From NCBI GenBank assembly GCA_963846885.1, contig CAWJXS010000009.1:1559-65558 (forward strand): a stretch of DNA of 64,000 bases. Reading direction: 5' to 3'. A program made the translations under genes and the position numbers. The stretch is from an uncultured Gammaproteobacteria bacterium (GTDB lineage Bacteria; Pseudomonadota; Gammaproteobacteria; Steroidobacterales; Steroidobacteraceae). This document shows positions 1-64,000 of the stretch, piece after piece (positions within the stretch are counted from its first letter, which is position 1; each line of letters begins with the position of its first letter). Under the pieces are notes generated by a model, which saw only the letters and a program-made list of their open reading frames with translations, was not told the origin of the DNA and ran no database searches.

Positions 1-266
1 ACGCATCGGACCCGATTCCGGGCAACTACACCCTCGAGGTGTCGTCGCCCGGCATGGAGCGGCCGCTGCGCCAGGCGCGGCATTTCGGGCCGTTCGTGGG
101 GGAAGAGGTTTTCGTGGAGATGGTGCATCCCTGCGAGGAGCGCCGCCGGTTCAAGGGCCGGTTGGTCGCCGCCGGGGACGACACGATCGAGGTTGCCGTG
201 GACGGCCGGACATTCCGGCTGCCGATTGCGGGCATCAGGAAGGCGCATCTCGCGCCCGACTTCTGA
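1..266 (+). CDS. rimP: ribosome maturation factor RimP, C-terminal part (5' end lies outside the window)
   Basis: Open in frame from nt 3. Reads ...YTLEVSSPGMERPL..., a RimP signature. Sits directly upstream of nusA-infB. Confidence 0.85.
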   Translation, partial: ASDPIPGNYTLEVSSPGMERPLRQARHFGPFVGEEVFVEMVHPCEERRRFKGRLVAAGDDTIEVAVDGRTFRLPIAGIRKAHLAPDF

Positions 267-296
267 CCGCAGACGATTTGCAGAGGACGACGAGCG

Positions 297-1799
297 ATGA
301 GCAAAGAAATCCTGAGAGTTGCGGAAGAAGTTTCCAACGAGAAGGGCGTCGAGAAGGAAATCATCTTCGAGGCGCTTGAAACCGCGCTCGCGTCTGCCAC
401 GCGCAAGAAGTACGGCGAGGAGATCGACGTGCGGGTGTCGATCAACCGCAAGACGGGTGAGTACGACACCTACCAGCGCTGGAAGGTCTTCGCCGACGAC
501 TCCACCGAGCTCGAGTTCCCGGACAAGGAACTGCGCCTCGAAGACGCGCTCGACGTGTCGCCGGAAGCCGAGCCGGGTGGCTACGTCGAAGTTCCGCTCG
601 AGTCGGTCGCCTTCGGCCGCATCGCTGCGCAGACCGCCAAGCAGGTCATCGTGCAGAAGGTGCGCGAGGCCGAGCGCGCGCAGGTCGTCGACATGTACAA
701 GGCCCGCATCGGCACGCTGGTGTCGGGACTGGTCAAGCGCGTCGACCGCAACGGCATCTTCGTCGACCTCGGCGGCAACGCCGAAGGCTTCATCCCGCGC
801 GACCAGATGATCCCGCGCGAGCCGGTCCGCACGCAGGACCGCATCAAGTCTTTCCTCAAGGACGTGCGCTCCGAGCCGCGCGGCCCGCAGCTGTTCCTGA
901 GCCGCACGGCGCCCGAGTTCCTGATCGAACTGTTCAAGCTCGAAGTGCCGGAAGTCGGCCAGGGCCTGATCAACATCCTCGGCGCCGCCCGCGATCCGGG
1001 CGCCCGCGCCAAGATCGCCGTCCGCAGCAACGACCCGCGCATCGACCCGGTCGGCGCCTGCGTCGGCATGCGCGGTTCGCGCGTGCAGGCCGTCTCGAAC
1101 GAGATCGCCGGCGAGCGCGTCGACATCATTCCGTTCGACGACAACGCCGCGCAGTTCGTGATCAACGCGATGCAGCCGGCCGAAGTCAGCTCCATCGTGA
1201 TGGACGAAGAGTCGCATTCGATGGACATCGCCGTGGCGGAAGAAAAGCTGTCGCAGGCCATCGGCCGCGGCGGCCAGAACATCCGCCTCGCGAGCGAGCT
1301 CACCGGCTGGAAGCTCAACATCATGAGCGAGCAGGCGGCGGAAGAAAAAAGCGAGTCCGAGCAGAAGGTGCTGCGCGACCTGTTCATGCAGCAGCTGGAC
1401 GTGGACGAGGACGTCGCGGCCATCCTGGTGCAGGAAGGGTTCTCCAGCATCGAGGAAATCGCCTACGTGCCGCAGTCCGAAATCGCGTCGATCGAGGAAT
1501 TCGACGAGGCGATCGTGCATGAACTGCGCAATCGCGCCCGTGACGTGCTGCTCACGCAGGCGATCGCGAGCGAGGAAACCATCGAGAAGGCGGCCCCGGC
1601 GGCCGACCTGCTCGAAGTCGATGGCATGGACAGCGCCCTGGCCGCCGAACTTGCGCGTCACGGCATCGTGACCCGCGAAGACCTGGCCGAGCAGTCGATC
1701 GACGAACTCGTCGAAATTCCCAATCTTGACGAGAAGCGCGCTGGTGAGTTGATCCTCGCTGCGCGCAAGCACTGGTTCGAACAGGGCCAGCAGGCGTGA
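297..1799 (+). CDS. nusA: transcription termination/antitermination factor NusA
   Basis: 500-aa ORF with S1/KH-type stretches ([35 protein letters not shown]) and a C-terminal acidic repeat region. Conserved rimP-nusA-infB order. Confidence 0.97.
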
Positions 1800-1815
1800 G
1801 CGGAGGCTTGATTCA

Positions 1816-4365
1816 ATGGCAGAAGTGACGGTCACGCAATTTGCAGAGGTCCTGAAGGTCCCCGTCGACCGGCTGCTCACGCAGTTGGGCGAGGCGGGCA
1901 TCAAGGTTGGCGGCGCTGACGACATCATCAGCGAAGAAGCCAAGATGGAACTGCTGACGCACCTGCGCCGCGCGCATGGGCGGCAGGGCGAGGACGCGGC
2001 GGCGCCGCGCAAGATCACCTTGCAGCGCAAGACGCAGCAGGAGATCAAGCTCGCTTCGACGCAGGGCCGCGCCCGCACGGTCGCCGTCGAGGTGCGCAAG
2101 AAGAAGACCTACCTGAACCGCTCTGTCATCGAAGAAGAGCAGCGCCAGCGCCACGAAGAAGTCGAGAAGGCGCGACCAGCCGCCCCGCTGGACGACGCCG
2201 CGCGCATGGAGCAGGAGCGCATCGACGCCGAAACGCGCGCCGCCGAGCAGCTCGAGCGCGACCGCATCGAGGCGGACGAACGCCGCATGCAGGAAGAAAC
2301 CGCGCGCGCGCGTGCCGACGCCGAAGCGCGCGTGGCTGCCGAGCAGCAGGTCCGCGAACGCACCGAGCGCGAGCGTGCCGATGCCGAGCGCCGCACAGCC
2401 GAGCAGCCGCGTGCGCAGAAGCCCTCGCGTGCCAGCGAACCCGCGCCCAGCCGCGCCCCATCGGGTGCGCCGACCAAGTACGGCCGGCAGGAACTGCACG
2501 TCTCGGCCAATGCCAAGGCCAACTTCAAGAAAAAGCAGCAGCCCCAGGGCCGCTTCCGTCGCTCGGGCCAGGTGCAGGTCGACTCTCGCCACGGTTTCGT
2601 GGAGCCGACGGCGCCGGTCAAGCGCGACGTCCAGATCCCCGAGACGATCACGGTCGGCGAACTCGCCAACCGCATGGCAGTCAAGGCCAACGAAGTCATC
2701 AAGACGATGATGAAGATGGGCGTGATGGCCACGATCAACCAGCCCATCGACCAGGACACGGCCACGCTCGTGGTCGAGGAATTCGGCCACACGGCGATCG
2801 CGCTGAAGGAAGACCAGATCGAGCAGCAGCTGCTCGAGACGGCGGCCGACATCGAAATGCTGCCGCGCGCGCCGGTCGTGACCATCATGGGCCACGTCGA
2901 CCACGGCAAGACCTCGCTGCTCGACTACATCCGCACCACCAAGGTCGCGGCGGGCGAGGCGGGTGGCATCACCCAGCACATCGGCGCGTACCAGGTGCAG
3001 ACGCCGAAGGGCCTGATCACCTTCATCGACACCCCCGGACACGCCGCGTTCACCGCGATGCGTGCCCGCGGCGCCAACGTGACGGACATCGTCATCCTCG
3101 TGGTGGCGGCGGACGACGGCGTCATGCCGCAGACGATCGAAGCGGTCAACCACGCGCGCGCGGCGGAAGTGCCGATCGTCGTCGCGGTCAACAAGATCGA
3201 CAAGCACGGCGCGGACCCGGATCGCGTCAAGAACGACTTGGGCAAGCTCAACGTCATCCCTGAGGAATGGGGCGGCGACGTGATGTTCGTCAACGTCTCG
3301 GCGAAGACCGGCGAGGGCATCGACAAGCTGCTCGAGTCCGTGCTGCTGCAGGCCGAAGTGCTCGACCTCAAGGCGCCGACCTCCGGCCTCGCCGTGGGCG
3401 TCGTGCTCGAGTCCAGCATCGAAAAGGGTCGCGGCCCGGTGGCCACCGTGCTCGTGAAGCGCGGCACGCTCAAGGCGGGCGATCCGATCATCGCGGGCCA
3501 GGAATTCGGCCGCGTGCGGGCGCTGTTCGACGCGCTCGGCAAGCAGGTGCAGACCGCCGGTCCCGCCCAGCCCGTGCAGGTGCTCGGTCTTTCGGACGCG
3601 CCCGGCGCCGGTGACGACCTGCTGGTCGTCGAAAGCGAGCGCAAGGCGCGCGAAGTCGCGCTGTATCGGCAAGGCAAGTACCGCGACGTGCGTCTCGCAG
3701 GTGCGACGAAGAAAGTCGAGGACGTCTTCTCGCAGATCGGCGAGAACGCCGGCCAGTTCGTCAACCTCATCGTCAAGGCCGACGTGCAGGGCAGCGCCGA
3801 AGCGCTGCGTGATTCGCTGTCGAAGATCGGCACCGACGAAGCGTCGGTCAAGGTCATCGCGAGCGGCGTGGGCGGCATCACCGAGTCCGACGTTTCGCTG
3901 GCCGCGGCATCGCGGGCACGCATCATCGGCTTCAACGTCCGTGCGGACGGCGCTGCCCGCAGCGCGCTGAAGGACCAGGGCGTCGAGGTCAACTACTACA
4001 GCGTCATCTACGAGGCGCTCGACGACGTGCGCAGCTGGGTGTCCGGCATGCTCAAGCCCGAGATCAAGGAACAGATCGTCGGCCTCGCCGAAGTGCGCGA
4101 AGTGTTCCGCTCGAGCAAGTTCGGCACCGTGGCGGGCTGCCTCGTCACCGAAGGCGTCATCAAGCGCGGCAATCCGGTGCGCGTGCTGCGTGAGAACGTG
4201 GTCATCCACCAGGGCGAACTCGACTCGCTGCGCCGTTTCAAGGACGACGTGGGCGAAGTGCGCGGCGGCACGGAGTGCGGCATCGGCGTGGTCAAGTACA
4301 ACGATATTCGCGTGGGCGACCAGATCGAGTGCTTCTCCCGCTTCGAGGTCGCGCGCAGCGCGTAA
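1816..4365 (+). CDS. infB: translation initiation factor IF-2
   Basis: 849-aa ORF with GTPase motifs [17 protein letters not shown] and NKID, and a charged Arg/Glu/Ala-rich N-terminal region. Confidence 0.97.
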
Positions 4366-4373
4366 CGCAGCAG

Positions 4374-4841
4374 ATGCCACGCGAGGTACCCCGGGCCCGA
4401 CGCATCGCTGAACAGGTTCAGCGCGTCCTCTCGCAGCTGCTGCTGCGGGAGGTGCGTGACCCGCGCCTGAAACCGATGACGGTCACGCACGTCAAGGTGT
4501 CGCCGGATCTCACGCACATGTGGGTGAATTACACGCTGCTGGCGGGTGACTCCCACGACGAGTTGCAGAAGGAAATCCTGGACGAGGCGGCCGTGTACCT
4601 GCGCGGTCCGCTCGGGCGCGCCCTCAAGCTGCGCCTCGCACCGCAGCTGCACTTCGCACCGGATGAAGAACTCGAGCGCGGCAACCGCCTCGACGATCTC
4701 ATCGGCCGCGCGGTGCGTGACGACAAGGCGCGTCACGTCGACGATCCTGCGGCGCCGGCGGAATCCGAGCCCGAGGCCGATGATGACCTCGGCCATTACG
4801 ACAGCCGCCTCGACGACGAAGCCGACGACCCCCGTCCGTGA
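4374..4841 (+). CDS. rbfA: ribosome-binding factor A, with an acidic C-terminal tail of about 45 aa
   Basis: ATG at 4374 inside ORF 4275..4841, just after the infB stop. RIAEQVQRVLSQLLLREVRDPRL... is RbfA-like. Confidence 0.9.
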   Translation: MPREVPRARRIAEQVQRVLSQLLLREVRDPRLKPMTVTHVKVSPDLTHMWVNYTLLAGDSHDELQKEILDEAAVYLRGPLGRALKLRLAPQLHFAPDEELERGNRLDDLIGRAVRDDKARHVDDPAAPAESEPEADDDLGHYDSRLDDEADDPRP

Positions 4842-5821
4842 GCAGCGCTGATTCCGGACGTCCCGCCCCGGTTCGCCGGCGCTGGCGGGCGGTGGACGGC
4901 ATCGTCCTGCTCGACAAACCCCACGGCCTGAGTTCGACGCAAGCGCTGCAACGCGTCCGCCGCCACCTGCAGGCCGAGAAGGCGGGTCATGCCGGCACCC
5001 TCGATCCCATGGCGACCGGCATGCTGCCCCTGTGCTTCGGCCAGGCCACCAAGGCGTGCGGGACGTTGCTCGGCCGGCGCAAGGCCTACAGCGCGACCAT
5101 CGTGCTCGGCGTGGCAACCGACACCGGCGATGCAGAGGGTCAACCCGTCGCGGATGCGGCGGTTCCCGCGTTCGACGCCGCGAGGCTCGAAGGGGTGCTG
5201 GCTGCGCTGCGCGGCGAGCGGCCGCAGGTGCCGCCCATGTATTCCGCATTGAAGCGCGATGGCCGGCCCCTGTACGAGCTGGCGCGCCTGGGGCTCGAGG
5301 TCGAACGCGCCGCGCGGCAGATCACCATCGAATCACTCGTGGTGACAGGCGACAACTCGAGTCAGGACAGGGCCACGCTCGACATCGAGGTCGTCTGTTC
5401 CAAAGGCACCTACATCCGCGTCCTCGCGGAGGAGATCGCTGCGGGCCTCGGCACGCGCGGGCACCTGGGGGCGCTGCGCCGGCTCTGGGTCGAGCCGTTC
5501 GAGCGGGCGGCGATGGTCACGTTGGAGGAGATCGAGGCCTCGCCGGCGGCAGCAGCCGACCCGGCACCGTGGCTTGCACCCGTCGATGCGGCGTTCCCGG
5601 ACCTGCCGCGACTGGAGCTCGACGATCTCGAGGCCCTGTACCTGTGCCAGGGACGCACGCTGGCGCGGCCCGCAGGGCTGGTCGAAGCCGCCCAATACCG
5701 GGCCTACGGGCCCGACGGTGGCTTCCTCGGGCTGGTCGAACCCGCCACCGGAGACCGGCTCCAGGTGCTGCGATTGTTCGTTCCTGGCGCGGGCACCACC
5801 GGACCGGGTCGAAAAAGTTGA
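4838..5821 (+). CDS. truB: tRNA pseudouridine-55 synthase TruB
   Basis: GTG start overlaps the rbfA stop (GTGA). HAGTLDPMATGMLPLCFG motif contains the catalytic Asp. Confidence 0.93.
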   Translation: MSSADSGRPAPVRRRWRAVDGIVLLDKPHGLSSTQALQRVRRHLQAEKAGHAGTLDPMATGMLPLCFGQATKACGTLLGRRKAYSATIVLGVATDTGDAEGQPVADAAVPAFDAARLEGVLAALRGERPQVPPMYSALKRDGRPLYELARLGLEVERAARQITIESLVVTGDNSSQDRATLDIEVVCSKGTYIRVLAEEIAAGLGTRGHLGALRRLWVEPFERAAMVTLEEIEASPAAAADPAPWLAPVDAAFPDLPRLELDDLEALYLCQGRTLARPAGLVEAAQYRAYGPDGGFLGLVEPATGDRLQVLRLFVPGAGTTGPGRKS

Positions 5822-5887
5822 GTAAAAGGGGTCCGTGCGGCTAAAATGCGCGGCTCACACCAAGGCGAACGTTAAGGTTATTACACG

Positions 5888-6157
5888 ATGGCACTGTCCA
5901 CCGAGCGCAAGACTGAGATCGTCGGCGACTTCAAACGAGGCGCCGCTGACACGGGTTCTCCCGAGGTCCAGGTTGCACTGCTCTCCGCCCGCATCAACGA
6001 ACTGGGCGAACACTTCGCCGCGCACAAGCGCGATCACGCGTCGCGCCGCGGGCTGCTCAAGCTCGTGACGCAGCGCCGCAAGCTTCTCGACTACCTGAAG
6101 GAAACCGCTCCGGCGCGTTATCAGGAAGTCGTAGCACGGCTCGGCCTGCGCCGCTGA
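5888..6157 (+). CDS. rpsO: 30S ribosomal protein S15
   Basis: 89-aa [15 protein letters not shown]...[14 protein letters not shown]...[15 protein letters not shown]. Confidence 0.97.
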
Positions 6158-6170
6158 CCGTCGCCCCCGT

Positions 6171-6195
6171 ATCCGGCCCGCTCTGCGGGCCGGAT
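6171..6195 (+). terminator. rpsO terminator / pnp leader stem-loop
   Basis: Perfect 11-bp stem atccggcccgc / gcgggccggat with a 3-nt loop, 14 nt after the rpsO stop and upstream of pnp. This is the position of the known rpsO-pnp attenuator and RNase III hairpin. Confidence 0.55.
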
Positions 6196-6248
6196 TCGTA
6201 TTCGCCCCTCGTCGGGCAATTGCCTCCAACATTCGGACACCCCTCACC

Positions 6249-8330
6249 GTGAACGTCCACAAGACCAGCTTCCAGTACGGCCCGCACACTGTCTCGATCG
6301 AAACCGGCCGCCTGGCCCGCCAGGCTGACGGTTCCGTCCTCGTCTCCATGGGCGACACGGTGGTGCTCGTCACCGCCGTCGGCCGCCGCGAAGCGCAGCC
6401 GGGCAAGGATTTCTTCCCGCTCACCGTCAACTACATCGAGAAGACGTACGCCGCGGGCCGCATCCCGGGTGGCTTCTTCAAGCGCGAAGGCCGTCCTTCG
6501 GAAAAAGAGACGCTGATCTCGCGCCTCATCGACCGCCCGATCCGTCCGCTGTTTCCTGAGTTCTTCTTCAACGAAGTCCAGGTCGTCGCGACGGTCGTCT
6601 CGCTCGACCCGGAAATCGATTCCGACATCCCGGCGATGATTGGCGCGTCGGCGGCGCTCGCGCTGTCGGGCATCCCGTTCAAGGGCCCCATCGGTGGCGC
6701 GCGCGTCGGCTACATCGAAGGCAAGTACGTCCTGAACCCGTCCACCAAGGACATGAAGACGTCTGACCTCGACCTCGTCGTCGCCGGCACGGCCGACGCG
6801 GTGCTGATGGTCGAATCTGAAGCCAACCTGCTGTCCGAAGCCGTGATGCTCGGCGCCGTGGTCTACGGTCACGAGCAGATGCAGGTCGCGATCAACGCGA
6901 TCCGCGAACTCGCCGCCAAGGCCGGCAAGCCGTCGTGGGACTGGAAGGCGCCGGAACTCGACGCCGACCTCGCGAAGGCTGTCGCCGCGCAGGCTGAAGC
7001 CGAACTCGTCAAGGCCTACCAGATCACCGAGAAGCAGGCGCGCCACACCCGCGTCGGCGAACTCAAGAAGGCGCTGGTCGAAGCGCTCGCCACGGGCGAG
7101 GGCGCCAAGTACCAGGCGCGCCAGGTCACCGACGAACTCGGCCGCCTCGAGTACAACATCGTGCGTCGCCGCATCATCGCGGGCGAGCCGCGCATCGACG
7201 GCCGCGACATGCACACGGTCCGCAAGATCACCGTCGAGACGGGCGTGCTGCCGCGCACGCACGGTTCGGCGCTGTTCACGCGCGGCGAAACGCAGGCGCT
7301 GGTCACGACCACGCTCGGCACCGGCCGCGACGCGCAGATCATCGACGCGCTGGCCGGCGAGCGCAAAGAACCGTTCATGCTCCACTACAACTTCCCGCCG
7401 TTCTCGGTGGGTGAGACGGGCATGATGGGTTCGCCGAAGCGCCGCGAGATCGGCCACGGCAACCTGGCGCGCCGCGGCGTGTCGGCTGTCATGCCCGACA
7501 TGACGACCTTCCCGTACATCATCCGCATCGTGTCCGAGATCACCGAGTCGAACGGTTCGAGCTCGATGGCCTCGGTCTGCGGCACCAGCCTCTCGCTGAT
7601 GGACGCGGGCGTGCCGCTCAAGGCGCCGGTGGCCGGCGTCGCGATGGGCCTCGTGCTCGAAGGCGGCAAGTTCCAGGTGCTCACCGACATCCTCGGTGAC
7701 GAAGACCACCTCGGCGACATGGATTTCAAGGTGGCCGGTTCTGCGTCGGGCGTCACCGCCCTGCAGATGGACATCAAGATCGAAGGCATCACCAAGGAAA
7801 TCATGCAGGTCGCGCTCGATTCGGCGCACAAGGCCCGCTTGCACATCCTCGGCGAGATGAACAAGGTGCTGTCGAGCGCGCGTCCGCAGATGTCGGAATG
7901 GGCGCCCACGATCATCACCATGAAGATCGACCCGGAGAAGATCCGCGAAGTCATCGGCAAGGGCGGCGCCGTCATCCGTGCGATCACGGAAGAGACGGGC
8001 ACCACGATCGACATCGAGAACGACGGCACGGTCAAGATCGCATCCGTCAGCGGCGCCGCAGGCCGCGAAGCGCAGAAGCGCATCGAGCTGATCACGTCGG
8101 AAGTCGAAGTGGGCGCGGTCTACGAAGGCAAGGTCGTCCGCCTGATGGACTTCGGCGCGTTCGTGCAGATCCTGCCGGGCAAGGACGGTCTCGTGCACAT
8201 CTCGCAGATCAGCGAAGAGCGCGTCGAGCGCGTCAGCGACAAGCTGAAGGAAGGCGATGTCGTGCGCGTGAAGGTGCTCGAAGTCGATCGCCAGGGCCGC
8301 GTGCGCCTGTCGATGCGGCACAGCGAGTGA
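6249..8330 (+). CDS. pnp: polyribonucleotide nucleotidyltransferase (PNPase)
   Basis: 693-aa ORF with GTG start, two RNase PH-like cores, then KH ([10 protein letters not shown]) and S1 ([15 protein letters not shown]) domains. Confidence 0.97.
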
Positions 8331-8410
8331 TCGTTCTGCACCTCTCCCGCGCAAGTGGGAGAGGTCGCGCAAAGCGCGGGTGAGGGCGGATCGCTCTCGC
8401 CAACGAAGAA

Positions 8411-8434
8411 GGCCGGCGCTTTGCCGGCCTTTTT
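8411..8434 (+). terminator. Rho-independent terminator after pnp
   Basis: ggccggc-gcttt-gccggcc hairpin followed by ttttt. Confidence 0.7.
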
Positions 8435-8522
8435 CATTGGGGCTGCTGTCAAGCGGGAGGTTCAACTCATCCGGTGACTCGCACCGGACCACCGCAGGCC
8501 GGCGCAGCGTCAGGCTCGTCGC

Positions 8523-9999
8523 TCACCGCACGCGCCGGTAGCGGTACGCTCCGTCGTCCATCGTGAACGAGACCGCCTGTCCGGACTCGTCCAGCGTGAA
8601 CTGCACGCGCGAGGCGACGGCTCGCGTGATCGAACCCGGTGGCGATTCCGTTACGAAGCTCGTTGGACCTGTCGGCCGGAGCATGGCCGCGCCGGCCTCG
8701 ATGTCGGCGGCCTCGGGATCGAGCAGCTGCAGCCCTCCGGCGACAGCGAGCACGACAACCTGCTCGCCGGAACGATCGCGATACTTGACCCTCGAAGCGC
8801 GCGAAGTTCGCGGACGTGCCAGCCGCCATCGCGGGCGACGACGCCGCAGCCTTGCGTATCGGCTCGGCCACCAGCTTGAGGATGCCGGCGCTGAGCTCGC
8901 GCGGACCGTCGTCTGCATTCATCAGCAGGATGACGCCGACGCGGCTCGACGGATCGAGCAGCAGGCTCGATTTATAGCCAGGGAGGCTGCCGCCATGGTC
9001 GATACGTGCGCCAGCATCGTTGCGCGTGAGTCGCCAGCCGAGGCCCCAGCCCTGGCTCCAGTCCGGCAGCAGGAAATGCGGCCGATGCATGTCGCGCAAC
9101 GACGCGCCGGTGAGCACCGGACCCGCATTCGCATCCGAGTCACGGAACTGGAACGAGGCCCACTTCGCGAGATCGCGAACAGAGGACACGAGCGAACCAA
9201 CGGAGTCGAACGCGTCCGTCCGTTGCATCTGCTGCTCGACCGCGCGCGGGCCGTCCGGCGTCCGCCGGCCGTAAGGCACGGCGAGACCGGGGCGCGTTGC
9301 GCTTCCATCGAGGACTTCGGTGGCCGTAAGGCCGAGTGGTTGCAGCACGTTGCTGCTGAGGTATCTCGCATACGGCACGCCAGACACCTGTTGCACCAGC
9401 TGCCCGGCGACCGCATATCCGTAATTCGAGTAAGCGAGACGGGTCTGCGGCGGCAGCACCAGCGGCGTGTCGCTGGTGGCGCTCGCGATTGATTTGGCGT
9501 CCGGACTCACCAGGGCATCCCAGTCGGAGCCAGGCAACTCGCGCTGCAGGCCTGCGGTGTGTGACAGCAGGTTCCAGACGCGCACCGGCGACCCCGGCGT
9601 GCTGTCCTTGGGCGCGAACCACGTCAGGTGACGGCTGACCGGATCGTCGAGCGAAAGCTTGCCGCGCTCTGCGAGCTGGACTACCGCCGTCGCAGCGAAA
9701 GTCTTGCTGATCGAGGCGATGCGATAGAGCGTCTGGTCAGTGCTCGGGATGCGCTGCGCCACGTCGGCATAGCCATAACCCTTGCTCCACAGCAGCTGCT
9801 GGTCGTGCACCACGCCGACCGCGAAGCCCGGCAGGTCGAACCGGTAGCGCTGGCCCTCGAGCCAGACGTCGAGTCGGGCGAGCGCGTCGCGGACGGCCGG
9901 GTCGCTCGCGACCGAAACGGCGCGATCCTGCGCCGGCGCCTGCGTGGCGGGTGCGAAAAAAGCCAGGGCAACCAGGCTCGCGGCAATCGCGTGATTCAT
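8523..9999 (-). pseudogene. secreted serine hydrolase (beta-lactamase/PBP fold), reading frame broken near 8790
   Basis: ATG at 9999 with a GAGGAG Shine-Dalgarno and a signal peptide. SxxK (SISK) and YxN (YSN) motifs present. After ...ANFARFEG the frame degenerates to Arg-rich junk, while protein-like sequence (KYRDRSGEQVVVLAVAGG...FTMDDGAYRYRRV) continues in the frame of ORF 8523..8918. Confidence 0.7.
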
Positions 10000-10235
10000 T
10001 GGCGATGATCTCCTCACGGTCCAAGCCATAGGCCCTGCGCGAGCCTCACAACTGGTAGTGCGGCAGTTCTACGCGAGCCCTGCGCAAAGTCCACCATAAT
10101 TCGCTGGCAAAGCTGTCCTCGACCAGGCACGGCGAGGGCCGGGTGGGGACCTTGGCACGCCGGGCCCATAGGGAGCTGATACCCGGTCATGCAACCGTAT
10201 TGACGGCCAGTTTACAGTTCGATAGATTTAAAAAT

Positions 10236-10583
10236 ATGAAGCATCAAGCGGTGGTTCGGGCGCTCGCGGCGCTGGCGCAGGAGTCGCGGCTCGCCGTTTT
10301 TCGCCTGCTGGTCAATCGCGGTCCCGAGGGCTATCCGGCCGGAGAGATCGGCGAATTGCTCGAGATCCCAGGTCCAACGCTTTCGTTCCACCTCAAGGAA
10401 CTCGCGCAGGCGGGCCTGATCACTTCGCGCCGGGAAAGCCGGTTCATCTATTACGCCCCGGCCTTCGAGCGCATGAACGAATTGCTCGGGTACCTCACCG
10501 AAAACTGCTGCACCCAGGGCACGGTCTGCGCCACGGCGTGCGCGCCGAAGAACACGTCGAGCCGCAAGCGAAAGACAGCGTGA
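10236..10583 (+). CDS. arsR: ArsR/SmtB-family metalloregulator with a C-terminal Cys cluster
   Basis: ATG at 10236. wHTH stretch LAQESRLAVFRLL...EIGELLEIPGPTLSFHLKELAQAGLI. C-terminal ENCCTQGTVCATAC. First gene of the ars cluster. Confidence 0.85.
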   Translation: MKHQAVVRALAALAQESRLAVFRLLVNRGPEGYPAGEIGELLEIPGPTLSFHLKELAQAGLITSRRESRFIYYAPAFERMNELLGYLTENCCTQGTVCATACAPKNTSSRKRKTA

Positions 10584-10620
10584 ACGCCAGCGCTGCGCTC
10601 GCCCACCAGGAACCTCATGC

Positions 10621-11100
10621 ATGAACGTCCTTTTCCTGTGCACCGGAAACTCCTGCCGCTCGATCCTCGGCGAGGCCACGTTCAATCACCTGGCGCCAGC
10701 CGGCTGGCGGGCCATGAGCGCCGGCAGCAAGCCCACCGGCCAGGTTCATCCGCGCTCGCTGGCGCTGCTGCGACGCGAAGGCATTGCGACGGAGGGTTAC
10801 CACAGCAAGTCGTGGGACAACCTGCCAGCGACGCCCGACATCGTGATCACGGTTTGCGCCAGCGCGGCGGGTGAAACCTGCCCTGCTTATCTCGGCCCGG
10901 TGCTCCGTACGCACTGGGGTGTCGACGACCCGGCCCACGCAACAGGCACCGACGAGCAGGTCGACGCGGCGTTCATGCAGGCTTACCGCACCCTGCGGCG
11001 GCGCATCGAGGCGTTTCTCGCGCTGCCACTCGACGATCTCGCGCGTGATCCGCGTGGCCTCAAGGCTGCAATGGACCGGATCGGCGCAACGGTGAACTGA
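10621..11100 (+). CDS. arsC: arsenate reductase, LMW-PTP type
   Basis: N-terminal P-loop LCTGNSCRS (CX5R-S) and a downstream Cys pair, VCASAAGETCP. Confidence 0.9.
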   Translation: MNVLFLCTGNSCRSILGEATFNHLAPAGWRAMSAGSKPTGQVHPRSLALLRREGIATEGYHSKSWDNLPATPDIVITVCASAAGETCPAYLGPVLRTHWGVDDPAHATGTDEQVDAAFMQAYRTLRRRIEAFLALPLDDLARDPRGLKAAMDRIGATVN

Positions 11101-11102
11101 AC

Positions 11103-12173
11103 ATGTCCGTGCAATGCGAAGTGACAGCGAAGCAGGCCGCCGGCGCGCCGATGAGCGTCTTCGAGCGCTACCTGACGGTCTGGGTGTTCGTCTGCATCAT
11201 CGTCGGTGTCCTCGTCGGGCAGGTGTTCCCCGGGGTGTTTCAGGCTGTCGGGCGGTGGGAGGTGGCGAAGGTCAACCTGCCGGTCGGGCTGCTCATCTGG
11301 GTGATGATCATCCCGATGCTGGTGAAGGTGGATTTCTCGGCCCTGCACGAAGTCCGGCAACACGTTCGCGGCATCGGCGTCACGCTGTTCGTGAACTGGC
11401 TCGTCAAGCCTTTTTCGATGGCGCTGCTGGCGTGGATCTTCATCCGGCACCTGTTCGCGCCGTGGCTGCCGGCCGAACAGATCGACAGTTACATCGCCGG
11501 GCTGATCCTGCTCGCCGCGGCACCCTGTACAGCCATGGTGTTCGTGTGGAGCCGGCTGACCAACGGCGACCCGATGTTCACGCTCACGCAGGTTGCGCTC
11601 AACGACTCGATCATGGTCGTCGCGTTCGCGCCGCTCGTGGGACTGCTGCTTGGCATTGCCGCCATCACGGTGCCGTGGGACACGCTCATCACGTCCGTCG
11701 TGCTCTACATCGTCATCCCCGTGATCATCGCGCAGCTCTGGCGCCGCTCGCTCCTCGCCAAGGGGCAAGCCGCGTTCGACGCGACGATGGCCCGCATCGG
11801 GCCGTGGTCGATTGCTGCGCTGCTGCTGACCCTGGTGCTGCTGTTCGCGTTCCAGGGCAAGGCCATCATCGACCAGCCGCTAGTGATCGCGCTGCTGGCC
11901 GTGCCGATCCTGATCCAGGTGTTCTTCAACTCCTCGCTGGCCTACTGGCTGAACCGTGTCGTTGGCGAGACGCACAGCATCGCGTGTCCCTCGGCGCTCA
12001 TCGGCGCCTCCAACTTCTTCGAACTGGCCGTGGCCGCTGCCATCAGCCTGTTCGGGTTCGAGTCGGGTGCAGCCCTGGCCACCGTCGTCGGCGTCCTGAT
12101 CGAGGTGCCGGTCATGCTGCTGGTCGTGCGCGTAGTCAACTCCACCAAGGGCTGGTACGAGCGCACGGCATGA
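11103..12173 (+). CDS. acr3: arsenite efflux permease, ACR3 family
   Basis: 356-aa polytopic membrane ORF. MSVFERYLTVWVF... is a typical ACR3 N-terminus, so the true start may be ATG 11151. Follows arsC. Confidence 0.9.
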   Translation: MSVQCEVTAKQAAGAPMSVFERYLTVWVFVCIIVGVLVGQVFPGVFQAVGRWEVAKVNLPVGLLIWVMIIPMLVKVDFSALHEVRQHVRGIGVTLFVNWLVKPFSMALLAWIFIRHLFAPWLPAEQIDSYIAGLILLAAAPCTAMVFVWSRLTNGDPMFTLTQVALNDSIMVVAFAPLVGLLLGIAAITVPWDTLITSVVLYIVIPVIIAQLWRRSLLAKGQAAFDATMARIGPWSIAALLLTLVLLFAFQGKAIIDQPLVIALLAVPILIQVFFNSSLAYWLNRVVGETHSIACPSALIGASNFFELAVAAAISLFGFESGAALATVVGVLIEVPVMLLVVRVVNSTKGWYERTA

Positions 12174-13459
12174 CTACTCCAGGTTTGCCCCTGGCTGCCC
12201 GGCTCAACGCAGCGTGCCAGTGCATCTGGGTGGACCGCGACAAGCTCGCAGCCCGGTTGCAGCAGCAGCTGGGCGCGACTGGCCCGGCGCTGCCGGAAGG
12301 CCTGGTCTCGGGCAGCGTCGTCTTCGTCGAGGCGAAGCACGTCCAGGCGATGGATCGCACGATTGCGCTCATCACGCGTGTAGTTCGTTCGGACGCGTTC
12401 GAGGAACGCATCGCCGCAGCCGCGCCGGCGATCGCCCGTGCGCCACGGCCCGCCACCGGCGGGGTGCTCGGTTTCGACTTCCACCTGGGCGCTCCAGAGC
12501 CGCAGCTCATCGAGATCAACACCAACCCGGGTGGCTTGCTGGTGAGCCTGGAGCTTGCGCGCGCTGCCACGGCGTACTGCGATTGCCTGACGGAGCCGCT
12601 TGCGGTGATGTCTGCTGCTGCGGTGCCGCTCGCTGCGGTCGAGGCGCGGGTGGTGGAGGGGTTCCGCGCCGAATTCGGCCGTGCGCGAGGGCAAGCGCCG
12701 CTGCGGACCATCGCGATCGTCGACGACACGCCGGCCGGGCAGTACCTGCTGCCTGAATTCATGCTGTACCGGACGCTGCTCGAGCAGGCCGGTCATCGGG
12801 TCCTCATCGCGGACGCCGCGGATGCCCGGATCGAGGGCGACGCACTCACGATCGGGGGCGAGACGGTAGACCTGGTCTACAATCGCTGCACCGACTTCTA
12901 CCTCGAGGAAGAGAGGCACGCGGCCCTGCGCGAAGCCTACGAGCGCAGCCTCGCTGTGCTCACACCCCATCCGGCGGCGCACGCCCGCTGGGCCGACAAG
13001 CGGGTGCTGGCCTGGTTGCGCGACGAGTCTCTCCTGCGCCTCGCGGGCCTGGAAGACGGCGACATGGCCCATCTCAACGCAACGATTCCGCACACCGAGG
13101 TGGTGGAAGCCGGGCACGGCGCCGATCTATGGGCTCGGCGCAAGGACCTGTTCTTCAAGCCAGCCGACGGCTTCGGCGGCAAGGCCGCCTATCGCGGCGA
13201 CAAGCTGACGCGGAAAGCGTTCGAGCATGTGCTGGCCCATCGTTACGTCGCGCAGGCTGTGGCGCCGACGTCCTCACGCCACGTGCCGCTGGAGGAGGGC
13301 GATGGAGCCGACTTGCGCGTCGACGTGCGCAATTTTGCTGATGGAGGCGAGACGTTGCTGCGCGCCGCCCGGCTGTATCGCGGGCAGACGACGAATTTCC
13401 GCACGGCTGGCGGCGGGTTCGCGCCGGTGCTGACCGTCCCTGACAGCACCGGGCACTGA
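12170..13459 (+). CDS. uncharacterised ATP-grasp-like protein, translationally coupled to acr3
   Basis: ATG 12170 overlaps the acr3 TGA (ATGA). 429 aa with QLIEINTNPGG, LFFKPADGFGGKAAYRG and RLYRGQTTNFRTAGGGFAPV. These resemble ATP-grasp / glutathionylspermidine-synthase-like ligases. Family assignment is tentative. Confidence 0.55.
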   Translation: MTTPGLPLAARLNAACQCIWVDRDKLAARLQQQLGATGPALPEGLVSGSVVFVEAKHVQAMDRTIALITRVVRSDAFEERIAAAAPAIARAPRPATGGVLGFDFHLGAPEPQLIEINTNPGGLLVSLELARAATAYCDCLTEPLAVMSAAAVPLAAVEARVVEGFRAEFGRARGQAPLRTIAIVDDTPAGQYLLPEFMLYRTLLEQAGHRVLIADAADARIEGDALTIGGETVDLVYNRCTDFYLEEERHAALREAYERSLAVLTPHPAAHARWADKRVLAWLRDESLLRLAGLEDGDMAHLNATIPHTEVVEAGHGADLWARRKDLFFKPADGFGGKAAYRGDKLTRKAFEHVLAHRYVAQAVAPTSSRHVPLEEGDGADLRVDVRNFADGGETLLRAARLYRGQTTNFRTAGGGFAPVLTVPDSTGH

Positions 13460-13472
13460 AGAGCGCTGGCCG

Positions 13473-14027
13473 CTATTCGCCCTTGTCGCGGTCGTCCCGC
13501 CCGAAGGGGCGGGGAATGCGCGAGAACACTTCTTCCTGCAGCGACTTGAAGCGCTGGTAATTCTTGTGCGCCACCTGGGTCACCGTCTCGAGGGGGTCGA
13601 CTCCCACCACGTGCTTGAAGCGATCACGCAACTCGCGCTGTTCCTTGGCGAAGAGCTGGATGCTTTCGTCGAGGTAGCGGCCGACGAAGTCCTGCAGGCC
13701 GTTGCCGTAGCTGCGGATCACTTGCGACAGGAAATCGCGACTCATCAGCGACTCGCCGCCGCCTTCCTGTTCCGCGATCACCTGCAGCAGGATGGTGCGC
13801 GTGATGTCCTGCTGCGACTTGCGATCGAGCACGACGAAGTCGATGCGCTCGACCACCAGCCGGCGGATGTCCGCGAGCGTGACGTAGCGGCTTTCGACCG
13901 TGTCGTAAAGCCGGCGATTGGGATACTTGCGGATGACGCGAGGCCCACCACCCTTGGCGGTGCCGCTGCCTTCGCCGCTGCTCTTCGATTTTCTTGCTTT
14001 CGATTTCGTCGCCGCAGTCGTCGCCAT
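13473..14027 (-). CDS. phaR: polyhydroxyalkanoate synthesis repressor PhaR
   Basis: RVIRKYPNRRLYDTVESRYVTLADIRRLV... is a characteristic PhaR N-terminal domain. Confidence 0.9.
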   Translation of the reverse strand: MATTAATKSKARKSKSSGEGSGTAKGGGPRVIRKYPNRRLYDTVESRYVTLADIRRLVVERIDFVVLDRKSQQDITRTILLQVIAEQEGGGESLMSRDFLSQVIRSYGNGLQDFVGRYLDESIQLFAKEQRELRDRFKHVVGVDPLETVTQVAHKNYQRFKSLQEEVFSRIPRPFGRDDRDKGE

Positions 14028-14060
14028 CGTCCTGTGTCCTCGAGCCGGGCTGAGCCGGCG

Positions 14061-14987
14061 CTAGCAAACCACTTGCGGTGCCGTACGTGACGCACAGCCC
14101 GCAAAACCTTCGATGCGCCAATGCCCCAAGGCCCAATTCCAGACTTGGTCCAGCGGCGCGCGTGCCAGTTCCAGCGGGGGCGATTGCCCCAGGAAGTCGA
14201 GCACGCTGACGAGGTACCGTGCCAGTCCGTCGCGATTGCCGACGGCCGGCGCATTCCCCGACTTGGAGAGCTTAAGCCCTCGGTCGTCGACAGCAAGAGG
14301 CAAATGCAGATATCGCACTGCCGGCAGCCCCAGGGCGCGTTGCAGCAGCACCTGCCGCGCCGTGCTGCCGAGCAGGTCGCAGCCGCGCACGACGTCGGTG
14401 ATGCCCTGTGCGGCGTCGTCGACGACCACGGCCAGTTGATAGGCATACAGGCCGTCCCTTCGGCGCAGCACGAAGTCGCCTCCCGTCATGGCCACGTCGA
14501 CTGCTTGCGGCCCCAGGCTGCGGTCGTCGAAGGTGACGGCCCCGGCCGGCACGCGCAGGCGCAGTGCAGAGCCCAGGGCCGACGTTGGTTCGAGCGGAAG
14601 GCAGTCCGCAGGATGGAATAGCTCCTCGCCCGTGCCGGTGGGTCGCGCCATGTTCTCCGGCAGGCGCGCGAGTGCCGAGCGGCTGCAGCGACAGTCCCTG
14701 AGCACGCCCGCGCGTTCAAGTCGTGCGACGGCATCTGCATAGGCGTCGAAGCGATCGCTTTGTCGCAGCACCGGACCGTCCCACTCGAAGCCGTAGGCCT
14801 CGAGCTCCGCCATGATCAGGTCGGCCGCGCCGGGGCGGGTGCGCGGGGGGTCGAGGTCTTCGATGCGCAGGAGCCACTCGCCGCCGTGGGCACGCGCGTC
14901 GAGGTAGCTGCCGACCGCGGCTACGAGGGACCCGAAATGGAGCGCGCCGGAAGGCGAGGGCGCAAAGCGGCCGCGGTAGGGATTCAT
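14061..14987 (-). CDS. gluQ: glutamyl-Q tRNA(Asp) synthetase
   Basis: YRGRFAPSPSGALHFGSL (HIGH-type motif) and LKLSKS (KMSKS-type motif). Lies downstream of dksA, as in E. coli. Confidence 0.9.
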   Translation of the reverse strand: MNPYRGRFAPSPSGALHFGSLVAAVGSYLDARAHGGEWLLRIEDLDPPRTRPGAADLIMAELEAYGFEWDGPVLRQSDRFDAYADAVARLERAGVLRDCRCSRSALARLPENMARPTGTGEELFHPADCLPLEPTSALGSALRLRVPAGAVTFDDRSLGPQAVDVAMTGGDFVLRRRDGLYAYQLAVVVDDAAQGITDVVRGCDLLGSTARQVLLQRALGLPAVRYLHLPLAVDDRGLKLSKSGNAPAVGNRDGLARYLVSVLDFLGQSPPLELARAPLDQVWNWALGHWRIEGFAGCASRTAPQVVC

Positions 14988-14997
14988 GCCCTCACCG

Positions 14998-15039
14998 GAC
15001 CGGAAAGACCGGAAGGACCGGAAGGCGGAGGACCGGAAG
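14998..15039. repeat. 9-bp tandem repeat GACCGGAAG (about 4 copies, one interruption) in the dksA-gluQ spacer
   Basis: gaccggaaa gaccggaag gaccggaag gcggag gaccggaag read directly. Followed by the direct repeat gatcagcg-a-gatcagcg, which spans the dksA stop. Confidence 0.85.
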
Positions 15040-15050
15040 GATCAGCGAGA

Positions 15051-15755
15051 TCAGCGGTAGAAATCGTCCCGGTCGCCGAACTGCTTTTCGCGGCGTTCGC
15101 GGCGTTCCTGCGCTTCGACGCTCAGCGTGGCGACAGGCCGCGCTTCGAGGCGCTTGACGCCGATCGGCTCGCCCGTCTCGAGGCAGAAGCCGTAGCTGCC
15201 ATCTTCGATGCGCTTGAGGGCTTCGTCGATCTTGCGGATCAGCTTGCGCTCGCGGTCGCGGGTGCGCAGCTCGAGGCTGAACTCGGATTCCTGCGTGGCG
15301 CGGTCGTTTGGATCGGGGAAGTTAGCCGCCTCGTCCTTCATGTGCAGCACGGTGCGATCGACTTCCTGCATCAGGTCGTTCTTCCAGACCGAGAGAATCA
15401 TGCGAAAGTGGTCGAGCTGCTCCTTGCTCATGTACTCCTCGCCCTTCCGGATCTGGTAGGGCTGGACGTTGCGCGGGCCGGAAAGCAGGCTGGGGTTCAT
15501 GTCGAGATCGGCGTCTGCGTCGCTCGCAGCGGCGGGTTGCGTGGACGGCTTGGAAGCCGGCTTGGACCTTGCGGTGGCGGGCTTTTCCGCTGGCTTGGCA
15601 GCGGCAGTAACGGTCTTGCGGGGCACGGCCTTTTCCTTGGCAGTCACGGGCTTGGGTGCCGCAGTGGCGGCAGGCTTGGTCGCCGGTTTGGCGGCCTTGG
15701 CAGAAACAGTCTTTGGCGCCTTCGCGGGCTTGGCAGACGGTTTCTTTGCAGTCAT
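15051..15755 (-). CDS. dksA: RNA polymerase-binding factor DksA with an Ala/Lys/Pro-rich N-terminal extension and a Cys-poor C-terminal finger
   Basis: ATG 15755 is preceded by GGGGAG 7 nt upstream. The core matches DksA (PYQIRKGEEYMSKEQLDHF, coiled-coil tip DPNDRA, RLEARP). The first ~90 aa are AKP-rich. Confidence 0.9.
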   Translation of the reverse strand: MTAKKPSAKPAKAPKTVSAKAAKPATKPAATAAPKPVTAKEKAVPRKTVTAAAKPAEKPATARSKPASKPSTQPAAASDADADLDMNPSLLSGPRNVQPYQIRKGEEYMSKEQLDHFRMILSVWKNDLMQEVDRTVLHMKDEAANFPDPNDRATQESEFSLELRTRDRERKLIRKIDEALKRIEDGSYGFCLETGEPIGVKRLEARPVATLSVEAQERRERREKQFGDRDDFYR

Positions 15756-15938
15756 CGACAACTCCCCACTCCGGTTGGAGGCGCGCGATTATACAGGCGG
15801 AACCGCAGCCGTCCACCCCGTAAAAACAGGTTGTCCGGCGCGCTTACAGTCCCGCCGCCCGGGTCCGGAAATGCTGTGAGCCGAGTCCGATTCTTTTAGA
15901 ATTGCCGATTCGCAAGCCTTCCGTGCGCCCCTGGGTGA

Positions 15939-18900
15939 ATGATGCGTCTGACCAAGATCAAGCTGGCCGGTTTCAAGTCGTTCGTGGACCCGACCTCGGT
16001 CGGCTTCCCGACGAACCTGGTCGGCGTCGTGGGCCCCAACGGCTGCGGCAAGTCCAACATCATCGACGCCGTGCGCTGGGTGATGGGCGAGATCTCGGCC
16101 AAGCACCTGCGCGGCGACTCGATGGCGGACGTCATCTTCAACGGCTCGGGCACACGCAAGCCCGTGGGTACGGCCTCGGTCGAGCTCGTCTTCGACAACA
16201 GCGACGGCAAGCTCGGCGGTGAGTATGCGAGTTATTCCGAAGTCTCGCTGAAGCGCGTCGTCTCGCGCGACGGGCAGTCCTCGTACTTCCTGAATGGCGT
16301 GCGCTGCCGGCGCAAGGACATCACGCAGCTGTTCCTCGGCACCGGCCTGGGCTCGCGCAGCTACGCGATCATCGAGCAGAACATGATCTCGCGCGTGATC
16401 GAGGCCAAGGCCGACGACATGCGGGCCTTCCTGGAAGAGGCCGCGGGCATTTCGCGGTACAAGGAAAAGCGCAAGGAAACCGAGAGCCGCATTGCCGGTA
16501 CCCGCGAAAACCTGGCGCGCCTCAACGACCTCCGCGAAGAAGTCGAGAAGCAGCTGCGCCACCTGCAGCGCCAGGCGGCCACTGCGCGCCGCTACCAGAC
16601 GCTGAAGCAGGAAGAGCGCCAGACCCACGCCGAGCTGCTCGCGCTCAAGCTGCGCGAAGTCGAGAGCGAAGCGAGTGCGCGCCAGGCCATCCTCAGCGAA
16701 CGCGACCTCGCGTTGCAGGCTGCGGTCGCTGAGCAGCGCTCCATCGAAGCCGCGATCGAGCGCGCGCGGCAGGAGCACGACGGGCAGTCGGCTGTGTTGT
16801 CCGAGGTGCAGGGTCGCTACTACCAGGTCGGCGCCGACATTTCGCGCACCGAGCAGGCCATCGACCACGCGCGCGAAATCCGCGCCCGGCAGAAGCAGGA
16901 ACTCGACCAGATCGCGCAGGGCATGCAGGACGCCGACCTGCATCGCGTGCGCGACCGCCAGCTGGCGACGGAGCTCGAGGCGGCGCTCGCCGAGATGGGC
17001 CCGGGCCTCGAACAGGCACGCGCGGTCGAGCAGGCGACAGCCGCTGAGCTGGCCGCCGCCGAGGCCGCGATGTCGGGTTGGCAGGAAAACTGGGAAGGTT
17101 TCAACCAGTCGTTGCGCCAGGCGTCTTCTGCCGCTGGCGCAGAGCGCGCGCGCCTCGAGGTCATGGAGAACCAGCTGCGCGGCCTGCTGAATCAGCGGGA
17201 CCGTGCCACGCAGGAACACGGCACGCTCTCCGCAGCCGACGTCGCCGCCACGCTGGCCAGCCTCGAAGGCCAGGAAGCCGAGGCGCGCGAGCAGCATGAA
17301 GCGGCGCGCCACCACATGGACGAACTCGTCGCGACGTTGCAGGCCGAACGCGGCCGCGAGCGTGAACTTGCGCAAGCCGCGCAAGCAGCGCGCCGCGAAA
17401 CGCAGGAAGTCGAAGGCCGCATCGTTTCGCTCGAGGCCCTGCAACGCGCGGCGCTGGGGCAGGGCCAGGGCAAGGTGGTCGACTGGCTCAAGTCCCGCGG
17501 CCTCGAGCGCAGCCCGCGATTGGGGCAGCAGCTGGCCGTGGACAAAGGCTGGGATCGCGCCGTCGAGACCGTGCTCGGCGGGTACCTCGAGGCCGTCTGC
17601 GTCGATTCCCTGGAAGACGTCGCCAGCACGCTCGAGAGCCTGACGGCAGGCACCGTTACATTCTTCTCCGGCGCCCAGGGGCCTGCTTCGTCGGGCCACG
17701 GTGCGGACACGCTCCGTTCGCGCGTACGCGGCGCGGCCGGTCTCGACGCACTGTTTGAAGGCATCGTTGCCACCGATACGCTCGGTGAGGCGCTGAGCCT
17801 GCGGCCACGCCTCCGTGCCGGTCAGTCGGTGATCACGCGCGACGGCATCTGGATCGGCCCCGACTGGTTGCGTGTCAGCCGCGACAAGGATGCGCACGAA
17901 GGCGTCATCGAGCGCGAGGAACGGCTCCGCGCGGAACGCGCGGCGCTCGAGGCGCAGCAGGCGCGGCATCGCAACGCAGAAGCCGATCTCGAAGGGCTGC
18001 GCGGCCGGGTGCGCGACCTCGAAGACCAGCTCGCGAGCCACCAGGCGGTCGTTTCGCGCAGCGGCTCCAGCCACATGAGCCTGCGCTCGCAGATCGACAG
18101 CCTGCGCGCCCGCGCCGAGCAGCGCAGCCAGCGCATGCAGCAGCTCGCGTTCGAGATGACCGAGGTCGAAGGCGCGCTCGAGGCGGCCAATGCAGGCAGC
18201 CGTGCGGCGCGCGGCCGGCTCGAGGAAGCCGTCAATGCGATGGCTGAACTCGAAGACCGCCGCGTCGCACTCGAGGCTGAACGTGAAGGACTGCGCAGCC
18301 AGCTCACCACCGCTCGCGAGCAGGCCCAGGCTGCGCGCACCTCAGCCAACGAAGCTGCCATCCGGGTCGAATCGCGCCGCACCAGCTACCAGTCGCTGCT
18401 GTCGGGTCTGGAGCGGCTCGACGCGCAGGTGGCCCAGTTCGAAACCCGCCGCGCCGATCTGCACGCGCAACTCGAGGCCGGCACCGAAGGCGAAGCCCAG
18501 CTCAAGGTCACGCTCGAAGAAGCGTTGCAGCGCCGCGTGGCGGTCGAAGCCGAGTTCTCGGCGGCGCGCCACAAGATGGAAGAAGTCGACGCCGGCCTGC
18601 GCGCGCTCGACGAACGCCGGCTGGGCGCGGAAGCTGCGGTCGAGGAGGCGCGTTCCGCGCTCGAGAACGTGCGCTTCACCGTGCAGGAGCTCAAGCTGCG
18701 GCGCGAGACCTATATGGAGCAGTTCGCGCAGACGCGCCTCGAACTGCAGGACGTGATCGCCGCGCTGGTCGCAGACGCCAGCGTGCCGGTGTGGGAGCAG
18801 CGCCTCACCGAGACCAGCGAGAAAATCGAGCGCCTCGGCGCGGTCAACCTCGCCGCCATCGAAGAGTTTGCCGAGCAGACCGAACGCAAGGAATACCTCG

Positions 18901-19448
18901 ACCGCCAGTTCGCCGACCTCAACGACGCGCTCAATACGCTCGAAGACGCGATCCGCAAGATCGACCGCGAGACCAAGTCGCGCTTCCAGGACACGTTCGA
19001 TCGGGTCAATGCCGGTCTCGCCCAGAAATTCCCCCGCCTGTTCGGCGGCGGCCAGGCCTATCTCGAACTCGTCGGCGACGACGTGCTCGAGGCCGGCGTG
19101 GCGATCATGGCGCGACCGCCGGGCAAGCGGAACAGCTCGATCAACATGTTGTCGGGCGGCGAGAAGGCGCTCACGGCCGTCGCGCTGGTGTTCTCGATCT
19201 TCGAGCTCAATCCGGCGCCGTTCTGCCTGCTGGACGAAGTCGATGCGCCGCTCGACGAGAACAACGTCGGCCGTTTCTGCGACATCGTCCGCGAGATGTC
19301 CGACCAGGTGCAGTTCATCTTCGTCACGCACAACAAGACGACGATGGAGCTCGCCAACCAGTTGCTTGGCGTTACCATGAACGAGCCGGGTTGCTCACGG
19401 CTCGTCGCGGTCGACGTCGACGAAGCCATCCGCATGGCTGCCATGTGA
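15939..19448 (+). CDS. smc: chromosome partition protein Smc
   Basis: 1169 aa. Walker A GPNGCGKSN, long coiled coils, hinge, signature LSGGEKALTA, Walker B FCLLDEVDAPLD. Confidence 0.96.
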   Translation: MMRLTKIKLAGFKSFVDPTSVGFPTNLVGVVGPNGCGKSNIIDAVRWVMGEISAKHLRGDSMADVIFNGSGTRKPVGTASVELVFDNSDGKLGGEYASYSEVSLKRVVSRDGQSSYFLNGVRCRRKDITQLFLGTGLGSRSYAIIEQNMISRVIEAKADDMRAFLEEAAGISRYKEKRKETESRIAGTRENLARLNDLREEVEKQLRHLQRQAATARRYQTLKQEERQTHAELLALKLREVESEASARQAILSERDLALQAAVAEQRSIEAAIERARQEHDGQSAVLSEVQGRYYQVGADISRTEQAIDHAREIRARQKQELDQIAQGMQDADLHRVRDRQLATELEAALAEMGPGLEQARAVEQATAAELAAAEAAMSGWQENWEGFNQSLRQASSAAGAERARLEVMENQLRGLLNQRDRATQEHGTLSAADVAATLASLEGQEAEAREQHEAARHHMDELVATLQAERGRERELAQAAQAARRETQEVEGRIVSLEALQRAALGQGQGKVVDWLKSRGLERSPRLGQQLAVDKGWDRAVETVLGGYLEAVCVDSLEDVASTLESLTAGTVTFFSGAQGPASSGHGADTLRSRVRGAAGLDALFEGIVATDTLGEALSLRPRLRAGQSVITRDGIWIGPDWLRVSRDKDAHEGVIEREERLRAERAALEAQQARHRNAEADLEGLRGRVRDLEDQLASHQAVVSRSGSSHMSLRSQIDSLRARAEQRSQRMQQLAFEMTEVEGALEAANAGSRAARGRLEEAVNAMAELEDRRVALEAEREGLRSQLTTAREQAQAARTSANEAAIRVESRRTSYQSLLSGLERLDAQVAQFETRRADLHAQLEAGTEGEAQLKVTLEEALQRRVAVEAEFSAARHKMEEVDAGLRALDERRLGAEAAVEEARSALENVRFTVQELKLRRETYMEQFAQTRLELQDVIAALVADASVPVWEQRLTETSEKIERLGAVNLAAIEEFAEQTERKEYLDRQFADLNDALNTLEDAIRKIDRETKSRFQDTFDRVNAGLAQKFPRLFGGGQAYLELVGDDVLEAGVAIMARPPGKRNSSINMLSGGEKALTAVALVFSIFELNPAPFCLLDEVDAPLDENNVGRFCDIVREMSDQVQFIFVTHNKTTMELANQLLGVTMNEPGCSRLVAVDVDEAIRMAAM

Positions 19449-19473
19449 GTCACGCAAGGAAGCACCAGACGCG

Positions 19474-20403
19474 ATGAACGAACTGCGCTGGATACTGCTC
19501 GCCGCCGGAGTGATCCTGATCGCAGCCCTGTACCTGTGGGGCATGCGCTCCCGCTGGCAGGGCCGCGGCGATACCGAGGGTTCGCGTCGTCCCGCCGTGT
19601 TCACGGGCGGGGCGCAGGGATTCGAAACCCAGCTCGAAGAAGCGATGGACGCCGACGCGGCCGACGAACCGGCCGTGCTGCGCGCCGACGCCCGTCGCAT
19701 CGAGCCGACCTTTGGCGGCACGGACGGCTTCGACGCCGATATCGACCTGGACGACGATGGGCTGGATGCGCCACCGCCCCAGCGCCGCGCCGCCATCCTC
19801 GACGACGAAGTGGAACTGGAACGTCCTGCCTTGGCACGCCGCGAGCCCACGTTGTCGTCAGTCCGCACCGAACCGTCTCCTGCGTTTTCGCGGCAGGAAC
19901 CCACCCTGCAGGTCGAGCCCGTCGCACCGTCCCGTCGGGCCGAGCCGACGGCTGCGCCGGAGCCGGCCGCCGCGGCACCGCGCGCGCCGCAGAAGATCAT
20001 CGCGATCCGGGTCACGGCGCTTGCGCCCGCGCGCTTCGACGGCGCGGAACTGCTCGAGTCGCTGCGGGCCGAGGGCCTGGGATTCGGCCGCTACGAGATC
20101 TTCCATCATCTGCATGACGACGGCCGTCCGGTCTTTTCGGTGGCGAGCCTGAAAGAGCCGGGCACGTTCGAAATCGAGTCGATGGAGACGACGCAATACC
20201 CGGGTGTCGCGATGTTTGCCGTGCTGCCGGGCCCGGTACCGGCGGCCGATGCGTTCGACGACATGATCTTCACCGCCCGGGCCCTCGCCACGCACCTGAA
20301 CGGCGCGCTGGCCGACGAGCGCGGCGCGCCGCTCACCGCCTTGCGCGTGGGCAAGCTGCGCGAGGAAGCGCTCGAGTTCGAACGCAGCGCCGGTCAGGCC
20401 TGA
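19474..20403 (+). CDS. zipA: cell division protein ZipA
   Basis: N-terminal TM helix, Pro/Ala-rich linker and conserved C-terminal FtsZ-binding domain (GFGRYEIFHH..., FAVLPGP). Conserved smc-zipA-ligA order. Confidence 0.85.
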   Translation: MNELRWILLAAGVILIAALYLWGMRSRWQGRGDTEGSRRPAVFTGGAQGFETQLEEAMDADAADEPAVLRADARRIEPTFGGTDGFDADIDLDDDGLDAPPPQRRAAILDDEVELERPALARREPTLSSVRTEPSPAFSRQEPTLQVEPVAPSRRAEPTAAPEPAAAAPRAPQKIIAIRVTALAPARFDGAELLESLRAEGLGFGRYEIFHHLHDDGRPVFSVASLKEPGTFEIESMETTQYPGVAMFAVLPGPVPAADAFDDMIFTARALATHLNGALADERGAPLTALRVGKLREEALEFERSAGQA

Positions 20404-23358
<2,955 letters not shown>

Positions 23359-23366
<8 letters not shown>

Positions 23367-24239
23367 GCCCGCGCTCGCACCCGCACCGGTGCAGGGATTG
23401 TGGAGCGATGCGTGGCAGCGCCTGCGCCGGAGCCGCGCTGCGGTCGTAGCCGCATCACTGTTGTTGCTCGTGATCGCGCTCGCGATCGCGGGACCCTGGC
23501 TCAGCCAGTACACGGTCGAGCAGGTCGACTGGTCGCAGGCAACGCTCGCCACGTCGCCGTCGCTGGCCAACGGGCACTGGTTCGGCACCGATGCGAATGG
23601 TCGCGACCTGTTCGTGCGCGTCTGGATCGGCACGCGCATGTCGCTGCTGGTCGCCTTGCTCGCCACGCTCGTGAGCGTGGTGATCGGCGTGGCGTGGGGC
23701 GCCACGGCCGGCTACCTGGGCGGTCGCGTCGACGACTGGATGATGCGCTTCGTCGACGTGCTCTATGCGCTGCCGTACATGTTCTTCGTGATCATCCTGA
23801 CCGTGGTGTTCGGCCGCAGCCTGGTGCTGATCTTCCTCGCGATCGGCGCGGTGGGATGGCTCACCATGGCGCGCATCGTGCGCGGGCAGGCGCTGGCGCT
23901 GCGGCAACGCGAATTCGTCGAGGCCGCGATCGCGCTCGGCCTGCCGCCGGCGACGATCATCGCGCGGCACATCGTGCCGAACGTGCTCGGCACCGTGATC
24001 GTCTATGCCACGCTCACCGTGCCGCAGGTCATCCTGTTCGAGAGCTTCCTGAGCTTCCTGGGCCTCGGCGTGCAGGAGCCGCTCACCAGCCTGGGGCGGC
24101 TGGTGGCAGAAGGCGCGCTCGAGATGGAAAGCTCGCCGTGGCTGCTGCTCGTGCCTTCGGCTGTGCTGGCCACTGTGCTGCTGTGCCTGAATTTCCTCGG
24201 TGACGGCCTGCGCGACGCGTTGGACCCGAGGCAGCGCAC

Positions 24240-24243
<4 letters not shown>
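23359..24243 (+). CDS. peptide/nickel-type ABC transporter permease (OppC/DppC-like)
   Basis: 294-aa membrane ORF with EFVEAAIALG in the EAA loop. Overlaps the upstream permease. Confidence 0.85.
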
Positions 24244-25261
<1,018 letters not shown>

Positions 25262-25265
<4 letters not shown>

Positions 25266-26056
25266 GTTCGCTGCTGCGCGTCGAAGGCGCAAGCGTGCGC
25301 TACGTGCTGCGCGGAGGCGGCTTGTTGGCGCCGGTGCGTCACCTCGATGCCCTGCAGGATGTATCGATCGAGATTCCCGCAGGCGGCCGCCTCGGTGTCG
25401 TCGGCGAGTCGGGCTCCGGCAAGTCGACGCTGGCGCGCGTGGTCCTCGGCCTGGTACGTGCCGCCGCGGGGCGGGTGCTGTGGCAGGAACGCCCGGTCGA
25501 TTACGACGATGCCGCAGCCATGCGGGCGCTGCGACGCGAGATGCAGGTCGTGTTCCAGGATCCGTTCGGCAGCCTCGATCCGCGCATGACGGCGGGCGAG
25601 GCGGTGGGCGAGGCGTTGCAGGCGCTCGCCGGGCCGGTGCCGTCCGTGGCGGCGCAGGATCGCATCATGGCCGCCCTGGCCGAAGTCGGGCTGGCGCCTT
25701 CGTTGGCCAACCGGTATCCACACCAGCTGAGCGGCGGCCAGTGCCAGCGCGTCGCCATCGCGCGCGCGACCATCGCGCGGCCGCGCCTGCTGGTCTGCGA
25801 CGAGGCCGTGAGTGCGCTCGACGTGTCGGTGCAGGCACAGATCGTCAATCTGCTGCACGAGCTCAGCGAACGGCATGCCATGTCATTGCTGTTCATCAGT
25901 CACAACCTGGCGGTGGTGCGTCACCTGTGTGATCACGTGGCGGTGCTGCAGCGCGGTCGCGTGGTGGAGCAGGGGGCGCGTGCCGCGATCTTCGACGCAC
26001 CGCAGGCGCAGTACACGCGCGACTTGCTGGCTGCCGTACCCCGGCTTCCGTCCTGA
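25262..26056 (+). CDS. ABC transporter ATP-binding protein (OppF-like)
   Basis: GTG 25262 overlaps the upstream TGA (GTGA); the ORF track begins at TTG 25226. Walker A GESGSGKST, signature LSGGQCQR, Walker B LLVCDEAVSALD. Confidence 0.85.
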
Positions 26057-26065
26057 GGCGTCACC

Positions 26066-26599
26066 ATGACTGCACAACCGCGATTCCCGGCCTGGTTGCC
26101 CGTCGCTGCATTGCTGTTCTCGGCGGCGCACCTGGCCTTCGAGCATTTCAATGGCGGCGTGCAAAGCCACCACCTGCTGCAGCGCGCAGACATGCCGTCG
26201 ATCTCGAACTGGCTCGGCCTCGCGATCCTGCCGCTGCTCGGCGTCGTGCTCGGCCTGCGGCTCCGTGCGCAACCAGTGTCTGCGGGCCCGGCAGGCATAC
26301 CACGCACGATCCTCGTCGCATTCGCCGTCGCGCTGCTGTACGGCGCGGCCCTTGCCGTGTCGTTCGAGCTCGGTCCCAACGCCTTTACGTCAGTCGCCTT
26401 CTTCGGTCTCTTCGTGTGTGCGCTGGCGTTTCCCGTGTATCGCGCCGAGTACATCCTGGGTTTCGTCGTTGGCATGACGTTCACCTTCGGAGCCGTGATC
26501 CCGCTGCTCATCGCCCTGGTGGTCGGCACCGTGTCGCTGGTGGCGCGCTATTGCTTCCGTGCGGTGGCAAGGGTGGTTCGCGGCAGGCGGGTTCCGTAG
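26066..26599 (+). CDS. hypothetical integral membrane protein (~5 TM)
   Basis: 177-aa hydrophobic ORF with GC-typical codon usage. No recognisable motif. Confidence 0.55.
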   Translation: MTAQPRFPAWLPVAALLFSAAHLAFEHFNGGVQSHHLLQRADMPSISNWLGLAILPLLGVVLGLRLRAQPVSAGPAGIPRTILVAFAVALLYGAALAVSFELGPNAFTSVAFFGLFVCALAFPVYRAEYILGFVVGMTFTFGAVIPLLIALVVGTVSLVARYCFRAVARVVRGRRVP

Positions 26600-26651
26600 G
26601 GGATTCCCGCGGTTGGCAGCCGCCCGCGGCCTGTGTTTATCTGCCATCCGC

Positions 26652-27377
26652 ATGAACGCCGAACTCCAACTGCTGATGCTGACCGCGGTGGCGATCGGCT
26701 TCGTGCACACGGTCGTCGGGCCGGACCACTACCTGCCGTTCGTCGCGATGGCGAAAGCCCGCAACTGGACCCGCCGCAAGACGATGCTGGTGACCGCCGT
26801 GTGCGGCGTGGGCCACGTGCTGGGCTCGGTCGTCATCGGCCTGGTCGGCATCGTGCTCGGCGCGTCATTGCACCGGCTCGAGTGGTTCGAAGGCCTGCGC
26901 GGCGACCTGGCCGCCTGGGCCCTGATCGCGTTCGGACTGGTCTACATGGCCTGGGGCTTGAAGCAGGCCTGGCGCAGCCGCCGGCACGCCCACGAGCACG
27001 TGCATGCCGACGGCACGCGTCACCGCCATGATCACGGCCACCACACCCGCGACGAGCACGCGCACGTCCATATCGCGCTCGACACCGACAATATCCGCAG
27101 CATCACTCCGTGGGCCCTGTTCGTCATCTTCATCCTGGGTCCCTGCGAGGCCCTGATCCCGCTGCTGATGTACCCGGCCTCGCAGCACAGCTGGTGGGGG
27201 CTCGGCATGGTGGTCTTCGCGTTTGGCGCGACGACGCTCGCAACGATGATGAGCATCGTCTACCTGGCCACGCGCGGGCTCGAGCGCCTGCCGCTGGCGT
27301 CCGCCGAGCGTTACGTCCATGCCCTGGCCGGCGCCGCCCTCAGCCTTTGCGGAGTGGGCATCGTCCTCGGCCTCTGA
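26652..27377 (+). CDS. NicO/RcnA-like metal (Ni/Co) transporter-family membrane protein with a His-rich loop
   Basis: ATG 26652. HTVVGPDHY motif in TM1 and a central loop RRHAHEHVHADGTRHRHDHGHHTRDEHAHVH. Family call is tentative. Confidence 0.55.
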   Translation: MNAELQLLMLTAVAIGFVHTVVGPDHYLPFVAMAKARNWTRRKTMLVTAVCGVGHVLGSVVIGLVGIVLGASLHRLEWFEGLRGDLAAWALIAFGLVYMAWGLKQAWRSRRHAHEHVHADGTRHRHDHGHHTRDEHAHVHIALDTDNIRSITPWALFVIFILGPCEALIPLLMYPASQHSWWGLGMVVFAFGATTLATMMSIVYLATRGLERLPLASAERYVHALAGAALSLCGVGIVLGL

Positions 27378-27435
27378 CTGGTGCGATAATCGCAGGCTGA
27401 ACCCTCCCCAGTTCAGCCCGACAGGCCTCGCGACC

Positions 27436-28704
27436 ATGTCCACCCGTTCCGTCCGTCCCAGCCCCGGTCTCGCCAACGTCCGCTACGAGATCCGCGGCAA
27501 GCTCGCCCGTCGCGCCCAGGAAATGGAGCGCATGGGTTACGACATCGTCTCGCTGAACATCGGCAACCCGGGTGCCTTCGGTTTCCGCACGCCCGAGACG
27601 ATGCGCCTGGCAATGATCGAGAACCTGCGGGCCGCCGAAGGCTACTGCCACCAGAAGGGGATCTTCCCGGCTCGTGAAGCCGTCGTGATGCAGCAGCAGG
27701 AGCGGGGCGTGCGCGGGGTGACGGCCGACGACGTCTTCATCGGCAACGGCGTCAGCGAACTCATCGACCTCACGCTGCGGGCCTTGCTCGCCGCGGACGA
27801 GGAGGTGCTGGTGCCAAGCCCCGACTATCCGTTGTGGACGGCGGCGGTCAACCTGAACCGCGGCAAGGCGGTGCATTATCCCTGCCGGCCCGAGCACGGC
27901 TTCGTGCCCGACCCGGAAGAGATCGAGTCGCTGATCACGAAGCGCACGCGCGCCATCGTCGTGATCAATCCCAACAACCCGACCGGCGCGGTCTATCCGC
28001 GCGCGACGCTCGAAGCGATCGCCCGCATTGCCGAGAAGCACCACCTGGTGGTGTTCGCCGACGAAATCTACGACCAGATGACGTACGACGGCGCCGAGTT
28101 CGTGCCCATGGCCACGCTCGTCCAGCACTCGCTGTGCTGCACGATGAGCGGTCTCTCCAAGGTGTACCGCGCCTGTGGCTACCGCGTGGGGTGGGCGTCG
28201 TTCTCGGGTGACCTCGAGAATTCGCGCGAGTACCTGTCGGCGCTCGAACTGCTGTCGTCATTGCGCCTCTGCAGCAACGTGGCGGGCCAGTGGGCGGTGC
28301 AGACGGCGCTCGGGGGCTACCAGAGCGTCAAGGAGCTGGTGCGCCCCGGCGGACGGCTCTACGAGTCCCGCAGGGCCATCATCGACGCCGTCGCCCGCAG
28401 CAAGTACCTGACGCTGACGCCGCCGCGTGGGGCGCTGTACGCCTTCGTCGGCGTGGATACCCAGCGCCTGCCCGGGTTCGACGACCGCCGGTTCGCCATG
28501 GACCTGCTCGAGCACAAGCACGTGCTGGTCGCGCCGGGCACCAGCTTCAACGTGTCGTACAACACGCATTTCCGCGTCACCAACCTGCCCGAACCCGACG
28601 TGCTGGCCGACGTGTTCAGCCGCATGGAAGAACTGCTGGACAACTACGCGGCCGGCGACCAGCCCGTGTCGCGGCCCACGCCGCTGCGCGCGGTCGAAGT
28701 CTGA
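27436..28704 (+). CDS. PLP-dependent aminotransferase, AlaA/YfbQ-like
   Basis: ATG 27436. IVSLNIGNPGAFGF, VINPNNPTGAVY and the PLP-Lys motif SGLSKVYRACGYRVGW. Confidence 0.9.
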   Translation: MSTRSVRPSPGLANVRYEIRGKLARRAQEMERMGYDIVSLNIGNPGAFGFRTPETMRLAMIENLRAAEGYCHQKGIFPAREAVVMQQQERGVRGVTADDVFIGNGVSELIDLTLRALLAADEEVLVPSPDYPLWTAAVNLNRGKAVHYPCRPEHGFVPDPEEIESLITKRTRAIVVINPNNPTGAVYPRATLEAIARIAEKHHLVVFADEIYDQMTYDGAEFVPMATLVQHSLCCTMSGLSKVYRACGYRVGWASFSGDLENSREYLSALELLSSLRLCSNVAGQWAVQTALGGYQSVKELVRPGGRLYESRRAIIDAVARSKYLTLTPPRGALYAFVGVDTQRLPGFDDRRFAMDLLEHKHVLVAPGTSFNVSYNTHFRVTNLPEPDVLADVFSRMEELLDNYAAGDQPVSRPTPLRAVEV

Positions 28705-28803
28705 AGTTGCGGACTTACCTGAATAGTCATCGATAACCATCAGATAAATAAGGAAATAGCGACCGTCCACGATGACGAGCTCGCGGTTGGCACGACGTAC
28801 GTC

Positions 28804-31419
28804 GTGCCCACTCGGCGTCTTGCCCATTTCCTGCGTGCCCGCCATGACGCCGCCTGCCTGGCACTGGGACGCACCGTCTGGCGCACGCCCGAGGTGCTCA
28901 CCTGGCAGGAACTGCTGCACCGGGGATTCGAGGCGGACCGGGTCAAGGGTCGCACCACGGCCCGCTGGTTACCCGCGAGCCACGCCAGGCTCGTCTGGGA
29001 ACGGCTGGTCCGTGACGGCCTGCTGCTCACGCCCGTGTTGTCCCCAGCCGGCCTCGGCGAGGTCGCCTACCGTTCCTGGAACCTGTTGCACCAGTACCGC
29101 ATCCCGGACACCGCGCTCGACGCTGGCGCGGGGCCCGAGGTGGCCGCCTTTGCGGAGTGGGTCGGTGCTTACCGGAGCTGGCTGCGCCAGGGCGACTGGC
29201 TCGATCCCGCGCAGGCGGCGGCCGCGCTCGGCCCGCTGCCGACTGACACGCCCCTGGTCTTGCTCGGCTTCGACCGCCTGACACCGGAGCAGGCGGCCTT
29301 CGTCGAATCGCAGCGGGTGGCAGGCGTGCCGGTCTCGCTGGGCGAGCCGTTGGCCGATGACGCTGGATTGAGCGCGGTGGTCGTCGAATGCAACGACTTC
29401 GAGGCCGAACTGGCGACTGCCGCGCGATGGGCCGCAACCCGGTTGCAGGCCGAACCTGCGTCGCGGCTGGCGCTCGTCGTGCCCGACCTCGATCGCGAGC
29501 GCAAGCGAGTGCGGCGCGTGCTCGACCGCGTGCTCGTGCCGGGCGCGGCGCTCACCGCCGGGCCCGCGCCGGAGTCGCATGCCTATGAACTCGCCGCGGC
29601 GCGTCCGCTCGTCGAACGTCCGCTGGTGGCTGCCGCCCTCGGCTGGCTCGAGGCAGTCGCGCGCCCCGCCGAACTCGCGGTCGTGAGCAGCCTGCTGCTT
29701 GGACCGTACGACGGCGCGGCGGCGCCCGAAGCGCATGCCCGCGCCGAACTCGACGTCGAATTGCGGCGCACGGCGTTGCCGCAGCCCGGACTCGCCCGCG
29801 TCGCGAGCGAGGCCCGGCGCCTGGGCTGTCCGCAGACTGCCGAGCGCATCGAAGGCGCGCTCGAGCGGACCCGGTCATGGAGCGGGCCACGCCTGCCCAG
29901 CCTGTGGGCCGCCGAGTTCGCGGCGTTGCTGCGCGACCTGGGCTGGCCCGGCGTGGAGCCGACCAGCGCAGAGCACCAGGCGACGCAGCGCTGGCAGGCG
30001 CTGCTGGGTGAGTTCGGCGCGAGCGACGACATTGCGGGCCCGCTGCGGCTTGGCGCGGCATTGAGCCAGTTGCGCGCGCTCGCCACGGACACGGCGTTCG
30101 AGCCGCAGGAGATCGCGGCGCCGCTGCTGGTGATCGATGCGGAAACGGCCACGGGCATGCACTTCGACGCGCTGTGGATCTGCGGCCTCGATGCGGCGCG
30201 CTGGCCGCCACCTGCGACGCCCGACCCGTTCCTGCCGCGCGAATGGCAGGCGCGGCAACGAGTGCCGGGGGCGACGGCCGCGGTGAACGAACAGGCCGCG
30301 CAGCGCACGCTGCTGCGGTTGTCGCACGCGGCACCCACGGTGTTCTGCAGCGTGCCGCGCTTCGAGGACGAGGCGCCGTTGTTGCCGAGTGCACTGGTGG
30401 CAGGCTTGCCGCGCGCAGGCGAACTCGCGTTGTGGACAGGGATCGACGCAACCCAGTCGCAGTTCCTCGCGCGGCCGCCGCTCGTGACAACCTTCGACGG
30501 CCAGCTGCCGGCATTTGCGGAGCACGAGGTGGTCAAGGGCGGCACGCGGCTGCTCGACCTGCAATCGGCGTGTCCGTTCCGGGCAGCGGTCGAACTGCGT
30601 CTTGGTGGGCGGCCACTGGAAGATGCAGTCGCCGGCATCGCACCGACCGAGCGCGGCAAGCTGTTGCACGACGTGCTCGAGGCCTTCTGGCGAGAAGTGC
30701 GCGACCAGGCGACGCTGGCGGCGATGTCGCCTGCAGCGCGCGCGGATCGCGTCCGCGCGTTGACGGTCGCGGTCCTCACGCCATTGCGCGCGACGGCCGA
30801 CGACCTGCGCAGCCGGCTGCTCGACCTCGAGCAGGGCTGGCTCGAGGCGCGCGTGCTCGACCTGATCGCCCGTGACCTCGAGCGCGAGCCGTTCACGGTC
30901 GTGCAGACCGAGGCGGAATGCAGCGTCGATGTCGGCGGCGTGCAGGTCCGCGTCAAGCTCGATCGCGTGGACCGGCTCGCGGATGGCAGTCACGCGGTCA
31001 TCGACTACAAGACCGGTGCGAATGCCAGGCCGGCGGCCTGGATGGGCGAGCGCCCGGAGTCGCCGCAGCTGCCACTGTATGTGCGCGTCGTCGGGCCGGA
31101 GCAGGTGAGCGCCGTGGCCTTCGCCGTCGTTCGCAAAGGCAACACCGGCTACGCGGGCATCGCGCGCGACGGCGCGCCATTTGCGGGACTCAAGCCGTTT
31201 GATCGGGCCAAAGCGCCGTTCAAGGAGTACGCCGACTGGGACGCGCTGATGCGTGAATGGCAACGCCGGCTCGACGTGATCGCACGTGAGCACGCGGCCG
31301 GCGATGCGCGCCTCGCGCCGAACCCCACGCAAGCGTGCCGCTACTGTCATTTGCCGGGACTGTGCCGGTCCGGCCAGGCGTTCCTCGAAGCAGAGGAGGC
31401 CGACGATGCAACCGGCTGA
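28804..31419 (+). CDS. PD-(D/E)XK nuclease-family DNA repair protein (AddB-like partner of the downstream helicase)
   Basis: 871-aa ORF. C-terminal nuclease-type region (VIDYKTG) and terminal Cys cluster (CRYCHLPGLC). The start is uncertain; see findings. Confidence 0.7.
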   Translation: MPTRRLAHFLRARHDAACLALGRTVWRTPEVLTWQELLHRGFEADRVKGRTTARWLPASHARLVWERLVRDGLLLTPVLSPAGLGEVAYRSWNLLHQYRIPDTALDAGAGPEVAAFAEWVGAYRSWLRQGDWLDPAQAAAALGPLPTDTPLVLLGFDRLTPEQAAFVESQRVAGVPVSLGEPLADDAGLSAVVVECNDFEAELATAARWAATRLQAEPASRLALVVPDLDRERKRVRRVLDRVLVPGAALTAGPAPESHAYELAAARPLVERPLVAAALGWLEAVARPAELAVVSSLLLGPYDGAAAPEAHARAELDVELRRTALPQPGLARVASEARRLGCPQTAERIEGALERTRSWSGPRLPSLWAAEFAALLRDLGWPGVEPTSAEHQATQRWQALLGEFGASDDIAGPLRLGAALSQLRALATDTAFEPQEIAAPLLVIDAETATGMHFDALWICGLDAARWPPPATPDPFLPREWQARQRVPGATAAVNEQAAQRTLLRLSHAAPTVFCSVPRFEDEAPLLPSALVAGLPRAGELALWTGIDATQSQFLARPPLVTTFDGQLPAFAEHEVVKGGTRLLDLQSACPFRAAVELRLGGRPLEDAVAGIAPTERGKLLHDVLEAFWREVRDQATLAAMSPAARADRVRALTVAVLTPLRATADDLRSRLLDLEQGWLEARVLDLIARDLEREPFTVVQTEAECSVDVGGVQVRVKLDRVDRLADGSHAVIDYKTGANARPAAWMGERPESPQLPLYVRVVGPEQVSAVAFAVVRKGNTGYAGIARDGAPFAGLKPFDRAKAPFKEYADWDALMREWQRRLDVIAREHAAGDARLAPNPTQACRYCHLPGLCRSGQAFLEAEEADDATG

Positions 31420-34400
31420 CCTGCTGCGTGCCGACGCGCTCGCGCGCGCGACCGCGCTCGACGTGACGCGCAGCTTCATCGTCCAGGCGCCGGCCGGTTC
31501 GGGCAAGACGGAGCTGCTGACGCAGCGCTTCCTCGCGCTGCTCGCCGTCGTCGAATGGCCGGAAGCGCTGCTCGCCATCACCTTCACGCGCAAGGCCGCG
31601 GCCGAAATGCGCAATCGCATCCTGGAGGCGCTGCGCCAGTGCGGCGATGCCAGCTCGAAACTGCGACCCGAGACTCGGGCGCTTGCACGGCGCGTGCTGG
31701 AAGTGGACGCACGGCTGCAGTGGGGCCTGTTGCGCAATCCCAGCCGGCTGCGCGTGCTGACCATCGACTCGCTCAACCAGTCGCTCGCGCGGCGCCTGCC
31801 GGTGCTGTCGGGGCTCGGCGCGGGGCTCGGCATCGACGAGGACGGCAGCAAGCTCCACGAACTGGCAGCCGAGCGGCTGTTGTCGCACCTGCCGTCCGAC
31901 GATCCGCGCACCAGCGAGGCGGTCGCGGTGCTGCTCGAGCATCTCGACAACAACGTCGGCAAGCTGCTCGAGCTCGTGAGCGGCATGCTCGCGCGCCGCG
32001 AAGCCTGGTTGCCGGTGCTGCCGTCCGACGTGACTGCGTACGGCCAGGAGGGCGACGTGCGGGCAACGCTCGAGGCAAGTCGCGCCGCGGTGATCACGGC
32101 GCACCTCGAGCGACTGACCCAGGCCTTTCCGCCGCTGCTGCTCGCCGAACTCTGCGGCCATGCGCAAGGCGCCGCGCAGGTGCTCGCCGCGAACGGCAAG
32201 GAATCATTGATCCGCCAGTGTGGCGCCGGCGTGCCGGGCCCCGCGGTTGCCGACGTCGCGCACTGGCAGGGACTCGCCGAGTTCCTGCTGACCAAGGACA
32301 AGAAAGGCCAGCTGCGCAAGAGTTTCACGGTCGCCGTCGGTGTGTTGCCCAAGGATCCGCGGCGGCCGGAGCTTGCGGCGCTGAAGCAGCGCATCGAAGC
32401 CGCGGTCGAAGAGTTGGCGCGCCACGAGGACGCGATCGAGTTGCTCGCGGCTGCACGGACGCTGCCACCTGCCGTTTACGAGGACGCCGAATGGCGCGTG
32501 CTGCGCTCGCTGTTGCTGGTGCTGCGGCTGGCGGCGGGCGAATTGAAGGCCGCGTTCGCGGAGCGCAAGGCGGCCGACTACCCGGAATTCGCAGCAGCGG
32601 CACGGCAGTCGCTGGGCACGGCCGAGGAGCCGACCGACACCGCGCTGGCACTCGATGCCACGCTCAAGCACGTGCTGGTCGACGAGTTCCAGGACACGTC
32701 CGAAGCGCAGGTGCAGCTGCTCGAGAGCCTCACCGCGGGCTGGACGCCGGACGATGGACGAACACTGTTTGCAGTCGGCGATCCCATGCAGTCGATCTAC
32801 CGCTTCCGCAATGCAGAGGTGGGGCTGTTCCTCCACGTGCGTGACCACGGTCTCGGCGCGCTGCAGCTGGAGCCGCTGACGCTGCGCGTCAATTTCCGGT
32901 CGACGCAGCCCCTGGTCGCGTGGGTCAACGAGTGCTTCTCGCGCGTGCTGCCGGACCGCGACGATCTCCTGCGCGGCGCCGTGCAGTTTGCCGAGAGCGT
33001 CGCCAGCGAGCACGCGGGCGCGGAGGGCGGCGTGCACGTGCATGCCTTCCTGCGCCGCAGCCGGCGTTTCGAGGCCGAGACTGTCGCTGACATCGTCGAG
33101 CGCCGGCTCGGCGAAACCACGGACGCGCGCGTGGCGATACTCGTGCAGGGGCGCAGTCACCTGCTCGACATCGTGGCGGAGCTGGTGCGCCGCGGCATTC
33201 CATTCCAGGCGACTGACATCGATCCGCTGGGCGAGCGTCCCGCGGTGCTCGACCTGCTCGCGCTGACACGCGCGCTGGCGCACCTCGGTGACCGCGCGGC
33301 GTGGCTCGCCGTGCTGCGTGCACCGTGGTGCGGACTGCGCCTGGCCGACTGCCTCGCGGTCCTGGGCGACGACCGCCGCGCCACCACGCTCGGCTTGCTG
33401 CAGGACGCCTCGCGCCGCGACCGGCTCGATGCCGCACCACGGGCGCGGCTCGAGCGTTGCCTGCCCGTGTTCGAACAAGCGCTGCTCGAGCGCCGGCAAC
33501 TCGGGCTGCGCGACGCAGTGGAACGCGCCTGGCATGCGCTCGGTGGCCCCGCCACGCTGGCCGTCGAGCGCGACATCGACGAGGCGCGCGCGTACCTGGA
33601 CGCGCTGGGCGACGTCGAGGCGGAAGCGCCGGGCGCCCCGGTCGACCTCGCACGCCTGGGCGAGGCCCTGCAGGAACTTTATGCACCTGCGCGACCGCAA
33701 CCCGGCACGCGCGTCGAACTGCTGACGATCCACAAGTCGAAGGGCCTGCAATTCGACACGGTGATCGTGCCCGGCCTCGACCGCATCGGCGGCTCCGACA
33801 CGCCGCCGCTGCTGCGCTGGCTGAAGGTGCCGGGGCAGGCTGAGCCCAGCCTGCTGATCGCGCCGATCGCTGCGACCGGTTCCGACGAGGGCAATCCGCT
33901 GCACGCGTGGCTGGGGCGCCTGGAACGCGACAAGCTGTTGCAGGAAAAGCGCCGGCTGCTGTACGTCGCTGCCACGCGGGCCGAACGATCACTGCACCTG
34001 CTGGGATCGTGCGCGGTGGATGCCGACCCGCAGACCGGCGCGCACAAAGTGCGGGTGCCCAACCAGGCGTCCGCGCTCGGGCTGCTTTGGCAGGACCCGC
34101 GTTTCCCCGCGGCCTTCGCGCAGCGGCTCGACGATGTCGATGCCATCGTGGGCGATGACGGCCCGGGTATTCCGCGCGATCCCATCCTGCGCTACCTGCC
34201 GGACGGCTGGCGCGTGCCTGCGCTGCCGGCGGCGCCCGCCATCGAAGTGCGCAACCTTGCTCGCGCGACGACGCCGGCCTCCGTCGAGTTCGACTGGGCG
34301 TCGGAGACGGCGCGCCATGTCGGCACGGTGGTCCATCGCGAACTGCAGTTGCATGCGCGCGGCGAGGGCGTGGCGCCGACGAGCGACTCGATTCGTCGCG

Positions 34401-34843
34401 CGTTGTTGCGTCGCTTCGCCGCTGCGCTCGCCGAGCTCGGCGTCCCGCACGAGCGGCGCGATGCGGCCTCCGCCCGGGTATTGCACGCGCTGAACCTGAC
34501 GCTGGCCGACGAACGCGGTCAGTGGCTGCTGCGCGCGTCGCACCGCGACGCGCAGAGCGAGCTGGCGCTCACGGGCGTGCTCGACCGCGAAGTCGTCAGC
34601 GTCATCGTCGACCGCACGTTCGTCGACGCCGCTGGCACGCGCTGGATCGTCGACTACAAGAGCAGCAGTCACGAAGGCGCGCGACTCGAGGAGTTCCTGG
34701 ACAGCGAACGCGAGCGCTACCGGGGTCAGCTCGAGCGTTACGCCCGGCTGCTGCGTGGTCTCGGTGACGAGCCGATCAGGCTGGGGCTGTACTTTCCGTT
34801 GCTGTCGGCGTGGCGCGAGTGGGAAGCCAGCGGCAATGCGTGA
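31406..34843 (+). CDS. UvrD/REP-family helicase with a C-terminal PD-(D/E)XK nuclease (AddA/RecB-like)
   Basis: ATG 31406 overlaps the upstream gene. Walker A APAGSGKTE, DEFQDTS, C-terminal IVDYKSS nuclease motif. Confidence 0.85.
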   Translation: MQPADLLRADALARATALDVTRSFIVQAPAGSGKTELLTQRFLALLAVVEWPEALLAITFTRKAAAEMRNRILEALRQCGDASSKLRPETRALARRVLEVDARLQWGLLRNPSRLRVLTIDSLNQSLARRLPVLSGLGAGLGIDEDGSKLHELAAERLLSHLPSDDPRTSEAVAVLLEHLDNNVGKLLELVSGMLARREAWLPVLPSDVTAYGQEGDVRATLEASRAAVITAHLERLTQAFPPLLLAELCGHAQGAAQVLAANGKESLIRQCGAGVPGPAVADVAHWQGLAEFLLTKDKKGQLRKSFTVAVGVLPKDPRRPELAALKQRIEAAVEELARHEDAIELLAAARTLPPAVYEDAEWRVLRSLLLVLRLAAGELKAAFAERKAADYPEFAAAARQSLGTAEEPTDTALALDATLKHVLVDEFQDTSEAQVQLLESLTAGWTPDDGRTLFAVGDPMQSIYRFRNAEVGLFLHVRDHGLGALQLEPLTLRVNFRSTQPLVAWVNECFSRVLPDRDDLLRGAVQFAESVASEHAGAEGGVHVHAFLRRSRRFEAETVADIVERRLGETTDARVAILVQGRSHLLDIVAELVRRGIPFQATDIDPLGERPAVLDLLALTRALAHLGDRAAWLAVLRAPWCGLRLADCLAVLGDDRRATTLGLLQDASRRDRLDAAPRARLERCLPVFEQALLERRQLGLRDAVERAWHALGGPATLAVERDIDEARAYLDALGDVEAEAPGAPVDLARLGEALQELYAPARPQPGTRVELLTIHKSKGLQFDTVIVPGLDRIGGSDTPPLLRWLKVPGQAEPSLLIAPIAATGSDEGNPLHAWLGRLERDKLLQEKRRLLYVAATRAERSLHLLGSCAVDADPQTGAHKVRVPNQASALGLLWQDPRFPAAFAQRLDDVDAIVGDDGPGIPRDPILRYLPDGWRVPALPAAPAIEVRNLARATTPASVEFDWASETARHVGTVVHRELQLHARGEGVAPTSDSIRRALLRRFAAALAELGVPHERRDAASARVLHALNLTLADERGQWLLRASHRDAQSELALTGVLDREVVSVIVDRTFVDAAGTRWIVDYKSSSHEGARLEEFLDSERERYRGQLERYARLLRGLGDEPIRLGLYFPLLSAWREWEASGNA

Positions 34844-34864
34844 TCGCGCTGCCGCGACCGTGCG

Positions 34865-35647
34865 TCAGAGCGTGCCGCCGACGCTGAACTGACGACGGCC
34901 TGCCGCGTCGGCCGGACCAAGCAATTGCAGCGAGCGCTCCATCGCGGGCGGCACCGGGCCGCGCGGTGCGAGCGTGCCTTCGAGTGCGAAATTGCGCGTG
35001 CGGCTCAGCGTGAGCTGCGCGTCCACCGCGAACGGCCCGTTCTTGTCGCTGACCTGCGCCGTCACGTTGGCGGGATCCTGCGGCACCGAGAGCGATGGCC
35101 GCGGCTGCGTCGCCGGAAACACGGCGCGGAAGCTGCCTACTGCCGCACTGCGCGGCGGGGGCGCGATCAACCCGTCGAGATCGAGCGTCCCCTGCAAGCG
35201 CGCGGGCCAGCCCTGCGTTACTTCGATGGCCGCGAACTGACCGGTGGCGTGGCCTTGCCAGCCCTTCGGCAGCCCCAGCGGCAACGCATCGAGCGCGGCC
35301 AGCGGCAGTGCGAAGTCGACCGTGCCCAGCCGGATGTCGGTGCCCGTAAACGCCACGTCGAAATCCGCGGCCAGCGCGCCATCGACGCGAGTGAGCCGCG
35401 CGTGGCCCGCGACGCGGCCCGACAACAGCTTGCGGGGCGTGATGCTCCATTCGGCGTCGCCGACAGTCGCGCCGCGCCAGGTGAGCCCAGTGGCGCGCCC
35501 TGACCAGAGCGATCCGGAGAATGCACCGGCCTCGACTCCTGACTTGCGGAGGGGCCCGGCGACGACGCCGGCCGGCAGCGTCACCAGCGCGAACGCGAGC
35601 AGGGCGAACACGCCGAGCGCGACGAGCCAGACGGTGCGTTTGGTCAC
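34865..35647 (-). CDS. gspN: type II secretion system protein N
   Basis: 260 aa with an N-terminal TM anchor. Last gene of the gsp block, immediately after gspM. Assignment rests mainly on position and size. Confidence 0.65.
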   Translation of the reverse strand: MTKRTVWLVALGVFALLAFALVTLPAGVVAGPLRKSGVEAGAFSGSLWSGRATGLTWRGATVGDAEWSITPRKLLSGRVAGHARLTRVDGALAADFDVAFTGTDIRLGTVDFALPLAALDALPLGLPKGWQGHATGQFAAIEVTQGWPARLQGTLDLDGLIAPPPRSAAVGSFRAVFPATQPRPSLSVPQDPANVTAQVSDKNGPFAVDAQLTLSRTRNFALEGTLAPRGPVPPAMERSLQLLGPADAAGRRQFSVGGTL

Positions 35648-35680
35648 GGCTGGATTTGGCTGGAGCGGAGCGCGGCGCGG

Positions 35681-36169
35681 TCAGCCCGCGGCGCCGCCCT
35701 GCTTCAGGCTGAGTGTTGCGTTGACCAGGCCGGGAGCGGCCGCGTCGATGTTGGCGGACTCGATCGTCACGCCGTATTGCTGCTGCAGGCTGCCGAGCCA
35801 GGTGACGAGCGTATCGAACGATGCCGCTTCGATGCGCAGGCGCAGTCCCGCGTCGCCGTCCGGGCTCTGGTCGCGCAGCGCTTCGCCGAGACCGGCTTCA
35901 CGCGCAGTGCGTGCCACCAGCACCACGAGCGATTCGCCGCCCGACTGTTGTGTCGCGCCTGCGGCCGCCATGGCCTGCGGGGCCGAGGCCTGCATCCAGG
36001 CCAGGTCGGCGGATTTCTGCTGCACGCGCGCGGTCATCTTCTTGCCGGACACCTGGAACGGCATGACGACGACGAGGTAGAGCAGCGCGACCGCCAGCAG
36101 TCCGCCCGCCCCGTACACCAGGTTGCGCTCGCGGGCGCTCAGGTTGTCGAGCCAGTCGCGGACGTTCAT
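35681..36169 (-). CDS. gspM: type II secretion system protein M
   Basis: 162 aa with a single N-terminal TM helix. Overlaps the gspL stop. Confidence 0.75.
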   Translation of the reverse strand: MNVRDWLDNLSARERNLVYGAGGLLAVALLYLVVVMPFQVSGKKMTARVQQKSADLAWMQASAPQAMAAAGATQQSGGESLVVLVARTAREAGLGEALRDQSPDGDAGLRLRIEAASFDTLVTWLGSLQQQYGVTIESANIDAAAPGLVNATLSLKQGGAAG

Positions 36170-37395
36170 GCGGCCCCCAGGCGGACTTGCAACCGGCCTT
36201 CGATCTGCTGGTCACGCGGGTTGGCGGATTGCAGTTCCACGGTCGCGCCTTCGCGGCTCATGGTCTGCTTGATGATGTCGAGCGTCTCGACGTTCGGGGC
36301 GAGCACGCGCAGTTCGAGCACGCCGGCCCGATAACTCATGCCCTCGACGCGCGTGGTGGGCGCCTGCGCGATCGCCTGCGCCAGCAACGACATTGCGGGC
36401 AGCAGGGCATTGCTGCCGCTGCCTGCGCGGGCGAGCACGCCCTGGATCTGTGCGCGCGGGTCGACGACCGGTTGTCCCGGCAGAATCTGGTTGAACGTCG
36501 ACTGGATCTGCGCGTCGAGCTGCTTCTCGGCTGCGTTCAGTTGCCAGAGCTTGAAGCCCTGCGCCCCGAGGAACGCCACGAGTGTTGCGACGGCCAGCGC
36601 CGCGGGCAGGCGCCATTGCTTGAGCTGCGAGCCGAAAGACGTGGGCGCCGAATACGCGCCCTGCAACAGGTTGATGGCCCGGGCGGTCGGCAACTGCGCC
36701 GCCAGCAGGGGCAGCAGGCCATCGGGCAGCAGCTTGACCTGCAGGGTGGCCGTGCGTGCACGCAGGCCTTCGACCACTTCCTGGTGCGTCTCGTACTCGG
36801 CCGAGTTGACGTAGAAAGTGACGTGCTCACCCGTTTCGCCCGGTTCGCCCAGCGCGAGGTCGAGGGCGACCGGCAGCGGTTCGGCGTCGAGCGCGTAGGT
36901 TGCTTCCAGCGGCCGGCTGACGAAGAGCGAACCTTCGTCGAGCGCGAGCACCAGTGCATTGGGCGCCGCGGGTATCAAGGACGATTCGGCATAGGCCGCG
37001 TCCGGGCGAATGCCGGCGGCGTCCCAGGCGGCCTGCCAGCGTTCGAGCGACGAGCGGGCAATGATCGCAACCGGCGTCGCACTGGTGGCGGCATCACGGG
37101 TGCCGACCGCGAAGTGCAGGTGCTCGAGATCGGAAGCGAGGTGTTCTTCGAGCGCGAAGGGCACTGCCTGCGCGATGCGCGCGGCGCCGCGCACGGGCGG
37201 GAGATCGGGGCGGGCCAGCGTGACGTCGGCCGCAGGCAGCACCACGACCGTCCGCCGGCCCTGCGAGAGGGCGAGGGCATCGGCGATCGGGCCGCTCTGC
37301 ACGTTGCCAGAGCGGGCGCCATTGGCATCGACGATCAACCACGATGCAGGCGCGTCGCTCGGCGCCCGGAGACGGATCACCAGGGTTTCAGTCAT
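36166..37395 (-). CDS. gspL: type II secretion system protein L
   Basis: ATG 37395 (MTETLVIRL...). Cytoplasmic actin-like region, one TM helix and a periplasmic domain. Located between gspK and gspM. Confidence 0.8.
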   Translation of the reverse strand: MTETLVIRLRAPSDAPASWLIVDANGARSGNVQSGPIADALALSQGRRTVVVLPAADVTLARPDLPPVRGAARIAQAVPFALEEHLASDLEHLHFAVGTRDAATSATPVAIIARSSLERWQAAWDAAGIRPDAAYAESSLIPAAPNALVLALDEGSLFVSRPLEATYALDAEPLPVALDLALGEPGETGEHVTFYVNSAEYETHQEVVEGLRARTATLQVKLLPDGLLPLLAAQLPTARAINLLQGAYSAPTSFGSQLKQWRLPAALAVATLVAFLGAQGFKLWQLNAAEKQLDAQIQSTFNQILPGQPVVDPRAQIQGVLARAGSGSNALLPAMSLLAQAIAQAPTTRVEGMSYRAGVLELRVLAPNVETLDIIKQTMSREGATVELQSANPRDQQIEGRLQVRLGAA

Positions 37396-37399
37396 ACGG

Positions 37400-38356
37400 T
37401 CATTCGGCTCCGAAACTGCGCAGGACAGGTCGCACCGTTCCGGCCCCACCGCGCGCGAGGAGACTGTACAGGGTGAACTGGGTAGTGCCAATAGTGACCC
37501 ATACGGTCGCGCGGAAGTAAGTGCTTGATTCCGAAAGTGTGTCTTTGATCAGGTCGTAGTCGGCCTGGCCCAGCGTGCCGCGCAGGTCTTCCAGGGTGGG
37601 GAAGCAGATGTCCTTGCGCCGCTGGGCGAGGTCTTCGGGGTTCAGGCTGAACTGCCGCTGCGTCGCCGAGAGCGAATCGAGCACGATGCCGGGGGCCGTG
37701 CAGACGTTGAGCTTGGTGCCGACGGGCAGGGCGGTGATGTAAGGCTGCAGGCGGCGGAACCGTTCTGCGCCGAACTCGGGCAGCACCATCAGCTCCGAGG
37801 CGCGGGTGATGGGCATGTTCGCGGCCAGGTGCGGCGGGTTCTGGCCGGTGTAGACGGAGTCCTCGGCGCCGTCCGGAAAGCCGGGCTGCACGTCGGCGTC
37901 GACCCAGTCGGCCATGGCCGCGGCCCACGTGGGCTCGATTTCCAGCATCGCGAGAATGCGCTCGAGTTGCTCCACGGCCTTGGCATTGGTGGTGCCGTCG
38001 GCGAAGACGAGGTTGTTGATGTTGAAGCGGCCCTGCATGTCCTGCAGCCGGCCCTCGACCGTGCCGACGCCTTCGTCGATCGGCAACGCGGCGAGCGACT
38101 TGGCCCAGGCTTCGCCGAAGTGATCCGTCTGCGACTCCTGCGCGTCCTGCCGCAGGATGTCGGCGGCCCAGGCCTCCGCGCCGAGCGCCACCTGGAACCC
38201 CTGGTCGAGCGCGAACAGGTTGGCGCTGCGCCGCTGGTCCATCATGCCGCGGAACGTGACATTGACCGCGAGCATCGTCGCCAGCGCGACGATCAGCACG
38301 GCCATGATCAGCGCGACACCGCGCTGGCGTGACGGCATTGGCCGTTGCGCGCGCAT
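37400..38356 (-). CDS. gspK: type II secretion minor pseudopilin K
   Basis: ATG 38356 shares 1 nt with the gspJ stop. QRGVALIMAVLIVALATMLAV N-terminus and GRFNINNL motif. Confidence 0.85.
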   Translation of the reverse strand: MRAQRPMPSRQRGVALIMAVLIVALATMLAVNVTFRGMMDQRRSANLFALDQGFQVALGAEAWAADILRQDAQESQTDHFGEAWAKSLAALPIDEGVGTVEGRLQDMQGRFNINNLVFADGTTNAKAVEQLERILAMLEIEPTWAAAMADWVDADVQPGFPDGAEDSVYTGQNPPHLAANMPITRASELMVLPEFGAERFRRLQPYITALPVGTKLNVCTAPGIVLDSLSATQRQFSLNPEDLAQRRKDICFPTLEDLRGTLGQADYDLIKDTLSESSTYFRATVWVTIGTTQFTLYSLLARGGAGTVRPVLRSFGAE

Positions 38357-38991
38357 CAGCCCGCCACCTCGATCACGCGCCTGATCTGGCCCCAGTCCTC
38401 GAGGTCGAGCGTGACTTCGACGGCTGCGGGGCGCAGGCGCTGCTGCTCGACCGGATTGCCGCCGGGCTGCGGCCACAGGTCGACCCACTCCTGCGAGGGC
38501 GCCAGGAAGCGGAACGAGACGGACCGCACGCCCGTGAGCAGCTTGTAGCGAACGGGCTCCGACGCCTGCGTGCGGTCGAGCACGCGCCAGTAGTCGCGCC
38601 AGAGGCCGTCCTGGTCGAGGCGATACGCGACGCGTTGCAACGTCGGCCGGGGGAGGCCGGCGGTGTTCGACCATCCGGCCCGCGTGAACTCGACTTTGTA
38701 TTCGATGCCTTCGCCCGCCATCAGGGCAGGCAGGCGCTGGTCGCCCAGCGGCTCGCGAATCGCGCGCGGCTCGATCTGCGTGAAATCCTGCGCCAGGGTC
38801 TGCACGGCGCGCTGGATTTCGCGGATGCGCTCGAGCCGCAGTTGCTGGTACTCGGTCTGCTTCTGCAGCTGCGTGTATCCGGACAGCGCCATCACGCCCA
38901 CGAACGTAAAGATGGCGATCGCCACCAGCACTTCGAGCAGCGTGAAGCCCTGCTGGCGCGACTCTCGGCCCGGTGTGGCAGGGCGCGTCAT
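38356..38991 (-). CDS. gspJ: type II secretion minor pseudopilin J
   Basis: Prepilin-type N-terminus QQGFTLLEVLVAIAIF. Start overlaps the gspI stop (ATGA). Confidence 0.85.
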   Translation of the reverse strand: MTRPATPGRESRQQGFTLLEVLVAIAIFTFVGVMALSGYTQLQKQTEYQQLRLERIREIQRAVQTLAQDFTQIEPRAIREPLGDQRLPALMAGEGIEYKVEFTRAGWSNTAGLPRPTLQRVAYRLDQDGLWRDYWRVLDRTQASEPVRYKLLTGVRSVSFRFLAPSQEWVDLWPQPGGNPVEQQRLRPAAVEVTLDLEDWGQIRRVIEVAG

Positions 38992-39668
38992 TCTTCCTCG
39001 GGCTGCATTTCAGGTGGCGGTACGGGCTGTTCCCCGCCGGGCGGCGGGATCATGAAGCCACCGCCTCCATTCCTGTTCTGGTCCGTCTCTTCGTCCTCTT
39101 TGTCTTTCGGCGGCGCTTCGCCGCCCGTGCCCGGCGCGCCAGCGCCGGCCCATTGCAGCGGTCCGCCGCCGCCCGCGCCGCCGATGGCCGTGCCATAGAA
39201 GCCCGAGACGCTGGCGAGCGACGTGCCCTCGGGCGCGTCGGCCCGCCGTACGATGATGTCCATGCGCCGCAGCGAAGACACCTGCGTCTGCGTGACCTTC
39301 ATCGACCACTGCCACAACTGGCCCGCGTACTCGACGCGTCCCGTCGATTCCGCGACGTCGGGCGGCGCCGACTGCAGGCGGCGCTCGGTCAGCACGTTCA
39401 TGCCGATCCAGTGCGCGAGGGTCTTGTCGCGCAGGTAGACGCCGTTGCGCGCGGACTGTGTCACCGCCTGGATGGCCGCGATCATGCCGAGCGCGACGAT
39501 CACGAGCGCGGCCAGCACCTCGATCAGCGTGAAGCCGCGATGAACATGCAGGCCCGACGAACCAGCACGGGTGCGCGGTAATTCCCGGTCGGGCCCTATC
39601 CCTGCGCTTGGAAAGGCAGACACGCGCTCCGGGAAAGGGCCCGACCGGGAATTGCCGCGCACGCGCAT
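38988..39668 (-). CDS. gspI: type II secretion minor pseudopilin I, with a long leader and a Gly/Pro/acidic C-terminal tail
   Basis: HRGFTLIEVLAALVIVALG prepilin motif and a GspI-like core. ATG 39668 (or GTG 39671) is coupled to the gspH stop. About 67 extra C-terminal residues. Confidence 0.8.
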   Translation of the reverse strand: MRVRGNSRSGPFPERVSAFPSAGIGPDRELPRTRAGSSGLHVHRGFTLIEVLAALVIVALGMIAAIQAVTQSARNGVYLRDKTLAHWIGMNVLTERRLQSAPPDVAESTGRVEYAGQLWQWSMKVTQTQVSSLRRMDIIVRRADAPEGTSLASVSGFYGTAIGGAGGGGPLQWAGAGAPGTGGEAPPKDKEDEETDQNRNGGGGFMIPPPGGEQPVPPPEMQPEEE

Positions 39669-40219
39669 CACCGGCGGGTCTCCTGCGCGTCGTCGTGCAC
39701 TTCGATCTTGCCTTCGACGGTGCCGCTGACGCGACGATTCTGGTCCGTGCCGTCACGCCTGAAGATGACGTCGAAGGGCACGAGCTCGCCGGCGGCCTGC
39801 AGCACGATCTGCGGGCTGATCGGGTCGCGCTCGGTGGCGGGCTGCCGCGGCTTCAGCTGCACGTTGCGGTCTTCGATGCGCAGCGCCATGCGCAGGCCAT
39901 CAGGCAATTGGCGCACGCGCAGCAGCGGATCGGTCTCGACGATCACCCAGCGTTCGGTGCGGCCGTCGTATTCGAGGAATTCGAAGCCGGTCTCGTCGAG
40001 GCGCAGCCCGATGTCGCGGCTCTGCATCACGGCGTCTTCGCGCGCCTGCAGCAGGATGGCCTGCAGGCGCTCGGCTTCCTGCTGCATCTGGTGGTCGCCA
40101 CCGAGCACGTTGACCGAGATCACCGCCATCGACGTCATGATGCCGATGATCACGATGACGACGAGCAGCTCGAGCAGGGTGAACCCTGCGTCGCGGCAGG
40201 CGGCCCGGCGCCGCGGCAC
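39668..40219 (-). CDS. gspH: type II secretion minor pseudopilin H
   Basis: Prepilin motif DAGFTLLELLVVIVIIGIM. I prefer GTG 40219, 4 nt after the gspG stop, giving a short basic leader. The ORF track extends to 40288, overlapping gspG. Confidence 0.75.
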   Translation of the reverse strand: MPRRRAACRDAGFTLLELLVVIVIIGIMTSMAVISVNVLGGDHQMQQEAERLQAILLQAREDAVMQSRDIGLRLDETGFEFLEYDGRTERWVIVETDPLLRVRQLPDGLRMALRIEDRNVQLKPRQPATERDPISPQIVLQAAGELVPFDVIFRRDGTDQNRRVSGTVEGKIEVHDDAQETRR

Positions 40220-40223
40220 GGCG

Positions 40224-40673
40224 TTATTCGATGTTCCAGTTGCCGATGTCGGCATCGGGTCCTTCGCCGCCCGGCTGGCCGTCTGCACCGAGGGTATAGA
40301 GGTCGTACTCGCCGCGGGTGCCCGGTGCGATGTAGGCGTAATCGTTGCCCCACGGGTCTTTCTTCATGCCGTCGATATAGCCGCCTTCCTTCCAGTTCTT
40401 GATGTTGGGGTCGGCCGGGCGCGTGACCAGCGACTGCAGTCCCTGCTCGGTGGTGGGATAGCGGAAGTTGTCCATGCGGTAGAGGTTGAGCGCGGTTTCG
40501 TAGGCGCGGATGTCCTGCTGCGCCTTGGTCACGCGCGCGTCGTCGATGCGGCGGATCACGTTGGGCGCGACGAGCGCGGCCAGGATGCCCAGGATCACGA
40601 CGACCACCATGATTTCGATCAGGGTGAAGCCGCGCTGGCGGCGCGAAACGTTGCGCAAGGCGTCGATTGTCAT
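40224..40673 (-). CDS. gspG: type II secretion major pseudopilin G
   Basis: ATG 40673. RGFTLIEIMVVVVILGILAALVAPNV... and a highly conserved GspG body (KDPWGNDY, YTLGADGQPGGEG). Confidence 0.95.
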   Translation of the reverse strand: MTIDALRNVSRRQRGFTLIEIMVVVVILGILAALVAPNVIRRIDDARVTKAQQDIRAYETALNLYRMDNFRYPTTEQGLQSLVTRPADPNIKNWKEGGYIDGMKKDPWGNDYAYIAPGTRGEYDLYTLGADGQPGGEGPDADIGNWNIE

Positions 40674-40743
40674 GTGGTGTGCCGTGGTTGACGGTAAATT
40701 TGCACGATCATAGCAAACCCCTGCTGCTGGAACCGGCGCGCGC

Positions 40744-41364
40744 GTGAACCTGGGACGACTTTCGCAACTGGCGCACGTCGATGCGCGCGCGTGGCGCGCA
40801 CCGCTCGTGCTGGGGTCGACGCTCGCGGCCATGCAGTGGCTTGCCGGCGTGCTGCCTGCAACCTTCCCCTACGACCGCACCGCCATCCTGGCCGGTGGCC
40901 AGTACTGGCGCCTGCTGACGGCCCATCTCGTCCATCACGACTTCAGTCACCTCGCCTGGAACCTCGCCGGACTGGCGCTCGTCGCCTGGCTGTTCGCGCG
41001 CGAGTTCACGCTGCGCGGCTGGATTGTCATCCTCGGGGTTTCGACACTCGCGGTCGATCTCGGGTTCCTCGTATTCGAGCCGCAGTTGCAGTGGTACGTC
41101 GGCTTCTCGGGCGTCCTGCACGGCCTGATGGCGGCGGGCCTGTGCGCATGGCTGTGGCGCTCGCCCGACGCGCTGACCGCGCTGGTGGCCGGCCTGTTCG
41201 CTTTGAAGCTCGGCTGGGAGCACGTCCGGGGTGCGCTGCCTTTCACGGCCGCGACGCTGGCCGTGCCCGTCATCCACGAGGCCCACACCTACGGCGCCCT
41301 GGGAGGCGCTGCCGCGGCCCTGTGGCTGCTCTGGCGCAAGCGCGCTGCAGGCACGCCGCTATAA
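40744..41364 (+). CDS. rrtA: rhombosortase-like rhomboid-family intramembrane serine protease
   Basis: 206 aa made only of TM helices. WRLLTAHLVHHDFSHLAWN, catalytic GFSGVLHG (GxSG) and a downstream His (HEAHTYG). Short, with no extra domains, as in rhombosortases. Confidence 0.7.
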   Translation: MNLGRLSQLAHVDARAWRAPLVLGSTLAAMQWLAGVLPATFPYDRTAILAGGQYWRLLTAHLVHHDFSHLAWNLAGLALVAWLFAREFTLRGWIVILGVSTLAVDLGFLVFEPQLQWYVGFSGVLHGLMAAGLCAWLWRSPDALTALVAGLFALKLGWEHVRGALPFTAATLAVPVIHEAHTYGALGGAAAALWLLWRKRAAGTPL

Positions 41365-41429
41365 TCGCGCCGCCAACGACTCCACGAATCATTCCGGGCC
41401 GACCGGCGGCCTGCAGGGGAAAATCGCTG

Positions 41430-42377
41430 ATGACTCTCGCATTCGTGTTTCCAGGGCAGGGTTCGCAGTCCGTCGGCATGCTCGCCGAGCTGGGCGCCGC
41501 CGAGCCCATCGTGCGCACGACGTTCGCTGAAGCGAGCGAGGTGCTCGGCTACGACCTGTGGACGCTGTGTCAGTCCGGACCGGAAGCCGACCTCGGTTCG
41601 ACGGAACGAACCCAGCCCGCGATGCTGGCGGCCGGCGTGGCCACGTGGCGAGTGTGGATTGCCCGCGGCGGCCCGCGACCGGCGGCAATGGCCGGACACA
41701 GCCTGGGTGAGTACACCGCGCTGGTGTGCTCCAACGCGATGGATTTCAGGACTGCGATCGACGTCGTGCGCTTCCGGGGCCAGGTGATGCAGCAGGCGGT
41801 GCCGCTGGGGCAGGGGGCAATGGCCGCGATCCTGGGCCTCGAAGACGCGGAGCTGGCTGCTGCCTGCAACGAGGCGGCGCAGGGCGAAGTGGTCGAGCCC
41901 GTCAACTTCAATGCGCCTGGGCAGGTCGTGATCGCCGGCAACGCCACCGCGGTGGCGCGTGCCATCGAGGCAGCGAAGGCACGTGGGGCCAAGCGCGCGG
42001 TACTGCTGCCGGTCAGCGTGCCGTCGCACAGCAGCCTGATGCTGGGCGCGGCCGAACGCCTGGCCGAAAAACTCGCCACCGTCGACGTGCGGCTGCCGGA
42101 CGTTGCCGCGGTCTACACGGTCGACGTGCGCACGCACTCGTCGCCCGCGGGCATCCGGCAGTCGCTCAAGGAACAACTGTTCAAACCCGTTCGTTGGGCC
42201 GACACCGTGCGCGCGATGCTGGCGGGCGGGGCCACGACGTTCGTCGAATGCGGGCCCGGCAAAGTGCTCACGTCCCTCAACCGCCGCATCGAACGCAAGC
42301 CCGAACTCAGGATGCTCGCGCTCGAAGATCCGGCCTCGCTTGCGGCCGCGCTCACGGCCTGTGGAGAAAACGCATGA
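41430..42377 (+). CDS. fabD: malonyl-CoA:ACP transacylase
   Basis: MTLAFVFPGQGSQSVGM, active site GHSLGEY. Confidence 0.95.
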   Translation: MTLAFVFPGQGSQSVGMLAELGAAEPIVRTTFAEASEVLGYDLWTLCQSGPEADLGSTERTQPAMLAAGVATWRVWIARGGPRPAAMAGHSLGEYTALVCSNAMDFRTAIDVVRFRGQVMQQAVPLGQGAMAAILGLEDAELAAACNEAAQGEVVEPVNFNAPGQVVIAGNATAVARAIEAAKARGAKRAVLLPVSVPSHSSLMLGAAERLAEKLATVDVRLPDVAAVYTVDVRTHSSPAGIRQSLKEQLFKPVRWADTVRAMLAGGATTFVECGPGKVLTSLNRRIERKPELRMLALEDPASLAAALTACGENA

Positions 42378-43120
42378 CCAGCCTCGCCGGGGAATTCGCG
42401 GTCGTCACCGGGGCCACGCGCGGCATCGGCCGTGCCATCGCGCTCGAGCTGGGGCGGCGTGGCGCTACGGTGGTGGGCACGGCCACGACCGAGGCGGGCG
42501 CCGAGGCCATCACCGCGGCCCTCAAGGAGGCCGGCGTTGCCGGGCGGGGGGTCGTCCTGAACGTGGCCGAAGCCGGCAGTGTCGAAGCTTGCTTCAAGGC
42601 GCTCGAGGCAGCCGCAGGCACTCCATCGATCCTCGTGAACAACGCTGGCATCACCCGCGACGGCCTGCTCATGCGCATGAGCGCCGATGACTGGCAGGCC
42701 GTGCTCGAAACCGACCTGAGCTCGGTCTACCGCACCTGCAAGGCGGTGATGCGCGGAATGATGAAGGCGCGCAAGGGCCGCATCGTGAACATCGCATCGG
42801 TGGTCGGGGTGATGGGCAACGCCGGGCAGAGCAATTACGCGGCGGCCAAGGCCGGCATGATCGGCTTCAGCAAGAGCCTCGCGCGCGAGGTGGGTTCCCG
42901 CAACATCACGGTCAACGTGGTCGCGCCGGGCTTCATCGTCACGGACATGACCCACGCGCTCGGCGAGGCCCAGAAAACGGCGCTGCTGGCCCAGGTTCCG
43001 CTCGGCAAACTCGGTTCGGCCGAGGACGTCGCGGCCGCGGTGGCCTTTCTGGCCGGGCCCGAAGCGGCCTACATCACCGGCGAAACCCTCCACGTGAACG
43101 GCGGCATGTATATGATTTAA
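42374..43120 (+). CDS. fabG: 3-oxoacyl-ACP reductase
   Basis: ATG overlaps the fabD stop. TGATRGIGRAIA, NNAGI, YAAAKAG (YxxxK). Confidence 0.95.
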   Translation: MTSLAGEFAVVTGATRGIGRAIALELGRRGATVVGTATTEAGAEAITAALKEAGVAGRGVVLNVAEAGSVEACFKALEAAAGTPSILVNNAGITRDGLLMRMSADDWQAVLETDLSSVYRTCKAVMRGMMKARKGRIVNIASVVGVMGNAGQSNYAAAKAGMIGFSKSLAREVGSRNITVNVVAPGFIVTDMTHALGEAQKTALLAQVPLGKLGSAEDVAAAVAFLAGPEAAYITGETLHVNGGMYMI

Positions 43121-43240
43121 TTGGCCTTTTGTGCCAATTGGACCCCTGACACGGGCTTAACATAGAATACGCGCCCCATGCCGGCCCTCGACAGGCCCGG
43201 ACCGGCTGATTTTGTTTCCTTCCAAAGGATCCCTACGACA

Positions 43241-43483
43241 ATGAGCAGTATTGAACAGCGAGTGAAGGCGATCGTCGCCGAGCAACTGGGCGTCAAGGAA
43301 GAGGAGGTCACCAATGAATCCTCCTTCGTCGACGATCTCGGTGCTGACTCGCTCGACACTGTGGAACTCGTGATGGCGCTCGAAGAAGAGTTCGAGACCG
43401 AAATTCCGGACGAGGACGCCGAGAAGATCACGACCGTCCAGCAGGCTATCGACTACGTCTCCGAGCGCCGCAGCCAGGCCTGA
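43241..43483 (+). CDS. acpP: acyl carrier protein
   Basis: [12 protein letters not shown]...[20 protein letters not shown] (phosphopantetheine Ser). Confidence 0.97.
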
Positions 43484-43495
43484 GCTGCGCCGCTT

Positions 43496-43524
43496 GCCGG
43501 ACCGCTACGGATGGCGGTCCCGGC
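43496..43524 (+). terminator. acpP-fabF intergenic stem-loop (partial terminator/attenuator)
   Basis: 10-bp stem with one bulge (gccggaccgc / gcggtcccggc) 13 nt after the acpP stop. No U-tract. Confidence 0.4.
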
Positions 43525-43561
43525 TCCAACACTCCTGCAAACCTTTTCCGGGGGACCACGC

Positions 43562-44806
43562 TTGTCCAGGCGCAGAGTCGTCGTCACAGGTCTAGGCATC
43601 GTTTCGCCCCTCGGCAGCACGGTCGCGTCCGCGTGGGACGGCATCGTCAACGGCCGCAGCGGCGTCGGGACCGTCACCAAGATGGACCTGAGCGCTTTCC
43701 CGGTGCGCATCGGCGCCGAGGTGCAGGGCTTCGTGGCCGAAGACTTCATGCAGCCCAAGGACGTGCGGCGGTTCGATCCGTTCGTGCCCTTCGGCGTGGC
43801 GGCCGCAGCGCAGTCCATCAAGGACTCCGGCTTCGAGGTCACCGAAGCCAATTGCTCGCGCATCGGCGTCGCGATGGGAGCCGGCATCGGCGGGCTCTCG
43901 ACCATCGAGGAAAACACGGCGAAGTGGCTCGAGTCGAAGACTCCCCGCAAGATTTCCCCGTTTTTCATCCCGGGCAGCATCATCAACGCGGCCGCGGGCC
44001 AGATCTCCATCCACTTCGGCCTGCGCGGGCCCAACCTCGCGCTGGTCACGGCCTGCACGACGTCGACGCATTCGATCGGGCTCGCCTGCCGGCTGATCCA
44101 GTACGGCGACGCCGACATCATGGTCGCCGGCGGCTCCGAGATGGCCTTCACGCCGCTCGGCGTCGGCAGCTTCTGCCAGGCGCGTGCGCTCTCCACGCGC
44201 AACGACGAGCCCACGCGGGCCAGCCGTCCGTGGGACAAGGACCGTGACGGCTTCGTCATGGCCGAAGGCGGCGGCGCAGTCGTGCTCGAAGAGTACGAGC
44301 ACGCAAAAGCGCGCGGCGCGCAGATCTATGCGGAGCTGATCGGATTCGGCATGAGCGGCGACGCGCACCACATCACCGCGCCGCCCGAAGACGGCGAAGG
44401 CGCCAAGCTCGCGATGTCCGCTGCCATCCGCGACGCCCAGGTCAACGCGGAAGCGGTCGACTACATCAACGCGCATGCCACCTCGACCGAGCTCGGCGAC
44501 CGCGCCGAGACCATCGCGATCAAGCGCACGCTGGGCGACCACTCGCGCAAGGTGGCGGTGAGCTCCACCAAGTCGATGACCGGTCACCTGCTCGGCGCCG
44601 CGGGCGTCGTCGAGGCCATCTTCTCGATCCTCGCGATTCGCGACAGCGTGCTGCCGCCGACGATCAATCTCGAGAACCCCGATCCCGAGTGCGACCTCGA
44701 TTACGTCCCGTTGACCGCGCGGCAGGCGCCGGTCCGCGTCGCGCTGTCGAATTCGTTCGGCTTCGGCGGCACGAACGGCAGCCTGATCTTCCGCGCGCTC
44801 GGCTGA
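43562..44806 (+). CDS. fabF: 3-oxoacyl-ACP synthase II
   Basis: I prefer TTG 43562 (LSRRRVVVTGLGIVSP), downstream of the hairpin; the ORF track starts at ATG 43511. Active-site ACTTSTH and the two His motifs are present. Confidence 0.93.
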   Translation: MSRRRVVVTGLGIVSPLGSTVASAWDGIVNGRSGVGTVTKMDLSAFPVRIGAEVQGFVAEDFMQPKDVRRFDPFVPFGVAAAAQSIKDSGFEVTEANCSRIGVAMGAGIGGLSTIEENTAKWLESKTPRKISPFFIPGSIINAAAGQISIHFGLRGPNLALVTACTTSTHSIGLACRLIQYGDADIMVAGGSEMAFTPLGVGSFCQARALSTRNDEPTRASRPWDKDRDGFVMAEGGGAVVLEEYEHAKARGAQIYAELIGFGMSGDAHHITAPPEDGEGAKLAMSAAIRDAQVNAEAVDYINAHATSTELGDRAETIAIKRTLGDHSRKVAVSSTKSMTGHLLGAAGVVEAIFSILAIRDSVLPPTINLENPDPECDLDYVPLTARQAPVRVALSNSFGFGGTNGSLIFRALG

Positions 44807-44827
44807 CCGCGCGCGGCTGCCGCCCCA

Positions 44828-46177
44828 ATGCGCGAAGCCGACCTGCTCGCGCTGCACGAGCGCTTTCCCTCCCGTTATCCCGTCCTGCTCGAGAGCGTGA
44901 GCGGCGCCGAGCCGCTGGGCCGGCACGACGTGCTCTTTGCGCTGCCCGCCGAGCGCCTCATCCAGTCCGGTGACGGAACCCTGGCCGGCGACGTGGTCGA
45001 GGCGCGGGAGGGCGGGCGGTTCCTGGATGCCCTCGACCGCTGGCTCGCGCGCGAACGGCGTGCGCGTCCGGCGCCGGCGCACGATGCAGTCTTCGCCGAT
45101 GGCTGGTTCCTGTACCTGGGCTACGAACTCGCGGCAGAGATCGAGCCGACGCTGCGCCTGCCCAGTTCGGTGCTGCCGCGCGCGGTAGCCTGGCGCATGC
45201 ACGGCGCGTTGCTGCGCGACCGGCGCTCGGGCGACATCCGCATCGTGGCCCGCGATGAGTCCGCGCTGGAGCAACTGCGCACGCAGGTGGCCGCCGACAG
45301 CGCCATCGTCGCGCAGAGTGCAGAGCGCGCGCGACCCGCGCAGCTCGCGACGGCCGTCGTGGAACAGTCGCCGGAAATTTTTATCGCCGGGGTCCGTGAC
45401 GTGCTGGCGGCCATCGGACGCGGCGACGTCTACCAGGCGAACCTGTCGCGTTCGTGGCGGGCGCGACTGGCCGAGCAGGCCACGGTGCCCGATCTGTACC
45501 GCGCCCTGCGCCGTGCGAACCCGGCTCCGTTCGCGGCGCTCGCGCAGCTGCAGGACTTTGCGCTGCTGAGCTCGTCGCCGGAACGCCTGTTGCAGCTGCA
45601 GGACGGTGTCGCCAGCACGCGTCCCATCGCCGGCACGCGGCCGCGCGGAAGCGACGATGCGGCAGACGCTGCCCTCAAGAGCGAACTGCAGCTCAACGAG
45701 AAGGAACGCGCCGAGCACATCATGCTGGTCGACCTCGAGCGCAACGACCTCGGCCGGATCTGCCGCGGCGGCACGGTCGAAGTCGACGAGTTCATGACCA
45801 TCGAGACGTACGCGACCGTGCATCACATCGTCTCGAACGTGCGCGGCGTGCTGCGCGACGGCGTCACGCCGGGGCAGGCGATCGCCGCCGTGTTTCCGGG
45901 CGGCACGATCACGGGCTGCCCGAAGGTACGCTGCATGGAACTGCTGGCGGGCCTCGAGCGCGAGCCGCGCGACGCGTACACGGGTTCACTCGGCTACCTG
46001 GACGTCAACGGCACGATGGACCTCAACATCCTGATCCGGACGCTGACCGTGCGTGACGGCGAAATCGGGTTTCGAACCGGGGCTGGCATCGTGGCAGACT
46101 CGGTGCCGGAAGCGGAACTGGCGGAAACCCGCGCCAAGGCCAACGGCATCCTGCGTGCGCTGGGAGAGGAACGATGA
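44828..46177 (+). CDS. pabB: aminodeoxychorismate synthase component I
   Basis: Chorismate-binding family (SPERLL, PIAGTRPRG, FPGGTITGCPK, GAGIVADS). Adjacent to pabC. Confidence 0.85.
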   Translation: MREADLLALHERFPSRYPVLLESVSGAEPLGRHDVLFALPAERLIQSGDGTLAGDVVEAREGGRFLDALDRWLARERRARPAPAHDAVFADGWFLYLGYELAAEIEPTLRLPSSVLPRAVAWRMHGALLRDRRSGDIRIVARDESALEQLRTQVAADSAIVAQSAERARPAQLATAVVEQSPEIFIAGVRDVLAAIGRGDVYQANLSRSWRARLAEQATVPDLYRALRRANPAPFAALAQLQDFALLSSSPERLLQLQDGVASTRPIAGTRPRGSDDAADAALKSELQLNEKERAEHIMLVDLERNDLGRICRGGTVEVDEFMTIETYATVHHIVSNVRGVLRDGVTPGQAIAAVFPGGTITGCPKVRCMELLAGLEREPRDAYTGSLGYLDVNGTMDLNILIRTLTVRDGEIGFRTGAGIVADSVPEAELAETRAKANGILRALGEER

Positions 46178-46995
46178 TCGGTCGCAAATTCGTCAATGGT
46201 GTGGAAGGTGGCAGCGTCTCGGTGGACGACCGGGGGCTGCAGTACGGCGACGGCCTGTTCGAAACGATGGCCGCGTCCAATGGCCGCGTGCGCCGCTTCC
46301 GCAGCCACATGGCGCGCCTCACCGAGGGTTGCCGCCGGCTGGACATGCCTGCGCCCCCGATCGACCTCATCGAGAACGACTGCTTCCGCGCCAGCGAAGG
46401 CTTCGGCGCCGGCGTGGTCAAGCTGACGCTGACACGCGGCCCGGGCCCGCGTGGGTATGCGCCGCCGGCCGAGGCGAGCCTGACTCGCATCGTCGTCTCG
46501 ACGGCGCAGCAGGTCTCGGAGGCCGAGGCGGCGCGCCCGCTGACGCTGCGCGTCTGCGAAACCCGCCTGGGCCGCAATCCGCAGCTGGCGGGCATGAAGC
46601 ACCTGAATCGGCTCGAGCAGGTGCTGGCCGCGGCCGAATTGCGCGATACGGGCGCCGACGAAGGCATCATGCGCTCGACCGACGAGCGCATCGTCTGCGG
46701 CACTGCTGCCAATGTCTTCATGGTGCGCGACGGCCAGTTGCTCACGCCGCAGATCACCGATTGCGGCGTGGCCGGCGTGATGCGGGAAGCGGTGCTGGCT
46801 GCGGCCGAGGCACTGGGCATCGTCGTCGTCATCGACGATTTCACGCTCGACGACCTGGCGCGCGCGGACGAATGCTTCCTCAGCAATGCGGTCCGGGGCA
46901 TCCGGCCCGTGGGCCGCGTCGAGGGCGTGAACAACTTCAAGTCGAGCGCGCTCACCAGCCGCCTGCGCGAGGCCACCGAGGCCGCTGCCGAATGA
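46174..46995 (+). CDS. pabC: aminodeoxychorismate lyase (class IV aminotransferase fold)
   Basis: Overlaps the pabB stop. GLQYGDGLFET..., MKHLNRLEQV. Confidence 0.8.
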   Translation: MIGRKFVNGVEGGSVSVDDRGLQYGDGLFETMAASNGRVRRFRSHMARLTEGCRRLDMPAPPIDLIENDCFRASEGFGAGVVKLTLTRGPGPRGYAPPAEASLTRIVVSTAQQVSEAEAARPLTLRVCETRLGRNPQLAGMKHLNRLEQVLAAAELRDTGADEGIMRSTDERIVCGTAANVFMVRDGQLLTPQITDCGVAGVMREAVLAAAEALGIVVVIDDFTLDDLARADECFLSNAVRGIRPVGRVEGVNNFKSSALTSRLREATEAAAE

Positions 46996-48017
46996 GGCGT
47001 GCGCTGCTCGCGGTGCTGGCGCTCGCCGTACTCGCGGTTGCAGGGAGCGTGCTCTATGCGCGGCACTGGCTGGCCCAGCCTTTGCCCATCGGCAACGAGC
47101 CCGTCATCGTCGAAGTCATGCCGGGTCAATCGCTGACGGCCGTGACGCGCGAGCTTGCCGGTCGCGGCCTGGTCCGCCATCCACGGGTGCTCGCGCTGTA
47201 CGGTCGCCTGGTCGGCGCCGACTCGCGCATGCACGCGGGCGAGTTCTCGATCGCTCCCGGCACTTCGCCGCAGGGACTGCTGCAGGCTTTCGTGAGCGGC
47301 GCGGTGGTGCAGCACTCCGTCACGATCGTCGAGGGCTGGACGTTTCGCGAGCTGCGCCAGGCGCTCGCGCGCGAGCCCACGCTCGAGCCCACGATCCGCG
47401 GCCTGACGGACGCCGACGTGATGCGCAAACTGGGCGAGGAGGGCCGCCACCCGGAAGGCCTCTTCTTTCCGGATACGTACCTGTTCGGCAAAGGCACCCG
47501 CGACATCGACGTGCTGCGGCAGGCACGCGACCGCATGCGCAAGGAACTGGCCACGGCCTGGGCGGCACGCCATCCCGACCTGCCGCTCAAGGACGAATAC
47601 GAGGCGCTGATCCTGGCGTCGATCATCGAGCGTGAGACCGGGCAACCGGACGAGCGTCCGCGCATCGCCGGCGTCTTCGTCGAGCGTCTGCGTCGCGGCA
47701 TGCGGCTGCAGACCGATCCCACCGTGATCTACGGCCTGGGCGAGAAATTCGACGGCAACCTGCGCCGCGCAGACCTCGAGCGCGATGGGCCCTACAATAC
47801 CTACACGCGTGGCGGGCTGACGCCGACGCCGATCGCAATGCCCGGCGCCGGGTCGCTGCAGGCGGCGGTACAGCCCGACGAACGCGGCGAGCTCTTTTTC
47901 GTGGCGACGGGCACGGGCGACGGACGGCACGCGTTCTCGAAGACGCTGGCCGAGCACGAAGCCGCGGTGCGGCAATACCTCGTGCGTTACCGGCAGCAGA
48001 ACACCAAGGGTCGTTGA
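46992..48017 (+). CDS. mltG: endolytic murein transglycosylase MltG (YceG)
   Basis: ATG 46992 overlaps the pabC stop. N-terminal TM helix; ASIIERET and YNTYTRGGLTPTPI motifs. Confidence 0.9.
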   Translation: MRRALLAVLALAVLAVAGSVLYARHWLAQPLPIGNEPVIVEVMPGQSLTAVTRELAGRGLVRHPRVLALYGRLVGADSRMHAGEFSIAPGTSPQGLLQAFVSGAVVQHSVTIVEGWTFRELRQALAREPTLEPTIRGLTDADVMRKLGEEGRHPEGLFFPDTYLFGKGTRDIDVLRQARDRMRKELATAWAARHPDLPLKDEYEALILASIIERETGQPDERPRIAGVFVERLRRGMRLQTDPTVIYGLGEKFDGNLRRADLERDGPYNTYTRGGLTPTPIAMPGAGSLQAAVQPDERGELFFVATGTGDGRHAFSKTLAEHEAAVRQYLVRYRQQNTKGR

Positions 48018-48667
48018 ACAGCGTGCAGGGCCGATTCATTACGTTCGAGGGCGGCGAGGGCGTCGGCAAATCGACGCAGATCAAGCGCGCTGCCGAGTGG
48101 CTGGCTGCCGCTGGCGTCGACGTCGTCCTCACGCGCGAACCCGGCGGCACGCCGCGGGCCGAACAACTGCGGCGCATCCTGCTCGAGCGCACGGACGAGC
48201 CCATGCCGCAGTCGTGCGAACTGTTGCTGATGTTTGCGGCGCGGGCGAGCCATCTCGCCAACCTCATCGAACCCGCCGTCGCCCGCGGTGCGTGGGTGCT
48301 GTGCGACCGCTTCACCGACGCGACGCATGCGTACCAGGGTGGCGGCCGGGGAATGCCAGCCGCGGACATCGACGCGCTCGTGCGCATCGTGCACCCGCAA
48401 CGCCAGCCCGACCTGACCGTGCTGCTCGACGCGCCGGTGGAAGTCGGCATGGCTCGCGCGCGCATCCGCAACGGCGCCGACGGGCCCGACCGCTTCGAGT
48501 CCGAACGGGCCGAGTTCTTCGAGCGCGTGCGACAGAATTACCTGCAGCGCGCCGCGCGCGAAGCAGCCCGCTTCCGCGTCATCGATGCCAGCGGCACGCT
48601 CGATGCGGTCACGGCCGCGATACGCGACGCCTTGCAGCCCTTGCTGCCACGGACGACTGCCACATGA
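48014..48667 (+). CDS. tmk: thymidylate kinase
   Basis: TTG start overlaps the mltG stop. FITFEGGEGVGKST P-loop and DRF motif. Confidence 0.93.
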   Translation: MNSVQGRFITFEGGEGVGKSTQIKRAAEWLAAAGVDVVLTREPGGTPRAEQLRRILLERTDEPMPQSCELLLMFAARASHLANLIEPAVARGAWVLCDRFTDATHAYQGGGRGMPAADIDALVRIVHPQRQPDLTVLLDAPVEVGMARARIRNGADGPDRFESERAEFFERVRQNYLQRAAREAARFRVIDASGTLDAVTAAIRDALQPLLPRTTAT

Positions 48668-49713
48668 CCGACGAAGCAGACGACGACGTCGCTGGCGAGG
48701 GCGGGGACGCCGAGGGTGAATTCGGCCCATTGCCGATCGACTTGTTGCCGTGGCACGCGGCTGCCTGCGACAAGCTGACCGCGGCTGTCGCCGCGCGACG
48801 GTTGCCGCACGGACTCTTGTTGCAGGGCCCGGCCGGCGTCGGCAAGGAGCGCTTTGCCTCGGCGCTCGCCGCGGCATTGTTCTGCACTGGGCGGGGCGCG
48901 CGACTCGAGGCCTGCGGCGCCTGCGCCGAGTGCCAGCTGAGCAAGGCGGGCACGCATCCCGACGTGCATTGGGTGCGGCCGCCCGAGGACAAGAAGGCCA
49001 TCGGCGTGGACCAGGTGCGCACGGCCTGCGAGAAGCTGGCGATGACGAGCATGCGCAGCGGATACCGCGTGGCGATCGTCGTTCCGGCAGAAAAGATGAC
49101 GCCAGCGGCGCAGAACGCGTTGCTGAAGACGCTCGAGGAGCCGGGTGACCAGACACTGCTGGTGCTGGTCACTGCGCGGCCGTCGGCGCTGCTCGCTACG
49201 CTTCGCAGCCGCTGTCAGCGCATCGAAGTGGCCCGGCCCGACCATGCCCTGGCGCAAAGGTGGCTGGAGCAGACGCTGGGCTCGGCGGCGCCGCAGCGAT
49301 TGCTGGCCGTGGCGGGCGGTTCGCCGCTCAAGGCGCTGGCGCTCGCCCCGCACTTTGCCGAACTCGAGCAACAGATGGCAGGGCTGCTCGAGGCGTTCTT
49401 CGACCGACGGATCGACGTGACGCGCGCCGCCGCCGACATGCAGGGCGCGGGCCTGCCGGCGCGGCTCGACTGGCTCGAGGCATGGCTCGACGCCGGCATC
49501 CAGGCCGCCGTGGGCGTGCAGGTTGAGAGTCCGCTCACGTTTCGGACGGGTTCGCTCTTGCAAAGGGCGGCAGCCGAGTTGAACATAACCGCGGCGTTCC
49601 AGGCACTGGATCGCCTGCGCGAGGCCCGCCGCCTGCTCGAAGGCTCGGCGTCCGCGCCCCTCGTGGTCGAATCCCTGTTGCTTGGATTGCGGGCGGCCGG
49701 GCCGGCCCGCTGA
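48664..49713 (+). CDS. holB: DNA polymerase III delta-prime subunit
   Basis: ATG overlaps the tmk stop. HGLLLQGPAGVGK and Zn module CGACAECQ. Acidic N-terminal extension of ~25 aa. Confidence 0.85.
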   Translation: MTDEADDDVAGEGGDAEGEFGPLPIDLLPWHAAACDKLTAAVAARRLPHGLLLQGPAGVGKERFASALAAALFCTGRGARLEACGACAECQLSKAGTHPDVHWVRPPEDKKAIGVDQVRTACEKLAMTSMRSGYRVAIVVPAEKMTPAAQNALLKTLEEPGDQTLLVLVTARPSALLATLRSRCQRIEVARPDHALAQRWLEQTLGSAAPQRLLAVAGGSPLKALALAPHFAELEQQMAGLLEAFFDRRIDVTRAAADMQGAGLPARLDWLEAWLDAGIQAAVGVQVESPLTFRTGSLLQRAAAELNITAAFQALDRLREARRLLEGSASAPLVVESLLLGLRAAGPAR

Positions 49714-49735
49714 CGGAGCACAAAGAAGGTACTTG

Positions 49736-50098
49736 ATGAGTCCGGCCCCCGCGCGACAACCCAACAAGCCTGGCCTGCTGACGCTCACGATCAAGGACAA
49801 GAGCGCGCTGTACCTCGCGTACATGCCCTTCGTGAAGAACGGCGGCCTGTTCATCCCGACCAGCAGCAATTACCGCCTCGGTGACGAGGTGTTCATGCTG
49901 CTGAACCTGATGGGCGAGGACGAAAAACTGCCGGTGGCAGGGCGCGTGATCTGGATGACGCCCAAAGGTGCGCAGGGCAAGCGCACGGCCGGCATCGGCG
50001 TGCAGTTCAGCGAACAGGATCGCGGCACCACCCAGCGCAAGATCGAGGCCTATCTCGCCGGTGCGTTGGGCGGCGACAAACCGACGCACACCATGTAA
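49736..50098 (+). CDS. pilZ: type IV pilus assembly PilZ protein
   Basis: GLLTLTIKDKSALYLAYMPFVKNGGLFIPT...AGIGVQF closely resembles Xanthomonas/Pseudomonas PilZ. Conserved tmk-holB-pilZ order. Confidence 0.8.
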   Translation: MSPAPARQPNKPGLLTLTIKDKSALYLAYMPFVKNGGLFIPTSSNYRLGDEVFMLLNLMGEDEKLPVAGRVIWMTPKGAQGKRTAGIGVQFSEQDRGTTQRKIEAYLAGALGGDKPTHTM

Positions 50099-50180
50099 TT
50101 TATGGTGTCCTGGCCTGCGGCATGCCCGGGCTGATCCCATTGCGTTGCCGGCGCCGAGCCTTTCCGGCCGGAGGTTCTAA

Positions 50181-50516
50181 ATGAACAAGTTGCTCCATTC
50201 CATTTCCGTATCTCTCGCCCTGGTCGTTTGCATGCCTGCGTTTGCCGCGGAACCCAGCGCCACGAGCGCGACCGCGCCGGCAGCGACGACCACAGCAGCC
50301 ACGCCGAAGGCGGAGGAGCCCAAGGTGCCGGCAGGCTACAAGGCCAAGACGGTCGAAGGTGAAACCCTCTTCTGTCGCAAGAGCACGCCCATGGGCACGC
50401 GCTTTCCGACCGAGGTCTGCATGACGCAGGCCCAGTACCTGGAAAACGAGCGCAACCGCCAGTCCATGCGCAACGAGCTGCAGGATCGGCAGAAGAGCTA
50501 CTCGATCAACCAGTGA
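50181..50516 (+). CDS. small secreted hypothetical protein
   Basis: GGAGG Shine-Dalgarno, signal peptide ...CMPAFA-AEP, Ala/Thr/Pro-rich linker and two Cys. Followed by a terminator. Confidence 0.6.
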   Translation: MNKLLHSISVSLALVVCMPAFAAEPSATSATAPAATTTAATPKAEEPKVPAGYKAKTVEGETLFCRKSTPMGTRFPTEVCMTQAQYLENERNRQSMRNELQDRQKSYSINQ

Positions 50517-50556
50517 TCTGTCTGCGCCGGGCGCGTGCCCTGGCACCAAAGCAAAA

Positions 50557-50578
50557 GGCCGGCAATGCCGGCCTTTTT
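50557..50578. terminator. bidirectional Rho-independent terminator
   Basis: aaaa-ggccggc-aat-gccggcc-ttttt between convergent genes. Confidence 0.7.
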
Positions 50579-50598
50579 GCGTGGTGACCGGCGGCGGC

Positions 50599-51672
50599 CT
50601 AGGGCGTGGGGACCAGCGTATCCGCCAGGTCCGTCGCGGCGATGCCGCCGCGCAACACGCGGACCTCGAGACCCCGCTCGCTCAGAATGTAAGCGGCAGC
50701 TGAGCTGCGGCGGCCGTTGTCGCACACGACGACGTACGGCAGCGACGGGTCGAGGGTCTTGATCTTGAGGCGAATGAAGTACAGCGGCACGTTGAGCGAA
50801 GGCTCGAGGTGCCAGCGCTCGTACTCGCTCGGCAGGCGCACGTCGAGCCAGACACCGCCATTGCCGACAATCTGCTTGGCCTGTTCGTAGTCCACCCACT
50901 GCAGCATCGGCTCGTTCAGCAGCGTGTTGAAATCGTCCTTGGCGAGACGCATCAGCTCGCCATCGGTCAGCATCGCGATGGTGGCGTTGCGGGTGGCGCC
51001 GGAGATCAGTGCTTCCTCGCCGAACGTGTCGCCCATGCCAAGCTCGGCGAGCTTGATGCCTTCGCGGTTCAGCGGGGTCTCGCGGCTGACCGAGCAGCGG
51101 CCGCGCACGACCACGTAGAAGAAGTCGCCTTCCTCACCTTGCCGGATCACGACGTCGCCGGCGGCGTATGTCATGCGCTGCATGCGCATGAACACGGCCT
51201 GCAGGTTGGCGGGCGGGACGCGATGGAATGCGCGGCTTTGCAGCAGCATCGTCATCCAGTCGTCGGCCGACTCGTCGTTCCGCAGCTCGCCCACTTCGTA
51301 GGTGCCCGTCTGGTCCCAGGTGATCAGCACGTCGAGCAGGTCGCTGTCGATCGACAGGTATTCGATCTTGTCGGAGGCCACGCGGGCCGAGCAGCGGCGG
51401 GGCAGGATGGGCGCGAGCGGATGCCGCGCGTCGGGCGTGCCACCGCGGATCGTGCCGACCACCTTGCCATTGGACAGCAGCTCGACGAGCCCGCTGGCAA
51501 GGTAGTAGGTGCGCTTGTCGGTGTCGCCTTCCTTGAACAGGAGCCGGCCCTGGGTGAGTTCGCGCACGACGGTCTTGCGCGCGAGCGCCCGCAGGTTCTC
51601 GTTCTTGAGTCCGTCGAGCGGCGAAAACGCGCGCAGGAAGCTCAGTTCGACGGTGTTCGGATCGCTGCTCAT
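50599..51672 (-). CDS. protein with two cyclic-nucleotide-binding domains and a C-terminal rhodanese domain
   Basis: ATG 51672. Two cNMP-type segments (LFKEGDTDKRTYYLASG and IRQGEEGDFFYVVVRGR...GDTFGEEALI...RNATI), then a rhodanese fold with the active-site loop VVVCDNGRRS. Confidence 0.7.
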   Translation of the reverse strand: MSSDPNTVELSFLRAFSPLDGLKNENLRALARKTVVRELTQGRLLFKEGDTDKRTYYLASGLVELLSNGKVVGTIRGGTPDARHPLAPILPRRCSARVASDKIEYLSIDSDLLDVLITWDQTGTYEVGELRNDESADDWMTMLLQSRAFHRVPPANLQAVFMRMQRMTYAAGDVVIRQGEEGDFFYVVVRGRCSVSRETPLNREGIKLAELGMGDTFGEEALISGATRNATIAMLTDGELMRLAKDDFNTLLNEPMLQWVDYEQAKQIVGNGGVWLDVRLPSEYERWHLEPSLNVPLYFIRLKIKTLDPSLPYVVVCDNGRRSSAAAYILSERGLEVRVLRGGIAATDLADTLVPTP

Positions 51673-51703
51673 GAATGCCGGGTCAAAACGGTGCCGGATG
51701 GTA

Positions 51704-53755
51704 TCACGCCGCGCGGGAACTGCTGAAGCTCGCCCAGCCCGGATCAGGGCGGAATCGTTCGCCATGCTGCGCCGCGAGCGCTTCCAGGCGCGCCACGACT
51801 GCGGCAACGCCGCGCTCCTCGGCGTAACGCAGCGGCCCACCGCGGAACGGCGCAAAGCCCGAGCCGAAGATCACGCCGGCGTCGATCAGGTCCGCGTCTG
51901 CGACGACGCCCTCGCGCAGCACCGCCATGGACTCGTTGACGAGGGCCAGCATGAGGCGGTCCTCGAGGTCGTCGGGCATCTTCGCGCCCGGGGCAACAGG
52001 CGGCTTCACGGGCTTGCCATCGCGCCATTCGTACAGGCCCTGGCCGGACTTCTTGCCGAGCTTGCCCGCCTCGACCAGCGGCGCCACGGCGTCGGGCGCG
52101 GGCCCGCCGTAAGCGGCGGCGAGGATGCGGCCCACGTGCAGGCACACGTCGAGCCCCACGATGTCCGCGAGTTCGATCGGTCCCATCGGCATGCCGAATC
52201 GCACCGCGACATCGTCGATGGCCGCGAGCGGCACACCCTCGCCCGCGATCAGCATGGCCTCGGTCATGTACGGCATCAGCACGCGATTGACCAGGAACCC
52301 GGGCGCGCTGCGCGTGGGCAATGGCAGCTTGTCGATGGCGCGGGTGAATGCGAGCGCCGCGGCACGTGCCTCGCGCGAAGTGGCGGCAGACTCGATGACC
52401 TCGACCAGCGGCATCTGGGCCACCGGGTTGAAAAAATGCAGTCCGACGAGCCGCCCCGGATCGGCGAGTTGCTCGGCCAGCGGTTCGAGCATCAGGCTGG
52501 AGGTGTTGGTGGCCAGGATCGCACGCGGTGCGAGTTGCGGTTCGACGCGAGCGTACAGCGCGCGCTTGGCCTCGAGGTTCTCGAAAATGGCTTCGATCAC
52601 GACGTCGGCGCGGGCCACTCCTGCGCCGGCGACGTCGGCCTGCAGCCGTGCCATCTGCTCCGCCGCCTTGCCCGGCACGCGACTGCGTTTCTCGAAGAAG
52701 GCGTGGGCACGGTCGAGGGCCGGCTGCACCAGCTCGACGCTGCGATCCTGCAGGGTGACGCTGAAGCCGCGCAGGGCACACCACGCGGCGATGTCCCCGC
52801 CCATCACCCCCGCACCCACCACGTGCACGTGGCCGGCGCTCGGCAGGTCCTTGCCGCCAAGGCCCTTGAGCCGTTCCTGCAGGAAAAAGACCCGCACCAG
52901 GTTGCGCGATGTCGGGGTGCAGACCAGTCGCGCAACCGACTGCGCCTCGGCCTCGTAGCCCGTGCGCCGGCTTGCGCCGTGCCTGCGCCACAGGTCGATG
53001 ATTGCGTACGGCGCCGGATAGTGTGCCTCGCGCGCGCTGCGGCGCACCTGCTGTTCGATCTTGCCGGCGACGATGCCGCGCAGCAGCGGCAGGTTGAGCA
53101 GGCGCTGGCCCAGTGCCGCCTGCCGGCGCGGTCGCGGTTGCAACGCAAGCTTCTTGGCCGCTTCGCGCAGTTGCGCGGCTGGCACGACGAGGTCCACCAG
53201 GCCGGCACGCAGCGCCTTGTCGGGCCGCAGGTTCTTGCCGGTCAGCATCAGGTCCATCGCCGTGGCGACGCCCAGCAGTCGCACGGATCGCACGGTGCCG
53301 CCGAAGCCCGGATGGATGCCCAGCATCACCTCGGGTAAGCCCAGCGTTACCTTCGGATCGTCGGCTGCGACACGGTGCCGGCAGGCGAGCGCGAGTTCGA
53401 GTCCACCGCCGAGGCAATAGCCATTGATCGCCGCGACCGTGGGGAAGGGCATGTCCTCGAGCCGTTGCAGCACGGCGTGGGCCGCGCGGATGGACGGCAC
53501 GGCCTCGTCCGGCCTGCGGACCTGGCCGAACTCCGAGACGTCGGCGCCGGCGATGAAGCCGCTCTTGGCCGAGACGATCACGAGGCCCGCGGGGCTGGCC
53601 TTTGCGACTGCGGCCAGCCGCTCGTCGAGTTCTTCCATGGCCGCGCGTGAAAGCGAATTGGCGCTTGCACCCGGTTTGTCGAAGGTGAGCCACGCGATGC
53701 GGTCTGCATCGATGGTGAGGCTCCACTGATGAGCGGTGTCGGCAGGGATGTTCAT
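51704..53755 (-). CDS. bifunctional enoyl-CoA hydratase / 3-hydroxyacyl-CoA dehydrogenase (FadB/FadJ-like)
   Basis: 683 aa. Crotonase part (FIAGADVSEF, INGYCLGGGLELALAC), then an NAD-binding part (VHVVGAGVMGGDIA). Confidence 0.9.
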   Translation of the reverse strand: MNIPADTAHQWSLTIDADRIAWLTFDKPGASANSLSRAAMEELDERLAAVAKASPAGLVIVSAKSGFIAGADVSEFGQVRRPDEAVPSIRAAHAVLQRLEDMPFPTVAAINGYCLGGGLELALACRHRVAADDPKVTLGLPEVMLGIHPGFGGTVRSVRLLGVATAMDLMLTGKNLRPDKALRAGLVDLVVPAAQLREAAKKLALQPRPRRQAALGQRLLNLPLLRGIVAGKIEQQVRRSAREAHYPAPYAIIDLWRRHGASRRTGYEAEAQSVARLVCTPTSRNLVRVFFLQERLKGLGGKDLPSAGHVHVVGAGVMGGDIAAWCALRGFSVTLQDRSVELVQPALDRAHAFFEKRSRVPGKAAEQMARLQADVAGAGVARADVVIEAIFENLEAKRALYARVEPQLAPRAILATNTSSLMLEPLAEQLADPGRLVGLHFFNPVAQMPLVEVIESAATSREARAAALAFTRAIDKLPLPTRSAPGFLVNRVLMPYMTEAMLIAGEGVPLAAIDDVAVRFGMPMGPIELADIVGLDVCLHVGRILAAAYGGPAPDAVAPLVEAGKLGKKSGQGLYEWRDGKPVKPPVAPGAKMPDDLEDRLMLALVNESMAVLREGVVADADLIDAGVIFGSGFAPFRGGPLRYAEERGVAAVVARLEALAAQHGERFRPDPGWASFSSSRAA

Positions 53756-53782
53756 GGTTGCTCCATGCGCCGCGCGGCGGGT

Positions 53783-54520
53783 TCAGCCGCGGACGCGAAA
53801 ATCGCAGACCAGCGGCCGGTGATCGGACAGCGTGATCTCGGGAATCGAGAACGATTCGATCTCGATGCCCTTCGAGTAAAGGATGAAGTCGAGTTCCATG
53901 CGCGGCTTGCGCGCCGGGTACGACGGCAGGCCCGCGACATTGGCGCTGCGCAGCCCGCTCGCTTCCATGAAGAGGGCAATCTCGTGTTCGCCCCAGAACG
54001 TGTTGAAGTCGCCAGCCACGATCACCGGCTTGGTCGATTTCTTCACCAGCTCGAACACCTGCCGCAGCTGGGCGTGGCGGTGGCGGAACTTGAGCGACAG
54101 GTGCACGAGGAAGACGCAGACGTCGTCGAGCTCGAGCTCGATGATGAGGCGCTTGATGCCGGTGTCGAAGTAGTGGAAACGCTCGCCCTCGACCCGCGGC
54201 GCAGCCAGGAAGGCATTGGACTGCTTGTTCAGGATCGGCACGTACGTGTTGAACGAGCCCGTCCCGTACTTGCACTGGTAGATGGAGTAGTGACCCAGCG
54301 ATTCCGCGATCACCGCGGCCTGGTTCACGTTGCGGGTGCGGATCGAACCGGTGTCGACCTCGATCAGGCCGACGATGTCGGGGTCGGCCGACTTGATGAA
54401 CCGGGTGATGCCCGCCAGGACGCGCTTGTCGCTGCGCAGGTAGCCCGCGCCCGGGACCGGGAGGTGGAAAGCGGCGCCGGTGCCCGTGGCGTAGCGGATG
54501 TTATAAAGCAGAAAGCGCAT
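53783..54520 (-). CDS. endonuclease/exonuclease/phosphatase (EEP) family protein
   Basis: MRFLLYNIRY..., GLIEVD, VAGDFN and LSDHRP are the EEP catalytic motifs. Confidence 0.8.
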   Translation of the reverse strand: MRFLLYNIRYATGTGAAFHLPVPGAGYLRSDKRVLAGITRFIKSADPDIVGLIEVDTGSIRTRNVNQAAVIAESLGHYSIYQCKYGTGSFNTYVPILNKQSNAFLAAPRVEGERFHYFDTGIKRLIIELELDDVCVFLVHLSLKFRHRHAQLRQVFELVKKSTKPVIVAGDFNTFWGEHEIALFMEASGLRSANVAGLPSYPARKPRMELDFILYSKGIEIESFSIPEITLSDHRPLVCDFRVRG

Positions 54521-54580
54521 CAGGCCTCAATTCTACGGCTCCGGGGGATGATCCGGAACGGGATGCGCTAGGCTAGACTA

Positions 54581-55081
54581 TTGCGGCTTGCCGATTGCAA
54601 GGATGTCGACGGAGGCTCCGTGAGCAGCGTCACCCAGAAGAATCCGATCCGCCTGTTCGTCGCGCACGTGTGGGCGAAGGACGACGACTACCTGCGTATA
54701 TTTGAGTACGTAGAAAGCGTACCCAACTTCTTCTACAGCAACACCAGCACGCCCGAAGTGCGGCCGCCCGGCGACCGCGAGGTCCTGCGCGAGTCGCTGC
54801 GCAACCAGATCACCGCGGCAGAAGTCGTCATCGTGCCGGCCACGCTTTACCGCACCAACGTGGACTGGGTCGAGTTCCAGATGCACTGCGCCAAGGCCTA
54901 CGACAAGCCGATCCTCGTGGTCGAGCCGTTTGGCAGCACCGACACGATCGCGCCCGCAGTGCAGGAATTAGCCGATGACGTGGTGCCGTGGGACCGGCGG
55001 CAGTTGATCGATGCGATCAAGCGCGAGGCGCGTCATGAAGAGACGACGCGCTTCGACGTCATCGAGTTCAAGCTCGACTGA
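54581..55081 (+). CDS. stand-alone TIR-like (DUF1863-type) domain protein
   Basis: IRLFVAHVW...AAEVVIVPATLYRTNVDWVEFQMHCAKAYDKPILVVEPFG matches the strand-helix pattern of MTH538/TIR-like domains. Alternative start at GTG 54620, after GGAGG. Assignment is by pattern only. Confidence 0.45.
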   Translation: MRLADCKDVDGGSVSSVTQKNPIRLFVAHVWAKDDDYLRIFEYVESVPNFFYSNTSTPEVRPPGDREVLRESLRNQITAAEVVIVPATLYRTNVDWVEFQMHCAKAYDKPILVVEPFGSTDTIAPAVQELADDVVPWDRRQLIDAIKREARHEETTRFDVIEFKLD

Positions 55082-55457
55082 GGAAAGCCGGGACCTCGAA
55101 CAGGTCGTTGGTGAGCGCGTCGTCGGCGTCGCTGCTGACGATGCGCAGGCGGGGCGCGCTTTCTTGCTCAGCCGACAACACCACGAACATGTCGAAGATC
55201 GCCGCAGCATGCTCCGCGGCGTCGCGTTCAGACATCTTGCGCACTGAAGTCTCAGGGGCTGTCAGGCCGCCGGCGGGCCGGGCCTCGTGCATGGCCGCCT
55301 TCAGGGTGGCGAAGCGGACATGCAGCGCCTCGGGCAGGTCCTGCTCGCGCAGCGCGGCCAGGTGATTCCGGTACGCATCGAGCAGACGCTGCTTGACCGG
55401 GCCACTGCCCACCAGCAGGTGCATCGCCGCCTGAAATTCTTCCCACAAGGCTGCCAT
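55068..55457 (-). CDS. hypothetical helical protein
   Basis: 129-aa ORF with normal codon bias. Its 3' end overlaps the 3' end of the TIR-like gene by 14 nt. Confidence 0.5.
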   Translation of the reverse strand: MAALWEEFQAAMHLLVGSGPVKQRLLDAYRNHLAALREQDLPEALHVRFATLKAAMHEARPAGGLTAPETSVRKMSERDAAEHAAAIFDMFVVLSAEQESAPRLRIVSSDADDALTNDLFEVPAFLSRA

Positions 55458-55680
55458 GGTCTGTCCCCGACTGCCAAAAACTTTTAAAATACAGTGCCTT
55501 GCAGCTTAATCTTAATCTGAAAAGTTCGGACTGGTGTGGCCCGTAAAACCCGATAAGAATCAGCCAAGTACGACATGAATATACGCCAGTGTATTAGAAC
55601 CGCAACGAGGGAATGGTTCCAGTCTGGTCCGTTCCCGGTCCCGCAAACCTCACCCCAGTGCTCCTGCCTATAATCCGCCC

Positions 55681-56745
55681 ATGACCCAGACCACCACCGA
55701 GCCGACGGCATGCCGCGGCTATGCCGCCTCCAGCGCCCAGAGCGGCATGGCGCCGTACGCCTTCACTCGCCGGGCGCTGCGCGCCAACGACGTGCGCATC
55801 GACATCCGCTACTGCGGCGTCTGCCACTCCGACCTGCACCAGGCCCGCAACGACTGGCGCAACACCGTTTATCCCTGCCTCCCCGGGCACGAGATCGTCG
55901 GCCAGGTGGCCGCGGTGGGTCCGGACGTCAAGCGCTACCGGGCGGGGGACTGGGTGGCCGTGGGTTGCCTCGTGGACAGTTGCCGCGATTGCGTCGAATG
56001 CAACGCGGGTCGCGAGGTGTTCTGCAAGAAAGGCGCGACGCTGACCTACAACGGCAAGGACCGGCAGACCGGCGACGTCACGCTGGGCGGCTACTCGTCG
56101 CACATCGTCGTGCGCGAGGACTTCGTGCTGCGCATGCCCGAGGGCCTCGACCCGGCGCGTGCCGCGCCGTTGCTCTGCGCCGGTATCACGACGTACTCGC
56201 CGTTGCGGCACTGGAACGTGGGGCCGGGCTCGCAGGTGGCCGTCGCGGGCCTCGGCGGCCTGGGGCACATGGGCGTCAAGCTGGCGAATGCGCTGGGCGC
56301 CGAAGTCACGGTGATCACGCGCTCGGCTGCCAAGGCTGAAGAGGCGAGGGCGCTTGGCGCGCACCACGTGCTGCTGTCTGCGGATCCGGACGCCATGAAG
56401 CAGGCCGCGGGCCGCTTCGATTTCGTGCTCGACACGATCCCGGTGGTCCACGAACTCGACTCTTCACTGCGACTGCTGCGCACGCACGGTGCGCTGGTCC
56501 TGGTCGGCGTGATCGACACGATTCCCGCCTTCACCAGTCGCCTGCTGATCGGCGGGCGCAAGACGCTGTCGGGCTCGGCCATCGGCGGCATCGCTGAAAC
56601 GCAGGAGTTGCTCGATTTCTGCGCGCAGAAGGGGATCGTGGCGGACTGCGAGATGACGACGATGCCGGAAATCAACACGGCGTTCGAGCGCATGGAAAGG
56701 GGCGACGTCCGCTATCGTTTCGTCGTGGACATGCAGACGCTGTAA
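55681..56745 (+). CDS. Zn-dependent NAD(P) alcohol dehydrogenase (YahK/cinnamyl-ADH-like)
   Basis: GVCHSDLH, PGHEIVG, structural-Zn Cys cluster CRDCVECNAG..FC, GLGGLGH. Confidence 0.92.
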   Translation: MTQTTTEPTACRGYAASSAQSGMAPYAFTRRALRANDVRIDIRYCGVCHSDLHQARNDWRNTVYPCLPGHEIVGQVAAVGPDVKRYRAGDWVAVGCLVDSCRDCVECNAGREVFCKKGATLTYNGKDRQTGDVTLGGYSSHIVVREDFVLRMPEGLDPARAAPLLCAGITTYSPLRHWNVGPGSQVAVAGLGGLGHMGVKLANALGAEVTVITRSAAKAEEARALGAHHVLLSADPDAMKQAAGRFDFVLDTIPVVHELDSSLRLLRTHGALVLVGVIDTIPAFTSRLLIGGRKTLSGSAIGGIAETQELLDFCAQKGIVADCEMTTMPEINTAFERMERGDVRYRFVVDMQTL

Positions 56746-56757
56746 GCGCGCCGCGCG

Positions 56758-57838
56758 ATGCTCGTCTCGACGACGCTCACGGGCAGCAACGCCGACATCA
56801 TCGGCGACGCGCTCGCTTCCGTGGTCACGCAGGTCGATCGCTGCCTGGTCGTCGATACTGGCGCCAAGGACGACACCCTGGCTGTCGCGCGCAGCGTCGC
56901 CGGGGACAAGCTGGTGGTGCGCGAGCTGGCCTGGCCCAACGATTTCGCCGCGGCACGCAACTTCGCCCTCGATGCAGCCACCGAGCTTGGCGGCACCTGG
57001 GCGATCACGGTGGATACGGACGAGCGACTCGTGTTCGACCCGGGCGTCCGGCTGTCGCAGCTGCTGGGTGCCTCGCGCGCCCAGGTGTGCATGGTCGTCG
57101 ACGACCTGGGTAATTACTCCAAAGAGCGCGTCGTGCGCCTGCCGTCGAAAGTGCGCTGGGCCGGTCCCACGCATGAATGCCTGGAGGGACGCACGAGCGC
57201 AGATACCGCGACGCTGCAGGGCGTGCGGTTTCACGAATTGTCCAAAGATCCGGCGGCGATGCGCAGGAAGTTCGAGCGCGACCTGGCCTTGCTCAAGCGC
57301 CATACGCGGCAGCATGCGAAGCAGGCGCGCTGGTATTACTACCTTGGCGCCACGCATCAGCAGCTCGGAGATTACGCCGCAGCGATCGACGCCTTTCGCA
57401 CCTGCGCCGAATTGCGCGGCTGGGAAGAAGAGGGCGCCTGGGCCTGTTATAGGCGCGGCGGAATGCTGCTGCAGCTTGCAGCGCTGGGACGACGCGCTGC
57501 AGTTCTGTGCCGCCGGACTCGCGATCCGGCCCGCCACGGCAGAGCTGGCCTGGCTCGCGGGTTTTGCGGCATACAAGGGCATGCGCTTCGGCGACGCAGT
57601 GGCGTGGTCGCGCATGGCCATCGCCAATGGCCTGTATCGGGGGGACGGCGCGGACTTCGAACGCGTCGGTTTCCGTCATCCGCCGGCCTTGTACGAAGGC
57701 CCGTACGACGTGCTGCGCTGGGCGTACCAGGCGCTTGGCAACTCACAGGCGGCTGCCGCGGCTGCGAATGACTATGAGCAGGCCAGGGCGGCGCGCGAGT
57801 CCGCTGCGGCGCCTGCTGCGGTCGCGCGTGCCGAATGA
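56758..57838 (+). pseudogene. glycosyltransferase-like protein with TPR-like C-terminal half, reading frame broken near 57454
   Basis: ORF 56758.. reads sensibly to ...GWEEEGAWACYR and then becomes Arg-rich junk. The sensible continuation AAECCCSLQRWDDALQFCAAGLAIRP...ALGNSQAAAAAANDYEQ is in the frame of ORF 56972..57838. One extra nucleotide lies at about 57454. Confidence 0.6.
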
Positions 57839-58371
57839 CGGGCACGGCGTTCAGGCGGGGCGTGGTGGACGATGCGACAGCGCTGGCCGAGTTTGCAGCG
57901 AGGACGTTCGCAGAAGCCTTTGGCGCGGCAACCGATCCCGCCGACATGGCAGCGCACCTGGCGGGCACCTATCGTCCCGACCTGCAGGCGGCCGAACTGG
58001 CCGATCCGGACGTCATCACGCTGTTGGCCGTGCAATGCGAGCGCATCGTTGGCTACGCGCAGGTGCGACGCAATGATGCGCCGCCGGCGTGTGTCGTCGC
58101 GCCCGACCCGGTGGAGCTCCAGCGTTTCTATGCGGACGGTTCCGTGCGCGGCACCGGCCTTGCCGCGCAACTGATGCATCGCGCGCTGCAGGCGGCCATC
58201 GAACTGGGTGGGCGACACGCATGGCTCGGCGTGTGGGAACACAACGCACGCGCCATCGCCTTCTACCGCAAGGCGGGTTTCGAGGAGATCGGCCTGACCG
58301 TGTACGTGGTCGGCTCCGACGCACAGACCGACCGAGTGTTCATGACACCGCTTACGCCCCGCAACCAATGA
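57835..58371 (+). CDS. GNAT-family N-acetyltransferase
   Basis: 178 aa with the acetyl-CoA motif LQRFYADGSVRGTGLAAQLM and AIAFYRKAGF. Confidence 0.8.
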   Translation: MTGTAFRRGVVDDATALAEFAARTFAEAFGAATDPADMAAHLAGTYRPDLQAAELADPDVITLLAVQCERIVGYAQVRRNDAPPACVVAPDPVELQRFYADGSVRGTGLAAQLMHRALQAAIELGGRHAWLGVWEHNARAIAFYRKAGFEEIGLTVYVVGSDAQTDRVFMTPLTPRNQ

Positions 58372-59459
58372 GAGGATCGCTCGTGCAACGTTACAAGGTC
58401 GTGCAGTGGGCGACGGGTGGCATGGGCAAGAACTGCCTGCGCGCGATCATCGATCATCCCGCAATGGAACTCGTCGGCGTGTACGTCTACGGCGCCGACA
58501 AGGCAGGGAAGGACGCCGGCGATATCGCGCGCCGCGCTCCCACCGGCGTGCGGGCGACGCGCGACGTCGAGGAGATTCTCGCGCTCGACGCAGACGTCGT
58601 GATTCACGCGGCGCGGCTCGCGCCACCGTACGGCTCGCACGATGCGGACATCATTCGACTGCTTGCCGCGGGCAAGAACGTCATCAGCATCAATGGTTAC
58701 AGCCAGCCACAGCACTGGGGCGGCGAGCGCCTGGCCGCGCTGGAAAGCGCCTGCAGGAAAGGCGGCAGTTCGCTGCTTGGTGCGGGCCTCAACCCCGGCT
58801 TTGCCGGTGAGCAGCTGGCAGTCGTCGCGACGGGTGTCTGCACCGACGTCGACCGCATCGAAGTGATCGAGAGCGTGGATTGCAGGCCCGTGCGCAGTCC
58901 TGCCTATGTGTTCGACATCCTCGGGTTCAACGCTGATCCCGCCGCAGTCGATCCGAACGACCCCGCATGGGGGCCAACCTCATCGCTGAACGGCATGTAT
59001 ACGGAGGTGCTGGCCAACATGGCGACGCACCTGCGGATGCCGCTCGAGCGCGTCGAGACCGAACACAGAGTGTTCGCCGCCGCAGCGGACCTGCACGTGG
59101 GCGCCGGCCTCATTGCAGCGGGACGCGTCAGTCATTTCAACTGGCGCTGGCACGGAATCGTCGCCGGCGCGCCGCGCCTGACGATGTCCATCCACTGGTA
59201 CATGGAAACGACGCACCTCGACGAACCGCAGCCGCCTTTGTGGCGCATCCACGTGGCAGGGCAGCCGGGTGTGCGCATCGCGCTCGACATGGAAAAGCGG
59301 GCGGGCGACACGTCACCCACTTCGGCGGAACAGATTGCAGTCGCGGGCTCGGTGATCAACGCGATTCCCATCGTGTGCGCCGCCGCGCCCGGCGTGATCA
59401 GGCGCCCCCTCGCCACGCCGTTTCAGTACGACCTGAGCGCGCCAGGCCGGGCAGGGTAG
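58368..59459 (+). CDS. NAD(P)-binding oxidoreductase (DapB-N/saccharopine-dehydrogenase-like)
   Basis: ATG 58368 overlaps the GNAT stop (ATGA). KVVQWATGGMGKNCLRAI Rossmann start. Confidence 0.6.
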   Translation: MRGSLVQRYKVVQWATGGMGKNCLRAIIDHPAMELVGVYVYGADKAGKDAGDIARRAPTGVRATRDVEEILALDADVVIHAARLAPPYGSHDADIIRLLAAGKNVISINGYSQPQHWGGERLAALESACRKGGSSLLGAGLNPGFAGEQLAVVATGVCTDVDRIEVIESVDCRPVRSPAYVFDILGFNADPAAVDPNDPAWGPTSSLNGMYTEVLANMATHLRMPLERVETEHRVFAAAADLHVGAGLIAAGRVSHFNWRWHGIVAGAPRLTMSIHWYMETTHLDEPQPPLWRIHVAGQPGVRIALDMEKRAGDTSPTSAEQIAVAGSVINAIPIVCAAAPGVIRRPLATPFQYDLSAPGRAG

Positions 59460-59470
59460 CGAGGGCCGGT

Positions 59471-59941
59471 TCAGTAAGGGCGCCCGTCCTTGTGGAAGTA
59501 GTTGCTGGCGCCGGCACTGTAGCGCCCGGGCTTGAATGCCATGTCGATGTCTGAGTACTCACCGTGGTCCGCGTCATTGCGATTGCCTGCGACCAGGAAC
59601 ACGGCGTCGTCGGCAGAGCGATTCTGCAGGCAATGGCCATTGCGTTCACCCGCAGGGAAACCCGCGCAATCGCCGGCGACCAGGATTTCCTCGCCGTCAT
59701 CGGTGACGAGCACCAGTTCACCCGTCAGCATGTAGACGAACTCGTCTTCATGCGCGTGCCAGTGCCGCTGGCTGGACCACGCACCCGGCGCAAGACGCAC
59801 CAGGTTCACGCCCATCTGTGTGAGGCCGGCAGCCGCGCCGAGCCGATGCCAGCTGCGACCGCGACAGGGAACATCGAAAGGGGCCGGGTAGGTGGAGCCC
59901 GAGCCCTGTGGCGCAGTGGAGAGATCGATCTTCTTCGACAT
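59471..59941 (-). CDS. cupin-domain protein
   Basis: ATG 59941. HWHAHEDEFVYMLTGE...GDCAGFPAG..NGHCLQN are cupin motifs 1 and 2. Confidence 0.8.
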   Translation of the reverse strand: MSKKIDLSTAPQGSGSTYPAPFDVPCRGRSWHRLGAAAGLTQMGVNLVRLAPGAWSSQRHWHAHEDEFVYMLTGELVLVTDDGEEILVAGDCAGFPAGERNGHCLQNRSADDAVFLVAGNRNDADHGEYSDIDMAFKPGRYSAGASNYFHKDGRPY

Positions 59942-60043
59942 GTGGCACCTCCAGTGTCGCGCGCAACCGGTGATGCCGGGCATGGTAACCGTGATGCGGC
60001 GCATAATTGAATGGATCGCGGGCACGGGAGGCCAGGGAATTCC

Positions 60044-61045
60044 ATGAAGGCTGCACTCATCGATCGGTATGGAAGCAAGGCACCCATCAGAGTGGCCGAC
60101 ATTCCCGTGCCATCGATCGGCGACAGGGATCTGCTGGTTCAGGTCCGGGCTGCCAGCGTGAATCCACTCGACTTCAAGATCCGTCGCGGCAAGCTGAAGG
60201 TCTTGTTGAAGTACCGCTTTCCACTGGTGCTGGGCAACGACCTGTCGGGCATCGTCACTGCCGTTGGCGCAGGTGTGACTCGCTTCAAACCTGGCGATGC
60301 GATCTATGCGCGATTGGACAAGGACCGTATAGGCGCGTTCGCCGAGTTCGCTGCTGTGCGGGAAGGCGCGGCAGCGCCGATGCCGGCAAATGTCACTTTC
60401 GAGGAAGCAGCCTCGCTACCGCTGGTCGCACTGACTGCCTGGCAGGCATTGATAGAGATCGGAAAGTTGAGTGCGGGCCAGAAGGTCCTGATTCATGCAG
60501 GCAGCGGCGGTGTCGGCAGCATGGCCATCCAGATCGCGCGTCATCTGGGGGCCACGGTCCTCACGACCGCGGGACAACGCAACGCAGAACTTGTGAAGAG
60601 CCTCGGTGCAGACGTCGCCATCGACTACCGTAGCGTTCGCTTCGAAGACGTGGCCCGCGATTGCGACGTCGTGCTCGACAGCGCCGGCGGCGAAACGCTG
60701 CTCAGGTCGTTTGCATGCGTGAAACCCGGCGGCGTCGTGGTCAGCATCGGCGATACGCCGTCCACGGCCTTTGCTCGCAGCTGGGGCCTGAATCCAGTCA
60801 TGGTCTTCGTGGTGGGCCTGATGTCACGCAAGGCAGAGGCCGCCGCCCGCAAACACCAGGCTCGTTTCGAGTATCTGTTCATGCGGCCTGACGGCGAGCA
60901 GCTGCGACTGATCGCGCAGCTCGTAGAGAGCGGTGAAATCAAACCAGTCATCGACAAGGTCTTTTCGCTGGACCACGTGGGTGACGCGCTGGCGTACTCA
61001 GAGTCCGGTCGGGCAACGGGGAAGGTAGTGATCAAGGTTGCCTGA
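60044..61045 (+). CDS. NADPH:quinone oxidoreductase (MDR superfamily, zeta-crystallin-like)
   Basis: ATG 60044. VQVRAASVNPLDFKIRRG, VLIHAGSGGVGSMAIQIA. Confidence 0.88.
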   Translation: MKAALIDRYGSKAPIRVADIPVPSIGDRDLLVQVRAASVNPLDFKIRRGKLKVLLKYRFPLVLGNDLSGIVTAVGAGVTRFKPGDAIYARLDKDRIGAFAEFAAVREGAAAPMPANVTFEEAASLPLVALTAWQALIEIGKLSAGQKVLIHAGSGGVGSMAIQIARHLGATVLTTAGQRNAELVKSLGADVAIDYRSVRFEDVARDCDVVLDSAGGETLLRSFACVKPGGVVVSIGDTPSTAFARSWGLNPVMVFVVGLMSRKAEAAARKHQARFEYLFMRPDGEQLRLIAQLVESGEIKPVIDKVFSLDHVGDALAYSESGRATGKVVIKVA

Positions 61046-61088
61046 GGCGGCTGATGGCCGGAGGTACGGGTTCATGCGGGGTTCGAGC

Positions 61089-61116
61089 GGTTCGCATAAT
61101 GTATAGCAAGCATTAA
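61089..61116. other. dif-like XerC/XerD site (hybrid att junction of an integrated element)
   Basis: GGTTCGCATAA-TGTATA-GCAAGCATTAA compared with E. coli dif GGTGCGCATAA-TGTATA-TTATGTTAAAT: left arm 10/11, spacer 6/6, right arm degenerate. Lies exactly at the GC-content break. Confidence 0.75.
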
Positions 61117-61119
61117 TTA

Positions 61120-61148
61120 TTGACTGCCGAATTTCGGCGGAATAACAA
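61120..61148 (+). promoter_or_regulatory. candidate sigma-70 promoter with a palindrome in the spacer
   Basis: TTGACT, 17 nt, TAACAA, about 60 nt upstream of the 61209 ORF. The spacer contains CCGAA-T-TTCGG. Confidence 0.35.
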
Positions 61149-61208
61149 TGACTTGCGACGCAGTACAACTTGTGCAGTCTGGCAGCCTCGAAGTGATCAG
61201 ATTCCATC

Positions 61209-61772
61209 GTGGAAGAAAGCGAACAAAAAACACTGGACGCTCGGAATGAGGCATTTCGGTGTCTGGGACGAAACCTCTATCTGATACAGCTAATCGAGCA
61301 CCAGCTAAAGCACTTGGTTGTGCACGCCTCAGTTGAAGGGTACGCGGGGGAGCTTGTCGAGGTGCTAGCGAAGAAATCGAAGCTGGCACGAAAGGCGTCA
61401 ATGGGTACGCTTACAAGTCAGCTCACGACAGCAGTATTCCGGGACACGGCTGACGAGCGACGAGAGCCTGCGAACAATACCGAGGCATGGTTTTCTTTCT
61501 CTTATCGGTTCGAAGCAGACGAGACATTCGTCCGGCAGCGAAAGATGGAACTGCGAAGATTGGTGCGTGAGCGGAACAAGCTAATTCATACGGCGGCTGC
61601 GGAGATCAAACCGGAAGATGCAGAGAAGTGGATCGAACTCATAATGCTGCTAAATGAGCAGAGAAACGAGCTGGCTGCTGAGCACGAGAAGCTTCGGATC
61701 ATGATCGTTGATCTTGCTGAGATGGCAAAGCAATCAGCCCAGGTCATCCAATCTAAACTGCTTCGGGACTGA
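61209..61772 (+). CDS. hypothetical helical protein with an HEPN-type RNxxxH motif (cassette gene A)
   Basis: 187-aa ORF with GTG start in the low-GC island. VRERNKLIH (R122-H127, nt 61572..61589), followed by a coiled-coil-like tail. Confidence 0.55.
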   Translation: MEESEQKTLDARNEAFRCLGRNLYLIQLIEHQLKHLVVHASVEGYAGELVEVLAKKSKLARKASMGTLTSQLTTAVFRDTADERREPANNTEAWFSFSYRFEADETFVRQRKMELRRLVRERNKLIHTAAAEIKPEDAEKWIELIMLLNEQRNELAAEHEKLRIMIVDLAEMAKQSAQVIQSKLLRD

Positions 61773-61841
61773 ATCACGCCAACGTCGCCGAAACGTTTAT
61801 ATAGGCGTGCTGACAAACGCTTGATCGAGGGGCCGAAAGAA

Positions 61842-62681
61842 ATGACGGACGAAGCGAAGCCAGATGACAAGAAATTGGAATCCGCTCCTTGGACCCCGAA
61901 AGATTGGGTGCAGCAATGCAAGGGCACGTCTCTATCGATAGTTGTGCCGCCATACATCCGATTCTTGCAAGGAACTCTGATGCTAAGAAAAGCGCAGGGT
62001 TTCCTTTATGCAGCAGCATTTGTCAGCAAGCAGGGACTACATCAAGGGTTGGCTTCAACGTTTGCTGCATTAGATGACACAGACGACTCGCGTGCGCTCG
62101 GCCTGAATTTCGAAACGTACTTCGCTTCACAATTACTGATCAATCTCGTATCGGAAGTGGAGCATTTCATGGCAAGCGCGATCGGTGCAGCGCTGCAATA
62201 TCATCCAGAGAAGATGGGGAAAACGACGTTCACGCTAGCGGAGGTGATGGCAGCAGAATCGCCGAAGGAGCTGGTCAAGCATGCTGCGGCCTCGATGCTC
62301 AATGCCATCATGTACGAAAAGCCGAAGGACTATCTGAAGAGGTTTGCAGAGATAGTATCGATAGATGACCGTGCGTTGGAGAAGCGCTGGCCTCGGTTTG
62401 TTGAACTGAAGGCGCGTCGCGATTTGGGTGTTCACAACAACTGGATGGTGAATGAGATATACCTAAGAAAGCTGCGCGAAGTAGACCTGAATACTGATGT
62501 AAAGGTCGGCGACAGGATCGTCCCAGACTTCGCATATCTCACGGATTCATCGGCCTTCTGCGATGATTTGGTAGCGAAGCTGGCTGATCTATTGGGGCAA
62601 AAGTGGATACCTGGCCCCACCGAAGCAACTACATTAAATGCGCGCATGAGCCTGGCGACGCAGCCGCCCGCAGAGGGCTAA
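61842..62681 (+). CDS. hypothetical protein with an HEPN-type Rx4H motif (cassette gene B)
   Basis: ATG 61842 after GAGGGG; the ORF track begins at TTG 61821. KARRDLGVHNNW (nt 62418..62435). Helical composition. Confidence 0.6.
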   Translation: MTDEAKPDDKKLESAPWTPKDWVQQCKGTSLSIVVPPYIRFLQGTLMLRKAQGFLYAAAFVSKQGLHQGLASTFAALDDTDDSRALGLNFETYFASQLLINLVSEVEHFMASAIGAALQYHPEKMGKTTFTLAEVMAAESPKELVKHAAASMLNAIMYEKPKDYLKRFAEIVSIDDRALEKRWPRFVELKARRDLGVHNNWMVNEIYLRKLREVDLNTDVKVGDRIVPDFAYLTDSSAFCDDLVAKLADLLGQKWIPGPTEATTLNARMSLATQPPAEG

Positions 62682-62709
62682 TTGTGACTCCTCGAAAGCA
62701 GCCGGATTG

Positions 62710-63567
62710 CTAAGAGGGAAGGGCGGACAGCTGCCACGTGCCGAGACGGAAAGCTACCGACTCCCACCACTCTCCTGTTACCGCCGATCGCCAGCCGCCA
62801 CCTCGAGCTCGACGCACACGGTCCTCCGGCTCACAGCGTTCGCGCTGATACTTGGGAAGCATCCACCACGCGCGATAGGTGCGCCGCTCGCGATTCAACC
62901 CTCCGTGGCCGTGTAGTCGACAACCGCGCGGAAACGGGACAGCTGAGGTTGCGGTCTTGGTCGCGTACTTCACCAAGTAGCCAATTCCTTTGCGCGCCCA
63001 CTGCACGTTCGTGAAGCCATGCGGCCACCATCCTTGCTTGTCTGGCTTCGGCATCGTGATACCACGTGGAAGCCAAATAATGGCGTGATAGTGGACCCGG
63101 CCCGACTTGTGCTGCTCAGCAACCCACAGGTACCGGAATTGAACGCCGCGCCGCGCGACCCAATGCCGCATGCGCTTCAGGCACTCGGTAAGGTGTCGAG
63201 GTTGCCACTCGACGCCTGGACGATAAGTGAACGTCACGAACGCACGGGAAAGCCTACGGCCATCGTCCGCGCGCTCGTCCATGAGCACGTCACCAACGCA
63301 CGACAAGCTCTTGAACATGTGAAGGCCACGCCGACGCTGCTGCTCCTCGCGCAGCCATGCGTAACAACCTGCTGCGGTCGTGTCACTTGTTACTGATCTG
63401 ACAAGCCCAGCAGGCGAGGGTGCTAGCCGCCCCGCCGGGGCGTCTGGCAAGCCTCCGGCCTGCCGATCCGCATCCGGCGGCGATGCGACCTGCCCACCGT
63501 CTGCGGCCGCTCTGGGGGCATTGAAGCCCCCGCGGCCGCAGCCCGTGGACAGCTCGCCGAGCGTCAT
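62710..63567 (-). CDS. HUH-superfamily rolling-circle replication initiator (phiX174 gpA / filamentous-phage gpII type)
   Basis: Motif 1 FVTFTY, motif 2 HYHAIIW (HUH), motif 3 YLVKYATK (YxxKY). ATG 63567 overlaps the upstream gene's stop (ATGA). Confidence 0.85.
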   Translation of the reverse strand: MTLGELSTGCGRGGFNAPRAAADGGQVASPPDADRQAGGLPDAPAGRLAPSPAGLVRSVTSDTTAAGCYAWLREEQQRRRGLHMFKSLSCVGDVLMDERADDGRRLSRAFVTFTYRPGVEWQPRHLTECLKRMRHWVARRGVQFRYLWVAEQHKSGRVHYHAIIWLPRGITMPKPDKQGWWPHGFTNVQWARKGIGYLVKYATKTATSAVPFPRGCRLHGHGGLNRERRTYRAWWMLPKYQRERCEPEDRVRRARGGGWRSAVTGEWWESVAFRLGTWQLSALPS

Positions 63568-63923
63568 GCTGATTTGAGGATGCGCCAGTATTCGTCCGTG
63601 GCGCGGGGGTTGTCGTGACAAAGCTCGCGGGCGAGCTGGACGATCAGCCAGTGCGCGTCCAACTGGCCGCGGGTGAACTCTTTGCCCTCGGGGGTGGCTA
63701 GACGGTCTTTGATGACTGACCACTCGCGCCATTCGGGGCCGAGAACTCGGCCATCCCTGTGCAGTTCAAACAGGCGCAGAGCTTGCTTGGACGGCTTACG
63801 CGAGCCGGATTTGTAAAGGCAAGCGGTCTGGTGGCTGACGCAGCACCAGGCTTGGATCACTTCAACGGGATAGCCGTAGAAATGAAGTGGCGTCGGCTTT
63901 TTGGTTTTGTTGGCTCGGCGCAT
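63564..63923 (-). CDS. small phage-associated regulatory/DNA-binding protein (DUF3653-like)
   Basis: 119 aa, translationally coupled to Rep. The pattern W..W.....RL.TPEGKEF..G.L recalls a family found in filamentous and temperate phages. Assignment is from memory only. Confidence 0.5.
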   Translation of the reverse strand: MRRANKTKKPTPLHFYGYPVEVIQAWCCVSHQTACLYKSGSRKPSKQALRLFELHRDGRVLGPEWREWSVIKDRLATPEGKEFTRGQLDAHWLIVQLARELCHDNPRATDEYWRILKSA

Positions 63924-64000
63924 GGGCTGCGCAGACGAACGCGTGCCGTTGGCTCCATAGGGCCACGTAGAGGCGATTTGTCTGCATAGATGCTGACCGA

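Follow-up and report, generated by a model that had tools for sequence, protein, structure and literature searches.

The window, by which we mean the whole 64-kb stretch of DNA analysed here, ends inside a small integrated element that is very probably a satellite IMEX (integrative mobile element exploiting Xer) of the TLCphi type, devoid of an integrase and integrated in dif, the dimer-resolution site of the chromosome, at the replication terminus through the host XerC and XerD recombinases. Since a Rep is present and virion genes are absent, a satellite is the most economical view of it. What we observed is the product of the integration, the unoccupied site of a relative, the two junctions (of which the right one was read in contig L120, a 94%-identical assembly), the gene content, and the conservation of the att arms and of the layout in relatives. 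Read in the orientation of dif, the order is a hybrid site, two cargo genes on the plus strand, the HUH Rep and HTH-DUF3653 genes on the minus strand, ~180 nt of non-coding DNA, and a full dif (Table 1). In our view the element is a mini-IMEX resembling TLCphi, ~3 kb long, with four genes and a slot for cargo; it extends the known class, of which it is arguably a compact variant, and current understanding is not overturned.

Table 1. Features at the chromosome/element junction and within the element, in window coordinates.
Feature	Position	Strand	Basis
Zinc-type alcohol dehydrogenase, last chromosomal gene before dif	60044..61045	+	Pfam ADH_N, ADH_zinc_N, ADH_zinc_N_2
Hybrid attL	61089..61116	+	XerC arm, central region and right arm read from sequence
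Chromosomal XerC arm GGTTCGCATAA	61089-61099	+	Homology to L001 up to 61105
Central region TGTATA	61100-61105	+	Same in L001 dif
Element-derived degenerate right arm GCAAGCATTAA	61106-61116	+	Shared by elements in unrelated flanks
Visible part of the integrated element	61106..64000	.	Comparison with L120; full element ~3,031 bp
Non-coding leader adjoining attL	61117..61208	+	Alignment of seven elements, promoter scan
Cargo gene 1, 187 aa, low GC, HEPN-like	61209..61772	+	Pfam HEPN_RiboL-PSP, below cutoff
Cargo gene 2, 279 aa, low GC, uncharacterised all-alpha family	61842..62681	+	78 homologue clusters, AF2 model
Rolling-circle initiator Rep (HUH, pII-like), 285 aa	62710..63567	-	Pfam REP_ORF2-G2P, 1.3e-35
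HTH + DUF3653 protein, 119 aa (XafT/PSB15-like), terminal gene beside the regenerated dif	63564..63923	-	Pfam DUF3653

A hybrid dif-like site at the end of the chromosomal genes

The earlier note placed a compositional boundary at this locus, and this is what we found: the dehydrogenase gene ends at 61045, and across 61-63 kb the GC content changes from ~0.62-0.68 to 0.52-0.55. Here the plus strand of the window carries, at 61089-61116, the 28-mer GGTTCGCATAATGTATAGCAAGCATTAA, composed of GGTTCGCATAA-TGTATA-GCAAGCATTAA. With E. coli dif (GGTGCGCATAA TGTATA TTATGTTAAAT) as the reference for scoring, the XerC arm matches at 10/11 positions, the central region at 6/6 and the right arm at 3/11, in agreement with the scores first given for the site. 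Compared with the local dif, the XerC arm and central region together match at 16/17 positions, and the right arm GCAAGCATTAA matches the XerD arm TTATGTCAAAA at 4/11. A functional dif is organised as 11-6-11 with a canonical XerD arm (TTATG...). With a right arm at 3/11 or 4/11, the site at 61089-61116 is not such a dif; the functional dif is the other, right junction.

A well-matched XerC arm and a dif-identical central region, combined with a degenerate XerD arm, are at the level of sequence the signature of a TLC-type att. XafT accepts almost every XerD arm whose first (T) or fifth (G) innermost base agrees with dif (PMC9226527). In the right arm studied here, the innermost bases are GCAAG..., so that the fifth G is retained and the first base is G, not the favoured T.

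The 15-mer TTCGCATAATGTATA has a single exact occurrence in the 64-kb window, and only 0.14 matches would be expected in shuffled sequence, even with up to 3 mismatches. The earlier note had connected this sequence with the att core of Xanthomonas filamentous phages, and it is indeed present in XacF1, Cf1c, and phiLf, in each of which a degenerate arm (GAGGGTGGGTA or GAAGGTGCCGT) comes next, with the fifth G kept. The record of phiLf annotates the 15-mer region as a xerC/D recombination site. A tandem array within the window was considered and rejected, since no second dif-like site was found in 61117-64000 even under relaxed scoring.

The empty site and the right junction

Using the alcohol dehydrogenase gene as a synteny anchor, we scanned species-representative genomes and obtained one close relative, the uncultured gammaproteobacterial MAG L001. 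There, a dehydrogenase orthologue (87% identical) is followed, at the position orthologous to the hybrid site, by an intact canonical dif, GGTACGCATAA-TGTATA-TTATGTCAAAA. Window positions 50295-61105 are collinear with L001 144-11062 (10.8 kb) at an identity of 88-93%; the alignment ends at 61105, the last base of the central region, and from 61106 on the two are unrelated. A break in homology right after the central region is what a crossover within dif leaves behind. By this alignment, a chromosomal XerC arm and central region are joined to foreign DNA at 61105/61106. L001 thus provides the insertion-free relative with which the earlier note had wanted the locus compared, and the view of the site as a chromosome/element hybrid is upheld. 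The same comparison disposes of the idea that 53.8-61.0 kb is a strain-specific 'accessory belt', since this region is conserved at 88-93% in L001.

The window itself shows the left site only, and the right junction was read from L120, a different, indel-rich assembly whose many indels suggest noisy long reads. L120 was reached through a frameshifted 396-aa protein from another assembly (P0146), a member of the 90% cluster of the DUF3653 protein, and it represents a second assembly of the same locus (L120rc 1-2932 versus window 61082-64000, 94.2% identity). L120rc has a hybrid site, GGTACGCATAA-TGTATA-GCAAGCATTAA, at 8 and a full dif, GGTACGCATAA-TGTATA-TTATGCAAAAT, at 3039, which makes the insert 3,031 bp long. 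The 140 nt from this dif onward (L120rc 3039-3178) correspond to the dif and right flank of L001 (11046-11183) at 85.7% identity. The second intact dif that was anticipated a few kb to the right is therefore present, with the right flank of L001 beyond it. Hence, the insertion lies precisely in the chromosomal dif, as seen from the empty L001 site and the breakpoint on the left, and from the junction with the L001 flank in L120 on the right. Projected onto the window, the regenerated dif is predicted at ~64107-64134, ~106 nt past the window end. Two flanking dif-like sites that share their XerC arm, one of each pair being a full dif, were seen in L120 and in three further contigs, L105, L113, and L109. 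The locus offers a clean example of an occupied versus an empty Xer insertion site beyond the Vibrio, Xanthomonas, and Neisseria systems. Exact-protein look-ups of the ADH, DUF3653, and Rep products of the window returned no record.

The replication terminus

The window is chromosomal, with nusA, infB, smc, ligA, and addAB-like genes. Left of the site, GC skew has a mean of +0.017 and the cumulative skew rises over the whole window; right of the dif in L120, the mean is -0.056 and every 2-kb bin is negative. The right flank of L001 alone, with a skew of +0.008, is no clear guide; it is in L120 that the sign change is clear. The KOPS-like sequence GGGNAGGG occurs seven times on the plus strand of the window (17457, 37724, 41454, 41808, 53442, 59449, and 62716) and once on the minus strand (27402). 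All of the positions listed in the earlier note are right; its list was incomplete. L001 has two plus-strand copies left of dif and two minus-strand copies right of it, and to the right of dif in L120, L113, L109, and L110 there are minus-strand copies only. These counts are small at each locus, yet all are concordant. The sign change in GC skew and the convergence of KOPS on dif argue that replication terminates here, and on this sequence evidence we conclude that the locus is the dif/terminus region of the chromosome. The proposal that the window contains the terminus is thereby borne out by a switch at dif across the window, L001, L120, L113, L109, and L110, and the terminus and dif sequence are pinned down for an uncultured gammaproteobacterial lineage.

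Genes of the element

The four ORFs of the element are separated by intergenic gaps of 28-183 nt, which are too small for coat genes. Searches of these ORFs against Pfam, PHROG, NCBIfam, and PADLOC revealed no integrase or recombinase, and genes for ssDNA-binding, coat, or Zot/pI assembly proteins (pV, pVIII, pIII, pVI, pI) are absent among the four. A blastn search with 61046-64000 gave no match to cultured phages.

Rep matches PHROG 2969 (6.6e-43), and the closest cultured relatives are the pII proteins of Xanthomonas phages Cf1c, Lf, XacF1, Xf109, and Xf409, to which it is 42% identical. Its TxTY, HYH, and YxxKYxxK motifs are intact and are invariant in the Rep alignment. Relatives of Rep in IMG/VR (40-60% identity) are accompanied by a Zot-like gene in all cases except the short contig L085, and several also by pV or coat genes, as found by tblastn with the Lf and XacF1 proteins.

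The HTH-DUF3653 protein scores 28 bits against Pfam DUF3653, over the cutoff of 22.4 bits. Against NCBIfam NF040522, 'VC1465 family Xer recombination activation factor', it gives an E value of 1.4e-10 and 41 bits, under the 70-bit cutoff. Its AF2 model has three N-terminal helices, and a fold search with the model returned generic XRE-type HTH matches only. Aligned by hhalign, the DUF3653 family profile matches phiLf PSB15 with an E value of 2.2e-5, with the W.G(F/W) and TPEG motifs in register. The subfamily comprises 516 clusters at 50% identity (E up to 1e-3); a scan of IMG/VR with the DUF3653 profile found no relatives of the protein, and tblastn against cultured phages and PLSDB plasmids gave no match. 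The stop codon of the DUF3653 gene overlaps the start codon of Rep as ATGA, and Rep is translationally coupled to the DUF3653 gene through this overlap. A single fused or frameshifted DUF3653-Rep gene was rejected because the ATGA yields two intact ORFs, and because the two-gene arrangement is also present in L110 and L113.

The leader contains a promoter-like TTGACT-18-AACAAT at 61120-61149, directed into the cargo genes; the promoter scan found 2 sites versus 1.0 expected, which is weak on its own. In the alignment of seven elements, the conserved motifs of the leader are TTATTGAC, AATCA, and GTGCA[G/A]A[C/T]TG. A conserved leader hairpin, resembling a packaging signal or origin, was rejected because RNAalifold gave 4 invariant pairs with no covariation.

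The product of cargo gene 1 reaches E 1.3e-4 and 22.3 bits against Pfam HEPN_RiboL-PSP, under the 28.4-bit cutoff, and carries RNKLIH, an Rx4H motif; it has no match in PADLOC, PHROG, or NCBIfam. In the Logan contig L108, a gene is called at the position of cargo gene 1. For the product of cargo gene 2, Pfam, PADLOC, PHROG, and NCBIfam returned no family match, and a fold search with its AF2 model (pLDDT 92) found no match in PDB. The columns of its homologue alignment contain an invariant motif, ELKARRDLGVHNNW, that is again of the Rx4H type. Elsewhere, a homologue of this gene is the second of a gene pair, whose partner is SLATT_5 or unknown. Querying PDB by sequence with the DUF3653 protein and the cargo products gave nothing informative. 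That a variable slot is occupied here by two Rx4H (HEPN-like) proteins suggests a capacity of small IMEXs to bring conflict genes to the terminus.

Related elements

A metagenome scan for ATAATGTATAGCAAGCATTAA yielded six contigs, all of which read (G)GTACGCATAA-TGTATA-GCAAGCATTAATT. On the left, these contigs have unrelated, GC-rich flanks of chromosomal appearance; on the right, conservation is only partial. The stretch TGTATAGCAAGCATTAATT, which comprises the central region and the right arm, does not vary among seven elements whose flanks average 58% identity.

Further contigs, among them L105 and L109-L113, were reached through DUF3653 homologues. L105 holds a complete element of 4,742 bp: hybrid site, FAA hydrolase, ion channel, membrane protein, Rep(-), DUF3653(-), and full dif. 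L113 has the same order within 2,564 bp, with a Rep of only 185 aa, and L109 is a remnant with an IS-like gene that has lost Rep. In L110-L112, a full dif lies 238 nt upstream of the DUF3653 gene, and in L107, the C-terminus of a Rep lies 1.1 kb right of the site. All of the full dif sites have TGTATA as their central region, and so do the hybrid sites in the window, L120, L105, and L113; the decayed hybrid site of L109 has AGCATA instead. Identity to the Rep of the window is 57% for L113 and 35-36% for L105 and L110. Relatives of 2.6 to 4.7 kb have the same att arms and layout with other cargo; the cargo differs from element to element (the HEPN-like pair, an HNH nuclease, DUF4304, an ion channel, an FAA hydrolase, and others).

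We tentatively suggest, with the odds somewhat against us, that these 2.5-4.7 kb elements form an undescribed family of dif-integrating satellite replicons. Its members would be defined by Rep, HTH-DUF3653, and an invariant TGTATA-GCAAGCATTAATT, and would use a hypervariable slot, bounded by attL and the Rep 3' end, to shuttle conflict or accessory genes to the terminus of environmental Gammaproteobacteria. The exact att-arm patterns are absent from IMG/VR. If the family is real, it has been missed by virus and plasmid catalogues, given the lack of matches in IMG/VR, INPHARED, and PLSDB.

The first base of the Logan contig L108 immediately follows the T/A polymorphic position of the XerC arm; either an attP circle or mixed strains might account for this, and we leave it out of the evidence.

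A possible route of integration

In TLCphi, XafT (HTH + DUF3653) activates XerD independently of FtsK, the first strand exchange is made by XerD and the second by XerC, and the prophage comes to lie between an attP-like site and dif (PMC6744903, PMC9226527, PMC4246890). DUF3653 genes are clustered near dif (PMC6744903). PMC4246890 has phiLf, Cf1c, and the gonococcal genetic island (GGI) as related members in a column for XerD-first exchange, which we take to be the TLCphi column.

By analogy, we propose that a circular dsDNA form of the element would carry an attP consisting of a canonical XerC arm, TGTATA, and GCAAGCATTAA, so that the junction of the circle would read ...GAACCATACAGGTACGCATAATGTATAGCAAGCATTAATTATTGAC. 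Host XerC would bind the good arm, and XerD would bind the poor right arm weakly. The DUF3653 protein of the element might then activate XerD without FtsK, after which XerD, and then XerC, would exchange strands with dif. The left product of such a reaction would be a hybrid site made of the chromosomal XerC arm and the right arm of the element; the right product would be a working dif, made of the XerC arm of the element and the chromosomal XerD arm, and host dimer resolution would be preserved. Upon excision, Rep would be expected to drive rolling-circle replication of the circle, and cell-to-cell spread would presumably need a helper filamentous phage, as it does for TLCphi. For the element, neither a circular form nor a helper phage was found, and the same holds for an origin of replication and a packaging signal.

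The assignment of a Xer-activator role to the DUF3653 protein of the element is a reasoned inference from the likeness to XafT. PSB15, the DUF3653 protein of Xanthomonas phage phiLf-UK, attaches to the packaging signal, and Xer integration does not require it (bioRxiv 10.1101/2024.03.19.585677); the presence of DUF3653 is therefore no proof of Xer activation. Because a XafT-like protein is paired here with a Rep of the Xanthomonas type, and DUF3653 was reported to serve in packaging and not in integration in the Xanthomonas phages, this minimal four-gene element would be a convenient one in which to ask what DUF3653 does.

Alternative explanations

It is conceivable, though on balance unlikely, that the element is integrated as described and that recombination is started by XerC (as in CTX/VGJ) or takes place without an activator. 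The HTH-DUF3653 protein would then be a binder of the packaging signal or a regulator, like PSB15, with which the element hijacks the assembly of a helper. The hhalign match of the family profile to PSB15, the score under the XafT cutoff (41 versus 70 bits), and a Rep closest to Xanthomonas phage pII all point this way. Weighing against it, HTH is fused to DUF3653 as in XafT, whereas the two are separate ORFs in the Xanthomonas phages (PMC6744903); the att is of the TLC type, with a dif-identical central region, a degenerate XerD arm, and the fifth G kept (PMC9226527); and the DUF3653 gene sits at the end of the element beside dif, like xafT in Vibrio CTX-I prophages (PMC12715192). We consider it rather improbable that the element is a decayed, immobile remnant of a complete filamentous prophage whose structural genes were deleted, with no self-standing satellite family behind it. 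The genomes of the IMG/VR and cultured relatives of Rep do carry Zot-type genes (the short IMG/VR contig L085 excepted) and, in several cases within IMG/VR, pV or coat genes; decay is visible in L109 and L113, and a circular form was not observed. However, the compact layout of att, cargo, Rep(-), DUF3653(-), and dif recurs in at least four independent elements whose Reps are only 35-57% identical and whose cargo and hosts differ, with an invariant att arm and full-length Reps with intact motifs. The ATGA coupling of Rep and DUF3653 also speaks against a remnant, and independent deletions would not have left the same borders or an inverted Rep each time.

There is very little room for the view that the site marks the left border of a whole filamentous prophage of the Cf1c/Lf type, extending past the window. 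The 42% identity of Rep to Cf1c/Lf/XacF1 pII and an att core that is the identical 15-mer would fit this, but L120 contradicts it: a full dif lies only 3,031 bp from the hybrid site and is followed by chromosomal flank. Moreover, homologues of pV, pVIII, pIII, pVI, and pI are absent, Rep is directed toward attL and not away from it, and the contig of the window is only 65,829 nt long. Practically no weight can be given to a chance dif-like motif, or to a variant dif of the host's own, with no insertion at all. The motif is short, and nothing else favours this explanation; against it stands an exact match where 0.14 would be expected even with up to 3 mismatches. It is refuted by L001, whose dif has a canonical XerD arm at this position, by the right arm and adjoining DNA that elements in unrelated flanks share, and by the right junction in L120.

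Comparison with known systems

Like TLCphi, the satellite (TLC-type IMEX) of Vibrio cholerae, the element falls in the range of ~3-5 kb, has neither an integrase nor morphogenesis genes, and encodes a rolling-circle Rep together with an HTH + DUF3653 protein. In both, attP combines a good XerC arm with a dif-matching central region and an XerD arm that departs from the canonical sequence, and a functional dif is regenerated while the opposite junction is left attP-like (PMC6744903, PMC9226527, PMC4246890). In contrast to TLCphi, the host of the element is an uncultured soil or freshwater gammaproteobacterium, its DUF3653 protein scores 41 bits against the 70-bit cutoff of the VC1465 family, the sequence of its right arm differs, and the stretch from attL to the Rep 3' end serves as a slot for variable cargo. 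A helper phage was not found for the element, and the XerD-first order is one that we would extend to it by analogy.

Among cultured phages, the filamentous phages of Xanthomonas (Cf1c, phiLf, XacF1, Xf109, and Xf409; Inoviridae at dif) have the closest Rep, and they too encode HTH and DUF3653 functions on the strand opposite to attP, beside the XerC-arm side. Yet they are complete, with pV, coat proteins, and Zot/pI, whereas the element has cargo in place of these. HTH and DUF3653 are separate ORFs in these phages, and PSB15 acts in packaging, not in integration. In addition, their Rep is co-oriented with att and lies ~0.7-1 kb downstream of it; the same is seen in the IMG/VR relatives L082, L091, L094, and L095, which have an att-like degenerate-arm site co-oriented with Rep ~0.7-1 kb upstream of it. 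The Rep of the element is inverted: it faces attL across 1.6 kb of cargo, and the element is therefore not a Cf1c-type prophage. Thus, the description of this DNA as phage-like was partly right, in that Rep (42%) and the att core link it to Xanthomonas phages; as a filamentous prophage it does not stand, being 3 kb long, without structural genes, and equipped with an inverted Rep/DUF3653 module.

The GGI differs in being large and in having a type IV secretion system, with no Rep and no DUF3653 protein. The CTX-I inovirus prophages of Vibrio share with the element a terminal xafT at the att junction and hypervariable cargo in a dif-integrated element (PMC12715192). Unlike the element, they are full inoviruses, and their variable region lies between zot and xafT, whereas that of the element is at the opposite end, between attL and Rep.

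Cargo genes and their leader

The element integrated at dif carries two low-GC cargo genes, each with an Rx4H motif (see table). The 279-aa product of the second belongs to an uncharacterised all-alpha family in which ELKARRDLGVHNNW is invariant. Its AF2 model has a pLDDT of 92, and the protein has no fold match in the PDB and no Pfam or PADLOC match. In the two other genomic contexts examined, the homologue is again the second gene of a pair, and the first gene varies: in Vreelandella janggokensis (contig L114) it is a SLATT_5 gene (5340-5930), and in contigs L115-L119 it encodes a 256-aa protein without assignment. This family with its changing partner resembles a cassette for conflict or defence in which the partner is swappable.

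Between the hybrid site and the first cargo gene lies a leader (61117-61208) in which the motifs TTATTGAC, AATCA and GTGCA[G/A]A[C/T]TG are kept in seven otherwise diverged elements, including those of contigs L102-L107, which share the att arm. A promoter-like TTGACT-18-AACAAT (61120-61149) is directed into the cargo genes. We looked for a conserved hairpin in the leader and its counterparts in L102-L107, and none was found. The leader could serve as a promoter or as an origin, or it could provide an accessory binding site for Xer or the DUF3653 protein.

Within the hybrid site itself, GCATTAA in the degenerate right arm (61106-61116) is a near-repeat, direct rather than inverted, of the XerC-arm core GCATAA (61094-61099). 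This likeness may be coincidence.

Features in the window and in related contigs
Feature	Coordinates	Strand	Sequence or remark
Core genes near terminus	297-4365, 15939-22446, 28804-34843 (window)		
Cargo gene 1	61209-61772 (window)	+	low GC; Rx4H (HEPN-type) motif RNKLIH
Cargo gene 2	61842-62681 (window)	+	low GC; 279 aa; Rx4H motif ELKARRDLGVHNNW
L104 hybrid-type sites	about 38 and 397	reverse complement	GGCACGCATAA TGTATA GCAAGCATTAA; CTTACGCATAA TGTATG GCAAGCCACCT
L109 degenerate hybrid site			GATGCGCATAA AGCATA GCAAGCACCAA

Possible tandem copies and a decayed copy

Contig L104 has two hybrid-type sites spaced 359 nt apart, an arrangement suggestive of a tandem array or of a scar left when an earlier element integrated. 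In L109, a copy of the element family in decay (8202-10602) is bounded on one side by a full dif and on the other by a degenerate hybrid site, and all that lies between them is a DUF3653 gene and a gene for an IS-like HTH transposase. A TIR/TPR gene adjoins this hybrid site on its outer side.

The 1,930-nt Logan contig L108 (ERR10755943) is 100% identical to window 61093-63022, starting exactly at CGCATAATG and ending within Rep. Its start directly follows the XerC-arm base at which the window (GGTT) differs from L120, L001 and the relatives (GGTA). Such a start is compatible with a branch in the assembly graph, whether the branch stems from an attP circle, from a tandem copy or from a second strain.

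Chromosomal surroundings of dif

To the left, the core genes nusA, infB, smc and ligA and an addB/addA-like nuclease-helicase pair lie at most 60 kb from the terminus. The 53.8-61 kb stretch, which the earlier note had called accessory, proved to be conserved, with 88-93% identity to L001, a related genome with an empty dif. Directly right of the full dif in the sister assembly L120 are ~10 kb of lower-GC DNA (0.56-0.66; 3067-13022, reverse complement), encoding a type I restriction-modification system (HsdR, HsdM, HsdS) together with AAA_15/SMC_N fragments. Only the first ~110 nt past dif are common to L120 and L001, which makes the terminus a variable island on its right side.
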